Shown: in pieces, positions 1 to 64,000 of the stretch | Position numbering within the stretch: the first letter of the stretch is position 1 | Layout of the letters: each line of letters begins with the position of its first letter | DNA from: an uncultured Armatimonadetes bacterium | GTDB lineage: Bacteria; Armatimonadota; Hebobacteria; Hebobacterales; Hebobacteraceae | Length of the DNA stretch: 64,000 bases | Direction: 5' to 3' | NCBI GenBank assembly: GCA_963699135.1 | Contig: OY969415.1 | Location: forward strand, 3,833,577 to 3,897,576 | The notes under the pieces: generated by a model | The model's database searches: none | What the model saw: only the letters and a program-made list of their open reading frames with translations | What the model was told of the DNA's origin: nothing | Made by a program: the position numbers and the translations under genes

Positions 1-547
1 GATAGAGTGGATCGAATCCCCCCAGCGCCAGCCACTTCTCCCGCCGGAACGCGAGCCCGCCACCATTTGCGTAGAGCTGCGGACAGGTCTCCGTAAGCCG
101 CGCCGGGTCGGTCTCATGGTGGATCGACAGCAGCCCCCGCTGCCACTCGCACGACGTGCGGTTCCCCAGCGTGTCCGTCAGCGAACCCTCCGGGTTGACG
201 AACTTGCATCCCACCGCAAACACGTCTTCCGCCGTCAAGTCTTCGAGTAGGGGAGGAAGGAAATCCGGCGCCACCACCATGTCGTTGTTCAGCAGCGCCA
301 CCACCTCGGTCTGCGCCGCCTCCACTGCCGCGTTGCAGGTGGCGCCGAACCCCCGATGGGGGAAGGCCATCACCTCCACCTCCGGGTGGACCGTGGCGAG
401 GTAATGGATGCTGTCGTCCGTGCTGCCGTCATCGGCCACCGCGACCACGTGGTCGCCGGCCGCTTTCGCTGCCGCCAGGGCCGCGGGCACGCATCGCTCC
501 AGCAGTTCGCGCCCATCGTAGTTGGCGAAGATCAGCGTCGCCTGCAT
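1..547 (-). CDS. Glycosyltransferase family 2 (5' part only; gene runs off the window start)
   Basis: Minus-strand translation from the ATG at 547 gives MQATLIFANYDGRELL...VAVADDGSTDDS...LLNNDMVVAPDFL, a typical GT2 N-terminal (DxD-type) domain. The ORF is open to position 1. It sits 5 bp downstream of the stop of the upstream GT gene. Confidence 0.8.
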   Translation of the reverse strand, partial: MQATLIFANYDGRELLERCVPAALAAAKAAGDHVVAVADDGSTDDSIHYLATVHPEVEVMAFPHRGFGATCNAAVEAAQTEVVALLNNDMVVAPDFLPPLLEDLTAEDVFAVGCKFVNPEGSLTDTLGNRTSCEWQRGLLSIHHETDPARLTETCPQLYANGGGLAFRREKWLALGGFDPLY

Positions 548-552
548 ACCCG

Positions 553-3459
553 TCAGGCCGATCTGCTTGCGCGAGCCGCCATTCGTTGGCGCAGCCTCCA
601 CACCAGCCCCTCGCCGCGCAAGCTTCCCCAGATAAGTCCCACCAGCGCCGTCAGCGCCGTCTTCTCCACCACCCCGACCGCCAACTGAACCAGCAGCAGC
701 AGCGGCTTGTAGGGCGCCAGCCACAGCACGTGCGCCGCCCCATCCGCTCTCACTTCGACCCGCCGCGCATGGCCTGCCAGCAGCGCCAGCAGTTCCGCCC
801 GCGCGCTGCCCTCGCCCGCCACCACGATGGAGTCGAACCGCATCTGCCTCAGCGCCGCCACCGTCTTGCGTGTGATCTGATAGCTCACTCCCGCCGCCCC
901 CGGCGCGGAGATCACCTGCTCTCCCGTCTCGTGCGCGGTCTCATCGCGAAGCGAGTCTGGCGACAGCACCGTGATCTCGACCCCGGGGTAGCGCGCCCGC
1001 ACCTGAGCCGCCGCCTCCCGCGCCAGCGCCGCCGATCCGGCCCGGATAATCAGCGTCACGTGGGGCGGCTCCCGCGGGTCCAGCCCCCACGGCGCGCTCC
1101 CGCGCCGCCGCACCAGTGCTTTCAGGCCCGCCTCCGCCAGCGCCGCCGGCAGCCTCCGCGCCAGCTCCCGCGGCGCGGGGGCGGCCACCTTTCGCACCGG
1201 CCGCGCGACCGGTATCGCCATCCGATCCGCAGTCCTCTCCGGCGACTGCATCCACCGCCGCAGCGGCGTCATCACCTGCGCCACCGTCCGATATCTGAAC
1301 GCGTATTCCTTCGCTCGCTCCGCGCAGCGCCGCCGCAGCGTCTCATCCCGCGCCAGTGCCAGTAGCGCCAGCTTCAGCCCCTGCGCGTCCCCCGGCGCGA
1401 ACGTTATTCCCAGGCGCGCGTCGTTGACCGCTTGGCTGATCTCCGTGCCCAGGCTCGTCACCACCGGCAGCCCCGCCCGCAGCATATCCAGTATTCGGTA
1501 CCGGCATCCGATCAGCATCTCGTAGCTGTATCGGTCGATGTTGATCCCCACGTCGCTCTCGAAGTAGTAATTGGGGACGGCCTCAGTCGGCGCCCAGCCC
1601 GTGAAGATGAACCGGTCCGCGAACTCACACCCCTCGATCCGCTCCCGGAACCGATAGAAGGTCTTCTCATCCCTCCCCGGCAGCGCCCCGCCCAGCGACA
1701 CGAACTTGATGCGCGCCTCCTCCGCCATCGCCGCCGTCAGGCCATCGAACAGCGTATCCACATCGGTCCAGGTGTTATAGCCTCCCGCCCACAACACCAC
1801 GAAGTCATCGTCCCCCACCAGCTTCCCTCGCATCACCGTTTCCCGGTGCCGATAGGGCGCATCCTCGATCGCGTTCGGCATGTATTGCACGCGGTCTTCG
1901 CCGTAGTTCCCCGCGCCCAGGCGTCCTATCGCGAACAGCTCCCCCACCGTCGCGTACTTCTGTCGCTGCGACACTACCGAGAACGCGTCACCCCGCGACA
2001 GCGCCGCCCGCTCCCGCGCCCAGGCCACGTGGATTGGCTCGTCGCTCCCATCCAATGCTGCCCGCGCCTGCGCTTCCGCCGGCGCGTACCCGTTCAGGTC
2101 CACCCACAACGGCGCCTCGGTCTTCAGCCGCGACGCGATCCACCCGCCATAGGCGTGCACCGCCACCACCGCCTCGGGTCGGACCTGATCGCAGATCCGC
2201 GCCAGCAGTTCCCCTCCCTCGAACGCCGCGTGCGCGGCCGAGTAGTAGGTCAAATGCTGGCCGCGGAATCGCAGCACCGGCGGCCGGCGATTCTCGTCCG
2301 CGTACGCGCCGGACATCCGCACCCCTACCACCGTCACCTCGTGCCCGTCGGCCATCAGCGCCTGCGCCACGTGCCAGGTGCGGAACGACAGCGCGCCCAG
2401 CCGCAGCTCCTTCTCGAATGGCAGCGGGCAGAAGCCGATCACCAGCACCCGCTTCCCCATCCCCGAGGAGCCGTAGGGGATCTCCCCGGCCTCCACTGCC
2501 TCCGGCGACACTGCGCCCGACGCCAGGCTCAGCACCTCCTCATCTCCCCGCGCCTGGCCCTGGCGTGATCGCTGCTTCGTCGCCAGCAACTCCGGCAACT
2601 GCGCCGCCGCCCGCAGAAACGCCGACCCCAAACGCGGGTTCAGTCGGGGCCGCATCAGCGCCCGCCACAGTTCCGCAAAATGCGCGTTCAGCAAGTGCGA
2701 GTCCGTCAGCGCCTTCCACGTGAACAGGATGCTGTTCTTGGCGAACATCAGGTCCACGTAACCGCCGGGGAAGTTCTTCGACGCATTGGTCTGGCGGTGC
2801 TGATGCACCATCCGGCTCGTCGGCTCGAACAGCAGCCGCCACCCCGCTTTCTGCGCCCGGTAAGAGATGTCAAGGTCCTCGAAGTAGAAGGGCCGGAACA
2901 GCCGGTCGAAACCGCCCAGCTTCAGGAACCGATTCCTGCGCCAGGCGCTCGACCCGCCCCCCGCGTAGATCACCGGGACCGCCTCCTCCGACTCCGGGTC
3001 CTCGTGGCGCAGCACGAACAACCCGCCCTCGAACCGCGCCCGCACCAGTCCCGTCTCTCGCACCAGACCGCCCCCGACTCGCTTCGGCGCCATCTGAATG
3101 TGCGCGGTCACCGCGAACACATCGTTATCCGCGAAGTGGCGCAGCAAGGGGGGGAGGAAGTCCGGCTCGACCAGCATGTCGTTGTTCAGGAAGACCAGCA
3201 CATCGCCGGTGGCGATGTCCGCCGCCGCGTTATTCGCCCCCGCGAAGCGCAGGTTGCGCGTTAGCGCCAGCACTCGGACTTGGGGGAATTCGCGGCGGAC
3301 GTACTCGACCGAATCGTCCGTGCTCGCATCATCGACCACGATCACCTCGTGGTCGCCGCCGGCCTGCTCGACCGCGCGCAGCGCCCGAGGCAGACAGGTC
3401 TCCAATAGCTGGCGGCCGTTCCAGGAAGAGACAATCAGGCTGGCGCGGACGGCGCTCAC
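553..3459 (-). CDS. Two-domain glycosyltransferase: N-terminal GT2 domain fused to a C-terminal GT4 (GT-B, family-1-like) domain
   Basis: The 997-aa track ORF spans 553..3546. It contains IVVDDASTDDS...LNNDMLVEPDF (GT2), then KRVLVIGFCPLP...EVTVVG and downstream GT-B motifs. The probable true start is the GTG at 3459, which overlaps the epimerase stop as GTGA. Confidence 0.85.
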   Translation of the reverse strand: MSAVRASLIVSSWNGRQLLETCLPRALRAVEQAGGDHEVIVVDDASTDDSVEYVRREFPQVRVLALTRNLRFAGANNAAADIATGDVLVFLNNDMLVEPDFLPPLLRHFADNDVFAVTAHIQMAPKRVGGGLVRETGLVRARFEGGLFVLRHEDPESEEAVPVIYAGGGSSAWRRNRFLKLGGFDRLFRPFYFEDLDISYRAQKAGWRLLFEPTSRMVHQHRQTNASKNFPGGYVDLMFAKNSILFTWKALTDSHLLNAHFAELWRALMRPRLNPRLGSAFLRAAAQLPELLATKQRSRQGQARGDEEVLSLASGAVSPEAVEAGEIPYGSSGMGKRVLVIGFCPLPFEKELRLGALSFRTWHVAQALMADGHEVTVVGVRMSGAYADENRRPPVLRFRGQHLTYYSAAHAAFEGGELLARICDQVRPEAVVAVHAYGGWIASRLKTEAPLWVDLNGYAPAEAQARAALDGSDEPIHVAWARERAALSRGDAFSVVSQRQKYATVGELFAIGRLGAGNYGEDRVQYMPNAIEDAPYRHRETVMRGKLVGDDDFVVLWAGGYNTWTDVDTLFDGLTAAMAEEARIKFVSLGGALPGRDEKTFYRFRERIEGCEFADRFIFTGWAPTEAVPNYYFESDVGINIDRYSYEMLIGCRYRILDMLRAGLPVVTSLGTEISQAVNDARLGITFAPGDAQGLKLALLALARDETLRRRCAERAKEYAFRYRTVAQVMTPLRRWMQSPERTADRMAIPVARPVRKVAAPAPRELARRLPAALAEAGLKALVRRRGSAPWGLDPREPPHVTLIIRAGSAALAREAAAQVRARYPGVEITVLSPDSLRDETAHETGEQVISAPGAAGVSYQITRKTVAALRQMRFDSIVVAGEGSARAELLALLAGHARRVEVRADGAAHVLWLAPYKPLLLLVQLAVGVVEKTALTALVGLIWGSLRGEGLVWRLRQRMAARASRSA

Positions 3460-4481
3460 GGCTTCGCCGACGCGCCCCCATGGGCGTTGCTCGTCCAGAT
3501 CGCGGGCGCCTTCGCGCTCGGCAGCTCCAGCGCCTCCTCGCTCCATGGCTGGGGCCCCATGGACTTCGCCCAGACCGCCATCGCCGCTATCGCCTCCTCG
3601 AAGCTGTGCCGCTCCTCATACCCGAGCAGCCGCTCCGACTTCTGCCAGGTGCTGAAGGCGTTCTTCACCTCCCGCGGCCGGTCGGGAACGTGGACGATCT
3701 CGGGCCGGGCGTCGAAGGCGGCACATACCGCCGTGCACATCTCATTCACCGTCACCGCCTGCTTCCCGCCCACGTTGATCACTTGCCGGTCCAGCTCCGG
3801 CCGGAGTTCCGTTGCCTTCAAGAACGCGGGCAGCGAATCGCCAATGTAGCTGAAGGCCCGCTTCTGCTCCCCGTCCCCGTAGACGTAGATCGGCTCCCCC
3901 CGCATGATGCGATTCATGAAGATCGCCACCACGTTGCGGAACGGATCGCACAGGCTCTGCCGGGCGCCGAAGACATTATGCGGGCGGATGATGGTGTAGG
4001 CGAACCCATGCACTTCGGCGAGGATCTCCGTGATCGCCTCCATCGCCGCCTTGTTCACCCCGTACACATCCACCGGTCGCCGCTCCATCACCTCGTCGAA
4101 CGGTGTCTCCTGCTCGCCGTAGACCGCCATCGAGCTGTACAGCACCACCTTTTTCATCCCCGCCCGAATCGCCGGCACCAGCGCGTTCACATACGCCATC
4201 AGGTTCCGGCCGGAGACATCGCGGGGCTGGAATTGCGATGCGCCCTCCCGCGCGTTCGCCGCCAGGTGACACAGCACATCCGGCGGATTGCTGGCGATCG
4301 CCTGTTCCGCGCCCGCCGGGTCCCGCAGGTCGAGCTGGATGAACTTCACCCCCGCGGGGAGGTTGCGCTCGAATCCCCCGCTCAGGTCGTCGATCGCGAC
4401 GACCTCGTGCCCCTGGGAGAGGAAGCCCTCCGTCACGTGCCCCCCCATGAACCCTGCCGCCCCTGTCACGATGATCCGCAC
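3456..4481 (-). CDS. NAD-dependent epimerase/dehydratase (SDR family, UDP-sugar 4-epimerase-like)
   Basis: MRIIVTGAAGFMGGHV (a GxxGxxG Rossmann motif) and a YxxxK-type SDR core. Length is 341 aa. Confidence 0.85.
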   Translation of the reverse strand: MRIIVTGAAGFMGGHVTEGFLSQGHEVVAIDDLSGGFERNLPAGVKFIQLDLRDPAGAEQAIASNPPDVLCHLAANAREGASQFQPRDVSGRNLMAYVNALVPAIRAGMKKVVLYSSMAVYGEQETPFDEVMERRPVDVYGVNKAAMEAITEILAEVHGFAYTIIRPHNVFGARQSLCDPFRNVVAIFMNRIMRGEPIYVYGDGEQKRAFSYIGDSLPAFLKATELRPELDRQVINVGGKQAVTVNEMCTAVCAAFDARPEIVHVPDRPREVKNAFSTWQKSERLLGYEERHSFEEAIAAMAVWAKSMGPQPWSEEALELPSAKAPAIWTSNAHGGASAKP

Positions 4482-4519
4482 TGGCGCTCCTCGGTTTTAG
4501 GAATCCGGCCCGGATGATA

Positions 4520-5038
4520 TCATTTCTGACCCGACCGCGGGGCCTTTCTTGCCCTGCCCACCAGTGCCTCCGTAAGGTCCGTCACCGCCATCCCCGCCAA
4601 GATCAGCAGCAGCGGCAGCACCAGCAGGGCGACACAGGCCTCGGCTATCACTCTCGCCCCCGCGCCCGCCACCCCCGCCGACAGTAGCTCCGAGCCGGAG
4701 AGCGGCCTGATCTCACCCCCCGCCTCCGCCTCCAGCAAGGCCTTCCCTCGCGCCCCCGAGAGCGCCGCCACCAGTGTCGCCTTCCAGAACGCACGGTGCA
4801 GGAACTGGTCACCGCCGTGAACCACCGCCGCCACCACGAACCCGCGCCGCCGCAGCTCCCGCACCACTCCCCGCGCCCCCAGCCCTCCCCAGGCTATCAC
4901 CTCGTCCGCATTCCGCGGCGGCTCCGAACCCACCAGCGCCGTCACCTGCGCCCCTGGATAGCGCGACTTCAGCGCCTCGATGGTCGCCTCCAGTGCCTCC
5001 GTCGGAACGATCGATATCAGCAGCGCCCGCGCTTCCAT
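4520..5038 (-). CDS. Hypothetical protein with a C-terminal TM helix; first member of a 3-copy paralogous 'domain-X' family in this locus
   Basis: 172-aa ORF with the pattern ALLISIVPTEALEATIEALKSRYPGAQVTALVGSE...RRRGFVVAAVVHGGDQ...PLSG and a hydrophobic C-terminus. It is paralogous to 11430..11906 and to the N-terminus of 13102..14557. Confidence 0.5.
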   Translation of the reverse strand: MEARALLISIVPTEALEATIEALKSRYPGAQVTALVGSEPPRNADEVIAWGGLGARGVVRELRRRGFVVAAVVHGGDQFLHRAFWKATLVAALSGARGKALLEAEAGGEIRPLSGSELLSAGVAGAGARVIAEACVALLVLPLLLILAGMAVTDLTEALVGRARKAPRSGQK

Positions 5039-5039
5039 G

Positions 5040-6011
5040 CTAATCCCTCGGCGGTTGCGCCGTGTGCCGCCATCCCATCGCCAGCAGTTCGTCGAAACGT
5101 GCCAGCGGAATCCGCCGCGCCCGCTGTATCCGCCGCCTCCGGCTCAGCATCCGCGGCGTCTGCCACAGCGCGCTCGCCACGATCGCCGCCACCAGCCCCA
5201 GCCCATCCCGCCGCGCGATCCCCAGCATCGACTCCCGCAGCCGCTTCGCCATCAGCGGAACCGTCGGCAGCAGCGCCCGCAGCGGCCAGTCCTTCGTCCA
5301 TACGTGCATCAGATTCCGCAGCCCTAGGAACACCGCCCGTCGGCTGTAGATCCCGCGCGATACTCCCTCCCGATGCCGCACCACTGCCGTCGGCACGTAC
5401 CGCGCCCGCCACCCCGCCAACTGCGCCCGCCAGTTCAAATCCGCATCCTCGTAGCTGATGAAGAAGTCGGGGTCGAACAACCCCACCTCCACCAGCATCG
5501 CCCGCCGATACAGCGCCGCCCCCGCGCAGGCCCCGAACACCTCCCGCGGCTGATCGAACCACTCCCCATCCCGCTGCCCCCGCCCGATGTCATACACCCA
5601 CCCGTCCCCGGTGCAGGCATGCCCGGCCGAGTTGATAAGCGTGGTGTCATCGTAGTACACCATCTTCGGCGCGCACATCCCCACCTGCGCCTCCGCCCGC
5701 ATCGTCCCGACCAGCTCCTCCAGGCAGCGCGCGTCCAGCTCCGTATCATTGTTCAGCGAGAACACGAACTCGCCCCGGCTTTCCCCCATCCCCGCATTCA
5801 TCGCCCGCGAAAACCCCATGTTGCGCGGAAAGCGGATCACTCTTACCTCGGGGTATCGCTCTGCGACGAGTTCGAGCGAGCCATCCGTCGAGCCGTTGTC
5901 CGGCATGATGATCTCGAAATCCTGGAACGTTTGCCCGCGGATGGAGTTGAGACAGGTGGGCAGCAGATGCGCCCCATTCCAGTTCAACAGCACGATCGTG
6001 AGCGCAGGCAT
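5040..6011 (-). CDS. Glycosyltransferase family 2
   Basis: MPALTIVLLNWNG...IIMPDNGSTDGS...SLNNDTELD (GT2 motifs). The start ATG overlaps the stop of the upstream gene (ATGA at 6011). Confidence 0.8.
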   Translation of the reverse strand: MPALTIVLLNWNGAHLLPTCLNSIRGQTFQDFEIIMPDNGSTDGSLELVAERYPEVRVIRFPRNMGFSRAMNAGMGESRGEFVFSLNNDTELDARCLEELVGTMRAEAQVGMCAPKMVYYDDTTLINSAGHACTGDGWVYDIGRGQRDGEWFDQPREVFGACAGAALYRRAMLVEVGLFDPDFFISYEDADLNWRAQLAGWRARYVPTAVVRHREGVSRGIYSRRAVFLGLRNLMHVWTKDWPLRALLPTVPLMAKRLRESMLGIARRDGLGLVAAIVASALWQTPRMLSRRRRIQRARRIPLARFDELLAMGWRHTAQPPRD

Positions 6012-7111
6012 CAGTCCGGCCCGGCCTCCCGGCCCAGCCCGAACCGCCGCAGCGCTTTCCACCCCGCCTTCGCCACCCACTCCGACACGCGGTACAGCCG
6101 CCGAGATGTCACCCGCTCGAACTCCTCCCGCATCAGGTGCATCTCCCGCCGGATCTTTATCATCTCCCCCTTGTCCGGGTCTAGCTCGCCGAACGCCTCC
6201 CTCACCCACGCCCGCCCCGCCTCCGCGAGATCGGCATCGCGCGTCAGCGCCCCCAGCTCCTCCTCCGGCGGCGGCGTCCGCCCCTTAAGCGCGTCCCTCA
6301 CCCCCAGCGCGTGGGCATAGCTCGTCACCGCCTCGTAGAACGAGTTCACTGTCACCGCCCGCGCCGCCTCGATGATCCCCAGGTCCTTCCTCAGCTCCGG
6401 GTGCTTCCGCCAGAACACCACCGCCGCCCGCCCGCACAGCCGCGTCCGCGCCAGGTGCCTGTCCAGGCTCGGCGCGTGGTGGTGATAGGTCAACGCGGCC
6501 CTCCGATACACGATTCGCAGCCCCCGCTGCACCATCCGGTACGCCAGCTCGATGTCCTCATAGGCCGCCTGCCGGAAGTCCTCGTCGAACCCCCCCGCCT
6601 CCTCCAGCCAGTGCCGCTGAATCGAGCAGTTCGCGGTGTAGAAGGTCCAGAAAGTCACGTTCTCCGGATCGTTGATGTAGGTGAAGCCGAACTGCGCCCC
6701 GTGATCCAGGAAGAACATCAGCGGCGTTATCTCCAGGTCCGGGTGCCACGACACGTGGCCCACCACGCCCACGTCACCGCTGCGTTCGTGCGCCTTCAGG
6801 TGCTCCTGGATCAGCCCCCGGTCGGGGATGCAGTCATCCCCCGTGAACAGGATGATCTGCCCCTTCGCCTCCCGTGTCCCCAGATTCCGGGCCGCCGCCG
6901 GCCCCTTGTTCTCCTGGCGGTAGTACCGCAGCCGCGACTCCGGCGCGCCCACCGCCGCCACCACCTCAGACGTCCCATCCGTCGCGCCGTCATCCACCAC
7001 CACTAGCTCATAATCATCCGCGCTCGCGCTCTGCTCGTGCAAGAGCTTCCGCAGAGTCTCGCCGAGCAGCTCGCTGCGATTGTAAGTAGGGACGACGACT
7101 GTCAGCCTCAA
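6011..7111 (-). CDS. Glycosyltransferase family 2 with a C-terminal coiled-coil extension and conserved tail motif
   Basis: LRLTVVVPTYNRSELL...VVVDDGATDGT...FTGDDCIP (GT2). The tail reads ...EEFERVTSRRLYRVSEWVAKAGWKALRRFG. The likely TTG start at 7111 overlaps the upstream stop and follows a GGGAG Shine-Dalgarno sequence. Confidence 0.75.
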   Translation of the reverse strand: MRLTVVVPTYNRSELLGETLRKLLHEQSASADDYELVVVDDGATDGTSEVVAAVGAPESRLRYYRQENKGPAAARNLGTREAKGQIILFTGDDCIPDRGLIQEHLKAHERSGDVGVVGHVSWHPDLEITPLMFFLDHGAQFGFTYINDPENVTFWTFYTANCSIQRHWLEEAGGFDEDFRQAAYEDIELAYRMVQRGLRIVYRRAALTYHHHAPSLDRHLARTRLCGRAAVVFWRKHPELRKDLGIIEAARAVTVNSFYEAVTSYAHALGVRDALKGRTPPPEEELGALTRDADLAEAGRAWVREAFGELDPDKGEMIKIRREMHLMREEFERVTSRRLYRVSEWVAKAGWKALRRFGLGREAGPD

Positions 7112-8583
7112 CGCTTGACTCCCAACGCGCGTAGCATACCCCACCCGGCCTGCGCCGCCTTCACCGACCACCGGTACAGCCGCCGTGAGGTGATCTCCCG
7201 AAGCTCCTGCCGCTGCTGCGCGAGCGACTCCTCGACGCTCCGCGCCCACCCCTCCACCTCCTGCGTGCGGGCGAACAGCCTCTGCACTTCGTACTCCCGG
7301 TCCGCCACCAGCCGCGCCAGCCAGTCCGCGTGCCGCCGCAGCGCCTCCACTTGCGCCGCCTGCCGCTCCGGGTCGCTCCGGTGTTCGTGCAGCGCCACCG
7401 CCAGCCGATACCCCTCCGCGGTCCTCTCCGCCGCCCGCTCCCAGGTATAGTTCGCCGCGATGTGCTCCTTCAGCCGCTCCGACTTCGGCGCGCCATAGGC
7501 CGCTAGCACCGCCTCCCGTATCGGGTCGATCCGCGCCGGATCGCAGTACCAGGCCATCTCCCCGAAGTACTCCGGCGGTGAACCGCGGTTCGTCGACACG
7601 ATGCTGCACCCCGCCGCCCCGGCTTCGAGCTGCGTCAGCCCCGGCAACTCCACCCAGCTCACCAGCGCGTGCACCTTCGCCGCCGCGTAAGCCGATGCCA
7701 GTTCCTCCTCGGATAGCGACGGGATGAAGTGCGTGTTCTCATCCGCATACCGCCGGCACAGATCGAGATAAGATTCTGGGTTCGCCTGCCCCACGATTAC
7801 CAGCGGAACCCCCGACCCCCGCATCGCCGCGATCAAGCTGAGCTGATTCTTCTTCTTCTCCACCCGCCCCACGCACAACACGAAATCCTGCACCCCATGC
7901 TTCTGCACGAACAGCTCCGGCCTCGCCTCGAACGACGTCGGCTTCGCCGCGTTCGGCACCACCACTGACCGGCTCAAGTCCATCCCGAACGCCTGACTCA
8001 AGTACTCGGCGTTCATCTGCGCGTTGGGCAGGTACACCGTCGCCAGATCGATCAGCGCCTGCCTCTGAAGCTGCTGCCGCGCCCGTCCCCGCATCTCGAT
8101 CGGATCCTGCGGCGGCGCTTTGCGCGGTGTGGGGTTTCCCTGGCCCGGCTCCGGCAGCTCCCAGTAATCCGTGTCCCCCCACTCCAAGAACTCCGTCAAA
8201 TCCGTGTGCACCGTCGACAGCGCCACCGGCTTCCCCTGAGCCAGCGCGTTCAGGCAGTGCTGATACGGCTCCTCCGGCCGGTCCAGGTTGATGGCATGCA
8301 CCAGATCATAGCCCGAGAGATCGACCTCCGTCTCCCCGGTCATCTCGGCCGAGACGCCCAGGTTCCGCAGGTGGGGGAGCATCATCTCCAACTGCACCAC
8401 ATCCCCGCCCGGCTTCTCCCGGAAGTCCGGCCTGATCTGCATCACCACCCGCAGCTCCCGCGTCGACGGGGCAACCGCCGCCCGCCGCGGCATCAGCCGC
8501 GCGCCCGTCTGCTGTTCCAGCAAGAACCGCGCCAACTCGGGCGACATCGCGGCCGCCTGCCGCATCCCCTCCCGCTTCCGCAT
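7108..8583 (-). CDS. Glycosyltransferase family 4 (GT-B) with a C-terminal coiled-coil and the same conserved tail motif
   Basis: Core FVLCVGRVEKKKNQ...EELASAYAAAKVHALVS...GLTQLEAGAAGCSIVST (GT4 EX7E region). The tail reads ...QELREITSRRLYRWSVKAAQAGWGMLRALG. Start chosen at MRKREG, downstream of the stop of the pyruvyl transferase gene. Confidence 0.75.
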   Translation of the reverse strand: MRKREGMRQAAAMSPELARFLLEQQTGARLMPRRAAVAPSTRELRVVMQIRPDFREKPGGDVVQLEMMLPHLRNLGVSAEMTGETEVDLSGYDLVHAINLDRPEEPYQHCLNALAQGKPVALSTVHTDLTEFLEWGDTDYWELPEPGQGNPTPRKAPPQDPIEMRGRARQQLQRQALIDLATVYLPNAQMNAEYLSQAFGMDLSRSVVVPNAAKPTSFEARPELFVQKHGVQDFVLCVGRVEKKKNQLSLIAAMRGSGVPLVIVGQANPESYLDLCRRYADENTHFIPSLSEEELASAYAAAKVHALVSWVELPGLTQLEAGAAGCSIVSTNRGSPPEYFGEMAWYCDPARIDPIREAVLAAYGAPKSERLKEHIAANYTWERAAERTAEGYRLAVALHEHRSDPERQAAQVEALRRHADWLARLVADREYEVQRLFARTQEVEGWARSVEESLAQQRQELREITSRRLYRWSVKAAQAGWGMLRALGVKR

Positions 8584-8656
8584 CACCTCGGCCGCCGCCG
8601 CTTCCCGGTTCGCCAGCAGCCTCTCGCACGATGCCAGCGCCGCCACCACGTCGAGA

Positions 8657-9694
8657 TCATCGGCCCCGTGCCGCGTACTCCTGCATCCCCATCGCCGCGC
8701 AGAAATCCCACACCTTCTGCACATACGGCAGCGCCACAAACGGAATCCCCGCGTCCGCCGCCAGCATCACCGCATGCAGCCGCATCCCTATCATCAGGTC
8801 GAACTGCGCCAGCGCCCCTACCAGCTCGGGCGGCCCCGCCGGCGGCTCGACAATCCGCGCTGCCCCCGGATTCCCCGCCGCCTCCAGCACCCGCTCCAGC
8901 GCCGTCCGGTCATCGTCGTGCAGCCGTTGCATCGGCAGCAGCGCCACCGTCGCCCCCAACCGCTCGACCAGTGCGCGCACCAGCTCGCCCGCCCGCGCCG
9001 TCAACCGCTCCATCGCCTCCGGCGCGCCCGCCTCTACCCCGCCGAACCGGAACCAGGGCCGCAGGTTCAGCGCGATCAGCGGACGACTCGCCGCCTCCAG
9101 CCCAGCGCGGCTGAGCCAATCCCGAGCCGCTCCTGCTTCACCGGGCTGCACCAACATCGCCGGATCGGCCGCCTCCTGCACCCGCGTCCGCGCCACCCCG
9201 CACTCCACCAGCAGCTCTGCCGAGGCCGCGTCGCGCACCGTGATCGCGCTCGCCTCCTCGCCGAGGAAACGCGCCACCCGCCGCGCCGTGTCCGTCATCA
9301 GCGGGCCCACCCCGACCCCGTACAACATCACCGGCCGGCTCGCCGCCCGCGCCGTCGCCGTGATCTTCGCCAGCTCGTATAGCCACTGCCGGTCCGGGGG
9401 TTCCGTGAGCAGACGCGCCAGGCTGGGGTTGTAGTCCACATCGTAGAGCAGCCCGCCCCCGCCGAGGATCACCAGATCGGCCTCCTCGATCGCGCGCGCC
9501 AACTCCGGCCGATCATCGTAGGAGAGTGCAGTCGCGTCGAAAGCCGAGGTGAGATGCGACAGCTCCGGCCCGCCCGCCACCTTCACCGCGCGGCCACCCG
9601 CCACCCCGTGCAGCTCGGTCAGCATGCCCCAGAGAATCGCATCATCGCCCAGATTAGAGTAGCCCGCCGCCCCGCAGACTAAGATGTGACCCAT
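8657..9694 (-). CDS. Polysaccharide pyruvyl transferase (CsaB/WcaK-like)
   Basis: MGHILVCGAAGYSNLGDDAIL...ADLVILGGGGLL...LMIGMRLHAVMLAADAGIPFVAL, the signature of the PS_pyruv_trans family. The upstream N-terminal ORF extension is discarded. Confidence 0.8.
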   Translation of the reverse strand: MGHILVCGAAGYSNLGDDAILWGMLTELHGVAGGRAVKVAGGPELSHLTSAFDATALSYDDRPELARAIEEADLVILGGGGLLYDVDYNPSLARLLTEPPDRQWLYELAKITATARAASRPVMLYGVGVGPLMTDTARRVARFLGEEASAITVRDAASAELLVECGVARTRVQEAADPAMLVQPGEAGAARDWLSRAGLEAASRPLIALNLRPWFRFGGVEAGAPEAMERLTARAGELVRALVERLGATVALLPMQRLHDDDRTALERVLEAAGNPGAARIVEPPAGPPELVGALAQFDLMIGMRLHAVMLAADAGIPFVALPYVQKVWDFCAAMGMQEYAARGR

Positions 9695-9833
9695 GGGCTT
9701 CGCCTCGGAAGAAGAGAGCGCAAAGAAGCTTCGTCGGGACACTGAGCTACTCCTGCGCTCGCGGGCCCGCCGTCCCTCCCCATCCCGTTGGGCAGGAGCT
9801 TGCTCCTGCCATCCCCCGACCCTGTCATTGCGA

Positions 9834-9872
9834 GGGGCAGCGCCGCGCGCTGCCCCGTGGCAGTTTCGCCGT
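9834..9872. repeat. Hairpin repeat, family A, R orientation (TGTCATTGCGAGGGGC...GCCCCGTGGCA)
   Basis: Imperfect palindrome shared with at least 16 other copies in the window. Confidence 0.7.
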
Positions 9873-10086
9873 TTATCCAAGCATCCGGGCCCCACTTCGC
9901 CTCTGCCCCACGCGCGCCCGCCTCGCACTCCACCAACCAGTGGCGTGGGCTTGTGCGCCTCCGGCGCATTCGCCGTGAGCAAGAGCGAGCGGTAACCCGC
10001 GTAGGCACGCTTCGCGTGCCTCTCCCTCCGCCCTGCGCTCACCCGGGTGGGGGGGGAGGGCGTCTTGCACCCCAGTCGCGGCTGCA

Positions 10087-11232
10087 CTACCTCCCGGCCA
10101 CCAACAGATAGCCCCTCTGCGTTAGCACCGTGAAGAGCAAGTGCAGTTGCACGCGCACCTGGTCTCGGATCGGGATGGCCTGCACGGCCTCCGGAGGAGC
10201 CTGCGAGGCTATGTACTGCCAGAACACGTCCTGGAGTGCGTCCGCCTCGCGCCCGTAGCCCTGACGTCGCAACACCCGCACCGCGCAGCATGACACCGCC
10301 AGCGCCTTCGCCCCGTCCTCCGGGCGAAGCTCCTTGGCGTGCCGCGCCTGGCTCCTCGCACTCTCGATGCGCACGACGTCGTCATCCTTGATGAGATCGA
10401 GAAGCTGCAGGTAGTGATCGATCGCGTCGCGCACGGTGGCCTGCTGGGAAGCGGACCAGTCGTGGTCGAGTGCGCTCGTGGAGAGCGCATAGCCGAGCAC
10501 TTCATCGAAGAAGGCAATACAGTCAGGGTTCACCTCGAAAGCGAAGGCGACGCTTCTCCGCGGATCCCGGATCGAGGAGGGAGGTGCGACGGGCTGGTCT
10601 GCGACCGGCATGCCCGTTGATCTCACGAAGGCAAGATGGGCATCCATCAAGCGCTCGTCGATCGCGGACGAGAGGAGGACGTAGTACCCGGGCGCGGGGA
10701 AGTGGCTCTCATCGTGCATGTCGAACAGGACGTCCGGCGCGAGCGCCGTCACGACCCGCGCGCCAGGCCGCCATCTCCGGGCAGGCAGTGGACGCGTTCC
10801 AGTACATGATCCGCTCATAGGGCGGCTCCCAGGACCCTCCGGCGAACACGCGCAGGTCCCCAGGGGCGAGGAACCACTCCTCATTGCGCAACACTCCGTC
10901 CGGATTGATGGTCGGGATAATCGCCCAGTTACACTGGAAGCGCATGACCTGCGGGTTCCGCTGTCGGAGCTGGTCACAGAGCCAGAACATGGTCAACGCG
11001 CAGACCGGCTCAGTTGGGTCCTCAAACCCCCACAGCAGCGCTGTTCTATCGTAGCCGCCATCGAAGCGGATCATGTCGATAGGCAGACCTTCCGCCGACT
11101 GACCGATTGTCTCGACGCTGAAGCCTGGCTGGCCTCGCAGCGCATCTGTCTGCGCCCGGATCTCTGCGAGCGTCAGATACCGCGCATACGTCGGCACAGA
11201 CGCCAGCAGCTCCTGTGGAAGCGCCTGCATGA
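10087..11232 (-). CDS. M14-family zinc carboxypeptidase, interrupted by one frameshift near 10780
   Basis: The N-terminal half (track ORF 10709..11473 frame, from MQALPQELL) contains ...IMYWNASTACPEMAAW. The C-terminal half continues in the 10087..10977 frame (...VLFDMHDESHFPAPGYY...). A 1-nt indel lies in a CGCGCG run. Confidence 0.6.
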
Positions 11233-11319
11233 CATCTCCTAACCGTTCGTTGCTTCGGCAGCTTGCTGCCGAAGCTTTCCCGCTGCCACCCTTTGTCCTC
11301 GCCGTTCCGCCCGCCATCG

Positions 11320-11420
11320 GCGGGCGCCAATCTGCGCAATCTGCGTAATCTGCGGTTACTGCCGTTGCCGTTCCCGCCGAAGGCGGCCCCCCCCTCTCTG
11401 CGCTCTCTGCGTCTCTGCGG
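11320..11420. repeat. Composite repeat, modules C and D, R orientation (GCGCAATCTGCGCAATCTGCGTAATCTGCGGTTACTGCCGTTGCCGTTCC...)
   Basis: Reverse complement of the GGAACGGCAACGGCAGTAACCGCAGATTGCGCAGAT... module found at 33.85, 46.8 and 47.5 kb. Confidence 0.7.
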
Positions 11421-11429
11421 TGAATGCCT

Positions 11430-11906
11430 CTACCCCTCCGCCTCCCCGACCCTCCCCACCAACCCGCTGCCATACAACCACACCGCCACCAACCCGAACC
11501 ACATCAGCGCCACCGGCGCCAGCAGGAATTGATCCACTATCGCCCACGCCAGCGCGAGCGCGCCGCGTCGCATCCCGAAGCGATAGAAGTAGTCCGGTGA
11601 CGGCACCAGCAGCTTGTGCCGCGCGCCGCTGAGCAGCGCCCTCATCCGCGCTCGCTCATGCCCGCCCGACATCGCGATGCAGACCGCGTCGAACCGCATG
11701 CCGCGCAGCCGAAGGAGCCCCTCGCTCCCGAGCGTATGGAAGCTCGCGCCCGGGAACGCGCGCTGTATCGCCCCCAGACACTGCTCGTCGAGGCCGGGGG
11801 TGACCAGGACGCGCAGCACCGGCGGCGTGCCGAGGTCGGCCCCTGTCACCCGCTCGCGGAAGAAGTCCAGCACATACCCGGCGCAGTAGCGCAGCAGGCC
11901 CCTCAT
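11430..11906 (-). CDS. Hypothetical protein, domain-X family member 2 (C-terminal TM helix)
   Basis: MRGLLRYCAGYVLDFF...AIQRAFPGASFHTLGSEG...RGMRFDAVCIAMSGGHERARMRALLSGARHKLL is paralogous to 4520..5038. Its ATG overlaps the probable GT4 stop (ATGA). Confidence 0.5.
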   Translation of the reverse strand: MRGLLRYCAGYVLDFFRERVTGADLGTPPVLRVLVTPGLDEQCLGAIQRAFPGASFHTLGSEGLLRLRGMRFDAVCIAMSGGHERARMRALLSGARHKLLVPSPDYFYRFGMRRGALALAWAIVDQFLLAPVALMWFGLVAVWLYGSGLVGRVGEAEG

Positions 11907-13105
11907 CGCCGCGCCCCGCGGCCCGCGTGAGTGCATCTTCCAGCCGCTCCGCCAGCCGGTCGTTGTCGTGCTCGCGCGCCGCCAGGTCACGACCAGCGGC
12001 CGACAGCCGCGCCTGCAGCCCCGCGTCACTCAGTGCTCGCGCCAATTGGTCGGCGAACGACCTCGCGTCATCTGCGACCAGCAGCTCCCGTTCGTGCGCG
12101 ACGTTGAGCCCCTCCGCGCCGCGGCTCGTCGTCACCACTGGCAGGCCCGCCGCTATCGACTCGACCACCTTGTTGCGCACCCCGGACCCCAGGCGCAGCG
12201 GCGCGGCCAGCGCGGCCGCCTCGTCCATCGTCGCGCGCAGATCGGGCACGAAGCCCACGATCTCCACGCTCGCGTCGCGCTCCATCCGGCCCAGCGCCTC
12301 CGGCGCCACTCGCGCCAGTTCCTCTCTCGTGCCGGTTCCGACCACCACTAGGCGCGCCGCGGGATTCGCCTTCACTACCTGTGGCCAGATCCTCCTGATA
12401 GAGGAAGAGCAGACCGTCGAGATTGGGGAAGTGCTCCATGTGCCCGAGGAAGAGCACGCGACCCGGCGCCGGCCGGCGCGGCCGCAACGCGAGCTGCTCG
12501 GGATCGACTCCGGGGGGGATGGCGGTGGTCTGCGTGCGCGGCGCCATCGCGTTGGTGATCCGCGCCTCTCGCTCCGAGACCGCGACCACGTGATCGGCCT
12601 TCCGGAACACCCCGGTCTCGTAACGCAGCATCCGCAGCCAGTCGAGCCGCGCCCGACACCGCTCCCAACCGCGCGCGGCCTCCATGCGCCGGCGATAGGC
12701 TAGCGATGTGAGTTCCAACGCAGTAACTACGCACGGCGCCGGCCGCGTCCATCGCCGGTACTGCGCCATGTTGCTGCTCGCGAACTGCACCACCTCCGGC
12801 CGGAAGTGGCGCGTCACCTCCGCGACGTCCGCCGCCAGCTCCTCCGAGTAGTACTCCGTCACCCATCGGGGCAGTTCCGCGAAGGAGCTGTAAGCATGTG
12901 GTGTTGGCTTCCGCAGCCGCGCCCTCGCCGGCTCGCAGTGACGCCCGATCTCTGCCAGCCCGGCCGCTTCCGCCTCCCGCTCGTAGCACCCCACGAACGC
13001 CACCTGATGCCTCTGCGCCAGCCGCCGCAGCCAACCCCAGATCTCCGCGTGGCCGCCTGCCACCGGCGGATAGGGGAGGAACGGGCTGACGAGTAGGATC
13101 CTCAC
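11903..13105 (-). CDS. Glycosyltransferase family 4, interrupted by at least two frameshifts (near 12385 and near 11940)
   Basis: N-terminal domain VRILLVSPFLPYPPVAGGHAEIW... is in track frame 12068..13336. The C-terminal domain ...KANPAARLVVVGTG...RLGSGVRNKVVESIAAGLPVVTT... is in frame 11656..12375. The GTG start overlaps the upstream stop (GTGA). Confidence 0.65.
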
Positions 13106-14557
13106 TCCGATTCCCCGCCCGCCTCCGGAGTTGCCAGCGCCAGGATATCGCGGTCCCCCAGATCGCCTCGACGCCGCGCCCGCCATCGCCTCAGCAGCGC
13201 CGTCGGCAGCATTGGTAGCGCCGCCAGCAGCGCCCGGCACATCATCCCCTCGCCCACTGGCAGCTCGCGATACAGCCGCGCGCACACGTACGCCCAGTGC
13301 TGCGCCAGCATCCCCGGATCGCGCATGTTCTTCCACGTGAAGATCAGCGCGTTCTTCAGAAACGCCTCATTCGCGTAGGCGTCCCCGAACCGCTTGCCAA
13401 TCCACGCCCGCCGCTGGTGCCACACCGACGCCTCCGGCTCGAACACCGAACGCCACCCCCGCCGCCACGCCCGATAGCCCAGCTCGATGTCCTCCCAGTA
13501 GAGCGGCCGGAAGATGGTCTCGAATCCGCCCAGCGCGGGTACCGCGCGCGGTGATACACCGACGACGCGCCGCCCGCGTAGAGGATCGGCCCGGCCTTCA
13601 GCGGTGGCAGGTGATAGGGTTCGGTAATGCCCGAGAACGCGGGCACGACGTTCCCCGTCTCCATTTGCGAGCCCTCGGGCAGCTCGATCCGCGAGCACAC
13701 CGCGAACGTATCCTCTCGATCGAAGTGAGGCAGGATCGCTCGCAGAAATCCCGGCCGCACTTGCACGTCGGTGTTGATCAGCGCGAACAGCGGCGTTGTG
13801 GTCGCCGAGATACCCGCCCTCACCGCGCCCGCGAACCCCTGGTTCCTCTCCAGCCGCAGCACCTTCACACTCGGGTATTGCTGCCGCACATACTCCGCCG
13901 TCCCATCCGTGCTCGCGTCGTCCACCACCATCACCCGATGCTGCCGCCCCGCCTCCGCCAGCAGCGGCGGCAGACAGAAGTCCATCAACTGCTTCTGGTT
14001 GTAGGTGGGGACGATGAACGTAACGGTGCGGCCGATGGGTGGGCCGGGGTCGGGGATCGGTGGCCTTACCACTGCCAGCCGCCAGATCCAGTCGGCCCCG
14101 CGCACCTTCAGCATCACGCCCAGGTACAGGTATGATAGCGATTTCGCGAGGATCATGCGCGCCCACCATCGCCCGCTCAGCGGGCGATAGGGAGGCAGGT
14201 GAAGTTGGTGCCACTCGCCCGCCCTGCCGTACGCGAGCGTGACCCGCGCCCCGGCCAGCGCCCCCGTCAGCTTCCCGCGCCGGCCGCCCTCTCCCGTCAG
14301 CAGCAACACCGCCACGTCATACCGCCGCCCCCGCGCGCCGATCATCCCGCGCGGCCCCCCCGCTTCTCCCAGCGCTTCTATGGAGAGATCTGGGGCAATC
14401 GCGCGCAGCTCCGCCAGCGCTTGCTGACCGGCCGCGGACTGCGTGGAGCCGGCGAGGAGCCCGCGCCGCCATTCCTTCGCGCCGGGGAGATCGGTGAGAT
14501 CGACAGGGGTGAGATAGACGTTTCCTACAGTTCTGATCAGCTCAGACAGGAGGGGCA
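13102..14557 (-). CDS. Fusion protein: N-terminal domain-X (member 3), TM segment, then GT2 domain; one frameshift near 13555
   Basis: MPLLSELIRTV...RAIAPDLSIEALGEAGG...RGRRYDVAVLLLTGEGGRRGKLTGALAGARVTLAY...PLSG (domain X), then MILAKSLSYLYLGVMLKV (TM), then TFIVPTYNQ...VVDDASTDGT (GT2). The GT2 C-terminus continues in frame 13102..14214. Confidence 0.65.
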
Positions 14558-15325
14558 TAGGGAGCCCTCGCTTGCGCCGCCGCGCGCTCCACTTCGTCCA
14601 CCGACGTCCGATACTTCGCCACCACGTCTTCGCTCGCGCCATCCATCATCATGTGCCCATGGTCCAGCCAGATCGCCCGCTCGCAGAACTTCCTGATCGA
14701 GTTGAGTTCGTGCGACACCACCAGGATCGTCTTCCCCTACTTGCTTGAACTGCCGCAGCCGCTCGAACGACTTGTGCTGGAAATGCTCGTCGCCCACCCC
14801 CAACACCTCGTCGATCAGCAGCACATCCGGGTCCAGATGCACCGCCACCGAGAACCCCAGCCGCACCACCATCCCACTCGAATACGTCTTCACCGGCGCG
14901 TCCATGAACTCGCTCAGCTCGGCGAAATCCACGATCGCATCGTACTGCTGCGCGGTCTGCTTGCGACTGAGGCCCAGCAGGCTCGCATTCATAAACACGT
15001 TCTCGCGGCCGGTCAGGTCGGGGTGGAATCCTGTCCCGAGTTCCAGCATCGGGCACACCCGCCCCTCCACCTGCACCGACCCGCGCGTTGCCACCAGCAC
15101 CCGCGCCAGGATCGCCAGCAGCGTGCTCTTCCCCGATCCGTTGGGCCCCACCACGCCCACCACCTCGCCGGGGTTCACCGTGAACGACACGCTCCGCAGC
15201 GCCCAGAACTCCTCGTAGCCCGTCTGCCCCCGGAAGAACGCCACCAGCGCCTCCTTCAGCGTGTTCACCCGCTGATGAGGCCGCCGGTACTGCTTCCAGA
15301 GATCGCGGACCTCGATCCTGCTCAC
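14543..15325 (-). CDS. ABC transporter ATP-binding protein (Wzt/TagH-like polysaccharide exporter ATPase), one frameshift near 14720
   Basis: GVVGPNGSGKSTLL (Walker A), YSSGMVVRLGFS (ABC signature) and LLIDEVLGVGD (Walker B). The C-terminus GKTILVVSHELNSIRKFCERAIWLDHG is in a different frame. The GTG start overlaps the permease stop, and the stop overlaps the next gene by 15 nt. Confidence 0.7.
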
Positions 15326-16233
15326 TACGCCCGCTCCGCAAAAAGATACGACTTCCGATGGAAGATGATGTGCCCCGCCACCGCGAACACGATCGCGATC
15401 GCGGCCGATCCGAGCACATACCACCCCATGGGATACTGCGCCTGCAACTGCGCCTGCAGCGCCGCCGCCGCCTCGGGGGTGCGAGTCGCGCCCGAGCTCA
15501 CCACGATCGGATTCCCCCCGCCCTCCAGCAGTCCGCTGCGATAGCCCAGCACGCACATCGCCACCGGGTCCAGCAGATAGAGCTGCTTGATCTGCGGCAG
15601 GTAGTCCGAGATGATCTGCGTCAGCCAGTTCTTCCCCGTCACCTGCTTGCCCAGGAAGTTGCCCAGCGGATACAGGATCGGTGTCAGGAAGAACCACAGC
15701 GACAGCAGGTTGCCGACGATGAACTTCACATCGGCATAGAACACGCTCCACGCCGCCAGCATCGACGACAGCCCATAGGCGAACACGGCGATCAACACCG
15801 TCGCGGGGATCACCAGCCAGTAGTGATAGTTGACATCCACCCGCCAGATCGCGAACAGCCCCAGCAGCACCAGGAAGGCGAGCGCAAGGTGCACCAGGTT
15901 GGAGATCAGCGCGGCGATCGGCAGAATGCAGCGGGGGAAATAGGCCTTCTTCACCAGCGCCAGCTCCGCCGTCACACAGGCGGTGCTGTCGAGCACGGTC
16001 TGGGAGAAGAACAGCCACGGCAGGAACCCGGTGATGAGGAACGCGGTGTAGTCCTTCTGCGGGTTCTCCATGATGATCTTGAAGACGAAATACCACACCC
16101 CGATCTGCATCAGGGGATTCAGCAGCGACCAGAAGAACCCCAGAATCGAGTTCTTATAGCGCACCCGGAGATTGCGTCGGACGAGGTTCCACAGCACCTC
16201 CCGATAGCGCCAAAGCTCGGCGATTTCCTTCAT
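15325..16233 (-). CDS. ABC-2 type transporter permease (Wzm-like)
   Basis: 302 aa with six hydrophobic segments. The N-terminus ...NLVRRNLRVRYKNSILGFFWSLLNPL is the characteristic ABC-2 permease motif. Confidence 0.8.
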   Translation of the reverse strand: MKEIAELWRYREVLWNLVRRNLRVRYKNSILGFFWSLLNPLMQIGVWYFVFKIIMENPQKDYTAFLITGFLPWLFFSQTVLDSTACVTAELALVKKAYFPRCILPIAALISNLVHLALAFLVLLGLFAIWRVDVNYHYWLVIPATVLIAVFAYGLSSMLAAWSVFYADVKFIVGNLLSLWFFLTPILYPLGNFLGKQVTGKNWLTQIISDYLPQIKQLYLLDPVAMCVLGYRSGLLEGGGNPIVVSSGATRTPEAAAALQAQLQAQYPMGWYVLGSAAIAIVFAVAGHIIFHRKSYLFAERA

Positions 16234-16319
16234 AATGTGGCCCGCAAACGCCTCCGCCGGCGATTATACAGGGCGCAGCAGTGGCAGTCAAAGCGGCGGT
16301 TGCTCCGTGGCGGCCTCGC

Positions 16320-16600
16320 CATTGCTGTCATCCCGAGCGACTCGCCACTCCGAGCAGAGCGAGAAGGCGAGTTATGCGAGGGATCAAGACCTGCGGAGCC
16401 GACCGGAGGAAGGCGACTCCCCATTCCCAGGGCAAGAGTCCCTAGGCTGCCATCGGCGGCCGGGATGGCGGCCTGCGAAGCCGGCTTAGCCACTCGTCTC
16501 CTGCCATGGCCTCTGCCGTTTCCGTCCGTAGGGGCGTGATTCATCACGCCCTCCCATCTGTCATTGCGAGGGGCGGCCGCTTCCGCCCCGTGGCAATCTC
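16320..16600. repeat. Composite repeat region in R orientation (TGATCC/CAGGATGACAGCAACGGC module, GGCGTGATTCATCACGCC module, family-A hairpin)
   Basis: Reverse-complement matches to modules present downstream of 21 kb in forward orientation. Confidence 0.55.
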
Positions 16601-16796
16601 GCAGTTCCCTCCGGCGCAGGTGGCCTCTGACTATCCGCGTCCATCACACCCCCACCCTTGTCCGCCCACCAACCACCATGTCCCACTGCCGGCCTTCTTC
16701 CCGGCCGGCCCTCCCACTACCATGGCTCCGGCGTGGGAAGGCGTCACGGAGTCACCCGACAGAGCCGACCCCGCCCAAGTGAGAAAGGGGATCAGA

Positions 16797-17102
16797 ATGA
16801 AGATGCTCATGCACGCCAGGATGCCTCACAAGGAGTTCAACGCCGCCCTCCGTGATGGCACCGCCGAGAAGAAGATGAAGCAGATCCTCGAGGCCACGAA
16901 GCCCGAAGCCGTCTACTTCACCGAGTGGAAAGGCCAGCGCAGCGCCCTCATGATCGTCAACCTGAATGACCCATCAGGGGTGCCCGCGCTCGCCGAGCCG
17001 TGGTTCCTGACCTTCAACGCAGACGTCGAGTTCCACATCGTCATGACCCCGGAAGACCTGGCCAAAGGTGGGCTGGAGGCTCTCGCGAAGAAGTGGGCCT
17101 AG
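16797..17102 (+). CDS. Small conserved hypothetical protein (about 100 aa; DUF3303-like by pattern, uncertain)
   Basis: ATG at 16797 preceded by AAAGGGG. The product is MKMLMHARMPHKEFNAAL...EAVYFTEWKGQRSALMIVNLND...PWFLTFNADVEFHIVMTPEDL. The upstream part of the track ORF lies in repeat DNA and is rejected. Confidence 0.5.
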   Translation: MKMLMHARMPHKEFNAALRDGTAEKKMKQILEATKPEAVYFTEWKGQRSALMIVNLNDPSGVPALAEPWFLTFNADVEFHIVMTPEDLAKGGLEALAKKWA

Positions 17103-17177
17103 CACAGGCCGATCGCACGCCCGAACGGAGCTGACGGGGAGCCACCGACTCCCCTCCCTGCCCACGCGCCGCCCCTC

Positions 17178-17224
17178 CCACTGTCATTGCGAGGGGCGGC
17201 CGCCTTCGCCCCGTGGCAATCCCG
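17178..17224. repeat. Hairpin repeat, family A, R orientation
   Basis: CTGTCATTGCGAGGGGCGGCCGCCTTCGCCCCGTGGCAATCC. Confidence 0.7.
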
Positions 17225-17306
17225 CCGTCGCCGTTCCGCTGCTGAAGCAGCGGAGACGCGCCGCGAAAAGCGGCACGAAAAGTGGCGTTTTCGCAAGAGT
17301 GCACCG

Positions 17307-17324
17307 ATGTTCCACGTGGAACAT
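17307..17324. promoter_or_regulatory. 18-bp perfect palindrome ATGTTCCACGTGGAACAT (candidate operator or recombination site)
   Basis: Exact inverted repeat in a 1.15-kb non-coding region. It is followed by repeated GCATTTCGGGG motifs. Confidence 0.4.
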
Positions 17325-18249
17325 TTCGGGGATTTCCGGGGTGTTCACATTGGCGGAATCGGAGGGTGGGGTGGGAGGCGAGGGAGTGAAGGGGAACTGA
17401 GGGGGCGGAGAGCGGGAATCGGCATAAGTAAGCAAGGCATTTGTAGTACAAGAGGCAAGCTGAAATGGGGTCGATTTCCGTACGCGGGCCTTTTGGCATC
17501 TGCCCTGGAAGGTGGCTAGATGGGCCCAGGAGAGGGAGGGCGAGTTAGGTCCGCGTCGCGAAATGCGCCTATCAGGGTTTTTTCGGGGGAGGGCCGAACT
17601 ATTTCACGTAGGGCAATCCAGGGGGGTCAGAGGGGAAGCTGGGGGCATTTCGGGGTCTGATGGCAGGTGCGCGCAGGGGTGCATAGGGTGCACGAAATGC
17701 GCGGTTCGAGGGGTGGGATTGGGCTGTTTCCGGGGGTTCGGGAGCGTGCATTTCGGGGCTGGAAATGGGCCCGGATCGGGGTGTACTAAGGGGTTAGTAC
17801 AGTGGGTTTGGGCATAGGCATAAGTGGAATGGGGGCGGGAGGACTTCGCTCACGCATCGGCTTCTGTGGCCATGCCCGCGACATGAGAGAAAGAGCTTGC
17901 TGCCTCTGCCCGGATGACTCTGGTTCCGAGTGCTACGGGAATGGAGGCAGTGCCCGCCGTCGATAGCCCGACACAGCGCGGTGTCACTCGCGGGCAGGTC
18001 AGGGCCGAGGATAGGCGGAAGTGATGGCGACATGAGGGATCGTCTGTGGCAGATCATTGGTTGCGCGGCCGTGCTGTCGGGAATCGTACCGCGTAGCGAA
18101 AGCTGCACTTCGGTCAAACTTGCTCCGTCTGACAGCGGCGGCTCCTTCGATCAGTGGCCCAGGACATGGGAGGCGGTGAGCCGCCGGTATGCGCAGCAGG
18201 AGGGCGGCGGGATGCGCGGCTTCCGCGGGCGGGACGATGGGGATGACGC

Positions 18250-19956
18250 ATGACACGGGAGGAGTTGCTTGAGCTGATCGCCAGCGTCCGCCGATATGAG
18301 AGCGAACTTGGCTCCGTAGAAGTGAAGTCTGCTCATCGGGGCACGCCGAAACGCCTCTTCGAACTCCTCTCTGCACTCGCCAACCGCACTGGTGGCGGCG
18401 CTATCCTCTTCGGGCTGGAGGAAAGCACGGACTACCGAGTCGTGGGAGTGGGCGATGCTAGCCGTCTACAAGAGGATGTTGCCAGCATTGCAGCCGAGAT
18501 GGAGCCCCCTCTTCGTCCGGAATTCACGGTTGACGAGGTGGAAGGCCACACTGTCGTCGCAGTGGAAGTGCCAGAGGTGCCCGTGCAGCAGCGCCCCTGC
18601 CACCTCAGGTCCTCTGGCCTACAGAAGGGCTCGTTCATCCGAGTCGGCAATAGCAACCGCTTGATGACCGACTACGAGATTCTTCGGATACATCAGCGCC
18701 CGCATCCAACCCACATATGACGGGGAGGTAGTGAGTGAAGCAACACTTCGAGGACCTAGACGACACGAAGCTGCTCGCGTATCTCAGCGCCCTGAGGCAG
18801 AGCCGCACGGACGCCTCTTACCTTGAGCAGCCGCGGGAACGGGTGCTAATGCAGTTCCGCATCGCAAAGGAAGACGAGGGTGTCCTGCGGCCGACTCTGG
18901 CTGGGTTGCTGGCCTTCGGGAGATATCCGCAGAGCTTCGAGCCGCAGCTCGTTATCACCTACATTCAGTTCTACGGCACGAGCGAAAATGAGAAGACGCC
19001 TCGGGGTGAGCGCTTCCTGGATAGCCGCAAGTTCGAGGGTGCACTGCCAGACCTCGTTGATGCCGCTGTGCGGCACGTCATGGCCAGCCTGCGCAAGAGC
19101 AGTCTGATAGAAGGACTCTACCGAAGAGATATACCAGAGTATCCTGAGGAGGCCGTCCGTGAGGCCGTGGTGAATGCAGTCGTTCACCGCGATTACAGCA
19201 ACTACGTGCGAGGCAGCTATGTCCAGATTCGGCTTTTCGCGGATCGCCTGGAGATCCAGAGCCCGGGTGGCCTCTACGGCAATGTGACCGAGGACACCCT
19301 CGAAATGGAGCACTCGACCCGGAATCGAGTCCTGATGCGATTCCTAGAGGACCTCCGAATCGCAGAGAATCGCGGCAGCGGCATCAGCGCTATGAACCGC
19401 GCCCTGCGCGATGCCAATCTGGAGCCACCCAGGTTCCAGGACAAGAGGAGTTCGTTCTGGGTCACTTTTCGAAGTCACTCGCTGATGAGTCCAGACACCA
19501 TCACGTGGCTCAACCAGTTTGCCGCGCAGCCTCTCAACGACCGCCAGCGACTCACGCTCGCCTACCTCCGTAGCAACGAACAGATCACCAACCCTATCTA
19601 CCGCCAGCTCAACCATGTGGACCCGCTGACCGCTACCAAGGAGCTGCAGGAGCTCGCCAGGACCGGGCTAGTAGAGCAGCACGAAGTGAGGAGATGGGCT
19701 CACTGACGTTCTGAATCCCTTACTTGTCCAGCCTGCGAGGGCAGAGACGCGGACCAATGAGGAGAAGGTTCTGGCATATGTTCAGGAGCATGGTTCCATT
19801 CGCAACCCGGAATGTCGGGATCTGCTGGGCCTACGCAGGCATCAAGCGCGCTTGCTCCTGAAGGGGCTCGTTGAGAAGCGTCTCTTAAGGCGTACGGGAG
19901 AGACGCGCGGCACTCGCTACGTGCTCCCCTATGCCCTGGCCCCGCGGGATAGCTGA
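18250..19956 (+). pseudogene. Fragmented COG2865-type regulator gene (AlbA_2/Schlafen-like N-domain + HATPase_c_4 + C-terminal wHTH), split into three frames
   Basis: Fragment 18250..18720 is an AlbA_2-like domain (frame 1). Fragment 18735..19706 is an HATPase_c_4-like domain (frame 3). Fragment 19732..19956 (frame 1, no start codon) reads EEKVLAYVQEHGSIRNPECRDLLGLRRHQARLLLKGLVEKRLLRRTGETRGTRYVL, the typical wHTH tail of this family. Confidence 0.65.
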
Positions 19957-19966
19957 TGCGCGGGGC

Positions 19967-20009
19967 TTTGCAAAAGTTTTGCAAAGTTTTGCAAAGATTT
20001 TGCAAAAGC
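19967..20009. repeat. Tandem repeat, 4 copies of TTTTGCAAA(A)G
   Basis: CTTTGCAAAAG TTTTGCAAAG TTTTGCAAAG ATTTTGCAAAAG. It is AT-rich in a 70% GC background and lies 230 bp upstream of the NHL lipoprotein gene. Confidence 0.8.
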
Positions 20010-20238
20010 TCTGCAGACGGCCATGGCAGGCGGCATCTCAGGCCTGCGACAGGTTCACGACGTGCCTGGATATCCCCACCGCGAACCCTCCACATAACCG
20101 GCCGACAAGCCCGCGCCGCTGGTCGGTGGGACGTGGAGGGGGCGGGCGCGGGGGCAGAGACGGGTTCGCATTGACAGCGGCCCCCCTGAAGGAGAATCCA
20201 GACAGTAGTGGTAAAGTGGTGTTAGTCTCTGAAGGAGA

Positions 20239-21219
20239 ATGTCCATGTCTATGGTGCGCAGGGGTGCGCTGATGGCGCTGGCGGCGGTGGCCGCGGCGGG
20301 GTTGCTGGCCGGGTGCGGCGGGCCGGTGATTGGCGGGACGAAGTATGTCGCCCAGTGGACCGAGTACGCCGGCGCGGGGAAGATCGATCACCCGGAAGGG
20401 CTGTCCGTCGATGGGCAGGGGAACCTGCTGGTGGTGGACACCTGGAACAACCGGGTCCTGCGCGCCGATGGCAGCGGGAAGCTGCTGACCTCCTTTGGGG
20501 AGAGGGGCAGCAAGGCCGGGCAGCTCATGTCGCCCCGCTCGGTGACCACGGACAAGGACGGCAACATCTACGTCGTCGATAACTGGAACCACCGGATCGA
20601 GAAGTTCTCGCAGGACGGGAAGTTCCTGCTGACGATCGGGAAGAAGGGGAGCCCGAAGGGATACAACGAGGCGAAGGGTCAGTTCCTGTATCCCTATGGG
20701 ATCGCGGTGGACTCGAAGGGGTACATTTACGTCTCCGACTTCAACCAGAACCGGATTCACAAGTTCGATTCCGCGGGCAAGTTCGTGATGATGTGGGGCA
20801 CAGAAGGCCGCCAGGACGGGCAGTTCAGCAAGCCCGCGGGATTGGCGATAGACAAGACTGACCGGCTCTACGTAGCCGATCTGGGCAATGATCGGGTGCA
20901 GGCGTTCCGGTCGGATGACACCGGGAAGAAGATGAACTTCGACGGGAAGTGGGGGGAAACGGGCAAGGACCCGGGGCAGTTGGACCGGCCGTATAACGTG
21001 GGCGTGGACGCGCAGGGCGACGTGTATGTGGTGGAGATGGGCAATCACCGACTGCAGAAGTTCACGGCGTCGGGGAAGTTGGTGTTCGTGTCGGGCAAGT
21101 GGGGCGAGGGCGAGAACGACTTGAACTGCCCCATCGCGGTGGCGGTGGGGGCGGACAAGGCGATCTACATCTCGGACCTGGGGAACAATCGCATTCTGAA
21201 GTGGACGCCCGCGTCGTAG
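20239..21219 (+). CDS. NHL-repeat lipoprotein (six-bladed beta-propeller)
   Basis: Signal peptide with lipobox LLAGCGG. Six repeats of the NHL pattern (e.g. GNLLVVDTWNNRVLR, GNIYVVDNWNHRIEKF, GYIYVSDFNQNRIHKF, DRLYVADLGNDRVQAF, GDVYVVEMGNHRLQKF, KAIYISDLGNNRILKW). Shine-Dalgarno GAAGGAGAA. Confidence 0.8.
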   Translation: MSMSMVRRGALMALAAVAAAGLLAGCGGPVIGGTKYVAQWTEYAGAGKIDHPEGLSVDGQGNLLVVDTWNNRVLRADGSGKLLTSFGERGSKAGQLMSPRSVTTDKDGNIYVVDNWNHRIEKFSQDGKFLLTIGKKGSPKGYNEAKGQFLYPYGIAVDSKGYIYVSDFNQNRIHKFDSAGKFVMMWGTEGRQDGQFSKPAGLAIDKTDRLYVADLGNDRVQAFRSDDTGKKMNFDGKWGETGKDPGQLDRPYNVGVDAQGDVYVVEMGNHRLQKFTASGKLVFVSGKWGEGENDLNCPIAVAVGADKAIYISDLGNNRILKWTPAS

Positions 21220-21240
21220 GGGCGATGCAGGGGGGTTGCG

Positions 21241-21522
21241 ATGCTGCCCTCTGAGAGGAGTGAGAAGTGGGTGCGGCGCCTGGCCTGGGCCGCATTCATT
21301 TTTGTGATCCTGTACTTGCTCATCTGGATGATCAAGTTCATCGTACCGGTGTTCGGGAATGTGATGAAGCAGCGGGAGCCGCCGCCGGAGGCGCGGGGGA
21401 CGGGAACGGCGGGGAAGGCTGCGAGGATCGTTGCCCGGCACGATTGTGCCGGGCAGAAGCCCGCTGGGGGACAACTGGCCGTTCGTCCCCCAGACCCCCT
21501 CACCGGCTTCTGGCGTTTCTGA
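21241..21522 (+). CDS. Possible small membrane protein whose 3' end runs into repeat family B
   Basis: MLPSERSEKWVRRLAWAAFIFVILYLLIWMIKFIVPVFGNV... has one TM helix. The last 30 codons are encoded by repeat B, so the C-terminus is doubtful. Confidence 0.3.
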   Translation: MLPSERSEKWVRRLAWAAFIFVILYLLIWMIKFIVPVFGNVMKQREPPPEARGTGTAGKAARIVARHDCAGQKPAGGQLAVRPPDPLTGFWRF

Positions 21523-21634
21523 CGAGGGCATGGGGTGGCAGCGGAGGGGATGGCAGGAGCGATTTCCTGCCGAGCGGAGGAACGGCGAGATTGCCACGGG
21601 GCGGCGACTGCGTCGCTGCCCCTCGCGGTGACAG
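21431..21634. repeat. Repeat family B (about 110 bp, two hairpins) followed by a family-A hairpin, + orientation
   Basis: TTGCCCGGCACGATTGTGCCGGGCAGAAGCCCGCTGGGGGACAACTGGCCGTTCGTCCCCCAGACCCCCTCACCGGCTTCTGGCGT...GGGTGGCAGCG, then GAGATTGCCACGGGGCGGCGAC...CCCCTCGCGGTGACAG. Confidence 0.8.
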
Positions 21635-21689
21635 CGGGGGCGGCGCTGGTGATCGCAGGGGTGTCGCTGATCATGATGCACCAGCGAGT

Positions 21690-22661
21690 CTACGGGGAGG
21701 GCGGTTCCTCGGCGGCGTAGGCTTCGCCGACGGGGGCTTCGATGCGGGAGGCGATCTGGTCCAGCACGGCGGCGGGGTGGCGGCCGGAGAGCCTGGCCTC
21801 GGGGGTGAGGATGAGGCGGTGGGCGAGGGCGGGGAAGAGCAGCGTCTTGACGTGGTCGGGGAGGACGAAGCTGAGGTGGTCGCAGGCGGCCGCGGCCTGG
21901 CCGGCGCGCAGGAGGGCGAGGGAGCCGCGGGGGCTGGCCCCGAGCGCGATGTCGGGATGGCTGCGGGTGGCCTGCACCAGGCGGACGATGTAGTCGCGCA
22001 CGTTGGTATGCACGAAAATGCGGCGCACCTGCTGCTGGGCATCCAGCAGCTCATCGCTCGTTACCACCTGCTGCACTTGCTCGATGGGATGGGAGAGCTG
22101 CAGCTTCTGCAGGATCTCCCTCTCCGACTCGGCTGAGGGGTAGCCGATGGTCATGCGCAGCAGGAAGCGGTCGAGCTGGGCCTCCGGCAGCGGGAAGGTG
22201 CCTTCGTACTCGATCGGGTTCTGGGTGGCGATGACGCAGAAGGGCCGCGCGAGGACGCGGGTGACGCCATCGACGGTCACTTGGCGCTCGGCCATCGCTT
22301 CGAGCAGTGCGGACTGGGTGCGCGGGGGCGCGCGGTTGATCTCATCAGCCAGGACGATGTTAGCCATAATCGGGCCGGGGCTGAACTCGAACTGGCCGGT
22401 CCGCTGGTTGAAGATGGAGAGGCCGGTGATGTCGCTGGGCAGGAGATCGGGGGTGCACTGGATGCGCCGGAAGGTGGCGCCGATGGAGGCGGCGAGGGCG
22501 CGGGCGAGCATGGTCTTGGCGACACCGGGCACGTCCTCGATGAGGATGTGCCCATCGGCGAGGAGGCCGACGACGACGAGGCGGACGGCATCGGGCTTGC
22601 CGACGACCACTTTCTCGATGTTGCCGATCAAGCGCCTGGCGAGGAGGCCGGGAGTCGCCAT
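21690..22661 (-). CDS. MoxR-family AAA+ ATPase
   Basis: GHILIEDVPGVAKTMLARALA (Walker A), VLADEINRAPPRTQSALLEAMAERQVTV (Walker B / sensor) and VIATQNPIEYEGTFPLPEAQLDRF. Confidence 0.9.
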   Translation of the reverse strand: MATPGLLARRLIGNIEKVVVGKPDAVRLVVVGLLADGHILIEDVPGVAKTMLARALAASIGATFRRIQCTPDLLPSDITGLSIFNQRTGQFEFSPGPIMANIVLADEINRAPPRTQSALLEAMAERQVTVDGVTRVLARPFCVIATQNPIEYEGTFPLPEAQLDRFLLRMTIGYPSAESEREILQKLQLSHPIEQVQQVVTSDELLDAQQQVRRIFVHTNVRDYIVRLVQATRSHPDIALGASPRGSLALLRAGQAAAACDHLSFVLPDHVKTLLFPALAHRLILTPEARLSGRHPAAVLDQIASRIEAPVGEAYAAEEPPSP

Positions 22662-22780
22662 CTAGCGGCGGTCCTTCCGCGCGGATAGGGTGGTGCTCGA
22701 CGGAGGGCTTCTTCGATGTGGGGAGGGGGGAATCCTGCGGGGCGCGGGGGGGCAACGGCCGGGAGAACTGCGGGAACCAT

Positions 22781-22950
22781 TGCCCGGCACAATTGTGCCG
22801 GGCAGAAGCTCGCTGGGGGACGACTGGCCGTTCGTCCCCCAGACCCCCGCACCGGCTTCTGGCGTTGCTGACGAGAGCACGCAGTGGTAGCGAGGGAAAC
22901 GGCAACGCCGAGATTGCCACGGGGCGGCGACGGCCGCCCCTCGCAGTGAC
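22781..22950. repeat. Repeat family B + family A hairpin, + orientation
   Basis: Same modules as at 21431, 95% identical over the B core. Confidence 0.8.
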
Positions 22951-23025
22951 AGGTTTGGGCGGCGACAGGAATGTGGGGGCGGCGGCGTAATATCAGAGCC
23001 AGATGCTGGGAGGAGGAGAGTGGGA

Positions 23026-23531
23026 TGGAACTGATGGAGGTGGTGCGGCAGCGGCGCAGCGTGCGTAAGTACCGGCCGGATCCGGTGCCGCAGGCGAAGC
23101 TGGACCTGGTGCTGGAGGCGGCGCGGTTGGCGCCGTCGTGGGCGAATGGGCAGTGTTGGACGTTTATCGTGGTGACCGATCCGAAGGTGAAGCAGGAGTT
23201 GGCGAAGGCGGGGAATGAGTGGATCGAGCAGGCTCCTGCCATTATCACTGCCTGCGCGGACCCGAAGGCGAGCGGCACGAAGGGGGATCAGGGCTACTAT
23301 CTGCTGGATATCGGCATCGCGATGGAGCACCTGGTGCTGGCGGCGGCCGAGCAGGGGCTGGGCACGTGCTGGATCGGCTGGTTCGATGAGGCGAAGGCGA
23401 AGAAGGCGCTGGGGGTGCCCGACGGGATCAGGGTGGTGGCGACGACGCCGCTGGGATATCCGGACGAGGAGCCGGAGGCGCGGTCTCGCAAGCCGCTGGA
23501 GGAGATCGTGCGGAAGGATCGGTGGGGGTAG
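23026..23531 (+). CDS. Nitroreductase family protein
   Basis: MELMEVVRQRRSVRKY...LEAARLAPSWANGQCW...GTCWIGWFDE, the classic NADH/nitroreductase fold motifs. Shine-Dalgarno GAGGAGGAGAG. Confidence 0.85.
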
Positions 23532-23534
23532 GGA

Positions 23535-23885
23535 GGCGGCATTCACCGCAGAGACGCAGATGACGCAGAGAGCGGAAAGGCGTGATCCCTCGCTTCGCTC
23601 AGGATGACAACAGGGAGGGAGTGGCAGGACCGAGGTCCTGCCGAACGGGAGGAAGGGGAGAGGCACGCCGGGGACGGACGCGAGGAACGAGCACCGAGAT
23701 TGCCACGGGGCGGCGACTCTGTCGCTGCCCATCGCAATGACAGATAGCAGTGAGTGGCAGGAGCACGGGATGAATCCCGTCCCTGCGGGGGCATCGGCGA
23801 CAGGCTACCGAAGGAACCAACACCGAGATTGCCACGCGCGCCTCGGCTCCGGTCGGAGCCGAGGCGGCTCGCAATGACAGAGCGA
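23535..23885. repeat. Composite mosaic repeat array (modules C, TGATCC/CAGGATGACA, F, A, A-variant)
   Basis: Non-coding. Contains CGCAGAGACGCAGATGACGCAGAG, GGCAGGACCGAGGTCCTGCC, GAGATTGCCACGGGGCGGCGAC...GCAATGACAG, and a long-stem variant GCCTCGGCTCCGGTCGGAGCCGAGGC. Confidence 0.75.
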
Positions 23886-24187
23886 GTGAGAGGTTGGGGG
23901 GTGGGGGAGCGGAAAGCGGGATTATTGGGGTTTATGGCGCGGGTCTGAGGGGGTATGTGGCAAGTAAGGCCTGCCGATTCGGTCTGTGATCGAACTGGGC
24001 TTCTCATCTTTGCGGATTGCCGAGGATCGCTTCGCGTTCCGGTGCGGACCGGGTTGGGAGAATGCGTCGGTCTCCCATGCACGCGGGGCGATGCTCGCGC
24101 GGCGCGATGGCGCGACAGCCCGCAGCCTCAGTACGGTCCCGCGGCATGGGTCCAACTTCAGCCGAGTGTGGCAAGATTCTGCAGACC

Positions 24188-25246
24188 ATGACCATTAGTG
24201 GCCAGAACTGTAGGAACTGCGGTCATGAGTTGGCGGAAGGCACTGCGTTTTGTTCGCGGTGTGGTCGCCACGTGGTGGGCGCAGAGGGGCTGGTCTCGAG
24301 CAACGGGGAAACCTACCTGGCGCTGATGACGGCGAATGTGATGCGCCTCCGGCGGCAGTGGGAAATGGCCGAGGCGAAGTGCAGCGAGGTGCTGCAGAGA
24401 GACCCGCAGAATGCGGCGGCCTGCTCGGTGATGGGCGACATCACCCGCGACCAGGGGAAGCTGAGAGACGCGATCGAGTGGTACAAGATGGCGCTCGATC
24501 ACAACCCCGGCAGCTCGAGCGACCGCAAGAAGCTGGAATCGCTGATCGATGAAGTGTTCGCCCCGGGCCGGGAAGGCGCGGTGCAGAGGGCGGTGGATGC
24601 GGTTTCGCACGGGGTGTCGGATGCCCTGGCGGAAGTGCGCATCGCGCGTCCTCCGAAGCCGCTGGCGCTGGTGGTGGGCACGGTGCTGCTGGTCATTCTC
24701 CTCATCGCCCTCTCCACGGTCTTGATGGGACGCAAGGTGGGGACGCCGCAGTCTTCGGAAGACCGCCCCGCATCGCTGATCCCCCCCAGGGCGACATCGC
24801 CGGGGCCGAAGGATCGGAGCCCGGGCGGCGCGGTGGCGAAACCGCGGGAGGCAGCGCCAGATCTGCTGGCGCGGGAGGTGGAGCTGAAGCAGCGGCTGGA
24901 GAAGGACGCCCGCCAGACAGATCCGAACTGCGAGGTGCTGCAGGTGGAGATCGACCCGCGCGACGCCAGCGTGGATATGCACATAACCATGCTGCGCCTG
25001 TGGTCGGCGCCGGCGATGAGGAAGTCGATTCTGGGTGAGATGTCGACGTTGGCGAGCAGCGCGGCCGAATGGGACAGCCGGGTGTCGAAGGTGAGGCAGA
25101 GATACGCGCTGAGAGGGCCCGGGGGCGCGGAGGAAGTGGTGGCGCTGGCGGAGGGAAACCGGGAGCAGGTGGCCAGGCTGCGGGACGTGGGCGAGGACAC
25201 CGAGAAGGTGCTGCAAGTCTGGTGGGCGCCGGAGCTGAGGGAGTGA
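24188..25246 (+). CDS. Zinc-ribbon + TPR + single-TM protein (hypothetical)
   Basis: CRNCGHELAEGTAFCSRCG (zinc ribbon), a TPR-like segment (EWYKMALDHNPG), and TM helix LALVVGTVLLVILLIALSTVLM. The start is uncertain; an alternative lies upstream at about 24149. Confidence 0.55.
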   Translation: MTISGQNCRNCGHELAEGTAFCSRCGRHVVGAEGLVSSNGETYLALMTANVMRLRRQWEMAEAKCSEVLQRDPQNAAACSVMGDITRDQGKLRDAIEWYKMALDHNPGSSSDRKKLESLIDEVFAPGREGAVQRAVDAVSHGVSDALAEVRIARPPKPLALVVGTVLLVILLIALSTVLMGRKVGTPQSSEDRPASLIPPRATSPGPKDRSPGGAVAKPREAAPDLLAREVELKQRLEKDARQTDPNCEVLQVEIDPRDASVDMHITMLRLWSAPAMRKSILGEMSTLASSAAEWDSRVSKVRQRYALRGPGGAEEVVALAEGNREQVARLRDVGEDTEKVLQVWWAPELRE

Positions 25247-25276
25247 AGCGGGTGGGGGCCGCTTCGGAGACGACTC

Positions 25277-25720
25277 ATGGGTGATATTCCCGTCCGGGTC
25301 TCGTGGGTGGGGCGCAGCTCGGAGTCGTCTTACCTGCTCGTTCTGCGCGATGGCGCCGGCACCGCGCTTCCGATGACCATCGGCCCGTGCGAGGCGATCG
25401 CGATCTGGAGCGCGCTGCGACACGACGAGGAGCAGGGGATCCCTGAGGGGCCAGGCACCGACGATCTGCTCTGCGCACTCCTCGGGCAGCTGGGCTGCCG
25501 GCTGACGAAAGTGGTGATCGATGACCTCTGGAACGAGGTCTATTACGCGAAGCTGCACGTGGCGGTCGATGGGGAGGCGATGACGATCGATGCCAGGCCC
25601 AGCGACAGCGTGGCGATGGCGTTGAGGGCGGAGGCGCCGCTATTTGTGGCGTCGTCAGTGATGGAGGCGGCGGGGACGACGGAGGAGCAGGAGGAGGGGG
25701 GGTCGCTGGAGGCGGAGTGA
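25277..25720 (+). CDS. Bifunctional nuclease family protein (DUF151/BFN domain)
   Basis: 147 aa. VRVSWVGRSSESSYLLVLRDGAGTALPMTIGPCEAIAIWSAL matches the DUF151 pattern (nuclease domain followed by an acidic tail). Confidence 0.7.
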   Translation: MGDIPVRVSWVGRSSESSYLLVLRDGAGTALPMTIGPCEAIAIWSALRHDEEQGIPEGPGTDDLLCALLGQLGCRLTKVVIDDLWNEVYYAKLHVAVDGEAMTIDARPSDSVAMALRAEAPLFVASSVMEAAGTTEEQEEGGSLEAE

Positions 25721-25729
25721 GGGGGGGGA

Positions 25730-25996
25730 CGGCAACGGCTTCCGCGGTAGAGGCGCAGAGGGCGCAGAGGAACGGCGGTACGACTGGCACCTATTGCCCG
25801 GCACGATTGTGCCGGGCAGAAGCCCGCTGGGGGACGACTGGCCGTTCGTCCCCCAGACCCCCTCACCGGCTTTGGGCGTCCTGACGAGAGCATGAGGTGG
25901 CAGCGAGGGAGTGGCCAGCGGCTTGCGGCAGGGCCTGCCAGATGGCGGAACACCGAGATTGCCACGGGGCGGCAACGGCCGCCCCTCGCAATGACA
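25730..25996. repeat. Composite repeat (module C, family B, family A), + orientation
   Basis: GAGGCGCAGAGGGCGCAGAGG, then TTGCCCGGCACGATTGTGCCGGGCAG..., then GAGATTGCCACGGGGCGGCAACGGCCGCCCCTCGCAATGACAG. Confidence 0.8.
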
Positions 25997-26105
25997 GCTG
26001 GGGCTCTGACTTTGGTGTCGTAATGGCCTGTGGGGGCGCGACTTCCGCTACTGGCTGGTGTCAAATCGCTCGGAAGTTGAGCGTTAGACGCCCGCGAGGG
26101 TAGCA

Positions 26106-27233
26106 ATGAGTCGGCGGCACCTTACTGAGATCGAGCTTGTCGAGTATGCAGATGGCGAGATGGTCCCCGCTAGGATGGATCGGGCGGAGGAGCATCTGCG
26201 CCAGTGTGACGCCTGTGCGGCGGCTTTGGCGACGTCTCGCCGGACGGTGGCCGCAGTCAAGCGGCTGAGCCTTCAGCCCACGCCGGTCGATCTGCGTTCC
26301 CGCGTTCGCGCCAAGCTGGCGGTGGAGCTGGAAGCGGCTCTGAGTTGCCGGCAGGCGGCGCCACTTCTTCACGAACACATCGACCGCTGTATCTCCCCGA
26401 TCTTGGGCCTGCGCTTGCAGCGTCACCTGGAATCCTGCTCGGCTTGCCGGCAGGAACTGGCGCGACTCGAAGCCGCAACTCACCTGGTCCGCACGCTAAC
26501 CCCGGTGGTCGCTCCCGCGCAGGTGCGCGAGCGGGTGGCCGCGGCGGCGGGCGGGCGGGTGCGTCGGAGCGGATGGGAGCTGCGGCTGCGACCGGCGCTG
26601 GCGATCGCCGGAACCGCGGCGGTGGCAACGCTGGCGCTGTTGATGCGACCCGCGCTGCAGCCGAGCACAGAACCGTCTGCGCCGATGATGGCGGCCCTGC
26701 CACATGGTCCGGCCGCGCTGGTTGAGCGGGCGACGGTGACTCCGCCTCCAGTGGCGGTAGCCCAGGCAGAGGTCAGCACGGAGGCGCCGGCGGAGATGGT
26801 GACCGCTTCCGCTTCGGTGGAGCCGGCTCCGACCAGGCGGGTGAGGTCGGCGCTCGCGAATCGGGGCAGCTCACCAAGGGCGGTCCCGGCTGTGGTGCGG
26901 CAGCGGCCGAACCAGACGGTACCGATGGTGGTCGCTGTCTCCACTACCCCGACGCCAGCGGCGATGCAGGCGTTGAGGACGGTGGCGACGAGCGTCGAGT
27001 ATGACAAGGACGCGCGACGGGCGATGGACGAGGCGGCGGCGAGCTACGCAGTGTTGCATTCGGAAGACACACTGAATCAGGTGCCGGAGCTAGGGATTCC
27101 GACGGCGAGCGAGAAGGCCCCGGAACGGCCGAGCGCGGGGACGCCCGCGACGATCCCGGCAGGGGCGAAGTCCGGCCACAACGCGGCGTCCGGGCCTGAC
27201 GAGGGCGATCTCCTATCCGGCCCGCTGGTGTAG
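26106..27233 (+). CDS. Putative anti-sigma factor with two tandem zf-HC2 (ZAS-like) motifs, a TM helix and a Pro/Ala-rich extracytoplasmic domain
   Basis: HLRQCDACAAAL and HLESCSACRQEL (H-x3-C-x2-C twice), then TM LAIAGTAAVATLALLM, then a low-complexity periplasmic tail. No sigma-factor gene is adjacent. Confidence 0.55.
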   Translation: MSRRHLTEIELVEYADGEMVPARMDRAEEHLRQCDACAAALATSRRTVAAVKRLSLQPTPVDLRSRVRAKLAVELEAALSCRQAAPLLHEHIDRCISPILGLRLQRHLESCSACRQELARLEAATHLVRTLTPVVAPAQVRERVAAAAGGRVRRSGWELRLRPALAIAGTAAVATLALLMRPALQPSTEPSAPMMAALPHGPAALVERATVTPPPVAVAQAEVSTEAPAEMVTASASVEPAPTRRVRSALANRGSSPRAVPAVVRQRPNQTVPMVVAVSTTPTPAAMQALRTVATSVEYDKDARRAMDEAAASYAVLHSEDTLNQVPELGIPTASEKAPERPSAGTPATIPAGAKSGHNAASGPDEGDLLSGPLV

Positions 27234-27277
27234 GCGGGCTGTTTCTGCGGAATAACCGCCTGAAGGGCGGGGGTGCG

Positions 27278-27520
27278 GTGAATCTGTTCGGTCGGACAAC
27301 TCCTGCAGGTTCGTGGACGGTGCGCTTGGCGGCGCCGGTACTGGCCGCGTGCCTGCTGGCGGCCGCGATGGGCACGGCCTGCGCGCTGAGCGGCTCCACG
27401 GTCGACAGCGTTTCGCCTCTCACCCTCAGCTACCAGCCACCCAACCCTCTGAGCCGCGCTTCCACTTCGGGCGGCCAGAGGGGCCGCTGCAACTGGCGCT
27501 TGGGGGGACGGGGGGCATGA
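27278..27520 (+). CDS. Possible small secreted protein (80 aa), stop overlapping the next start (ATGA)
   Basis: Signal-peptide-like N-terminus MNLFGRTTPAGSWTVRLAAPVLAACLLAAAMGTACA. Alternatively it is the frameshifted leader of the downstream gene. Confidence 0.3.
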   Translation: MNLFGRTTPAGSWTVRLAAPVLAACLLAAAMGTACALSGSTVDSVSPLTLSYQPPNPLSRASTSGGQRGRCNWRLGGRGA

Positions 27521-29520
27521 GGCTGGAGGCGCTCGCCTTCATCGGTGGGAAGGCGACGCGGCTGGCGGATACGTCGCCGTCGCTCGCGCTAGCCGGGCCG
27601 TCGGCTATCGGCAGCCGGAGCGTGGGCGCGATGGGGCCTCTGGGGTCATCGAGCGCGGCGTCTGATGAAGCGACTTACTATCGGCTCGGGCTGACCCGGG
27701 GCGCGATGCAGTTCCAGGCGAGGCTGATGGATGTCGGGGCGCGGTTCGCGCCGTCGGCGCAGGCCCTGGAGCAGATCGACCCGGCCGATGCGAAGGCGCT
27801 GAAGGAAGCGGCCGGAACGCAAAACCTGGATGTGAGCATCGGATGGAAGCTGTCGCGCGGGGCCTCGCTAACCTCCCAGCTCACTAGCTTGCGCAACGAT
27901 CGGCCGGGGGATGGGAACCGGGGCCGCACGGTCTCTGACATGAACCACGCGCTGGCGCTGGCGCTTGGACCTAGGAGCGCGTTCCAGGCGACGATGAGCG
28001 AGCACGACGAGAAGTGGGACCCAACGCTGGGCAAGATGAATCTGCAGCGGAGCACGGGCGGGATGGAGTTCCGTACGCAGTTTGGCGCGAACAGCGGCAA
28101 CACGATGCGGATGGCGATGACGAACACGCGAACGAAAGAGGGCGGCAGCGAGAAGACGGAGTCGGTGCGGGAGATGCACCTGAACCTGGCGCCGATGAGC
28201 CGACTGCAGCTTGCCGCGGATTCGGTCGCGAAGAGTTCGGGCCGAGGTCAAGGCCAGAAGACGGATAGCGTGGCTGCGACCATGAAGCTGGCGCCGAGCG
28301 CGCAGTTCGCGGCGATCCTGAAGTCGCTGACGGCCGAGAGCGGAAGCTGGAGCCGGGAGTCGGAGATGAAGTTCGACTCGACGCTGGGGCACGGAACGAG
28401 CACGGCGCAGTTGACGGCGCAGCAGAAGACGGTGCGGGCGGCCGATCCGAGCGGATCGCGGCAGACGGGCAATGTCGGTGTGGATGGCGGCATCGGGTCG
28501 GGCTTGGGGCGGACGAACCTGCGCATGGCGATGGCGACGGAACGGTCGCTGGGGCCGGCCCAGGCGACGAGTCGGAACACGACGACGCATGTCGACCGGG
28601 CGCTGGGGCCGCGGCTGAGGCTGTCGGCGGACCGGGAGGCGCGGCTGGCGACGGGCTCACAGCGGACGACGAGCGTGAAGTCATCCTACCAGGCGGTGGC
28701 CGACCTGGGCCCGCGCACGAAGCTGACGACTCAGCTCAATACGCAGCGGACGAGCCAGAGCGAGCGGCAGATGATGCGGGATATGGTCTTCGAGCACCAG
28801 GCTCGAGCATTCCGGCTGCGCTCGCAGCAGCAGATGTGGCGCGAGGGCGCGGTGAAGCGGGCCGCCTCACAGTACGCGGTGGACCTGCCCAGCGGGCAGG
28901 TGCCGGAGTGGGCGAAGGACATCACCCGCGGGCACCAGTTCGCGGACGCGCATGACTATATGGCGCCGAAAGATCCGGCCTGGTTGGACATGCCGTTCTC
29001 GGGATTCCGGGTGTGGACGAAGCGCTACCGGGGCGGGAACGACGATCACGTGAAGAGCGTGGGCCTGGCGCATCGGACGATGATCTCGGATCGCTGTCAC
29101 CTGCAGGTGGCGATGCAGAAGCGGCCGGAGGGGGAGGATGGCGAGCTGAAGGGGCGGCCGCTACCCGTGGCGCGCAAGGTGGTGGAGGTGGGCACGCTGG
29201 TGACGGGCCGGCTGGTGGCGCACACGCGGTACACGGATGATGAGAGCACGTCGGGGCCGTTCGTGCGGCGGCACGATATCGGGTTTGGGCTGAGGGGTCT
29301 GCTCTCGGATCAGGAGCAGTTGGAGGCGGTGGTCTCGCGGGAGATCAGCAACGGTCTGGACAAGGCGAGCGGGCGCACCAGCGTAACGCTGATGTATGCG
29401 CTGAAGGCGAGCGACGAGCAGCAGGTGAGCTTCAAGGGGGGCTATGCCTGGCCGACGACGGGGGCGCAGGCGCCGCGGCCGGAGTATCGCTGGAGCCTGG
29501 GGTATAGTAAGCCGATCTGA
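27517..29520 (+). CDS. Large Ser/Thr/Gln-rich hypothetical protein (667 aa), possibly a beta-barrel or porin-like outer-membrane protein
   Basis: Long ORF with alternating polar/hydrophobic short strands and no strongly hydrophobic helices. There is no signal peptide in this frame, which raises the possibility of a frameshift against 27278..27520. Confidence 0.5.
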   Translation: MRLEALAFIGGKATRLADTSPSLALAGPSAIGSRSVGAMGPLGSSSAASDEATYYRLGLTRGAMQFQARLMDVGARFAPSAQALEQIDPADAKALKEAAGTQNLDVSIGWKLSRGASLTSQLTSLRNDRPGDGNRGRTVSDMNHALALALGPRSAFQATMSEHDEKWDPTLGKMNLQRSTGGMEFRTQFGANSGNTMRMAMTNTRTKEGGSEKTESVREMHLNLAPMSRLQLAADSVAKSSGRGQGQKTDSVAATMKLAPSAQFAAILKSLTAESGSWSRESEMKFDSTLGHGTSTAQLTAQQKTVRAADPSGSRQTGNVGVDGGIGSGLGRTNLRMAMATERSLGPAQATSRNTTTHVDRALGPRLRLSADREARLATGSQRTTSVKSSYQAVADLGPRTKLTTQLNTQRTSQSERQMMRDMVFEHQARAFRLRSQQQMWREGAVKRAASQYAVDLPSGQVPEWAKDITRGHQFADAHDYMAPKDPAWLDMPFSGFRVWTKRYRGGNDDHVKSVGLAHRTMISDRCHLQVAMQKRPEGEDGELKGRPLPVARKVVEVGTLVTGRLVAHTRYTDDESTSGPFVRRHDIGFGLRGLLSDQEQLEAVVSREISNGLDKASGRTSVTLMYALKASDEQQVSFKGGYAWPTTGAQAPRPEYRWSLGYSKPI

Positions 29521-29589
29521 GGGGATAGGTCGTAGAGGGTGCTGATCGCGGCAGATAGGCATCGCCGTCGAGCTTAGGAGGGAGCGACG

Positions 29590-31671
29590 ATGCGTCTTGA
29601 CATGCGAGCTGGCCTACTCTTGGTAGCGCTGATGCTGGCCTCTTTCCCCGTAGTATCCTGGTGCGATACACCGCCGCGGGACGCTCTGCAGCCGTGGAAC
29701 CCCAGTCTGTCGTCACAGGGCCAGCCGGGCTATGACGCCCGACTCGATGAGCCGGTGAAGTTCTGGCAGCCTGGCATCACGCTGGCCGAGGTGTTTGCCA
29801 GCATCAGGCAGCAGACCGGCGTAACTCTGGGCTTCTTCCCCGCGGACGACGAGAACCAGCGAGTGCGCGTGCACCTGTTCCTGAACCCCGGTGAGCCTCC
29901 GTCACTCCGCAGCCTCCTGGTGCAGCTCGCGTGGGTGACTGACTGCTCGTTCTCCGAGGCCGAGCAGGATGGGCAGATAGCCTACTATCTCATGGCGACC
30001 AGCATCGCGCGAGGCGCCGACGAGGGGTTGAAGGCGCGCGAGGTGCAGGCGCATACGGAGGTGGCTCAGACGCAGCGGGCAGTCCTGGACAAGCTGGCGG
30101 AACTGCGGGAGGCGTTGGAGCTTCCGCGAGAAGAGGCGATCGCCCGCTATCAGGGCAAGGATGATCGCATGCTGCTCGGCCTGCTCGATCCACCCCACCG
30201 GGCAGCGGCGCAGATCGCGGTGCTGCGCCTCCTGCCCTGGGTCGGCACGCTGCAGATGGAGCCGGATGAGCCGCCGATCTACCGCGGGTATGGCCTCGGG
30301 TACACCGCCGGGGCGATGACGCCGGAGGAGCAGGCCGCCTGGGTCACGGCGTTCGGCATTGACCCGAATGGGATGGAGTTCCAGAACGACAAGGTGTGCT
30401 TCGGCGCTGGCGTGATGTCGGCAGGTTCCGCGGAAGTGTCATGCCCGACGCTCTTGACCGCGACCGGGGGAGTCGAGAACGCGGGAGTGTATCCAACCGA
30501 TCGCTACACGGTTCTCGACCTCGGCCGGGAAGCCGCCCTCGCCCCGGAGGAGCAGATCACGCTGCGGCGCGAGCTCGGCGAGCAGATCAGCCAGGCGGAC
30601 GAGAAGACGTTCGTGGATCAGCGAAAGAAGGAGCTGGCAGTCGCGGCCGAGGTCGCGCAGGTGGAGGCCTCCGGCGCGGCGCTAACCTCCCAGTTCTCCA
30701 ACGCACTGGCGGGAGCAGCGCTGGTGCTAGAGCCAGGGAAGACCTACCAGGCATGGCAGATCGAGGAGGCGGTGGCACGGGCAACCGGCCTTAGCGTGGT
30801 GTCTGACGGCCTGCTCTACGCCTCCGCGGCTGCGGCCCCGTCGGGACAGGCCCGCGTCTTGGCAACGCTGGAGGCGCTCTGCTCGATACCGTCCCGAGAC
30901 TTCATGCACTCTCCTGAGTGGGAGTGGGGAGACGTAGGGAGCTTCCTGCGCTTCCGCACCTCGAATCGTGATGTCTGGCGGGCGGCCATGCTGCTGCAGG
31001 CGACGGTCGACTGGCTAGACGTCGAGGTCCGCCCCTTCCTCCCGAAGCCGGAAGAGAGCGCGAAGTCCGTGGGGTTCACCCTCACCATCGATCCCGAGCA
31101 GTGGACGCGACAGTTCGCCCGCCTGAGCGATCTCCAGATGCGGTACGGCGCGCGCGTGCTGCATGGGGATCCACGCGATCCGGCCGAAGTTGCGCGGCAC
31201 GCGACCTGGGAGTTGGCTTCCCAGTACGTGCAGGCCGGCATGCTGCTGCTGCGCTTCCTGGGCGACATGGACAGCGCCCAGTGGGAGCTTGCCCGCGCCG
31301 GCACGCTTCGCTTCCCCGAGGACGTGACGCCGGACCAGGGAAGAGCGCTGGCGCAGGCACTCGCCGAGAACGTGTTGGTCCCGCCCGCGGCCAATGACTA
31401 TCCGCACATTCGCATCTCACTCGACGAGGCCGAACTGCGCCAGTACCCGAAAACCGGAGCCAGTCTGGTATTCTGGACCTACTCATCGGCGGGCAAGGGC
31501 GAGGGCGGTGGGAGTTACGACGTCTTGGTAGGGGCCCCGCCGAAGGCCTGCTATCGAATAAAGCTATCAGCCAGCCCAACGGAGGGGGCATCGGCGGAAG
31601 ATGCCCGCCGCTTCGAGAAGCAGGTTACGTTTCTGCCCAAGACGCTCACTGTGGAGGCGCAGATCCCCTAG
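29590..31671 (+). CDS. Secreted hypothetical protein (693 aa)
   Basis: N-terminal signal peptide MRLDMRAGLLLVALMLASFPVVSWC. I recognised no known domain. Confidence 0.55.
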   Translation: MRLDMRAGLLLVALMLASFPVVSWCDTPPRDALQPWNPSLSSQGQPGYDARLDEPVKFWQPGITLAEVFASIRQQTGVTLGFFPADDENQRVRVHLFLNPGEPPSLRSLLVQLAWVTDCSFSEAEQDGQIAYYLMATSIARGADEGLKAREVQAHTEVAQTQRAVLDKLAELREALELPREEAIARYQGKDDRMLLGLLDPPHRAAAQIAVLRLLPWVGTLQMEPDEPPIYRGYGLGYTAGAMTPEEQAAWVTAFGIDPNGMEFQNDKVCFGAGVMSAGSAEVSCPTLLTATGGVENAGVYPTDRYTVLDLGREAALAPEEQITLRRELGEQISQADEKTFVDQRKKELAVAAEVAQVEASGAALTSQFSNALAGAALVLEPGKTYQAWQIEEAVARATGLSVVSDGLLYASAAAAPSGQARVLATLEALCSIPSRDFMHSPEWEWGDVGSFLRFRTSNRDVWRAAMLLQATVDWLDVEVRPFLPKPEESAKSVGFTLTIDPEQWTRQFARLSDLQMRYGARVLHGDPRDPAEVARHATWELASQYVQAGMLLLRFLGDMDSAQWELARAGTLRFPEDVTPDQGRALAQALAENVLVPPAANDYPHIRISLDEAELRQYPKTGASLVFWTYSSAGKGEGGGSYDVLVGAPPKACYRIKLSASPTEGASAEDARRFEKQVTFLPKTLTVEAQIP

Positions 31672-31689
31672 TAGGCGTTGGGCGTCGCA

Positions 31690-31925
31690 TGGTCCGGGGG
31701 CGGACGCGAGGAACGAACACCGAGATTGCCACAGGGCGGCGACTCTGTCGCTGCCCCTCGCAATGACAGTGGGGGAGGGAGTGGCAGGACCGAGGTCCTG
31801 CCGAACGGGGGAAGGGGAGAGGCACGCCGGGGGCGGACGCGAGGAACGAACACCGAGATTCCCGCTAGAGGCGGGCAAGGCCACGGGGCGGCGACTCTGT
31901 CGCTGCCCCTCGCAATGACAGTGGT
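31690..31925. repeat. Composite repeat (module F + family A, twice), + orientation
   Basis: GGCGGACGCGAGGAACGAACACCGAGATTGCCAC...GCAATGACAGTG occurs twice, separated by GGGAGTGGCAGGACCGAGGTCCTGCCGAACGGG. Confidence 0.8.
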
Positions 31926-32060
31926 GGGGGGGGCAGGAGGCGGGCGGCTGCTCTCTGCGGGGCTCCTGCGAAGCTTACGAGAATGTGGAATAAGCGGTTG
32001 TGGTGCGGCGGTTCCACACCGGCACTTCACCTTTTGCACTTGTAGAAGTGGAGTCTTTCC

Positions 32061-33434
32061 ATGGCAGTAAGCCGCAATTCCAAGCCAGCACAGCAGAAAA
32101 AGGGGATACCGCGAGGAGCGATCGCGGCTGGTCTGCGCTGTCTGGTGTTGGTGACAGTGTTTGCGCTGACGCGCCTGCAGGGGGCGGCGCATTCCCATCT
32201 GTTCGAGATCGCGGTGGCGGCGGGGGCGGTGTATGTGATGGTGACGACGTTCGTGCCCCTGAGCCGGCGCGATCCGCGACGGGCGGCGATGCTGACGCAG
32301 GCGATCGATGTGGCGCTGATCACGCTGCTGGTCTACGCGGACTCGGGTGTGACCAGCAACTACTACCTGCTCTATTTCGTGCCCATCCTGGTGGCCGGGG
32401 CGAAAGCGGACTTCCGAGACGCGATCGTGGCGGCGGGGCTGTCGGCCGCGGGCTATCTGGTAGTGGGCGCGCTGCAAGGCCCGACGGCGGTCGTGACCAC
32501 AAGCGCGATGTCGCGGGCGCTCTCGTTCGGCATCCCGATGGGCATGATGGCGATCTTCTTCGCGATTCTGGTGAACGAGCAGCAGAAGCATGCACGGCTG
32601 GCCCAGCAGTATGACGACGCGATGCGGGCGAAGGCCGATTTCCTGTCGAAGGTGTCGCACGAGTTCCGGACGCCGCTGACGGCGATCGTGGGGTTCAGCC
32701 AGTTGCTCTACGAGCATAGCGGTACGCTGGATCCGAAGCGGCAGAAGGAGTACCTCGTCATCGTGCGAGAGCAGTCGCAGCACCTGGCGCGCATGATCGA
32801 GGATATCCTCGACCTGACCAAGATCGAGGAGGGCCGGCTGAAGCTGAAGCGGGAAGCGATGCAGGTGTCGGATGTGATCGAGACGGCGCTGATGCTGCTG
32901 GACCACCCGGAGGATCGCGAGCGGGTCGCGCTCTCGGTGGAGCCGCGGACGCGGGCGGTGTACGCCGATCGCAGCGAGATCGAGCAAGTGATGGCGCGGC
33001 TGCTGCACACCGCGTTCAAGCTGTCGGAAGTCGGGGCGTCGGTGCCGGTGCGGATCGGCCCGGCGGTCGAGGAAGATACGATACAGGTCAGCATACACCT
33101 CACGCCGCTGGACGAGTGTGAGGAGACGCTGGCGCCGTTGACCGAGAGCGCCGAGAAGATGGTGGCGCGGAAGTCCAACGGGAAGAGTCTTGGCCTCGCG
33201 GTGGCCAGGGCGCTGATCGAACTGCATGGCGGTCGTATCTGGGTGGAGGAGAGCTATGATACCGGCGTAGCTCTCACGTTCGTGCTCCCGGTGTGCCAAC
33301 CAAAGGAGATCGGGCCAGAGGTGATTGTGGGTTTGACCATCGGGTCCGAGGCGGCAGGAGCGGAGGCTCATGGCGAGGATAATGATCGTGGACGACGACC
33401 CGTTCGCGCGGAGGCTCATGCGGGACAGCCTTGA
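32061..33434 (+). CDS. Sensor histidine kinase (multi-TM N-terminal domain, HisKA + HATPase_c)
   Basis: FLSKVSHEFRTPLTAIVGF (H-box). The C-terminal GKSLGLAVARALIELHGGRIWVEES (G2-box region) follows four or five N-terminal TM helices. Confidence 0.8.
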   Translation: MAVSRNSKPAQQKKGIPRGAIAAGLRCLVLVTVFALTRLQGAAHSHLFEIAVAAGAVYVMVTTFVPLSRRDPRRAAMLTQAIDVALITLLVYADSGVTSNYYLLYFVPILVAGAKADFRDAIVAAGLSAAGYLVVGALQGPTAVVTTSAMSRALSFGIPMGMMAIFFAILVNEQQKHARLAQQYDDAMRAKADFLSKVSHEFRTPLTAIVGFSQLLYEHSGTLDPKRQKEYLVIVREQSQHLARMIEDILDLTKIEEGRLKLKREAMQVSDVIETALMLLDHPEDRERVALSVEPRTRAVYADRSEIEQVMARLLHTAFKLSEVGASVPVRIGPAVEEDTIQVSIHLTPLDECEETLAPLTESAEKMVARKSNGKSLGLAVARALIELHGGRIWVEESYDTGVALTFVLPVCQPKEIGPEVIVGLTIGSEAAGAEAHGEDNDRGRRPVRAEAHAGQP

Positions 33435-33753
33435 TCTGTCGGGTGAGCACTATCAGGTCTTCGATATGGATCGAGGTAAGCTCGCGCTGGAGCTGATCGC
33501 GGTGGAACGGCCGGACGTCGTGCTGCTCGATATCAGCATGCCCGAGATCGGCGGGATCCCGGTGTGCACGGAGATCAAGCGGAACCCGGCGACGACGGAG
33601 GTGAGGATCATCATCGTGAGCGCGCACTGCGGGAGTGACTTCATCGCGGAATGCTTGAGCGCGGGCGCGGATGATTATGTCACGAAGCCGTTCCAGCCGG
33701 ATGAGCTGGCGCGACGCGTGAGGAAGGTGCTGGCCGAGGCGGTGATGGCGTAG
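33370..33753 (+). CDS. Single-domain response regulator (CheY-like receiver)
   Basis: RIMIVDDDP...DVVLLDISMPEIGG...IIIVSAH...KPF (receiver-domain motifs D-D-K). It overlaps the kinase 3' end. Confidence 0.85.
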   Translation: MARIMIVDDDPFARRLMRDSLDLSGEHYQVFDMDRGKLALELIAVERPDVVLLDISMPEIGGIPVCTEIKRNPATTEVRIIIVSAHCGSDFIAECLSAGADDYVTKPFQPDELARRVRKVLAEAVMA

Positions 33754-33759
33754 GGGGTA

Positions 33760-34390
33760 TCCACCGCAGAGACGCAGAGGGAATGGCAAGGCGCGATCCC
33801 CGCCGGAGGCGGGCAAGTTTCGCTGTGCTCAGGATGAGAGCAACGGCGGAACGGCAACGGCAGTAACCGCAGATTGCGCACCCTCCTCACGGCCGGCGGG
33901 CAGGGATTGCGCAGATTAGGCCCGCCTACCGGCGGGCGAACGGCAACGACGAAGCACCGCGGGGCAGCGACTGTGTCGCTGCCCTTCGCAATGGCAACGG
34001 GAGGAGGGAGGGCGTGATGAATCACGCCCCTACGGGAGGGGCTTCGGCAGTAGAACTACCGAAGCAACGGGAAACCCCCTCACCGGCTCTTAGCGTCCTG
34101 GCGAGAGCATTGGGTGGCAGCGGCGGGAGGGAGTGGCAGGAGGCAAGCTCCTGCCCAACGGGGAGACGGCGGGATTGCCACGCGCGCCTCGGCTCCAGTC
34201 GGAGCCGAGGCGACTCGCAATGACAGTGAGGGAGGAAGTGGCAGGACCGAGGTCCTGCCGAACGGGAGGAGGGAGGGCGTGATGAATCACGCCCCTACGG
34301 GAGGGGCTTCGGCAGTAGAACTACCGAAGCAACGGGAACGGCGAGATTGCCACGGGGCGGCAACGGCCGCCCCTCGCAATGACGGCAGGA
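33760..34390. repeat. Longest composite mosaic repeat array, about 630 bp (modules C, D, A-variants, B-tail, F, G x2)
   Basis: Non-coding. It contains two copies of GGGCGTGATGAATCACGCCCCTACGGGAGGGGCTTCGGCAGTAGAACTACCGAAGCAACGGGAA (module G), the hairpin GCCTCGGCTCCAGTCGGAGCCGAGGC, and two family-A hairpins. Confidence 0.8.
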
Positions 34391-34480
34391 GGTCGGCGTT
34401 GACACCCCTTATCGGCTGACTTAGAATGCACGCGGGCGTCGCGGTGCTGGCGGCGCGGATTTCACGTACGGGGGAGTGCG

Positions 34481-34927
34481 GTGCCTGATGTGCATTCCGA
34501 GGTGGTGATCGATTCGCCGCCGCCGTCTGTGTATGCGCTGGCGAAGGACGTGGAGGGGTTGCCGGAGTTCCTGCCCAACGTGCAGAGCGTGGCCATCCGG
34601 GAGCGGGATGGCTCCCGCACGGTGAGCGAGTGGGTGGGGCTGGTGCCGGAGTTCAGGCGGACCATCAAGTGGGTGGAAGAAGATGTCTGGGACGATGGCG
34701 CGATGCGTTGCCAGTTCCGCTCTCTGTCCGGGGATTGGGACCGCTATGAGGGGTTCTGGACATTTGCGGCGGAGGGAGCGGGCACACGAGTGACGCTGGG
34801 CATCAGCTATGACTACAATGTGCCGCTGATCGGTCCGCTGATCCAGAAGCTGCTGCAGAAGCTGGTGCAGCGCAATGCAGAGGAGACACTGGACGGGCTG
34901 AGGCGGCGGGTGATGAAGGAAGGCTGA
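34481..34927 (+). CDS. SRPBCC-family protein (polyketide cyclase/dehydrase-like, START/Bet v1 fold)
   Basis: 148 aa. The pattern VVIDSPPPSVYALAKDVEGLPEFLPNV...TRVTLGISYDY is typical of SRPBCC ligand-binding proteins. Confidence 0.65.
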   Translation: MPDVHSEVVIDSPPPSVYALAKDVEGLPEFLPNVQSVAIRERDGSRTVSEWVGLVPEFRRTIKWVEEDVWDDGAMRCQFRSLSGDWDRYEGFWTFAAEGAGTRVTLGISYDYNVPLIGPLIQKLLQKLVQRNAEETLDGLRRRVMKEG

Positions 34928-34928
34928 G

Positions 34929-36308
34929 TTGGCGGAACCGAAGGAAATCGCAATCATAGGGGCGGGTCCGGCCGGGATCTTCGCGGCGCTGGCGCTATCA
35001 GGGGTCGAGGGGACGCGGGTGCGCGTCTTCGACAAGGGCCCGGACATCGACGAGCGGCTGGCGAACCGGGAGGCGGAGAAGGGGGAGCGCGATCCGAAGT
35101 GGATGCTCTGCGGGTGGGGCGGGGCGGGCGCGTTCTCGGATGGCAAGCTGACGCTCTCGACAGAGATCGGCGGGCAACTCACCACCTATCTGCCGCGGCC
35201 GCAGGTGGAGGCGCTGCTGGACGAGGTCGACCGGATGTGGCTGAGGTTCGGGGCGCCGGAGCAGTTGTACGGCGCGGATGAGGAGGCGATGGCCGGGTTG
35301 GCGCACCGCGCCACGGCGGCGGACCTGGAGTTCATCGGCACTCGCATCCGCCACCTGGGAACGGATCGGTGCCCGGTAGTGCTGCAGGAGATGCGACGTT
35401 CGCTGGGCGGGAACGTGGAGGTCCATGCGCGGGAGGCGGTCGAGCGGGTGATGGTGGAAGACGGCGCGGTGGCGGGGGTGGAGACATCGGAGGGCAAGAA
35501 GTACCGAGCCGATTTCGTGATCGCGGCTCCGGGTCGCGAGGGCTCCGAGTGGTTCATGAAGGAGGCGGCGCGACTGGGCCTGGAGCGCGCGGACAACCCG
35601 GTGGATGTGGGGGTGCGGGTGGAGGTGGCGGCGGAGACGCTGGCGGAGATCACGAGCGTGGCCTATGAGTCGAAGCTGATCTTCTACTCGCGCAGCTTCG
35701 ATGACAAGGTGCGCACGTTCTGCATGTGCCCGTATGGGGAAGTGGTGACGGAGCAGTCGGATCACGTGGTGACGGTGAACGGGCACAGTTACGCGCACAA
35801 GCGGACACCGAATACGAACTTCGCGCTGCTGGTGAGCACTCGCTTCACGGAACCGTTCCACGATCCCATCGCCTACGGCCGGTATCTGGCGCGGCTGGCG
35901 AACCTGATCAGCAACGGGGTGATCTGCCAACGCCTGGGCGATCTGCGATTGGGGCGGCGCTCGACGGAGCAGAGGATCGCGCGGGGGCTGGTGCGGCCCA
36001 CGTTGGAGTCGGCGACGCCGGGCGATCTGAGCTTCGTGCTGCCGCACCGGCATCTGACAGGGATACTGGAAGCATTCGACGCGCTGGATCGCTTTGTGCC
36101 CGGGCTCGGATCGCGTCACACGCTGCTCTATGGGATCGAGATCAAGCTCTACTCGGCGCGGCCGCGGCTGAGCGATGCGCTGGAGACGAAGGTGGGGAAT
36201 CTGTTCGCGGTGGGCGATGGGGCGGGGGTGACGAGGGGGTTGCTACAGGCGAGCGCGAGCGGGTTCCATGCGGGGCAAGAGGTGTGCCGCCGGATCGGGT
36301 CCGGCTAG
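34929..36308 (+). CDS. FAD-dependent oxidoreductase (COG2509-type, NAD(P)/FAD-binding)
   Basis: IAIIGAGPAGIFAALAL (GxGxxG) ... FAVGDGAGVTRGLLQASASG (C-terminal FAD motif). The start is a TTG. Confidence 0.8.
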   Translation: MAEPKEIAIIGAGPAGIFAALALSGVEGTRVRVFDKGPDIDERLANREAEKGERDPKWMLCGWGGAGAFSDGKLTLSTEIGGQLTTYLPRPQVEALLDEVDRMWLRFGAPEQLYGADEEAMAGLAHRATAADLEFIGTRIRHLGTDRCPVVLQEMRRSLGGNVEVHAREAVERVMVEDGAVAGVETSEGKKYRADFVIAAPGREGSEWFMKEAARLGLERADNPVDVGVRVEVAAETLAEITSVAYESKLIFYSRSFDDKVRTFCMCPYGEVVTEQSDHVVTVNGHSYAHKRTPNTNFALLVSTRFTEPFHDPIAYGRYLARLANLISNGVICQRLGDLRLGRRSTEQRIARGLVRPTLESATPGDLSFVLPHRHLTGILEAFDALDRFVPGLGSRHTLLYGIEIKLYSARPRLSDALETKVGNLFAVGDGAGVTRGLLQASASGFHAGQEVCRRIGSG

Positions 36309-36319
36309 CGTCGCGGGTT

Positions 36320-37141
36320 TCACTTGGCCGGGAGGGGAATCCCGGCGGCGGCGAGGTCCGGCTGCATGGCGGCGCTGCGCACGAAGCCGATGAAGTCCTG
36401 CGCGAGAGCGGTTCTGGGGCTGCCTTTGCAGATGCCCATCTGCATGCTGGCCGGCCGCTCGTTCGGATAGCTGATGGACGGCCCCAGCGTAATCATGGCG
36501 GCGTCCGCCCGGCCCGGCAGTTTCAGCAGCAGACAGGGGTCATAGATCACACCCGCCGAGGCCTCGCCCTTGGCGATCGCGCTGAGGGCTTCGCTTCCAC
36601 TCCGCTGTAGTTCCAACTTGTGCTGCGCGTTGGCCCAGAGGCCCAGGCGCTCGAGCGCATGCTTGGCTTCAGTGCCGAGGGAGGTGACGCCGGCGAGGGG
36701 CATGACGATGGACTTGATGGAGTCGGAGGCGAGGTCTTCGGGCCTGCTGATGGGGGGATTGGAGGCGGGGCTGGCGATGGTCAGGGTGAAGCGACCGACA
36801 CTGCGCCGCATGGAAGCGTCCATGCGGCCGTCGCGCTCCAACATGCCGAACTCGGATTCCCCAAGGCAGATGAAGAGGTCAGGCGTCGCTCCGCCCTCGA
36901 TCTTCTGCACGAGGGCGGCGGGCTCTCCGCCTTCGACCTTCAGCTTCTTGCCGGGGTTGGCGGCAGCGAACTTGGCGCCGGCGGACTCGATCACGGGGAC
37001 GAGGGCGCAGGCGACATAGGCGGTGAGGGTATCGGGGTCGCCGGACGCGGCAGATGGAGCCGGCTTCCTGGCGCGCGAGCAACCGACCGCCAGTACCAGC
37101 ACTCCCAACAGGAGCGGTGTCAGTCTTTTCAGGTTCAGCAT
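36320..37141 (-). CDS. Periplasmic substrate-binding protein, molybdate/tungstate ModA-like (PBP2 fold)
   Basis: Signal peptide and lipobox MLNLKRLTPLLLGVLVLAVGCS, then an SBP-like body. The track ORF's N-terminal extension is rejected because it overlaps tRNA-Pro. No permease or ATPase partner is adjacent. Confidence 0.6.
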   Translation of the reverse strand: MLNLKRLTPLLLGVLVLAVGCSRARKPAPSAASGDPDTLTAYVACALVPVIESAGAKFAAANPGKKLKVEGGEPAALVQKIEGGATPDLFICLGESEFGMLERDGRMDASMRRSVGRFTLTIASPASNPPISRPEDLASDSIKSIVMPLAGVTSLGTEAKHALERLGLWANAQHKLELQRSGSEALSAIAKGEASAGVIYDPCLLLKLPGRADAAMITLGPSISYPNERPASMQMGICKGSPRTALAQDFIGFVRSAAMQPDLAAAGIPLPAK

Positions 37142-37242
37142 CACAGCCGCGCCTCGGCCCTCGCTTGGCGCTAGGGAGGGCGAACAGAACGTCCCATCCG
37201 TCGCCTGGGATGGGAGCAAGTCTGCACCCTCACGATGCGAAG

Positions 37243-37317
37243 TCGGGGTGGGCAGATTTGAACTGCCGACCTCACGGTCCCGAACCGTGCGCTCTAGCCA
37301 AGCTGAGCTACACCCCG
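37243..37317 (-). tRNA. tRNA-Pro (anticodon CGG)
   Basis: Minus-strand sequence CGGGGTG TA GCTC AGCTTGGCTA GAGC G CACGG TTCGGGA CCGTG AGGTC GGCAG TTCAAAT CTGCC CACCCCG A gives a perfect cloverleaf. The C1:G72 pair and G37 are typical of tRNA-Pro. Confidence 0.85.
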
Positions 37318-37516
37318 GCACTGAAGCGGCCGCCGCAGGAGGCCGGCGAAGCGCTTCCGACTCCGCATGATAGCATGCGCGGGAGGCATCGTCAACGCGG
37401 GGGAGGAGGGAGGACTGAGAGGGGAAAGGGGAGAGGCGAACGGCAACCAGGCGCCGGCGCGTTGTGGGGCGGCTGGGGGTGTGCTAGAATCGGCGGCGGG
37501 GTCAGGAGGCGCGCGA

Positions 37517-37900
37517 TGGAGTGCCCGAACTGCGGACGGAAGGCGGAGGAGGGGACGAACTTCTGCGCTCATTGCGGGGCTTCGCTGCGCTCGCAGGCGC
37601 TCGATCGCATGATCCAGGACGCGCGCCGGTTGGTGGACGCAAACCCCGAGGAACGCTTCCGCGCGCTTCAACCTGGCCCTGGCCTGCAAGTTGGGCGGGC
37701 TCGATGAGCTGGCGCGGGAGGAGTTCGGGCGGGTGGCGGCGATGCAGCCTGACTATGGGGACGCATACTATGAGATGGGGGCGCTGTACGCGAAGGCGGG
37801 TCAGTTGGAGGAGGCGCGGGCGGCGCTGCGGCGCGCGCTGGAGGTGGAACCGGGTCACGCGAAGGCGGCGCGGTTGCTGGAGCGGTTGGAGGGGAGGTAG
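37517..37900 (+). CDS. Zinc-ribbon + TPR protein, one frameshift near 37665 (paralog of 24188..25246)
   Basis: MECPNCGRKAEEGTNFCAHCG... in track frame 37054..37707. The TPR part (...LGGLDELAREEFGRVAAMQPDYGDAYYEMGALYAKAGQLEEA...) continues in frame 37691..37900. Confidence 0.5.
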
Positions 37901-37904
37901 GCGG

Positions 37905-38297
37905 AAATCATCATCCGCAGATGGCGCAGATTACGCGGATTGGTGCCCGCTGACGCGGGCGGAACGGCATTCACCGCAGAGGCGCCCGCCTACGCCAAGG
38001 TCGCCTGAGGCGACTGAAGCTTCGGCGGGCGGGCTCCGGGCGCGGAGAAGGTAAGCCGCCTTCGGCGGAGGGAACGACGAGATTGCCACGGGGCGGCAAC
38101 GGCCGCCCCTCGCAATGGCAGGCAGGGACGTAGTGGCAGGAGCAAGTCGCCGGAGACGACCAAGGCTTCTGCCAAACGGGAGGAGGGCGCAATGAATTGC
38201 GCCCCTACAGGCTGGGGGAGAGGCGCGTTGGGCGCGGGAGCAGATACCGAGATTGCCACGGGGCAGCGCCTGTGTCGCTGCCCCTCGCAATGACATC
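37905..38297. repeat. Composite mosaic repeat array (modules C/D, G-variant, two family-A hairpins)
   Basis: ATCATCCGCAGATGGCGCAGATTACGCGGATTGG..., GGCGCAATGAATTGCGCC, and GAGATTGCCACGGGGCGGCAACGGCCGCCCCTCGCAATGGCAG. Confidence 0.75.
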
Positions 38298-38307
38298 TTG
38301 GGGCAGG

Positions 38308-39446
38308 TCAGGACGGGATGGCTTGTTTGAGCAGTTCGAGGGTTTCGGGCTCGTTGACGGGGCGGGGGTTGGTCTTGACGGCTCCGGCGAGGAGGCCGTC
38401 TTTGGCGAGTTTGGGTAGGTGGTTGGAGGGGATGTCGAGTCCGGCGAGGCCGAGGGGGACGTGGAGGTCCCGCATCAGTGATTCGACGGCCTCGGCGGCG
38501 TCATCGGCGGTGGCAGTGGGACGGCCGGTGAGGGCCTGGCCGACGCGGGCGAGCTTGGCGTGCGCGTGGGTGTCGTTGTAGCGCATGACGGCGGGCAGCA
38601 TGCGGCCGCAGGCTTCGCCATGGGGAACGGCGTAGCGGGCGCCGATAGGGTGGGCGAGCCCGTGCACGAGCCCCAGGCCGGCGTTGGCGAAGGCCATTCC
38701 CGCGGTCATGGAGGCGAAGGCCATGCCTTCGCGGGCCGGCCGGTCGGCGCCGTCGGCGAATGCCTGGCGCAGGTGGATGCCAACGAGTTCGATGGACTGT
38801 AGAGCCAGCCCCTCGCTGGGCGCGGTGGCGCCGGTGGAGAGGTAGGATTCGGTGGCGTGGGTGAGGGCGTCTAACCCGGTGGCGGCGGTGATAGCCGGAG
38901 GCAGGCTGACGGTCAGTTCGGGGTCGGTGATGGCAACCCGGGCGAACCAGTAGGGGCTCCGCATTCCCATCTTGATCTCCCTCTCGTCGTCCATCAGCAC
39001 GGCGACGGAGGTGATCTCGCTGGCGGTGCCGGAGGTGGTGGCGATGTTGATGAGAGGGAGGCCGGGGCGGTCGATGGCCTTGCCGCGCAGGTAGTCGAGG
39101 ATGGAGCCCTCCAGGACGGCCGTGGCGGCGATAGCGCGAGCGGCGTCCATGGGACTGCCCCCGCCCAGGCCGATGAGCAGGTCGCAGCTCTCGGTCCGCG
39201 CGATGTTGGCGGCGCGGTCAACGGTTCTGGTGCTGGGGTCGGACTCGACCTCGTCGAACAGCACGACGCTGACGCCGGCGGCGGAGAGCAGCTTGGTGAC
39301 CCGGTCGGCGATGCCAGATCGCTTCATGGCGGACCGGCCGGTGACCAGCAGGGCGTGCCGGCCGAGCTTGGCCGCCTCTTCGCCAACCTTCTCAACCGCG
39401 CCCCACCCGAAGTGGGTTACGCCGGGAAGCCTGAATTCGTATGGCA
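38308..39446 (-). CDS. Iron-containing alcohol dehydrogenase (Fe-ADH family)
   Basis: GVTHFGWGAV...LLIGLGGGSPMDAARAIA... and a conserved His cluster (HGLAHPIGARYAVPHG). GTG start preceded by AAGGAGTG. Confidence 0.85.
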
Positions 39447-39524
39447 CGATGTCACTCCTTGGAGGGGAACAGCCAGGGAAGGAGGTTCTGCTTGGGGGCG
39501 GGTGGGTCCTGGCGGTGGGGGGGG

Positions 39525-39780
39525 GAGGAACGGCAACGGCGATCATCCGCAGATGGCGCAGAGGACGCAGAGGGATGGCGGTACGGCTGGCACCCATTGC
39601 CCGGCACGATTGTGCCGGGCAGAAGTCCGCTGGGGGCGACTGGCCGTTCGTCCCCCAGACCCCCTCACCGGCTTCTGGCGTCCTGGCGAAAGCACGGGGT
39701 GGCAGCGGGGGAAAACGAAGCCACGGACGGTGACAAACACCGAGATCACCACGGGGCGGTGACGGAGCCGCACGACGCGA
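39525..39780. repeat. Composite repeat (module C + family B + degenerate A), + orientation
   Basis: GGAACGGCAACGGCGATCATCCGCAGATGGCGCAGAGGACGCAGAGGG, then TTGCCCGGCACGATTGTGCCGGGCAG.... Confidence 0.8.
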
Positions 39781-39798
39781 TGGCCGTGAAGTACAACG

Positions 39799-41067
39799 CT
39801 AGAGCTTGAGGCGAAAGATGACGGTCTCGGTCATCTGGAGGAGGATGGCGGCGGCGAGGACGCCGGCGAGGATGACGACGGCGTTTTCGGCGGAGAACCA
39901 CTGGGCCTCCTGGAGGGGCTGGGCATAGGGAACGGCGGCGACGGTGCCGGCGAGGAGGCTGCCCAGGTACTGGTCGAGGTACTGGTAGCCGTCCCGGAGG
40001 GGGGTGATGAGCATGCCGATGATGGCGGCGGCGGCCGGGTAGGCGAGCCAGGAGAGGACGCGGTACTTGAACTTCTGGTGGTCGAGGTAGATGGGGCACT
40101 CGCCGCAGGGAGGTCGGTTGCGACGGACCCGGGAGGGGGCCTTCTTGAGGGGCGCGGGTCGCTTGGCCTGCATCTGCTGAGCCCGAGACTGGACAGTCTG
40201 CATCTCTTCGGCGACCTGGACCTTGGCGCGGGAGCCGACGGTATCGAGCAGCCGGGTAGCAAGCCCCTGGTCGCAGTAGCAGCCGGAGCGGGCCTTCCAG
40301 CAGGATTTCTGCTCGTGGTAGCGGGGACAATGCACCCGGAGACTGCCGCGGCAGAAGTGAAGCTCCCAGCACTTGCGCATGAGGGAGGGCTTGCCGCCGA
40401 TGGGCTCCTCGGACATGTTGGCCATGGCAGAGGCGAAACCGGCGTGGCGGGTGATGGCACCGGTGCGGGGGGCATAGGACACGAGGATGACGCGCCCGAT
40501 GACGGCCCGCAGGAAACCGAGGACCATCATGATGCCGCCGGAGGTCTGGAAGCTGCCGATCATGGAGTAGGAGAGGTCAACCAGGTCCTGGGCGCTGGTG
40601 GCCGGGACGCGGCTGCGGATCACGATTGGGAGAACAAGCCAGCAGGCAACCCCCGCCACGAGCAGCATGAGGCCGGTCGCTTCGGCCCGGTAGTGGCGAA
40701 TGCTTGCCGCGAGCAGACAGAGCCAGAGCCCCCAGAGGAAGACTTGGCTGATGAATCCGACATTGCGCTTGACGCCCTCGAGGGCGGTGCCGGCGATGAT
40801 GGGGGCGGCCAGCCCACCTGACATGAGGATGAACATGAGATAGGTGAGGCTGAGGAGCGCGGCGACGGCGCTAAGGCAGATGCACTGCTCCAGCGCTCTC
40901 TGCCAGGCAGGTCGAACTACCCGTTCGGGCTCGGTGCGGGGCTTCGGTCTACGGCCACCCATCCCGATCGTCTCCCTCGGCGCATCCCGTCTTGAGATGG
41001 CCCACAATCGCAGTATAGCCGAGGCAGAGGCGGCTGACAAGGGCTGGAGGGCGCTGTATCCACCCAA
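39799..41067 (-). CDS. Hypothetical multi-pass membrane protein with a cytoplasmic Cys-rich segment
   Basis: About 8 hydrophobic segments. A central loop reads CWELHFCRGSLRVHCPRYHEQKSCWKARSGCYCDQ...CGECPIYLDH. The start is uncertain (ATG at 41067, or at about 40960). Confidence 0.5.
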   Translation of the reverse strand: MGGYSALQPLSAASASAILRLWAISRRDAPRETIGMGGRRPKPRTEPERVVRPAWQRALEQCICLSAVAALLSLTYLMFILMSGGLAAPIIAGTALEGVKRNVGFISQVFLWGLWLCLLAASIRHYRAEATGLMLLVAGVACWLVLPIVIRSRVPATSAQDLVDLSYSMIGSFQTSGGIMMVLGFLRAVIGRVILVSYAPRTGAITRHAGFASAMANMSEEPIGGKPSLMRKCWELHFCRGSLRVHCPRYHEQKSCWKARSGCYCDQGLATRLLDTVGSRAKVQVAEEMQTVQSRAQQMQAKRPAPLKKAPSRVRRNRPPCGECPIYLDHQKFKYRVLSWLAYPAAAAIIGMLITPLRDGYQYLDQYLGSLLAGTVAAVPYAQPLQEAQWFSAENAVVILAGVLAAAILLQMTETVIFRLKL

Positions 41068-41109
41068 GGAGGGCGGGAGACCGGGCTGCGAATTTCTCCC
41101 AATTCCCCC

Positions 41110-41138
41110 TTGACAGGGCCCTGGGGGGTCGCTATACT
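41110..41138 (+). promoter_or_regulatory. Consensus sigma-70-type promoter TTGACA-17 bp-TATACT
   Basis: -35 box TTGACA at 41110..41115, a 17-bp spacer, and -10 box TATACT at 41133..41138. Confidence 0.6.
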
Positions 41139-41144
41139 CCGTGC

Positions 41145-41262
41145 AACAAACCGCATATGACCCCTGGTGGCGGGTCTACATAAGTGACAGGCTAACCCCA
41201 CCCCAAACCCCACCCCACCACGAGGCGGCAGACTCCCCCGGTCTGCCGCCTCACCTTTTTTT
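41145..41262 (+). ncRNA. Candidate small RNA of about 118 nt with a C-rich motif (CCCCACCCCAAACCCCACCCCACCAC), between the consensus promoter and a strong intrinsic terminator
   Basis: No plausible ORF. The promoter lies directly upstream. The 3' end is formed by a 12-bp GC stem plus a T7 tract. The C-rich stretch is complementary to G-rich Shine-Dalgarno-like sequences. Confidence 0.45.
41222..41262 (+). terminator. Rho-independent terminator
   Basis: GAGGCGGCAGAC-TCCCCCG-GTCTGCCGCCTC (a perfect 12-bp stem), then ACC TTTTTTT. Confidence 0.75.
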
Positions 41263-41269
41263 GGGGGGG

Positions 41270-41413
41270 GGGGGCGGCATTCGCCGCAAAGGCGCAGAGG
41301 GCGCAGAGAACGGCGAAGGCGTGATCCTTCGCTGCGCTCAGGATGACAGCAACGGCGGAACGGCGACGACGAGATTGCCACGGGGCGGCGACGGCCGCCC
41401 CTCGCAATGACAG
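41270..41413. repeat. Composite repeat (module C, TGATCC/CAGGATGACAGCAACGGC module, family A)
   Basis: GCGCAGAGGGCGCAGAG ... GTGATCCTTCGCTGCGCTCAGGATGACAGCAACGGCGGAACGGCGACGAC GAGATTGCCACGGGGCGGCGACGGCCGCCCCTCGCAATGACAG. Confidence 0.8.
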
Positions 41414-41541
41414 TAAGGTGGGCCAGTTGCGTGACTGGCTTGACAGTGTCGTCGGTGATTGGTAGGGTCAGCAGAAGCGCTGATGGCGGCGCGGGACGAG
41501 GGGGGGGACGCAAGAATTAGCCGAATCGGAGGGAAGTAGCT

Positions 41542-41707
41542 GTGTCAAAGTGGCAATGCACCGCCTGTCCTTACGTCTATGACCCCACGGTGGGGGATCC
41601 GGAGAACGGGGTGGCGCCCGGGACGGCATTTGAGGAACATCCCGGACGACTGGACGTGCCCGGTGTGCGGGGTGTCGAAGGACCTGTTCGAGGAGGTCGT
41701 GGAGTAG
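41542..41707 (+). CDS. Rubredoxin, interrupted by a 1-nt indel near 41636
   Basis: [32 protein letters not shown], then a frame change. The +1 frame continues ...[21 protein letters not shown], giving the second CxxC. The indel sits in a C-run. Confidence 0.7.
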
Positions 41708-41742
41708 TCGGGAACCACGCGGAAAGCTGAGGTGTAGGGATA

Positions 41743-42768
41743 GTGCGAGCGGTTTTGCAGCATGGGATTCGGGATGTGCGCACGGGGGAGATGGCGGACC
41801 CGAAGCCGGGGCCTGGGGAGGCGTTGCTGCGCACCCGGGCGGTGACGATCTGCGGGTCGGATATCCACGCCTGGGCGGAGGGGGCGGTGGGCGGGGTGAA
41901 GTGGGACATCCCCTTCGTGCCCGGCCATGAGGCGTCGGCGGTGGTGGAAGACCCGAACGGGTCCGGCCTGAAACGCGGCCAGCCGGTGGTGGTAGACCCG
42001 GCGGCCTCCTGCGGCGAGTGCGATATGTGCCGGATGGGAGACTTCCATCTCTGCCGGAAGGTCAGATTCCTGGATCTACCGCCGATACACGGAGCGATGA
42101 GGGAGCTGTTCGCCTGGCCCACGTTCCGAGTCTTCCCGCTTCCCGAGGCGATGGACCCGGTGGAGGCGCCGCTGCTGGAGCCGCTGTCGGTGGCGGTGCA
42201 TGCGGTGGAACTCACCCTGAACCTGGAGGGGGCGACGGTGGCGGTGGTCGGGTGTGGCGCGGTGGGGCTGCTGACGCTGCAGGCGGCGCGTCTGAAGGGT
42301 GTGAAGAGGGTGATCGCGGCGGACCTGATCCCGGAGAGGCTGGCGCTGGCGAGCAAGCTCGGCGCGGATGAGGTGATCCGGGCGGACCAGGTGGCGACGG
42401 CGGAGGAACTGATGAAGGCGACGGGCGGCCGGGGGGTTGACGTCTCCTTCGAGGCAGCGGGGCCGCCGGAGGCGCTGCGAGTCTGCATCGAGGCGACGCG
42501 GCCGAAGGGTCATGTCACGGTGATCGGGGTGCCCTCGGAGGACGACTACCTGCTGCCAGCGCAACCGCTGCGGCGGCACGAGTTGACGCTGCAGTTCGTG
42601 AGGCGACAGAACGAGAACTTCCCGGAGTCGATCGCGCTGGCGGGGGAGGGGCGAGTGAAGCTGAGCCCACTGCTCACGCACCGGTTCCCGATGGAGCGGG
42701 CGCGAGAGGCGTTCGAACTCGCTGAGCGAAAAGGGGACGGAGCGGTTCGGGTCGCGGTCACGTTCTGA
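41743..42768 (+). CDS. Zinc-dependent alcohol/polyol dehydrogenase (MDR family, sorbitol/threonine dehydrogenase-like)
   Basis: CGSDIH...GHEASAVV (catalytic Zn), CGECDMCRMGDFHLC (structural Zn), and VVGCGAVG (NAD Rossmann). Confidence 0.85.
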   Translation: MRAVLQHGIRDVRTGEMADPKPGPGEALLRTRAVTICGSDIHAWAEGAVGGVKWDIPFVPGHEASAVVEDPNGSGLKRGQPVVVDPAASCGECDMCRMGDFHLCRKVRFLDLPPIHGAMRELFAWPTFRVFPLPEAMDPVEAPLLEPLSVAVHAVELTLNLEGATVAVVGCGAVGLLTLQAARLKGVKRVIAADLIPERLALASKLGADEVIRADQVATAEELMKATGGRGVDVSFEAAGPPEALRVCIEATRPKGHVTVIGVPSEDDYLLPAQPLRRHELTLQFVRRQNENFPESIALAGEGRVKLSPLLTHRFPMERAREAFELAERKGDGAVRVAVTF

Positions 42769-42808
42769 CGCGAGCATCTACCCAGCGACCCCGCCGCGGG
42801 GGAGGGAG

Positions 42809-44495
42809 ATGTCGCGCCGCAGGTTCTCACTGGGTATCGACTTCGGGACGGAGAGCGGCCGGGCGCTGCTCGTCGATGTCGCGCACGGGCGAGGAGGTCG
42901 CCACCTGAGGTCTACCCGTATGCCGACGGCGTGATCGACCGCACGCTGCCCGAACGGCGCAGCCGCTGCCGCCGGACTGGGCGCTGCAGAACCCCGCGCG
43001 ACTACCTCGAAACCCTCCGCCAGCACCATTCCCGCGGTGCTGAAGTCCTCGGGGATCTCCCCCGACGATGTGATCGGCATTGGCATCGACTTCACGGCCT
43101 GCACCATGCTCCCCACGGATGCCAGCGGCACGCCGCTCTGCCTGAGGCCGGAATGGCGCAAGCAACCCGCACGCCTGGGTGAAGCTGTGGAAGCACCACG
43201 CGGCCCAGCCGGAGGCGGACAGGATCAACGCCATCGCCCAACAGCGCGGCGAGACCTGGCCTCAGCGGTATGGCGGCAAGTACTCCTCCGAGTGGTTCTT
43301 CTCCAAGGTGCTGGCAGATCCTGGACGAGGCGCCGGAGGTGTACGCGGCGGCCGACCGGCTGCTGGAGGCGGCCGACTGGTCGGTGTGGCAGCTCACCGG
43401 CCGGGAGACGCGCAACCTGCCGCCGGCGGGCTACAAGGCGATGTGGGAGAAGCAGCGCCGGGTTCGTGAGCAACGAGTTCCTGGCAGCGCTTGGACCCGC
43501 GGCTGGAGCGGCGTCGTGGACGAGAAGATGCTGCGCGACGGTCTCGCGCGCTGGGCAGAAGCGCGGGCGGCCTGACGGAGGAGATGGCAAAGCTGACCGG
43601 GCTGCGGGCGGGCACTCCGGTGGCGGTCGCGCAACGTGGACGCGCACGCCGCGGTGCCCGCGGCCGGGATTCGCGAGCCTGGCAAGATGCTGATGATCAT
43701 GGGCACATCCATCTGCCACATGCTGCTGGGCACGGAGCAGCAAGCCGGTCGCCGGGATGTGCGGGGTGGTGGAGGACGGGATTCTGCCCGGGCTTCTTCG
43801 GCTACGAGGCGGGGCAGTCGGGCGCGGGGGACATCCTCGCCTGGTTCGTGCGGACCTTCGCGCCGCCAGACGGGAGCCGCGACCCGCATGAGGCGCTGGA
43901 GCGCGAAGGCGGCCAAGCTCGCAGCCGGGCGAGTCGGGCCTGCTCGCCCTGGACTGGTGGAACGGCAACCGCTCGGTGTTGGTGGACACGCACCTGTCGC
44001 GGGCTGCTGCTGGGGGCGACACTGGACACGACGCCGGTCGAGATCTACCGAGCGCCGATCGAGTCCATCGCCTTCGGCACCCGCGACCATCATCGAGAAC
44101 TTCGAGCAGTACGGCATCGCGGTGAATGAGCTGTACGCCTGCGGGGGGATGCCGGAGAAGAACACGCTGCTGATGCAGATCTTCGCCGACGTGACGGGGC
44201 GGTCGATCAAGCTCGCCCGCTCGTCGCAGACGTCGGCGCTGGGGGCGGCGATGTTCGGGGCGGTGGTGGCGGGAGGCGAAGGCCGGCGGGTACGCAAGCA
44301 TCTACGATGCCATCGCGCAGATGGGCGGGCGTGAGGGATACGGTCTACACGCCGAAGGCGGAGAACCACGCGAGTTACGGGGAGCTGTTCAAGGAGTACG
44401 TGCAGCTCCACGATCACTTCGGGCGCGGGGGCAATGAGGTGATGAAGCGGCTGCGGGCGACGAAGGCGCGAGCAGCGGAATCGCCAGGCCTAATG
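42809..44495 (+). pseudogene. araB: L-ribulokinase (araB-like, FGGY kinase) disrupted by many frameshifts
   Basis: MSRRRFSLGIDFGTESGRALLVDVAHG... Typical FGGY/ribulokinase segments ([85 protein letters not shown]) are spread over at least 6 different reading frames. Confidence 0.7.
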
Positions 44496-44516
44496 GGTAG
44501 AGACAGGAGAAATAGG

Positions 44517-45931
44517 ATGAAGAAGGTGAAGATCGGGTTCATCCCCTCGCACCGGATGCCGTTCGGCGAGCAAGTGGGCGGTGGAGATGCGGGCGCGCTG
44601 TCTGAAGGCGATGAAGAAGGTCCCCGGGGCGGAGATCGTCGTGCCCGACGACAAGCTCACGTTCAAGGGCGTGGTGCGCAACCTGGAGGACGCGAAGAAG
44701 ACGCTGGCAGCTCTTCCAGGAGCAAGGACGTGACGGGCGTGATCGTGGGCGGGATGACCTTCGGGCAGGAGGTCTCGGCGGTCGGCGTGATCATCGCGGG
44801 GCTGCCGAAGGGCGACGCCGGTGCTGCACTTCGCCACGAAGGGGCAGGTGGACCCGGACGGGACGCGCCCTTCCGACTCGTGGTGCGGGCAGTTCATGAT
44901 CGCATCGGCGATGAAGCGGCGAGAGATCCCGTTCGAGCACATCCCGACCTGCTTCCCGGAGGAGCCGGTGTTCGAGCAGGCGGTGTCGCGCTTCACGCGC
45001 GCCTGCGCGGCGCACGAAGGTGTTCCGCGGCAGCGCGCATCGGGCAGCTCGGCGTGCGACCGGAGGAGTTCGAGTCGGTGTGGTGGGACGAGGCGTCGCT
45101 GCAGCGCGACTTCAACCAGACGGTGGTCCCGATCGACCTGGCCGACATCTTCATGCGCCTGGACGAGGTGCGGCGCGAACGACGCCGAGGTGAAGAAGGT
45201 CGCGCGGAAGATCATCGGCCGGGGCCAAGATCGCCGGCGGAGGCGAAGGAGTTCGTGACGCACGCTCGCCCGGATGGAAGTGGCGATGCTGCGCCTGGCG
45301 CAGGAGAAAGAACCTGGACGCGCTGGCGGTGAACTGCTGGGAGCAGGTCCAGAAGCGCTATGGCATCTGCGTCTGCTCGGTGCTGGGCCGGCTGACCGAT
45401 CAGGGCCTGCCTGTGCGCGTGCGAGGTGGACGTCTACGGCGCGGCGACACATGCTGGCCGCGTTCGGCGCGAGCCTGGGCAAGACGCCGCCGCACTTCAT
45501 CGACTGGACCGAACTGCACCCGACGAAGGAGAACGTGTGGCTGGCCTGGCACTGCGGCAATGCCCCGCCGAGCCTCGTGCGCGCAGGCGACTGCGACGTC
45601 GTGCATCAGCAGCACAGCATCATCCCGCGCCGGCCGGCCTGGGGGACGCGCGAGTTCCGGCTGAAGACCGGCCCGGTGACCTGCTGCCGACTGGTGGAGT
45701 ACGATGGCGTGGTTCACGATGTTCATCGGCAGCGGCGAGGTCGTGGACATGACGCCCAACGTCCGCGGGTCGTACGGCTGGGTGAAGGTGAAGGACGTGA
45801 TGGATTGGGAGCAGAAGATGGTCGAGCACGGGATCATCCATCACGGGGTGCTGATCCACGACCCGGAGGTGGCGGACGCGCTGGAGAGTTTCTGCAAGTT
45901 CAATGGAATCGATGTGGTGAGGGGGGCGTAG
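44517..45931 (+). pseudogene. L-arabinose/L-fucose isomerase-family protein (COG2407-type) disrupted by many frameshifts
   Basis: MKKVKIGFIPSHRMPFGEQ..., ...MTFGQEVSAVGVIIAGLPK, ...WCGQFMIASAMKRREIPFEHIPTCFPEEPVFEQAVSRFTRACAAHEG..., ...RVVRLVEYDGVVH..., ...GSGEVVDMTPNVRGSYGWVKVKDVMDWEQKMVEHGIIHHGVLIHDPEVADALESFCKFNGIDVVRGA. The segments are distributed over several frames. RBS GGAGAAATAGG. Confidence 0.65.
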
Positions 45932-45955
45932 GAGTACGGCAGTACGGCTAGCACT

Positions 45956-46065
45956 GACTGCCCGGCACAATTGTGCCGGGCAGAAGCCCGCTGGGGGACG
46001 ACTGGCCGTTCGTCCCCCAGACCCCCTCCCCGCCTTCTGGCGTTCTGACGATAGCGCGGGGTGGC
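45956..46065. repeat. Repeat family B, + orientation
   Basis: TGCCCGGCACAATTGTGCCGGGCAGAAGCCCGCTGGGGGACGACTGGCCGTTCGTCCCCCAGACCCCCTCCCCGCCTTCTGGCGT...GGGTGGCAGCGACAGG. Confidence 0.8.
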
Positions 46066-46128
46066 AGCGACAGGCCCTGCTTGTTGGCGGCCGGTTGGTG
46101 TGCTAGACTCAGGGTGAGGGAAGCGACC

Positions 46129-46488
46129 ATGGGACTGACACATGTTGACATGGAGATCGCGAACCCGGCGGACCCGAAGTCGAGGGCTACGGTTCGGCTG
46201 TTAGTGGATTCTGGGGCAACGCTGTCCGTGGTGTCGGGCACGCTCCTGCGCCGGCTCGGGATTCGCCTCCACTCGAAGCGCAGTTCCATCCTGGCAAACG
46301 GGGAGAAGATAGAGCGCCAGATCGGAAACGCTGACTTCCTGTTCCAGGGGCAGCACGGGGCCTCGCCGGTGATCTTTGGGAAAGCCGGCGATAGCGATCT
46401 GCTGGGGGTGGTCACGCTGGAGGCGCTTGGGTTCATCCTCGATCCGCTGCGTAGGGAGCTGCGGCCGCTGCCGATGATGTTGGCGTGA
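46129..46488 (+). CDS. Retropepsin-like aspartic protease (clan AA, bacterial single-domain form)
   Basis: 120 aa. RLLVDSGATLSVV carries the catalytic D-S/T-G-A motif, and GVVTLEALGFILD is the flap/dimerisation region. RBS AGGGTGAGGGAAG. Confidence 0.65.
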   Translation: MGLTHVDMEIANPADPKSRATVRLLVDSGATLSVVSGTLLRRLGIRLHSKRSSILANGEKIERQIGNADFLFQGQHGASPVIFGKAGDSDLLGVVTLEALGFILDPLRRELRPLPMMLA

Positions 46489-46555
46489 GGCCCTCAAGGA
46501 TCAGTCACGCTCTCGACCTGTTCTGGCTTCCAGCGATGTGGTAAACTCCGATAGC

Positions 46556-46632
46556 GCGCCCGTAGCTCAGCTGGATAGAGCACCAGACTTCGGATCTGGG
46601 TGTCGGGGGTTCGAATCCCTCCGGGCGCGCCA
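46556..46632 (+). tRNA. tRNA-Arg (anticodon TCG), CCA encoded
   Basis: GCGCCCG TA GCTC AGCTGGATA GAGC A CCAGA CTTCGGA TCTGG GTGTC GGGGG TTCGAAT CCCTC CGGGCGC G CCA. All stems pair. Confidence 0.85.
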
Positions 46633-46639
46633 GGGGAAC

Positions 46640-46800
46640 CCATGGCACAATCTCGACTGTCGGCGATCTCCTCGCGCTCTGGCCAAGGGAAGAGGTGATC
46701 GATCCGGAGTCGCATCACCCCAACACGCAGATGCCGGCGCAGGCGATGCCGAAGAGGCAATTGGATGCGTTAGCGGATTATCTGGAGGGGCTGAAGTGGG
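46640..46800 (+). other. Possible 3' remnant of a c-type cytochrome gene directly after tRNA-Arg
   Basis: Frame 3 reads ...TVGDLLALWPREEVIDPESHHPNTQMPAQAMPKRQLDALADYLEGLKW and then runs into repeat DNA. It resembles cytochrome c C-terminal tails. There is no start codon and no CxxCH motif. Confidence 0.25.
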
Positions 46801-46810
46801 GGGACGCCGA

Positions 46811-47044
46811 CGGCGGGAACGGCAACGGCAGTAACCGCAGATTGCGCAGATGACGCAGATTGGCGCCCGCCTAACGGCGGGCGGAACGGCAACGACGTGA
46901 TCCTTCGCTGCGCTCAGGATGACAGCAACGGCACACGGCCCCACCCCTGCTGCGCAGGGGTAGGCTACTGGCTGAGGATGACAGTAGTGGGGGCGAACAC
47001 CGAGATTGCCACGGGGCAGCGACGCGGTCGCTGCCCCTCGCAAT
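46811..47044. repeat. Composite repeat (modules D, TGATCC/CAGGATGACAGCAACGGC, E and family A); left copy of a direct-repeat pair flanking 47135..47407
   Basis: GGAACGGCAACGGCAGTAACCGCAGATTGCGCAGATGACGCAGATTGGCGCCCGCCTAACGGCGGGCG...GTGATCCTTCGCTGCGCTCAGGATGACAGCAACGGC...GGCCCCACCCCTGCTGCGCAGGGGTAGGCTACTGGC...GAGATTGCCACGGGGCAGCGACGCGGTCGCTGCCCCTCGCAATGACAG. Confidence 0.8.
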
Positions 47045-47134
47045 GACAGCAGGAGAGCTACTTGCGCGGGACGACGTTGCTGGTGACGGGTGGGCCGCCG
47101 AAACGCGAAGGGATTCCACGCAGGGAGGACTTGA

Positions 47135-47407
47135 ATGACGGCACGGAAGAGCTTCACCGCGGACGAGGCGAAGGCGATCGGCGAGCAGCTCGGGATCGAT
47201 TGGGGCAAGTTCAATGTCGAGGAGTTCCGGATGGGGATGGACGTGGAGCTGGAGCATGGGCTGCGCGATCCACAGACGAATGTGACGAATGATGATCCGC
47301 TGATGACGGGGAGGATTGCGCTGGCGCACCTGAATGAGTTCCCGGATTACTATCAGCGGCTGGAGGGGATGGAGAAGGTGGCGGAGGCGTACTGGGAGGG
47401 GAAGTAG
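47135..47407 (+). CDS. Small conserved hypothetical protein (90 aa) carried between two composite direct repeats
   Basis: MTARKSFTADEAKAIGEQLGIDWGKFNVEEFRMGMDVELEHG... RBS CAGGGAGGAC. Confidence 0.6.
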   Translation: MTARKSFTADEAKAIGEQLGIDWGKFNVEEFRMGMDVELEHGLRDPQTNVTNDDPLMTGRIALAHLNEFPDYYQRLEGMEKVAEAYWEGK

Positions 47408-47454
47408 AGGGGATGATTAGCCGCCGATGAACGCCGATGGACGCAGATGAGGGG

Positions 47455-47625
47455 AGGCCGCCTTCGGCGGAGGAACGGCAGCGACAGTAACCGCAGATTG
47501 CGCAGATTACGCAGATGCAGCGGGCGAACGGATGCCCGCCGCGGGAAGGCGTGATCCCTCGGCTTCGCCTCAGGATGACAGCAACGGCCCCACCCCTGCT
47601 GCGCAGGGGTAGGCTACTGGCGCTA
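47455..47625. repeat. Composite repeat (modules D, TGATCC/CAGGATGACAGCAACGGC, E); right copy of the direct-repeat pair
   Basis: GGAACGGCAGCGACAGTAACCGCAGATTGCGCAGATTACGCAGATGCAGCGGGCG...GTGATCCCTCGGCTTCGCCTCAGGATGACAGCAACGGCCCCACCCCTGCTGCGCAGGGGTAGGCTACTGGC. It ends at the stop codon of the metallopeptidase gene. Confidence 0.8.
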
Positions 47626-47994
47626 GCAGCCGAGTTCGCGGAGGCGTTGGTCGGAGATGCCGAAGTGGTGGGCGATTTCGTGGAGGACGGTGTGGCGGAC
47701 CTGGGTGATGATGTCGGCGGGGGTGCGGGTCACTTGCTCGATGGGGCCCTGGAAGATGGTGATGCGGGCGGGGAAGAGGGGGGAGCCCCAGGCGGAACGC
47801 TGGGTGAGGGGGACGCCGTGGTAGAGCCCCAGCAGCAGATGGCCGGGCGGTAGTTCACGCTCGCCCAGGTGCTCGGCAGTTGGGTGGTTCTCGACGATGA
47901 CCTCGACGTTCTCGAGCTTCTCCCGGAAGTCAGGTGGCAGACCCTCTAGGGCCTCGGTGACAAGTCGCTCGAACTCGGCGCGGGGGATTCGCAT
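47623..47994 (-). CDS. Zincin-like metallopeptidase family protein (Zn-dependent protease, HExxH)
   Basis: MRIPRAEFERLVTEALEGLP...VRHTVLHEIAHHFG (HEIAH is a zinc-binding motif). Confidence 0.7.
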   Translation of the reverse strand: MRIPRAEFERLVTEALEGLPPDFREKLENVEVIVENHPTAEHLGERELPPGHLLLGLYHGVPLTQRSAWGSPLFPARITIFQGPIEQVTRTPADIITQVRHTVLHEIAHHFGISDQRLRELGC

Positions 47995-48014
47995 GGGGGG
48001 ATTATAGCATGGGA

Positions 48015-48185
48015 GGGTCCTGAGGCGCAGAGGACGGCGGGACGGCTGCACTTATTGCCCGGCACAATTGTGCCGGGCAGAAGTCCGCTGGGGGACGACT
48101 GGCCGTTCGTCCCCCAGACCCCCTCGCCGGCTTCTGGCCTCCTGGCGAAAGCGCGGGGTGGCAGCGGAGTATGGAGGGGAGCCGA
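48015..48185. repeat. Composite repeat (module C + family B), + orientation
   Basis: GAGGCGCAGAGGACGGCGGGACGGCTGCACTTATTGCCCGGCACAATTGTGCCGGGCAGAAGTCCGCTGGGGGACGACTGGCCGTTCGTCCCCC.... Confidence 0.8.
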
Positions 48186-48206
48186 ATAGGCTCCCCTCCG
48201 CGATAC

Positions 48207-48968
48207 TCAGACGCCGAGGACTTTGAGGTAGTCGCGGCTGATGCGGCAGGATTCGGTGGGGTCGAGCTTGGTGGTGTCTTGCTCGACGACGATCCATTCG
48301 GGGTTGCAGGCGCGGGCGACTCCGAGGGCGGCAGGGAGGTCGACGGCCCCGCGGCCCAGCTCACGGAAGTCGTCGGCGCCGTCGCCACCAGTGCCATCTT
48401 TGAAGTGGAAGTAAAGGCAGCGGTCGCGATAGCAGTCGATGAACTCGGCCGGCTTCTCGCCACCGGCGTGCACCCAGTAGACGTCGGTGCAGAGCTTGAC
48501 CAGCTCAGGATCGGTGGCGGCGAGCATGGTGTAGAAGGGCGTGGCGCCGTCGATCTTGCGGAATTCCCAATGGTGGTTGTGATAGCAGAGGGTGACACCG
48601 GCATCACGGCAGGCGCGGCCGGCGTCGTTGAGGACCCGGGCTACCGCGAGGTAATCGTCAATGGACTTGAGGGAGCTGTCGCCGGAGCTGATGACGAAGC
48701 GGCCGCCGAGCGCCTTGACGAGGGGAATGCGTTTCTTCAGCCCCTCCAGGTCTCTGAGATCATTGAGGCCGCCGTGGCCGCCGGCATAGGCGAGGCCGGC
48801 CTTCTTGGCGGCCGCCTGAACATTGTCAACCTCGGCCTGACTTGAGGGGATCCCGCCCTCGAAGCCGTCATAGCCGGCCGCGGCGACGCCGGCGAGGACG
48901 CCGGGAAGGTCGCTCTGCGCACGGCGTCCGTAGATGATGAGTTGGACCCCGACCTGCATCTTTGCCAT
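48207..48968 (-). CDS. Sugar phosphate isomerase/epimerase (xylose-isomerase-like TIM barrel)
   Basis: 253 aa. ...YDGFEG..., HNHHWEF, and ...VEQD... are TIM-barrel metal-ligand motifs of the AP endonuclease 2 / xylose isomerase-like fold. Confidence 0.75.
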   Translation of the reverse strand: MAKMQVGVQLIIYGRRAQSDLPGVLAGVAAAGYDGFEGGIPSSQAEVDNVQAAAKKAGLAYAGGHGGLNDLRDLEGLKKRIPLVKALGGRFVISSGDSSLKSIDDYLAVARVLNDAGRACRDAGVTLCYHNHHWEFRKIDGATPFYTMLAATDPELVKLCTDVYWVHAGGEKPAEFIDCYRDRCLYFHFKDGTGGDGADDFRELGRGAVDLPAALGVARACNPEWIVVEQDTTKLDPTESCRISRDYLKVLGV

Positions 48969-49370
48969 CTCAGTCCCTCCATGTCGCGATATTCGGTCGC
49001 GTTCGCCTGGTTGCTTCTTCGGCGGGGCGGGAAACGCCTGCGGGTGCAGAGGAAGCGTTTCCAGGCGGTCAGGGCTACGCGGGGCGGCAGGTCCAGCAGG
49101 GGCGGCGGACTCCCAAACCAGGGCGTTTTGTGGAATAGGACCACCGGTTGCACCAAGGAAGCCCCGGGCGCGCGGCTCGGCTTCTCGGACGGCGGCAACG
49201 CAGCGGTTTGCGATGCGGGAAGTCCCGAAAGGGGCACGCCGACGAGAGGGCGAGTTCTGCGTGGGAAGCTCGGGGAGCGCGGGAAGGTCGGCGCAGACGG
49301 AATAGAGTGGTTCCGCGGAGCACGATTCTGCGCGTCTCCTTCCCTCACGGAAACGGCGGAGGTATCGGCA

Positions 49371-50267
49371 ATGGAGAGCAGTCGAATCGACGGGACGGCC
49401 CTGGCGCCCTATGGGAACACGTCAGTGATCGCGTTCGTGAACGAGAAGGGCGGGGTAGCCAAGACCACTTCCTGCGTGAACCTGGCGGCGGCTTTGGCAC
49501 AGCGTAACCAGCGAGTACTCTGCATCGACCTCGACCCACAGGCGAACGCGACGACGGCCTTCGGCATAGCCGCCGACCAGGCCATTTCCCGGGAGGCGCA
49601 CTGCCTGCTGACGATGCCTCGCTTCCCACTGGAGCGCGCCATCGTCTCGACACAGATCGAAGGACTCGACCTGATTCCTTCGAGCGCGCGGCTGGCCGAC
49701 TGCGATAAGACGCTGGTGATGGAAGTGGGCCGAGAGGGAAGGCTGCGGGGGAAGCTCCGTGACTTCTACCGGAGCGTGCTCACGGATAAGTATGACGCGG
49801 TGCTAATCGACTGTCCGCCGTCGCTGGACATGCTGACCATCAACGCGCTGACCGCGGCGACGCATATGATCGTGCCGGTGACGACGAAGTTCTACGCGCT
49901 GAAGGGAATGGCGCTGCTGGGAGACCTGGTGGCGACTCTGCACGAGCAGATCGGCGCCTCGGTGAAGCTGCTGGGCATTCTGATCACGATGTTCGACAAG
50001 AAGACGGCGCTCGACCTCACCATCTATCGTCTGCTGAAGGAGAAGGTCGAGAGCGAGTATGGAGATTACCTGTTCTCGACCATCATCTCGAAGAGCGTGG
50101 TGGTGAGCGAAGCGGAGGCCGGCGGGCTGCCGGTGCTGATGCGGGAGCCCGAGTCGCGAGCAGCGACGGCCTACCACGAGCTGGCGGCGGAGATGCTCGA
50201 CCGGCTTCGGTTCAGCGTTCCCGGACTGGTCGGATCGGCCCCCGGGCATATGATGGCGCAGGTCTAG
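49371..50267 (+). CDS. ParA/MinD-family ATPase (Soj-like)
   Basis: IAFVNEKGGVAKTTSCVNLAAAL (deviant Walker A KGGxxKT) and DAVLIDCPPSLD (Walker B). Confidence 0.85.
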   Translation: MESSRIDGTALAPYGNTSVIAFVNEKGGVAKTTSCVNLAAALAQRNQRVLCIDLDPQANATTAFGIAADQAISREAHCLLTMPRFPLERAIVSTQIEGLDLIPSSARLADCDKTLVMEVGREGRLRGKLRDFYRSVLTDKYDAVLIDCPPSLDMLTINALTAATHMIVPVTTKFYALKGMALLGDLVATLHEQIGASVKLLGILITMFDKKTALDLTIYRLLKEKVESEYGDYLFSTIISKSVVVSEAEAGGLPVLMREPESRAATAYHELAAEMLDRLRFSVPGLVGSAPGHMMAQV

Positions 50268-50291
50268 TAGCCCGAGGAGGGAGAATTGGCA

Positions 50292-51515
50292 ATGACTACG
50301 ATAGGCGATTCGAAGCTGACAGAGGCCTCGCCGTTCTCAGGTGAAGATTGCTCAGCGCTGATTACGGTGAGCACCCCTGACTGCGAGACCCCGATTTGCC
50401 GCCTCGGCGGCGCCAGGGACATCCTCGGCGATCTGACCGTGCGTCAGCTTATCGAGCGAGTGGTTAGCCCTAATTCGCTTCTTTCGGTGCAAGTGCCGAT
50501 GACGCAGTTGGAGGCCGAGACGCCGACGGCGATGGCGATCAGTGAGTTGCTGACGGCGGGGTGCGAGGTCATCCTCGAAGGCGATGGCAGCGCGCCGGTT
50601 CCGCTGGACCAGCCCGCGGCGGCGATCACCGAGGCGCAAGTGGGCGCGCAGGGCAGCTCGTTCGTTAGTATCAGCCTGGAAGTGCGAGCGGCAAGCGACG
50701 GCGTGGACGCCGCACACGAGCGAAGGCAGGTCTCTGTCCCGGAGGTGGTTGAGGTGGAGGCGCCCGCGGCGCAGGTGCAGATGGCCGAAGAGGCGCCCGC
50801 CGGCAACCAAGGACAGGTCTCGGATCCCGAGGTGGCAGAAGTGGCCCCCGTCTCGGCCGCCCAGTCCGAGGAGACGCCCCCGGCGGAGCCGATGCCGGTG
50901 GAGAAGATCGAGGAGCTGTTCGCGGAGGTGTTGGCGGAGCCAGAGGAAGAGGTGGCTCCCGCGCCAGTGGCCGAAGTGAACCTGGCCCCCATGGCCCCCG
51001 CCTCGAACATCGTCGCGATCGTGGCTGAGACGCCGGCAAGGCAGCCTCGATCGACGGGGAACTCGGACACCCGCAAGGAGTACATCCGCAAGAGCGACTG
51101 GCTGCGAGCACAGTTCTTGCCAGAGGTGCAGGCGCTGGACTTCAGCGGGCTCTTCGTCGGCAACCTGGGCATGGGCGTACGGGAGGAGCAGGCGCGGCGG
51201 ACGGTGGTGTTGGCGGATCCTTCCCGCATCACCGAAGTGCTGCTGCGCGGCAACAGCTACCGGCGCACCGGCGATCACGCCAGGGCCCTGATCTGCTATC
51301 AGGAGCTGGTGGACATGGATTCGAGCAACGCCGACTTCCGGTTCCTGCTGGGCAAGACGCTGATCGAACTCGGTCAGTACGAGCAGGGGATCGAGGCGCT
51401 CAATCGGGCGAAGGAACTCGGGCACGAGGGAGCGCGCAAAGAGCTGGAGACGGTGAAGACATCCATACCAAAGGCGCGGAACCCGCTGGGCTTCCTCAAG
51501 TTCTGGAAACAATAA
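50292..51515 (+). CDS. Hypothetical protein with an acidic Pro/Ala/Glu-rich linker and a C-terminal TPR-like domain; probable ParA partner
   Basis: It lies 25 bp downstream of parA, with RBS GAGGAGGGAGAA. The C-terminus ...ALICYQELVDMDSSNADFRFLLGKTLIELGQYEQGIEALNRAKELG is TPR-like. A terminator follows. Confidence 0.55.
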   Translation: MTTIGDSKLTEASPFSGEDCSALITVSTPDCETPICRLGGARDILGDLTVRQLIERVVSPNSLLSVQVPMTQLEAETPTAMAISELLTAGCEVILEGDGSAPVPLDQPAAAITEAQVGAQGSSFVSISLEVRAASDGVDAAHERRQVSVPEVVEVEAPAAQVQMAEEAPAGNQGQVSDPEVAEVAPVSAAQSEETPPAEPMPVEKIEELFAEVLAEPEEEVAPAPVAEVNLAPMAPASNIVAIVAETPARQPRSTGNSDTRKEYIRKSDWLRAQFLPEVQALDFSGLFVGNLGMGVREEQARRTVVLADPSRITEVLLRGNSYRRTGDHARALICYQELVDMDSSNADFRFLLGKTLIELGQYEQGIEALNRAKELGHEGARKELETVKTSIPKARNPLGFLKFWKQ

Positions 51516-51548
51516 CGGCTTCAGGCCGTTCCTCAATAAAGCCCTCGA

Positions 51549-51590
51549 ACCAGAGATGGTTCGGGGGCTTTCGTTTTGGCCGAGGGAGGG
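51549..51590 (+). terminator. Rho-independent terminator after the parA operon
   Basis: AGCCCTCGAACC-AGAGAT-GGTTCGGGGGCT followed by TTCGTTTTGG. Confidence 0.5.
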
Positions 51591-51617
51591 ACAGCAGCGG
51601 AAGCGAATACAGGCCAC

Positions 51618-52310
51618 ATGCAGAACGACGCGGCGCTGGTACTGTTCGCGCGCGGACCTTCGCCCGGCGCGACGAAGACGCGCCTGATCCCGGCGCTCGG
51701 CGCGGAGGGAGCGGCGGAGCTGTACCGGTGCTTCCTGCTCGACACGCTGGCGTCGGTCTCGCAGGTCCCGGCGGCGATGGTGGTGGCGGCGTCCGACCCG
51801 GATCAGATGGAAGCGGTGCGAGCGCTGGCGGCCGAGGGGTGCCCGCGAGCAGTGGTGACGGCGCAGTCCGGCGGTGACCTGGGAGCGCGGATGGCGCACG
51901 CGTTTCGGGAGGCATTCGCGCAGGGCTATCGGCGGGTGGTGATCCTGGGGACGGACCTACCGAGCTTGCCGCCGGAGCGGGTGGGGCAGGCGCTGGAGTT
52001 GCTGCGGGATCGGCGGCTGGTGCTGGGCCCATGTACTGACGGCGGCTACTACCTGATCGGGCTGAGCGCGCTGCTGCCTCAACTCTTCGAGGGGATAGGG
52101 TGGGGGGGCGACGCCGTGCTGGCGGACACGCAGCGCCGGGCGGAGTCGCTGGGGGTATCGGTCGCGCGGCTCGACCCCTGGTCGGATGTCGATACACCGC
52201 AGGACTTGGAGGCGCTGCGGGCGGATCTCGACGCGCGGTCGCGAGCCGGGGAACCGATCCCGTGCCCGCACACCTGGCGGTATCTGTGCCAGGAGATGAG
52301 GGGCCAGTAG
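51618..52310 (+). CDS. DUF2064-family protein (TIGR04282-like 'transferase 1' of the rSAM/selenodomain-associated pair; assignment from memory)
   Basis: ALVLFARGPSPGATKTRL...VILGTDLPSLP...GPCTDGGYYLIG...PWSDVDTPQDL are conserved DUF2064 motifs. The stop abuts the next start (TAGATG). Confidence 0.65.
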   Translation: MQNDAALVLFARGPSPGATKTRLIPALGAEGAAELYRCFLLDTLASVSQVPAAMVVAASDPDQMEAVRALAAEGCPRAVVTAQSGGDLGARMAHAFREAFAQGYRRVVILGTDLPSLPPERVGQALELLRDRRLVLGPCTDGGYYLIGLSALLPQLFEGIGWGGDAVLADTQRRAESLGVSVARLDPWSDVDTPQDLEALRADLDARSRAGEPIPCPHTWRYLCQEMRGQ

Positions 52311-53006
52311 ATGGGACCAAGCCCGCGCATCGCCGTCATCATCCCCGCGCTAAACGAGGAGCAGTCTATCGGCCGGGTGATCCAAGCGATCCCGGCGGAG
52401 TTGGACTGCGACATCGTGGTGGTGGATAACGGATCGAGCGATGGGACGGCGCGGGTGGCGGTGGAGCACGGAGGGCGGGTGGTGGGGGAGTCCGAGAGGG
52501 GCTATGGGGCGGCGTGTCTGGCCGGACTGGCGGCGCTGCGCGACCCGGAGGTGGTGGCGTTTCTGGACGCGGACTTCAGCGACGATCCGGCGCTACTGGG
52601 GGCGCTGGTTTCCCCGATTCTCGACGGGCAGACCGACTTCGTGATCGGCTCGCGGATGCTGGGGAAGCGGGAGCCGGGAGCGATGCCATTCCACACTGTC
52701 TTCGGGAACTGGCTAGCCGGGCGGATACTGACACACCTCTATCGCCAACCAGCAACGGACCTGGGGCCATTCCGGGCGGTTCGATACTCGGAGTTGCTGC
52801 GCCTGGGGATGCGCGACCGCGGATACGGGTGGACGATAGAGATGCAGGCGAAGGCGGCGCGGCTGGGGCTGAGGACAATCGAGGTCGCGGTTCCCTATCG
52901 GAAGCGGGTGGGGCGGTCGAAGATCAGTGGGTCGCTGGTGCCGTCGGTGAAGGCGGCAGTGGTGATCCTGAGCACGGCGTTTCGACTGCTGAGGTGGAGA
53001 GGCTAG
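52311..53006 (+). CDS. Glycosyltransferase family 2 (TIGR04283-like 'transferase 2'; partner of the DUF2064 protein)
   Basis: IAVIIPALNEEQSI...IVVVDNGSSDGT...FLDADFSDDP...FGNWLAGR, a DPM1-like GT2. Confidence 0.75.
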   Translation: MGPSPRIAVIIPALNEEQSIGRVIQAIPAELDCDIVVVDNGSSDGTARVAVEHGGRVVGESERGYGAACLAGLAALRDPEVVAFLDADFSDDPALLGALVSPILDGQTDFVIGSRMLGKREPGAMPFHTVFGNWLAGRILTHLYRQPATDLGPFRAVRYSELLRLGMRDRGYGWTIEMQAKAARLGLRTIEVAVPYRKRVGRSKISGSLVPSVKAAVVILSTAFRLLRWRG

Positions 53007-53102
53007 GGAGGGCTGTGTCGCGAGAAGTCTGCACTCGGCCGCGGCGGGCGACAGGGGTAGGCGCGGGAGCCACCTAACCTGGAGCGAGCAGGAGGTGGGG
53101 GC

Positions 53103-54185
53103 ATGCAGCAGGAGCGGTGTCTCGCGCGCCCGCGTCTCCACCAGGCGCGGTTCGATGTGCTCTCAGGCGGAAGGCTGTTGGTCGTCGTCGCATTGGTGGT
53201 GCTGTTCGGGGGGCGCAAGCTGGCGGAACTGACCCATCATCCGCTTCCCCCAGGGCTGGATGAGTTCACCGGACTGGCCATCTGGTGGATCTACTGGGGC
53301 AGCGTGGTCGGGTTCGGCCTGGTGGTGATGGCGCGGTGGCGGAATACCTACTTCCGGTGGCGGACCGTCAGCGCGATGGTGAGCCAGACGCTGTTTGGCA
53401 TCCTCCTGGGGGGCCCACTCGCGCCGGGGCTGCACGTGCCGGATTTCGCGCGCCGCTTGCACCTGACGTGGCCGCTTCACATGGGCGTGATCACACCATA
53501 CGCGCGGGAGCACGATCCACCGGCCTTCGTGTACGGGATCATCATCTCCCTCATCGCCTGGCCTGTCATCACGAGCTTCCTGGGGATGCGCTACTGCTCT
53601 TGGTTCTGCGCGTGCGGGAACCTGGCCGAGACGATGGGGGATGTGTACCGCGTGCGCGGGCCGAAGGGGCCGGCGCGCCAGTCGCTGGATAACATGGGCT
53701 ATGGCGTGCTGGCGCTGGCGGCGGTGGCGACGGCGCTGTTGTGGGTGCGGGTCGATGGCGGGTTCCGGTGGTACGACCTGGTGATCGCGTTCCTGATCGC
53801 GGACATCATCGGGATTGGCGCCTACCCGATACTCGGGAGTCGGGTGTGGTGCCGATTTTTCTGCCCGCTGCGGGCAACGCTGGGGTGGTTCTCGCGGCGG
53901 GGGCGGTTCGCCATCTACACCAGCCGGCAGAGGTGCATCGAGTGTGGGACCTGCAACCGGTACTGTGAGATGGGGATCGATATCCGGAGGAGGGCGAGGC
54001 AGGGGATTCCGCTGCGGGACACGGAGTGCGTGGCGTGCGGCGCGTGCATCGCGGTGTGCCCGCGATACGCGCTGAGCTTCCACCCATTCCCGTCGGCGGA
54101 GGAGGCGGTGAGGGCGAGGAACGCGCGGCGGTTTCGGGTGCGGTTCAAGCGGCAACTGGCGACGCCGCGGGAGGGGAGAGGATGA
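53103..54185 (+). CDS. Integral-membrane 4Fe-4S ferredoxin-type protein (NapH/MauN-like)
   Basis: Several TM helices, then CSWFCACGNL, CRFFCPLRA, CIECGTCNRYC and CVACGACIAVCP (iron-sulfur cluster motifs). Confidence 0.7.
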   Translation: MQQERCLARPRLHQARFDVLSGGRLLVVVALVVLFGGRKLAELTHHPLPPGLDEFTGLAIWWIYWGSVVGFGLVVMARWRNTYFRWRTVSAMVSQTLFGILLGGPLAPGLHVPDFARRLHLTWPLHMGVITPYAREHDPPAFVYGIIISLIAWPVITSFLGMRYCSWFCACGNLAETMGDVYRVRGPKGPARQSLDNMGYGVLALAAVATALLWVRVDGGFRWYDLVIAFLIADIIGIGAYPILGSRVWCRFFCPLRATLGWFSRRGRFAIYTSRQRCIECGTCNRYCEMGIDIRRRARQGIPLRDTECVACGACIAVCPRYALSFHPFPSAEEAVRARNARRFRVRFKRQLATPREGRG

Positions 54186-55410
54186 CGCCATACGTGATCA
54201 TTGGGAACGGCGTGGCGGCAGTGACGGCCGCGGAGGCGATCCGAGAGCGAGGGGATACGACACCGATCGTGGTCCTAACCGATCAGGAGTGCGCTTTCTA
54301 TTCTCGGCCATGCCTCTACTACATCATGTTGGGGCGGATCGAGTGGGGGGACGCGTGGGGGAGGCCGGATGATTTCTACTCGCGCAGCGGCATCGAACTC
54401 AGATGCAGCACTCACGTCACCGGGATCGACCCGGTGGGTCACACGGTGGAGGTGGAGGGGCAGGGCAAGCTACCGTACTCGCGTCTGCTGGTGGCGGCGG
54501 GGACGCGGGGGCGGATGCCGCCGTGGGCGCAGACGCCACTGCGCGGAGTGGTTGGCCTGAACACGCTGCTCGACGTGTCGGCAATGACCGACGCGGTGAG
54601 CAGCGGAGGCGGGGCGGTGGTGGTCGGGGGAGGCCTGACCTCGATCGAGATGGTGGAGGTGTGTCGGCGGTGGGGGATTCCGACGACCTTCATCATGCGG
54701 GGGGAGCGGTTCCTCGAATCGCAGCTCGACGGGGAGGAGGCGGAGATGATCCACCGGCGGCTGCGGGAGGCCGGGGTGGAGGTGGTGACGGGGGATGAGA
54801 TCGTGTCTCTGGAGGAGCGGGAGGGCCGCGTGTCGGGCGCGGCCACCAAGTCTGGACGGCGGATCGAGTGTGACATCGTAGGCTGTGCGGTGGGGGTGCT
54901 CCCGAACAAGGAACTGGTGGCGGAGGCGGGAGGGGAGGTGGCGGCGGGAGTGGTGGTGGACGATCAGATGCGGACGACGCTGCCGAACGTCTACGCGGCG
55001 GGGGATTGCGCGCAGGTGCGGCAGCCGGATGGCACGGTCGCGCCGCCGGAGATGCTGTGGTATGTGGCGGGCGATATGGGTCGGGTGGCGGGAGCGAACA
55101 TGGCCGGCGAAGGGGCGACGTACCGGCGTCGCGTGTTCCTGAATGTGTCCGAGTTCTGCGGGCTGGATTTCTGCGGGGTGGGAGAGATCCGACCCGGCCA
55201 AGCTGGGGTCGAAGAGACAAGGACTCGCGAGGCGAAGGGGAGCGCAGCGCGCGGCTGGTGACCCGCGAGGGGAGGCTGGTCGGCGCGTGCTTCGTGGGAG
55301 ACATCCGACTGTCGGATATCGCGTGGGGAGTGATTGAGAAGGGCGCGAGGATCGACGAGTTGCACTCGTCCCATCCATTCCGTTTGCTGGCGGAAAGGGG
55401 TTCGCCATGA
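54182..55410 (+). CDS. FAD-dependent pyridine nucleotide-disulfide oxidoreductase (NAD(P)H-dependent, nitrite-reductase/NADH-oxidase-like), one frameshift near 55200
   Basis: MTPYVIIGNGVAAVTAAEAI (FAD GxGxxA), AVVVGGGLTSIEM (NAD) and YAAGDCA. The C-terminal dimerisation domain ...GRLVGACFVGDIRLSDIAWGVIEKGARIDEL is in frame 55006..55410. The start overlaps the upstream stop, and the stop overlaps the next start (ATGA). Confidence 0.7.
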
Positions 55411-56231
55411 ATCCGCGTCACGTCGCTGCTGCTGGTGTCGCGCTCCTTGTGCTGGCGGCTCTCGCCGCTGGGGCCGGGCAAGCGCCGGAGGGCGGGGTGA
55501 GTGGTCACCCGGCCTGGGGAGCCTCCATTCATTGGAACTTCTATGAGACCATGCGCAAGAACGTGGTCGACGGGAGGCTCGACTACGGGAGGATGAAGCG
55601 AACGAGCAAGCCCGTGCTCGACAAGTACCTCCGGGATCTGGCGAAGGACGACCTGAAGGGCCCTTCGTGGAGGCCGTGGGACAGCAATGACAGGCTGGCG
55701 TTCTGGCTGAACGCGTACAACGCGTGCGTGATCTCGGGAATCATCGAGCGCTATCCGAGGATCAAGAGCGTGCAGGAGGTGAAGGGGTTCTTCGACGACA
55801 AGCGGTGGAAGGTGGCGGGGCAGGTGATGTCGCTGAACGAGATCGAGAAGAAGGTGCGCTCGTTCGGGGACCCGCGCATCCACTTCGTGTTGGTGTGCGG
55901 GGCGAAGAGTTGCCCGCCGCTGCGGCCGTACGCGATGATGGGCGATGAGCTGCAGGGGAAGCTGGAGGAGATCACGAGGAAGGTGGTCAATGACGAGCGG
56001 TACGTGCAGGTTGACGCGAAGTCGAAGCGGCTGCGGCTGACCCGCACCATGAGCTGGTATCAGCAGGATTTCGCGGACAAGTATGGGTCGCTGGAGAAGT
56101 TCCTGCTGCGCTATCTGAAGGAGCCGAAGCGCGCGGAGTTGGCAGCGGGGGGCTACACCACCGAATTCATGCCGTATGACTGGGCGCTGAACGACGCGAG
56201 CGGAGCCGCCACCAAAGGAACTGCGCGATGA
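55407..56231 (+). CDS. DUF547 domain-containing secreted protein
   Basis: Signal peptide MNPRHVAAAGVALLVLAALAAGAGQA. LAFWLNAYNACVISGII and HFVLVCGAKSCPPL are characteristic of DUF547. Confidence 0.7.
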   Translation: MNPRHVAAAGVALLVLAALAAGAGQAPEGGVSGHPAWGASIHWNFYETMRKNVVDGRLDYGRMKRTSKPVLDKYLRDLAKDDLKGPSWRPWDSNDRLAFWLNAYNACVISGIIERYPRIKSVQEVKGFFDDKRWKVAGQVMSLNEIEKKVRSFGDPRIHFVLVCGAKSCPPLRPYAMMGDELQGKLEEITRKVVNDERYVQVDAKSKRLRLTRTMSWYQQDFADKYGSLEKFLLRYLKEPKRAELAAGGYTTEFMPYDWALNDASGAATKGTAR

Positions 56232-57531
56232 GAAGAGCGTAGACCGGCAGATACCCGGCCCAGAGGAGGGTGTGGTGCACGGGGATGTTGCCGGGGTAGA
56301 GCCAGCGAATGTAGTATTGAAGCGAGAGGGTGAGGGTGAGGAGCAGCCATCCCGGGACGGACCACCAGCAGAGCAGGGGAGTGGTCCAGATGCCGTACCA
56401 GGGCATGGTGGGGGCGCCGAGGAGAAGCTGGGCGCAGATGGTGGTGAAGGTGGCGCCCATCAGCCACTCCAGGCCGGGCTGCTGACGCCAGACGAGCCAG
56501 GCGACGAGGGTGAGGAGGGCGATGGTCGTCAGGCCGCGGGCGATGGCGAAGTGGTACTCGGTGATCGGGGTCAGATGCCAGTTGATGAGGAAGAAGATGC
56601 TGCTGTTCGTCTCCCAATGGCCTATGAACTCGGAGAGGCCGGTGAAGAGGCGGCGGCCGATGCCGACGTAGGGCACGAGCAGGAGAAGGCAGGCGAGGCC
56701 GAACCAGGCCAGCGCTCTGACCCCACCGCGCTTGATGAAGAACGGCAGCGCGGGAAGCGCGAATCCCTTGGCCAGCACTGCTCCGGCAAAGGTGACGGCG
56801 GAGGCGGCGCGCACTTGGGAGTCGCGGCGGGCAGCGAACCAGAAGGCGAGCAGCAGCAGAAGCAACCCGAAGCAGTCCACATGCAGGCCGATGGCCGCTT
56901 CCGTGACCGGCAGGGGACACCAGGCATACCAGATGACGCGCTCGGGCGGGCGGCCGGTCTTGCGCAGCAGGGCGATGAGGAGCAGGACGCTCGCCAGATC
57001 GCAAGCCACGAAGACCCAGCGGAACAGCTCAGGGTCAGCGGGGTGGAGGCGGGCGATCCCGGCGAACAGCAACTCGGCCGACGGGGGGTAGATGGTCGGG
57101 ACTTCCTTGTGCCAGATCTGCTCCCAGCTCGCGTCTCGCAGGTGGCTTAGCTCGGGGGCGTTGGGGGGGTAGAGGTAGGGGTTGACGCCGGAGTTGCTGA
57201 CCCGGCCGTCCCAGAGGTAGCGCCAGTAGTCGGTGGTGAGGGGAAGGCGCGTTTCGAGGGCGACGATGCGGAGGCCGAGGGCGGCGACCACGATCCAGAC
57301 CAACCACCAGCGAGGCGCGTTCCTCACGCGCGCGACGATGAGCGCGGCGGGGAGATAGCAGAACCAGGCGAGCGCATAGGCGCGAACAAACGCGGACGCC
57401 CATTCGCCGTGGCCGGCAGTATGAAGGGCGGCGGCGGAGGCGAGGCCGAGGGCGATCAGCGCGAGGCCGGCCGCGAGCAGCGGCCAGCCTGCGCGGGCAC
57501 GCGAAGCAACACCCCCGGCCGCCGGCGACAT
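56167..57531 (-). CDS. DUF2029-family integral membrane protein (GT87/PMT-like polyprenol-sugar-dependent glycosyltransferase fold)
   Basis: 454 aa with about 12 TM helices. The N-terminal loop ...TTDYWRYLWDGR...GVNPYLYPP is typical of DUF2029 mannosyltransferase-like proteins. Convergent overlap with the DUF547 3' end. Confidence 0.6.
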   Translation of the reverse strand: MSPAAGGVASRARAGWPLLAAGLALIALGLASAAALHTAGHGEWASAFVRAYALAWFCYLPAALIVARVRNAPRWWLVWIVVAALGLRIVALETRLPLTTDYWRYLWDGRVSNSGVNPYLYPPNAPELSHLRDASWEQIWHKEVPTIYPPSAELLFAGIARLHPADPELFRWVFVACDLASVLLLIALLRKTGRPPERVIWYAWCPLPVTEAAIGLHVDCFGLLLLLLAFWFAARRDSQVRAASAVTFAGAVLAKGFALPALPFFIKRGGVRALAWFGLACLLLLVPYVGIGRRLFTGLSEFIGHWETNSSIFFLINWHLTPITEYHFAIARGLTTIALLTLVAWLVWRQQPGLEWLMGATFTTICAQLLLGAPTMPWYGIWTTPLLCWWSVPGWLLLTLTLSLQYYIRWLYPGNIPVHHTLLWAGYLPVYALLIAQFLWWRLRSRRSAPSHTA

Positions 57532-57532
57532 G

Positions 57533-58390
57533 CTAGCGACTCGACCGCCCGCGTTCGGCCTTAGTCTTGAGCGGTTGGGCTGACCTGATGTAGAACTCGG
57601 TTTGGAGCTTGAGGGTGGTGGTATCCTTCTTCACCGCCTGGTAGACCTTCACCAGACCGCGGATGTGGGCCTCGAGCTGGAGCTGGCCCATCTCGGCGGT
57701 GGCGGTGGCGGGATCCCCCGCGAAGTGGTTGGGGTAGTTGGCGTACCAGAACATACCGGTGTGGAAGGGAACGCCGGCGAGGCGCTTCCGGGGCAGGCCG
57801 CTCTCGGAGGCGGCCTTCTCCATCTGCACCAGGTCGGGCCGAATGGCGAGCATGCCAGCGGTCTCGGGCTCACAGGCATGGCCTCCCCAGTCGGTCTTGC
57901 GCAGCTTTCGCACCTGCTCCATGAGCTTCGGGTCGGACTCCGGGTGGGCGATGTAGACGGCGTAGTCGCGGGGCGAGGAGAGCTGGGTGAGGCAGAAGAA
58001 GGGCAGCCAGTCGTTGTTGCCGCCGTGACCGTTCACGATGAGGATCTTCTCGAAGCCGTTGCGAGCGATGGTCTCGCAGACCGCCTGCAGCAGTTGGCTC
58101 AGCAGCTCGGGCGGGATGGTGACGCAGCCGGGCTGATGGCGGGCCTCGTAGATCTGGCCGAAGTAGTAGTGGGGGAAGACCACGGCGTACTCCCTCTGGG
58201 CAGCGCCGATGGAAGCGGCCCGGGCGGCCATGACGTCAGTGCCCAGCGGAAGATGGGGGCCGTGCTTCTCGATCACGCCGATGGGCAGGACGCAGACGCG
58301 CTTGGCGCGGGCCACGGCGCCGGGAAAATCGGAGGCGGTCAGCTCCTCCCACTGCACCGATAGGGACTTCGATGGGGATTTCGCTCTCAT
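57533..58390 (-). CDS. Creatininase (creatinine amidohydrolase) family protein
   Basis: VLPIGVIEKHGPHLPLGTD...IVNGHGGN...HACEPETA are metal-binding motifs of the creatininase family. Confidence 0.8.
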   Translation of the reverse strand: MRAKSPSKSLSVQWEELTASDFPGAVARAKRVCVLPIGVIEKHGPHLPLGTDVMAARAASIGAAQREYAVVFPHYYFGQIYEARHQPGCVTIPPELLSQLLQAVCETIARNGFEKILIVNGHGGNNDWLPFFCLTQLSSPRDYAVYIAHPESDPKLMEQVRKLRKTDWGGHACEPETAGMLAIRPDLVQMEKAASESGLPRKRLAGVPFHTGMFWYANYPNHFAGDPATATAEMGQLQLEAHIRGLVKVYQAVKKDTTTLKLQTEFYIRSAQPLKTKAERGRSSR

Positions 58391-58482
58391 GGTCACACTC
58401 CTTGACCCAGAGAGTTAGCGAAGGCGCGGGGGGATTCCTTTCGGGGGGGGAGGGAGGGAGGGAACGGCAACGGCGGCACGGC

Positions 58483-58600
58483 GGTTGCCCGGCACGATTG
58501 TGCCGGGCAGGAGCCCGCTGGGGGACGACTGGCCGTTCGTCCCCCAGACCCCCTCACCGGCTTCTAGCGTCCTGGCGATAGCTTTGGGTGGCAGCGGAAA
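58483..58600. repeat. Repeat family B, + orientation
   Basis: TTGCCCGGCACGATTGTGCCGGGCAGGAGCCCGCTGGGGGACGACTGGCCGTTCGTCCCCCAGACCCCCTCACCGGCTTCTAGCGT...GGGTGGCAGCGG. Confidence 0.8.
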
Positions 58601-58956
58601 GCGGGGACGGCCGGAAGAGCCACGCCACTGGTCGGCGGGGTGCATGGTGGGGACAACGGAGAAGCCACAAGGCCCTGTTGAACGGGTATCGGAGGCAGTT
58701 GGAATGACGTTCTTGGGGCTGTGGGGGTATTCTGGGGCGGTTTGGGGCTTCTGGGAGGCGCTGAGAGGGGGGTGGGTGCCGCTTCGCGGGTGGTCTTAGA
58801 GTGGCCTGGGCAAATGGGGTATATGTTTGTGGGCGGCTCCGTGTTGGGGCGCCCTAATGGGGACCGCAACCCCCCACCACCCATAGGCGCCCCGGCGACC
58901 GCCTCCGTCGGGGCGCCACCTTTTCCGGTTCTGGCAGGCGCTGATGGGCCGCGATC

Positions 58957-59727
58957 TTGCTGTGGAGGTTTCTCATGGAAGTGCAGGTTTCGTTTGACTC
59001 GCAGGGCCAGGCGATCTCCGGCATGCTCCATCTCCCCGAGAAGGAAAGAGGCCCCGGGATCATCATGTGCCACGGGTTCACGGGCAGCAAGTCGGAGGCG
59101 CATCGTCTGTTCGTGAATACAGCCCGGGATCTCTGCGCGCATGGGGTCGCGGTGCTGCGATTCGATTTCCGCGGGTCGGGAGGCAGTGCGGGCGAGTTCC
59201 GGGAGATGACGACATCGGGCGAGATCGAGGACGCGGGGGCGGCGCTGGGCTACCTGGCATCGCGGCCGGAGGTGGAAGCCGACCGCTTGGGGGTACTCGG
59301 GCTGAGCCTGGGCGGGTGTGTGGCGGCCTGTCTGGCGGGACGCGACGGGCGGGTGAAGTCGCTGGTGTTGTGGGCGGCGACGGCGCACCCGGAGGGATTG
59401 CACGAGCGGCTGAAGCCGGAGTTTGGGGACCGGGAGGTGCTCGATTTCAGCGGCTGGGGTCTGGGGCGAGGATTCCTGGATGATCTGCTGGAAGTGCATC
59501 CTCTCGCGGACGCGGCGAAGTACACTGGGCCGACGCTGATCGTCCACGGGGAGAACGACCAGGCGGTAGCGCTGTCGCACGCACACGATTACGAGAAGGC
59601 ACTGGGCGGAAGCAAGCGGGTGCGGGTGATCGCCGGAGCGGACCACGTGTTCTCGAATCTGACGTGGCAGTCGGAAGCGATCTCGGTTTCCCGACAATTC
59701 CTGCTGGACACGATCGGGAAGGTATGA
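58957..59727 (+). CDS. Alpha/beta hydrolase (dienelactone hydrolase / BAAT-like)
   Basis: HGFTGSKSE..., GLSLGG (nucleophile elbow GxSxG), and ...ADHVF (catalytic His region). Confidence 0.75.
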   Translation: MLWRFLMEVQVSFDSQGQAISGMLHLPEKERGPGIIMCHGFTGSKSEAHRLFVNTARDLCAHGVAVLRFDFRGSGGSAGEFREMTTSGEIEDAGAALGYLASRPEVEADRLGVLGLSLGGCVAACLAGRDGRVKSLVLWAATAHPEGLHERLKPEFGDREVLDFSGWGLGRGFLDDLLEVHPLADAAKYTGPTLIVHGENDQAVALSHAHDYEKALGGSKRVRVIAGADHVFSNLTWQSEAISVSRQFLLDTIGKV

Positions 59728-59753
59728 GGGTGTGATGCGATGAGGGCAAGCAC

Positions 59754-60149
59754 GTGGTGACCAAGTTCCGGACGCTCGATGAGATGGTGACGTATCTGAA
59801 GGCGCGAGGCGTAAGCGAAGCGCGGGTGACCGGGAAGGTGGCGACGAGCACCAGCCCGGGCGGGGGGCAGGTCACGTTCCGCGGGCGGCTGATCGTGTCG
59901 GCCGAGCTGGAGGGGGAGGAGAAGGCGGCCTACGAGGAGCGCGTGCATCGGGTGGTGAGTGACACGGGAGCCCCGACGCTGCCGACCGACACGAAGCGAG
60001 AGGGGGATCTGCACGCGGCGCAGACAGCGCTGCTGGGGCAACTGAAGGCCTACCGGGCTGAGTACCAGGCGGTGATGCAGTCGGCGCGGGAAGCGGTCAC
60101 GAGGGCGCTCGACATGGCCGGCATCACCGTGGTCGAGGGGGGCGACTAG
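59754..60149 (+). CDS. Hypothetical protein (131 aa)
   Basis: ORF with coding-like composition, four bases upstream of the next ORF. No recognisable motif. Confidence 0.35.
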   Translation: MVTKFRTLDEMVTYLKARGVSEARVTGKVATSTSPGGGQVTFRGRLIVSAELEGEEKAAYEERVHRVVSDTGAPTLPTDTKREGDLHAAQTALLGQLKAYRAEYQAVMQSAREAVTRALDMAGITVVEGGD

Positions 60150-60153
60150 CGCG

Positions 60154-60417
60154 ATGCGGATCACGATTGCGGTTCACGGTCACTTCAGATCTACCTCCTC
60201 GGTGGGCAATGACGAGATGACTTTCACCTTGCCCGACGCCGACGGGCTTCGCATCCGGGACTTGCTGGAGACGCTGAACATCGTCGAGGAAGAGATCAAG
60301 CAGGTTACCTTCAACGGCCGCAACGGCCGGCTGGACGAGGCGGTCCGGCACCGGGCGCGGCTGGAGTTCTTCCCGCGAGAGCGGGCGAGGGGGGCGCGCT
60401 CGTCGGTCGAGGGCTAG
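60154..60417 (+). CDS. Possible MoaD/ThiS-like beta-grasp small protein (atypical C-terminus)
   Basis: MRITIAVHGHFRS...LRIRDLLETLNIVEEEIKQVTFNGRNGRLDEAV...LEFFP resembles a ubiquitin-like sulfur carrier. It lacks the terminal GG, so the end may be frameshifted. Confidence 0.35.
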   Translation: MRITIAVHGHFRSTSSVGNDEMTFTLPDADGLRIRDLLETLNIVEEEIKQVTFNGRNGRLDEAVRHRARLEFFPRERARGARSSVEG

Positions 60418-60476
60418 CAACCTCGGCAGATGAGAGTGATGGTCGGACTGCGGCCGGGCGGCATCCGCCCGCGGCG

Positions 60477-62220
60477 CTACCAGCCTACCGCGTAGCTGAC
60501 GCTGCGGGGGGAGGCGGCGCCGGAGATGACGCCGGTGTCGGCGTCGAAGCGGATGGCGAGGGCGGCGCCATTCACCCAGTCCCCAGTGGCCTGCACTTTG
60601 TGGCCGCGCGCCTCCAGCTCTTTGCGCACCGACTCCGGTATCCTTCCCTCCACTACCACCAGGCCGGGCGTGTGGCCGCGCGGGTAGAAGGAGCTGCGGA
60701 AGTGGCCACTGTGGAAGTTGGGCGCGTCGATGGCCTCCTGGAGGTTCATACCGAAGTCGACGTGATTCAGGAAAAGCTGGAGCGTCCACTGGTCCTGGTT
60801 GTCGCCACCGGGAGTGCCGAAAACCATCCAGGGGCGGCCGTCCTTGGTGACGAGGGAGGGGGTGAGGGTGGAGCGGGGCCGCTTGCCGGGCTGGAGGCAG
60901 TTGGGGTGCGCGGGGTCGAGCCAGAACATCTGGCCGCGGGTGCCGAGGGGGAAGCCGAGGCCCGGCACGACGGGCGAGGAGGAAAACCAGCCGCCGCTGG
61001 GCGTGATGGAGATCATGTTGCCGAAGCGGTCGATGGCGTCGAGCTGGGTGGTGTCGCCGATGTGCAAGATAGGCCAATCATTGCTGGGCTCGGGCGGGGT
61101 GATCTTCGGGACGGCGATGTCGAGGCCGGGGCGATCCTCCAGGGAGGCGCGCTCACCGACGAGCTCGCGGCGCTCGGCCGCGTACTGTTTCGAGAGGAGC
61201 TTGTCCCATGGCATGTTCACGAACTGAGGGTCGCCGTAGTAGGACTCGCGGTCGGCGAAGGCGAGCTTGGCGCACTCGATGACGGTGTGGATGTACTCGG
61301 GGGTGTTGTGGCCCATGGCGGCGAGGTCGTAGCCCTCGAGGAGGGTGAGCTGCTGAAGGAAGACGGGGCCCTGACACCAGCTATTGCACTTGTGGACGGT
61401 GAGCCCGCGGTAGTCCACGTTCACGGTCGGTTCGACCTGGGCGGCGTAGGAGGCGAAATCCTCCTCGGTGAGCAGGGCGGAGTGAGGCTTGCCGCTGGCG
61501 TCCATGACCTCGTGGTTGCGGGCGAACTTCACGATCTCGCGGGCGATCTCGCCGCGGTAGAAGACATCGCGGGCGGCGCGGAGGGCGGCGACGCGGCCCT
61601 TGCGGGCGGCCTTGCGCTCGGCCTCGATCAGCAGGTCCATGGTGGCGGCCCAGTCGGACTGGACGAAGACTGCACCGACCTCGGGGGCCTTGTCGCCGGG
61701 GGCGAAGGCTTTGATGCTGCTGGGGTAGTGCTTGCGCCAGTGGGGGAGGTTGTTGCTGATGGAGCCGCGCAGCTCATCGTGCATCGGGAAGCCGTCGCCG
61801 GCGAGTTCGATGGCGGGCGCCAACACATCCTCGAGGGTCATGGTGCCGAAGGTGGCGAGGGCGGTGATGTAGGCGTCGCAGGTGGCGGGGACGACGGCGG
61901 GCAGGAAGCCGTCGCCGGGGATGAGCTCGATGCCCAGCTCCCGGTAGCGCTCGATGGTGGCTTCCCGCGGGCGCGACGCCATGGCCGTTGACGGCGAAGG
62001 CGCGGCGCTGGTCGGCGGAATAGATGAGGGTGGGGGCTTCGCCGGCGATGCCGTTCTGGTGGGGCAGTAGCACGGCAAGGGCGAATCCGGCCGCGACACC
62101 GGCGTCGATGGCGTTGCCGCCGGCCTCCAGCATGCTCAGCCCGGCCTGGGCCGCAAGGTAGTGTCCCGCGGCAACCACACCGTTAGTCCCGTAGATGACG
62201 GGTCGGGTCGTGAAACTCAT
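60477..62220 (-). CDS. ggt: Gamma-glutamyltransferase (GGT, Ntn-hydrolase), one frameshift near 61965 in a G-run
   Basis: The N-terminal part MSFTTRPVIYGTNGVVAAGHYLAAQAGLSMLEAGGNAIDAGVAAGFALAV... is in frame 61774..62397. The rest (...GDTTQLDAIDRFGNMISITPSGG... with catalytic Thr region, ...GTPGGDNQDQ...) is in frame 60477..62099. Confidence 0.8.
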
Positions 62221-62228
62221 GATGGCTC

Positions 62229-63335
62229 CTACTCCAGCTTCTTTCTGAACCGCAGGGCGCTCAGGGTGAAGATGACTCCGCCGAGGGCGACGAGGGCGAC
62301 CACCTGCGGCCACAGCTCTGCTATTCCAGCACCCCGCAGGAAAATCCCCCGGACGATTTCGACGAAGTAGCGGAGGGGGATGAGGCGGGTGATCCACTGC
62401 ACCAGGAGGGGCATGTTCTCGATGGGGAACATGAAGCCGGAGAGAATGACGGAGGGCATGATGACGAAGAAGGCGGTGAGCATGGCCTGCTGCTGAGTGC
62501 GGGAGACGGTGGAGATGAACATTCCGAGGCCGAGGGTGGTGAGGAGGAAGGCAACGGAGAGCAGGAGGAGGAGGGGGCCGCTGCCGACCATGGTGATGCC
62601 GAACCAGAAGCGGGCGAGGATGACGATGAGGATGACGTCGAGCAGGCCGATGGCAGCGAAGGGGAGGGTCTTGCCAAGCATCAGCTCCATGGGCCGAAGG
62701 GGGGTGACGATCAATTGCTCCAGAGTTCCGGTTTCCCGCTCCCGAACGAGGGCCAGCGCGGTCATGGCGGTCATGACGGTGCCCAAGATAGTGCAGATGA
62801 CGCCGGGGACCATGTAGTCCAGGCTTTTCAGGTTCGGGTTGTAGTAGATGCGGGGGTGGTTTTCGATCGGCGCTTTCGCCACCAGTGCGGGCTGCTGGTT
62901 GCGGGCGAACTGGGCGATGAGCGCGCCGGTGTAGCCGGCGGCGACGCCGGCGGTGTTCACGTCGGCGCCGTCGATGATGACCTGCAAGCGGGCGGGCTCG
63001 CCGTGGGCGAGCCGTTTGGAGAAGTCATCGGGGATATAGAGCCCCAGGGTGGCGCGGCCGGATTCGATGGGCTCGTCGAGCTGATCGGGCGAGTCCACCT
63101 GGCCGCGGAGCGTGAAGTACCCGGAGCGGCGGAAGCTATCGACCAGCTCGCGGCTGTCAGACTGTCGATTCCGGTCGCAGACCACGAGGCCGATGTCTTT
63201 CACGTCGAGCGTGACTGCATAGCCGAAGACGAGGAGCTGGAAGATGGGCGCGAAGATGAGCGGCATCAGCATCCGCGGATCGCGGCGGAGCTGAAGCAAC
63301 TCTTTGCGCATCAGCACGCGTAGTCTTCGACGCAC
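62229..63335 (-). CDS. ABC-2 type transporter permease
   Basis: 368 aa. MRKELLQLRRDPRMLMPLIFAPIFQLLVFGYA is the ABC-2 N-terminal motif, followed by a periplasmic loop and 5 C-terminal TM helices. Confidence 0.8.
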   Translation of the reverse strand: MRRRLRVLMRKELLQLRRDPRMLMPLIFAPIFQLLVFGYAVTLDVKDIGLVVCDRNRQSDSRELVDSFRRSGYFTLRGQVDSPDQLDEPIESGRATLGLYIPDDFSKRLAHGEPARLQVIIDGADVNTAGVAAGYTGALIAQFARNQQPALVAKAPIENHPRIYYNPNLKSLDYMVPGVICTILGTVMTAMTALALVRERETGTLEQLIVTPLRPMELMLGKTLPFAAIGLLDVILIVILARFWFGITMVGSGPLLLLLSVAFLLTTLGLGMFISTVSRTQQQAMLTAFFVIMPSVILSGFMFPIENMPLLVQWITRLIPLRYFVEIVRGIFLRGAGIAELWPQVVALVALGGVIFTLSALRFRKKLE

Positions 63336-63346
63336 ACTTGCTCCGA

Positions 63347-64000
63347 TCAGAGAGTCTTCTTGAACCTGCGCACGCTGCCGAGGAGGACGGCAGCGGCGAT
63401 GGCGGTCATCGCGAGCGCGCGGGGCCAGAGTATGCCAAGCCCCGCGCCTTTGAGCATGATGGCGCGAGCGATCACCATGAAGTGGGTCGCCGGGTGGAGC
63501 TGCACGAGCAACTGGAGGGCGCGGGGCATGCTGCTGAGAGGGAAGACGAATCCGGTGAGCAGCATCGTCGGCAGGAGGGTGGCGACGAGGGCGATGAGGT
63601 AGGCGACCTGCTGACTCTGCGTGGAGACGGAGATCAGCAGCCCGATGGCGAGGGCGGCGAGGAGATAGATGAAGGTGAGGAGGGCGAAGAGGGCCGGGTC
63701 GCCGCGGAGGGGCACGTGGAACAGTAGTCGCCCCGCGCCGAGGATAAGGATGACGTCCATCCAGGCGATGCCGACATAGGGGAGCATCTTCCCGAGCATT
63801 AGCTCGCCGGCGGTAATCGGCGAGACTACCAGCCCTTCGATGGTGCCGAGTTCTCGCTCCCGCACGATGGTCTGGGAGGTGAGGAGGGCGGCGAGCATCA
63901 TCAGGATCACGACGAGCAGGCCGGGAACGATGAAGGTGGTGCTCGACAGGTCCTCGTTGAACCAGATGCGAACCTCGGGCTGGATGGTGGCGAGGGAGGC
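63347..64000 (-). CDS. ABC-2 type transporter permease (3' part; start lies beyond the window end)
   Basis: The reading frame stays open to position 64000 (...IQPEVRIWFNEDLSSTTFIVPGLLVVILMMLAALL...). It is paralogous to 62229..63335. Confidence 0.75.
   Translation of the reverse strand, partial: ASLATIQPEVRIWFNEDLSSTTFIVPGLLVVILMMLAALLTSQTIVRERELGTIEGLVVSPITAGELMLGKMLPYVGIAWMDVILILGAGRLLFHVPLRGDPALFALLTFIYLLAALAIGLLISVSTQSQQVAYLIALVATLLPTMLLTGFVFPLSSMPRALQLLVQLHPATHFMVIARAIMLKGAGLGILWPRALAMTAIAAAVLLGSVRRFKKTL

What the first reader, a model, noticed from the sequence alone, without database searches (positions are those of the whole stretch)
51618..57531. DUF2064 + GT2 'transferase pair' with 4Fe-4S membrane protein, FAD oxidoreductase, DUF547 and DUF2029
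Translationally coupled genes (stop/start junctions at 52310/52311, 54182 and 55407). From memory of TIGRFAMs nomenclature, the DUF2064/GT2 pair corresponds to 'rSAM/selenodomain-associated transferases 1 and 2'. Here no radical-SAM gene is present. Instead the pair is followed by a NapH-like ferredoxin membrane protein, a disulfide-oxidoreductase-type flavoprotein, a secreted DUF547 protein with a CGAKSCPP motif, and a convergent GT87-like DUF2029 membrane transferase. This looks like an unusual redox-linked glycosyl-transfer or modification system.
Basis: partly seen in the sequence, partly recalled or inferred. Interest (0 to 1): 0.55.

Follow-up and report, generated by a model that had tools for sequence, protein, structure and literature searches.

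The report
Lipid-linked sugar transfer cluster with redox genes
Six neighbouring genes in a probable Armatimonadota genome form a conserved but uncharacterised cluster, which most likely attaches an unusual sugar to the cell envelope through a lipid carrier and is linked to an electron-transfer pair of unknown target.

Summary
The six genes are real and the stop/start junctions are as described. Two points need correcting. The FAD oxidoreductase gene carries a 1-nt frameshift in this sequence, while a near-identical public contig has an intact 409-aa gene. The GT2 is not TIGR04283 (40.6 bits, cut-off 182); it is a small DPM1/MtxS-like polyprenyl-phosphate glycosyltransferase. DUF2064 is a true TIGR04282 member (208.8 bits, cut-off 134).

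The order recurs in five further contigs (four complete, one cut after the fourth gene). The same gene families recur, in shuffled order, in Zixibacteria and Bacteroidota. Three fusions tie DUF2064, GT2 and GT87 together. In more distant relatives the cluster includes ArsS, the peroxidase-like TIGR04169 and a purine nucleoside phosphorylase, so the missing radical-SAM gene is a lineage variant.

The closest characterised logic is the Mycobacterium tuberculosis methylthioxylose pathway: a nucleotide-sugar step, then MtxS, then a GT-C transferase. A Rhodococcus cluster of that layout (methylthioadenosine phosphorylase, epimerase, GT2, DUF2064) has homologues of the window's GT2 and DUF2064.

The reductase plus membrane polyferredoxin is a constant two-gene unit that usually occurs alone. 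What it reduces is unknown. DUF547 has an invariant CX4CP motif, no selenocysteine codon in 21 genes read, and a fold with no solved relative.

Verdict: new variant of a known kind; mechanism inferred.

The parts
51541..51578 (+). Terminator-like hairpin with a U-tract, lying between the upstream TPR gene and the operon
   Evidence: RNA fold of 51530-51585 gives -28.9 kcal/mol, z -4.6, and 0 of 200 shuffles fold as well. The stem is followed by UUUCGUUUU. The simple consensus scan did not report it.
51618..52310 (+). DUF2064 / TIGR04282 protein (230 aa), CofC/MobA-like and probably a nucleotidyltransferase
   Evidence: TIGR04282 scores 208.8 bits (cut-off 134) and PF09837 has E 4.9e-33. The nearest solved sequences are 3cgx (E 5.6e-36) and FbiD 6bwg. 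It is fused to the GT2 in L005 and L092 and to a NUDIX domain in L090.
52311..53006 (+). Small GT2 (231 aa) of the DPM1/AglJ/MtxS-like polyprenyl-phosphate glycosyltransferase type; not TIGR04283
   Evidence: It fails TIGR04283 (40.6 bits, cut-off 182); its best NCBIfam model is AglJ at 114.7 bits, itself below that model's 325-bit cut-off. The only full-length match to a solved structure is Pyrococcus Dol-P-Man synthase 5mlz. It is 36.7% identical (E 3e-25) to the GT2 of a Rhodococcus cluster of methylthioadenosine phosphorylase, epimerase, GT2 and DUF2064.
53103..54185 (+). Membrane polyferredoxin (360 aa): 5-6 TM helices, CX3CXC and CX3CP motifs, and a C-terminal 2x[4Fe-4S] domain
   Evidence: Fer4 families match. 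NapH/MauN scores 51.9 bits, below the 213 cut-off. Thirteen cysteines are invariant across 12 homologues. Hydropathy and the positive-inside rule place all of them on the cytoplasmic side.
54182..55410 (+). NAD(P)H:ferredoxin-reductase-type flavoprotein (Pyr_redox_2 with a rubredoxin-reductase-like C-terminal domain), interrupted here by a 1-nt frameshift at about 55205-55255
   Evidence: Pyr_redox_2 has E 8.6e-45. The orthologue alignment is split between two frames. A near-identical contig has an intact 409-aa gene. A 1-nt insertion restores 409 aa. The nearest solved sequences are NirB-family, AorC and ferredoxin reductases.
55407..56231 (+). Exported DUF547 protein (274 aa) with an invariant CX4CP motif
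   Evidence: PF04784 has E 1.7e-22. There is one N-terminal hydrophobic segment, and several orthologues have lipobox-like N-termini. C169 and P170 are invariant and C164 is at least 90% conserved in 76 homologues; both cysteines are invariant in the 30-sequence alignment. The AlphaFold model has pLDDT 90.4 and no match among solved folds.
56167..57531 (-). GT87/DUF2029 GT-C membrane glycosyltransferase (454 aa), convergent with the operon and overlapping its 3' end by 65 nt
   Evidence: PF09594 scores 27.8 bits (cut-off 25). About 10 TM helices are predicted, with a 76-residue loop carrying TDYWRYLWDGRV. It is 33% identical (E 6e-20) to the GT87 of the Nonomuraea cluster of epimerase, GT2, GT87 and DUF2064. 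It is fused to the GT2 in Miltoncostaea.

Best explanation
The cluster is a membrane-associated pathway that builds a lipid-linked sugar donor and transfers the sugar to an envelope acceptor. It follows the logic of the M. tuberculosis methylthioxylose (MTX) capping pathway.

Inferred steps:
1. The DUF2064/TIGR04282 protein, which has a CofC-like nucleotidyltransferase fold, converts a pentose-1-phosphate into a nucleotide sugar. The pentose is most likely 5-deoxy-5-substituted and released from a 5'-substituted 5'-deoxyadenosine. The source would be methylthioadenosine in this ArsS-less lineage, and the ArsS product in relatives.
2. The small MtxS/DPM1-like GT2 transfers the sugar to polyprenyl phosphate at the cytoplasmic face.
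3. After flipping, the GT87 GT-C enzyme transfers it to an envelope glycan or lipid.
4. The flavoprotein takes electrons from NAD(P)H and reduces the [4Fe-4S] clusters of the membrane polyferredoxin. This pair serves a redox step tied to the pathway or its product, possibly involving the exported Cys-pair protein DUF547. This last step is the least supported.

Shown: gene content, family membership, conservation, the fusions, and homology to actinobacterial clusters with the MTX layout. Inferred: all enzyme activities, the identity of the sugar, and the direction and target of electron flow.
For: Family level:
- TIGR04282 membership is met, and the nearest solved sequences are nucleotidyltransferase-like.
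- The GT2 aligns over its full length only with Dol-P-Man synthase among solved structures.
- GT87 is a family named from GT-C enzymes that use polyprenyl-phosphate sugars (the donor type is established knowledge).

Functional linkage:
- DUF2064-GT2 is a single fused protein in L005 and in L092/L093. It aligns colinearly to window 51636-53000 at 51% identity.
- GT87-GT2 is fused in Miltoncostaea, where DUF2064 is fused to NUDIX, a domain that acts on nucleoside-diphosphate-X compounds.

Conservation:
- The order recurs in L001/L002, L009 and the Logan contig, and in L096 as far as that contig runs.
- The same families recur in shuffled order in Zixibacteria L008, Hymenobacter L073/L034 and other Bacteroidota, and metagenome loci L141 and L174.
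- In 40 full-flank loci anchored on the polyferredoxin, the pairs co-occur: GT2/GT87 p = 1.4e-4, DUF547/GT2 p = 1.4e-4, DUF2064/ArsS p = 5e-5 (not corrected for phylogeny).

Link to 5'-substituted adenosine chemistry:
- ArsS (TIGR04167), TIGR04169 and a purine-nucleoside phosphorylase sit next to DUF2064 in related clusters.
- A Rhodococcus plasmid carries S-methyl-5'-thioadenosine phosphorylase, epimerase, GT2 and DUF2064 in a row. The window's GT2 is 36.7% and its DUF2064 35% identical to those proteins.
- Nonomuraea has epimerase, GT2, GT87 and DUF2064 together.
- In the literature, MtxS (Rv0539) makes decaprenyl-P-MTX and MtxT (Rv0541c) transfers MTX to lipoarabinomannan (LAM) caps (PMC8780516, PMC12088412). 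ArsS adenosylates arsenic (PMC12159101).

Redox pair:
- The flavoprotein lies directly upstream of the polyferredoxin in 69 of 80 genome loci.
- Its nearest solved relatives are ferredoxin and rubredoxin reductases and AorC.
- Plant class IV glutaredoxins are GRX-DEP-DUF547 fusions (PMC13621322).
Against: - No enzyme activity was tested.
- The window cluster has no methylthioadenosine or purine nucleoside phosphorylase, no epimerase and no GtrA-like flippase nearby, so the identity of the sugar is a guess.
- Whether M. tuberculosis MtxT is related to GT87 was not tested. The 453-aa hypothetical protein of the Rhodococcus cluster shows no similarity to the window's GT87.
- That Rv0540 is a DUF2064 protein rests on my memory plus the Rhodococcus gene order. 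The original paper (Angala 2017) is not in the held library.
- About two thirds of polyferredoxin loci carry none of the glycosyl genes within 10 kb. Only 3 of 80 DUF2064-anchored loci have the redox pair. The redox pair therefore has a life of its own.
- All conserved cysteines of the polyferredoxin are predicted to face the cytoplasm. That argues against direct electron delivery to the exported DUF547.
- The flavoprotein gene is frameshifted in this sequence.
Confidence: 0.45

Rival explanations
1. It is the accessory part of an ArsS-dependent organoarsenical (arsenosugar-type) pathway. ArsS, TIGR04169 and perhaps TIGR04283 are encoded elsewhere in the 4.66-Mb genome. The cluster processes 5'-deoxy-5'-dimethylarsinoyl-adenosine into an envelope or lipid arsenosugar conjugate. 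The reductase/polyferredoxin pair supplies the electron that the radical-SAM cluster needs.
For: - NCBIfam names TIGR04282 an 'arsenosugar biosynthesis glycosyltransferase'.
- In the closest relatives with a different layout, the operon reads polyferredoxin, reductase, ArsS, DUF2064-GT2 fusion (L005 and L092/L093).
- ArsS lies within 1 kb of the redox pair in L027, L052 and L064.
- ArsS is present in 10 of 80 DUF2064-anchored loci.
Against: - No ArsS lies in the 64-kb window, nor within 10 kb in L001 or L009, which share the window's gene order; the Logan contig and L096 are too short to tell.
- None of the top 120 ArsS relatives lies on the source contig, although that test is inconclusive.
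- Several Bacteroidota loci (for example L017, L031, L059, L074) have the redox pair with GT2, GT87 and, in most, DUF547, but neither DUF2064 nor ArsS within 10 kb.
- Most ArsS/DUF2064 loci lack the redox pair.
- A membrane-embedded polyferredoxin is an odd reductant for a soluble radical-SAM enzyme.
Confidence: 0.2
2. It is an ordinary lipid-linked hexose glycosylation unit, comparable to GtrB or Ppm1 working with a GT-C enzyme. It merely sits beside an unrelated, self-sufficient redox operon (reductase and polyferredoxin) and a periplasmic DUF547 protein. The six genes are not one system.
For: - The redox pair occurs without any of the other genes in about two thirds of the full-flank loci.
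- The GT2's best curated matches are hexose-transferring enzymes (AglJ, dolichyl-phosphate hexose transferase, GpgS).
- A 96-nt gap separates the GT2 from the polyferredoxin gene.
- Gene order conserved among close relatives can reflect plain synteny.
Against: - The association recurs with shuffled order in Armatimonadota, Zixibacteria, Bacteroidota and unbinned metagenome contigs.
- ArsS sits between the redox pair and the DUF2064-GT2 fusion inside one operon in L005 and L092.
- DUF547 co-occurs with the GT2 in 6 of the 7 full-flank loci that have DUF547.
- The DUF2064 partner and the fusions point to a dedicated nucleotide sugar, not a housekeeping one.
Confidence: 0.15
3. The flavoprotein, polyferredoxin and DUF547 form an envelope-directed reductant system. 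It would be analogous in role to DsbD/CcdA with thioredoxin-like proteins, or to MsrPQ. It would keep an oxidisable group reduced, such as a thioether or sulfoxide, an arsinoyl group, or a thiol. The glycosyl genes install that group on the cell surface.
For: - DUF547 is exported and has an invariant Cys pair.
- GRX-DUF547 fusions exist in plants (PMC13621322).
- Lipoprotein-type MsrB and MsrA genes lie directly upstream of DUF547, reductase and polyferredoxin in L023 and L028.
- DUF547 also neighbours MauE/DoxX redox membrane proteins and an FAD oxidoreductase on the Roseomonas plasmid.
- AhpC/thioredoxin-like genes flank L092 and L007.
Against: - The Msr genes were found in only 2 related loci among all loci held at that point.
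- The FeS clusters and Cys motifs of the polyferredoxin are predicted to be cytoplasmic, with no evident route across the membrane.
- The DUF547 fold gives no clue.
- No thioredoxin-fold partner is present in the window cluster.
Confidence: 0.1

Closest known systems
M. tuberculosis methylthioxylose (MTX) capping pathway: MtxS (Rv0539), the adjacent Rv0540, and MtxT (Rv0541c), with MTA phosphorylase Rv0535 and epimerase Rv0536 (Angala et al. 2017)
   Same: - Both have a small soluble-type GT2 that loads a pentose on polyprenyl phosphate, next to a DUF2064-type protein and a GT-C transferase gene.
- A Rhodococcus plasmid cluster with the same layout (methylthioadenosine phosphorylase, epimerase, GT2, DUF2064) has a GT2 36.7% and a DUF2064 35% identical to the window proteins.
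- The Nonomuraea version uses a GT87 homologous to the window's.
   Different: - The window cluster has no methylthioadenosine phosphorylase and no epimerase.
- It adds a ferredoxin reductase, a membrane polyferredoxin and DUF547, which my recollection of the mycobacterial cluster does not include.
- The organism is not an actinomycete and has no lipoarabinomannan.
ArsS / 'rSAM-selenodomain' arsenosugar system (TIGR04167, TIGR04282, TIGR04283, TIGR04169)
   Same: - DUF2064 is a TIGR04282 member.
- Orthologous clusters in relatives contain ArsS (L005, L008, L092) and, in L008, TIGR04169.
   Different: - The window has no ArsS, no TIGR04169 and no TIGR04283.
- Its GT2 belongs to a different subfamily.
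- GT87, the redox pair and DUF547 are not part of the system as its family names describe it.
Three-component lipid-linked glycosylation (GtrA/GtrB/Gtr-type; ArnC/ArnT; Ppm1/PimE)
   Same: A GT2 polyprenyl-phosphate sugar synthase works with a GT-C transferase at the outer face. The window's GT2 aligns over its full length with Dol-P-Man synthase, and GT87 is the family of PimE.
   Different: - A dedicated nucleotidyltransferase-like DUF2064 is present, and in relatives it is fused to the GT2.
- There is no GtrA-like flippase gene in the cluster.
- Redox genes are attached.
NapH/MauN/CcoG-type membrane polyferredoxins, and ferredoxin-reductase plus ferredoxin pairs (for example AorC/AorA, or rubredoxin reductase with rubredoxin)
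   Same: - Multi-TM protein with CX3CP-type motifs and a cytoplasmic 2x[4Fe-4S] domain.
- The partner flavoprotein resembles NAD(P)H:ferredoxin reductases.
   Different: - It scores far below the NapH/MauN cut-off (51.9 bits against 213).
- The first motif is CX3CXC rather than CX3CP.
- Its partner is a cytoplasmic flavoprotein, not a periplasmic NapG-type ferredoxin.
- The terminal acceptor is unknown.

Membership tests
TIGR04282 (DUF2064; 'rSAM/selenodomain-associated transferase 1', now named arsenosugar biosynthesis glycosyltransferase) | Whole-protein HMM score above the curated cut-off (134 bits) | tested here: met
   208.8 bits over profile positions 1-189 of 189. PF09837 has E 4.9e-33.
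TIGR04283 ('transferase 2') | Whole-protein HMM score above the curated cut-off (182 bits) | tested here: not met
   40.6 bits, over profile positions 1-85 of 221 only. Orthologues in L005, L008 and L007 score 50 bits or less. A true member in L023 scores 221 bits.
ArsS (TIGR04167) arsenosugar system | A radical SAM / DUF3641 ArsS gene in the cluster or the genome | tested here: not met
   There is no ArsS-like sequence in the 64-kb window. Presence elsewhere in the genome could not be tested; the search was inconclusive. ArsS is present in the relatives L005, L008 and L092.
ArsS (TIGR04167) arsenosugar system | An associated AhpD-like TIGR04169 gene | tested here: not met
   The ORFs in and next to the window cluster were scanned and none matched it. 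It is present in L008 (172.8 bits, cut-off 120).
MTX-type pathway (MtxS/MtxT) | A small GT2 homologous to the GT2 of a cluster of methylthioadenosine phosphorylase, epimerase, GT2 and DUF2064 | tested here: met
   36.7% identity over 210 aa, E 3e-25, to the Rhodococcus plasmid GT2, and 43.5% to the Nonomuraea GT2. Identity to M. tuberculosis Rv0539 itself was not tested.
MTX-type pathway (MtxS/MtxT) | Methylthioadenosine phosphorylase and a sugar-nucleotide epimerase in the cluster | tested here: not met
   Neither lies near the cluster. The only epimerase-like gene in the window is at 3456-4481, about 47 kb away, in an exopolysaccharide region.
MTX-type pathway (MtxS/MtxT) | A GT-C transferase homologous to MtxT (Rv0541c) | not testable with these tools
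   A GT-C (GT87) gene is present and convergent, but no Rv0541c sequence was available. The Rhodococcus 453-aa hypothetical protein shows no similarity, while the Nonomuraea GT87 does.
GT87 (PF09594, DUF2029) | Pfam score above the gathering threshold (25 bits), and a multi-TM GT-C architecture | tested here: met
   27.8 bits, which is marginal. About 10 TM segments are predicted, with a large first external loop. Orthologues also hit MptA_B_family.
NapH/MauN ferredoxin-type membrane proteins (TIGR02163) | HMM score above the cut-off (213 bits) | tested here: not met
   51.9 bits. The resemblance lies in architecture only.
DUF547 (PF04784) | Pfam score above the gathering threshold (27 bits) | tested here: met
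   80.2 bits. C169 and P170 of the CX4CP motif are invariant in 76 homologues and C164 is at least 90% conserved.
   All 21 genes read at DNA level have Cys codons at both positions. This is a small sample.

The most novel reading that the evidence does not exclude
The cluster installs a redox-active 5-deoxy-5-thio or 5-arsino pentose on the cell surface, and the attached genes recycle its oxidised form. Electrons would flow from NAD(P)H through the flavoprotein and the membrane polyferredoxin to the exported Cys-pair protein DUF547. The result would be a renewable, sugar-borne antioxidant or detoxification shield on the envelope. It would be widespread outside Actinobacteria and cyanobacteria, and it would give first functions to DUF2064, DUF547 and this polyferredoxin family.
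Probability: 0.1. Interest if true: 0.8.

Novelty: new variant of a known kind. Interest (0 to 1): 0.55.

Why it matters
If the model holds, three things follow.

- Methylthioxylose-like and arsenosugar-like pentoses would be two faces of one widespread pathway. That pathway would recycle products of S-adenosylmethionine chemistry into envelope glycoconjugates. Methylthioxylose is so far treated as an oddity of the M. tuberculosis envelope, and arsenosugars as mainly a cyanobacterial and algal product.
- Several 'domain of unknown function' families would gain testable roles: DUF2064 as a pentose-1-phosphate nucleotidyltransferase, and DUF547 as an exported redox partner.
- A widespread pair would be defined: a ferredoxin reductase plus a membrane polyferredoxin. 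At least 579 relatives of the polyferredoxin were seen in species-representative genomes of many phyla, and no paper retrieved in the 7 literature searches run here describes the pair.

It also shows that the public name 'arsenosugar biosynthesis glycosyltransferase' is probably too narrow for TIGR04282.

Tried and rejected
- **Selenocysteine in DUF547.** All 21 DNA-level copies have Cys codons at both positions. Rejected for this sample.
- **Fold of DUF547.** The model is confident (pLDDT 90.4), but the best match among solved structures has E 0.75 and TM about 0.2. No functional clue.
- **ArsS elsewhere in the source genome.** A homologue search with the L005 ArsS returned at least 7,999 relatives. 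None of the top 120 lay on the 4,657,420-bp contig. Inconclusive, not negative.
- **TIGR04283 elsewhere in the window.** The GT2 genes at 0.5-8.7 kb are exopolysaccharide-type enzymes, all 48 bits or less.
- **NapH membership** fails.
- **Riboswitch or other RNA upstream of the operon.** Rfam finds only two tRNAs in the window.
- **Promoter and terminator consensus scan.** Nothing above chance. A hairpin seen by eye was then confirmed by folding.
- **Literature.** 'DUF2064' returns 0 papers. 'DUF547' returns 28 papers; the 15 listed are mainly plant studies, none on a bacterial DUF547 function. The primary MTX paper (PMC5357196) is not held, so details of Rv0535, Rv0536 and Rv0540 rest on my memory.
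- **Rhodococcus 453-aa hypothetical as a GT87 relative.** No similarity.
- **Replication origin at the GC-skew switch near 16-18 kb.** No excess of DnaA boxes. The switch coincides with a divergent gene junction.
- **Creatininase, TPR and ParA neighbours.** Conserved only in close relatives (L001, L009; creatininase and TPR also on the Logan contig) and absent from L005, L008 and L092. Treated as lineage synteny, not as part of the system.

Full report
**1. What is in the sequence**

The window is 65-70% G+C. Its nearest named protein relatives come from Armatimonadota MAGs. Exact look-ups place the cluster proteins on one 4,657,420-bp NCBI contig.

Between 51.6 and 57.5 kb there are five co-directional genes and one convergent gene:

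- DUF2064, 51618-52310.
- GT2, 52311-53006.
- A 360-aa 4Fe-4S membrane protein, 53103-54185.
- A Pyr_redox_2 flavoprotein starting at 54182.
- DUF547, 55407-56231.
- GT87, 56167-57531 on the minus strand.

TAG is followed directly by ATG at 52310/52311. There are ATGA overlaps at 54182 and at 55407. A strong hairpin with a U-tract at 51541-51578 (-28.9 kcal/mol, z -4.6) separates the cluster from the upstream TPR gene. GT87 overlaps the DUF547 3' end by 65 nt.

**2.

The flavoprotein frame that starts at 54182 ends at 55261. The conserved C-terminal segment (...RLVTREGRLVGACFVGD...) and the 55407 junction lie in another frame.

- An orthologue aligns to 54188-55213 and then to 55246-55383 in a different frame.
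- One inserted base anywhere in about 55205-55249 restores a 409-aa protein.
- A public Logan contig encodes the identical DUF547 protein. It has an intact 409-aa gene and is exactly 1 nt longer between the DUF2064 and DUF547 starts.

A second apparent split gene lies at 18250-19706, so assembly indel errors are a plausible cause. This was not proven.

**3. Family assignments**

- DUF2064 is a TIGR04282 member (208.8 bits, cut-off 134). It resembles 3cgx and the guanylyltransferase FbiD.
- The GT2 is not TIGR04283 (40.6 bits, cut-off 182). Its best models are AglJ and dolichyl-phosphate hexose transferase, both below their cut-offs. Its only full-length match among solved structures is Pyrococcus Dol-P-Man synthase.
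- The membrane protein resembles NapH in architecture only (51.9 bits, cut-off 213). It has 13 invariant cysteines: CX3CXC, CX3CP and two CX2CX2CX3C groups. A hydropathy scan finds five TM segments, with a sixth, weaker one apparent by eye, and all these cysteines fall on the cytoplasmic side.
- The flavoprotein is closest to NirB-N-terminal, PadH and AorC proteins and to ferredoxin and rubredoxin reductases. It has no conserved N-terminal redox cysteine across 69 family members.
- DUF547 has a signal-peptide-like N-terminus. Its PRIHFxLVCxAxSCP motif is conserved: the second Cys and the Pro are invariant in 76 homologues and the first Cys is at least 90% conserved there.
- GT87 passes the Pfam threshold marginally (27.8 bits, cut-off 25). 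It has about 10 TM helices.

**4. Conservation**

The same gene order recurs in five further contigs. L001/L002, L009 and the Logan contig carry all six genes; L096 carries the first four and then ends.

A second Armatimonadota-type layout occurs in L005 and L092/L093. It reads polyferredoxin, flavoprotein, ArsS, a DUF2064-GT2 fusion protein, then a convergent GT87. L005 also has DUF547 beside it. The fusion aligns colinearly with window 51636-53000 at 51% identity.

A Zixibacteria genome (L008) has, in one row: flavoprotein, polyferredoxin, DUF547, GT2, GT87, a large GT2, DUF2064, TIGR04169 and ArsS. Hymenobacter loci carry all these modules within about 14 kb, plus a rhodanese (NF045521) and an FGE-sulfatase-like gene.

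**5. Two anchored surveys**

*Genome survey, anchored on the polyferredoxin.* At least 579 relatives were found in species-representative genomes of many phyla, and 80 loci were fetched.

- The flavoprotein gene lies directly upstream in 69 of the 80.
- Among the 40 loci with at least 7 kb on both sides: 9 have the small GT2, 9 the large GT2, 7 GT87, 7 DUF547, 5 DUF2064 and 4 ArsS.
- 26 of those 40 have none of them.
- Co-occurrence within this set is strong: GT2/GT87 p = 1.4e-4, DUF547/GT2 p = 1.4e-4, DUF2064/ArsS p = 5e-5. These values are not corrected for relatedness.
- De novo clustering of all ORFs found no other common partner.

*Metagenome survey, anchored on DUF2064*. Among 80 loci:

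- The usual neighbour is a TIGR04283-like GT2 (35 loci).
- ArsS is present in 10, the window's GT2 type in 7, DUF547 in 5, GT87 in 4 and the redox pair in 3.
- L174 carries nearly everything: ArsS, DUF2064, purine nucleoside phosphorylase, DUF547, TIGR04283, flavoprotein, polyferredoxin, small GT2 and large GT2.

Together these surveys suggest three modules that combine:

- a constant redox pair;
- a glycosyl module (small GT2, large GT2, GT87, often DUF547);
- an ArsS module (ArsS, TIGR04282, TIGR04169, sometimes a nucleoside phosphorylase and TIGR04283).

The window has the redox pair, part of the glycosyl module, and only DUF2064 from the ArsS module.

**6. The link to a characterised system**

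The literature gives three relevant facts.

- MtxS (Rv0539) makes decaprenyl-phospho-MTX.
- The GT-C enzyme MtxT (Rv0541c) transfers 5-deoxy-5-methylthio-xylofuranose to the mannose caps of lipoarabinomannan (PMC8780516; PMC12088412).
- ArsS adenosylates arsenic in arsenosugar synthesis (PMC12159101).

From my memory of Angala et al. 2017, which is not held in the library, the model runs: methylthioadenosine to methylthioribose-1-P, then a nucleotide sugar, then 3-epimerisation, then decaprenyl-P-MTX. The gene between mtxS and mtxT (Rv0540) would be the DUF2064-type protein.

Tool results support this recollection indirectly.

- A Rhodococcus plasmid (order Mycobacteriales) carries, in a row, S-methyl-5'-thioadenosine phosphorylase, an NAD-dependent epimerase, a GT2 and a DUF2064 protein. 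The window's GT2 is 36.7% identical (E 3e-25) and its DUF2064 35% identical to these.
- Nonomuraea has epimerase, GT2, GT87 and DUF2064 together. Its GT87 is 33% identical (E 6e-20) to the window's over the region that carries the TDxxRYxWDGRV motif.
- Miltoncostaea has a GT87-GT2 fusion followed by a DUF2064-NUDIX fusion, next to AhpD-like and radical-SAM genes and selABD.
- A purine nucleoside phosphorylase sits beside DUF2064 in L023, L165 and L174.

**7. Best reading**

The DUF2064, small GT2 and GT87 trio is a unit. It activates a sugar-1-phosphate, loads the sugar on polyprenyl phosphate, and transfers it outside the membrane.

The recurrent company of ArsS, methylthioadenosine or purine nucleoside phosphorylases and NUDIX points to one kind of sugar: a 5-deoxy-5-substituted pentose released from a 5'-substituted 5'-deoxyadenosine. 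In this ArsS-less lineage methylthioadenosine is the most economical source. That assignment is inference.

The flavoprotein and polyferredoxin look like an NAD(P)H-driven electron wire anchored at the cytoplasmic face of the membrane. Their acceptor is unknown. They associate more often with the glycosyl genes and DUF547 than with ArsS. This weakens the idea that they exist only to reduce ArsS.

DUF547 is exported and has a conserved Cys pair. It is fused to a glutaredoxin domain in plants (PMC13621322). In other bacteria it neighbours MauE/DoxX proteins, an FAD oxidoreductase, or lipoprotein-type MsrA/MsrB. A redox role is therefore plausible. However, its fold has no solved relative, and no route for electrons across the membrane is evident.

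**8. Limits**

- Nothing was tested biochemically.
- The co-occurrence counts come from the 'best 80' hits of capped scans, from flanks of 10 kb at most, and from tblastn thresholds I chose. They are not corrected for phylogeny.
- The rest of the source genome could not be searched. The ArsS search is inconclusive.
- The M. tuberculosis proteins themselves were not available for alignment.

**9. Verdict**

It is partly wrong on three points: the GT2 is not TIGR04283, the membrane protein is not a NapH member, and there is no selenocysteine codon in DUF547.

The cluster is a new variant of known kinds, namely MTX-type lipid-linked pentose transfer and ArsS-associated gene sets. The added redox pair and DUF547 appear in none of the papers retrieved in the 7 literature searches run here.

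Noticed in passing
window 55205-55255: There is a 1-nt frameshift in the flavoprotein gene. A near-identical public contig (Logan ERR15459707) has an intact 409-aa gene and is 1 nt longer over this interval. The cause could be an assembly error or a strain-specific pseudogene.
   Followed up: partly
window 18250-18720 and 18735-19706 (+): Two adjacent ORFs of 156 and 323 aa, in different frames, look by eye like the two halves of one gene for a regulator-like protein. That would be a second probable frameshift in the window. It was not tested with HMMs.
   Followed up: no
window 52308-52313: DUF2064 and GT2 are in the same reading frame, separated only by TAG and then ATG. In L005 and L092/L093 the orthologues form one fused 462-aa protein. 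In L001 and L009 the two genes overlap in different frames. The pair has therefore been split or joined during evolution.
   Followed up: partly
window 51541-51578: A strong hairpin (-28.9 kcal/mol, z -4.6) followed by UUUCGUUUU lies after the TPR gene. It is a likely intrinsic terminator that the consensus scan missed.
   Followed up: yes
window 14000-20000: GC skew flips from about -0.2 to +0.2, and G+C dips to 0.60, at about 16-18 kb. This coincides with a divergent junction: minus-strand genes lie before 16.2 kb and plus-strand genes after 18.2 kb. No ORF of 200 aa or more lies wholly between about 16.5 and 18.7 kb. There is no excess of DnaA boxes.
   Followed up: partly
window 553-10291 (-): This is a generic exopolysaccharide-type gene block: several GT2 enzymes (EpsD-like and MftF-like hits below cut-off), a GalE-like epimerase at 3456-4481, and a CsaB-like pyruvyl transferase at 8657-10291. 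None is TIGR04283.
   Followed up: partly
window 57533-58396 (-), 50286-51515 (+): A creatininase-family gene (MftE-like, below cut-off) and a TPR protein with a long acidic, proline-rich region flank the cluster. L001, L009 and the Logan contig share both, and L001 and L009 also have a ParA-like gene upstream. These neighbours are absent from the L005, L008 and L092 clusters.
   Followed up: partly
L068:6129-7010 and 9 other Bacteroidota loci: A 293-aa lipoprotein-like ORF with no Pfam hit recurs in 10 loci of this gene neighbourhood. In L068 it lies between the small GT2 and GT87.
   Followed up: no
L023:6220-7424 and L028:6058-7249: MsrB and MsrA genes with lipoprotein-type signal sequences lie directly upstream of DUF547, the flavoprotein and the polyferredoxin. 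This hints at an envelope sulfoxide-reduction context, but it was seen in only two related loci.
   Followed up: partly
L091 (Roseomonas plasmid NZ_CP061178.1): TIGR04282 is followed by DUF547, two radical-SAM genes, a phosphonate-type ABC transporter and a metallophosphoesterase. A second DUF547 lies next to MauE/DoxX, a chalcone-isomerase-family gene and an FAD oxidoreductase.
   Followed up: no
L010-L089 (genome scan): The flavoprotein plus polyferredoxin gene pair stands alone, with no recurrent neighbour, in about two thirds of the loci. It spans many phyla, including Bacteroidota, Dadabacteria, Gemmatimonadota, Acidobacteriota, Ignavibacteria, Thermodesulfobacteriota and Planctomycetota. 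It appears to be a widespread two-gene unit that the 7 literature searches run here did not turn up.
   Followed up: partly
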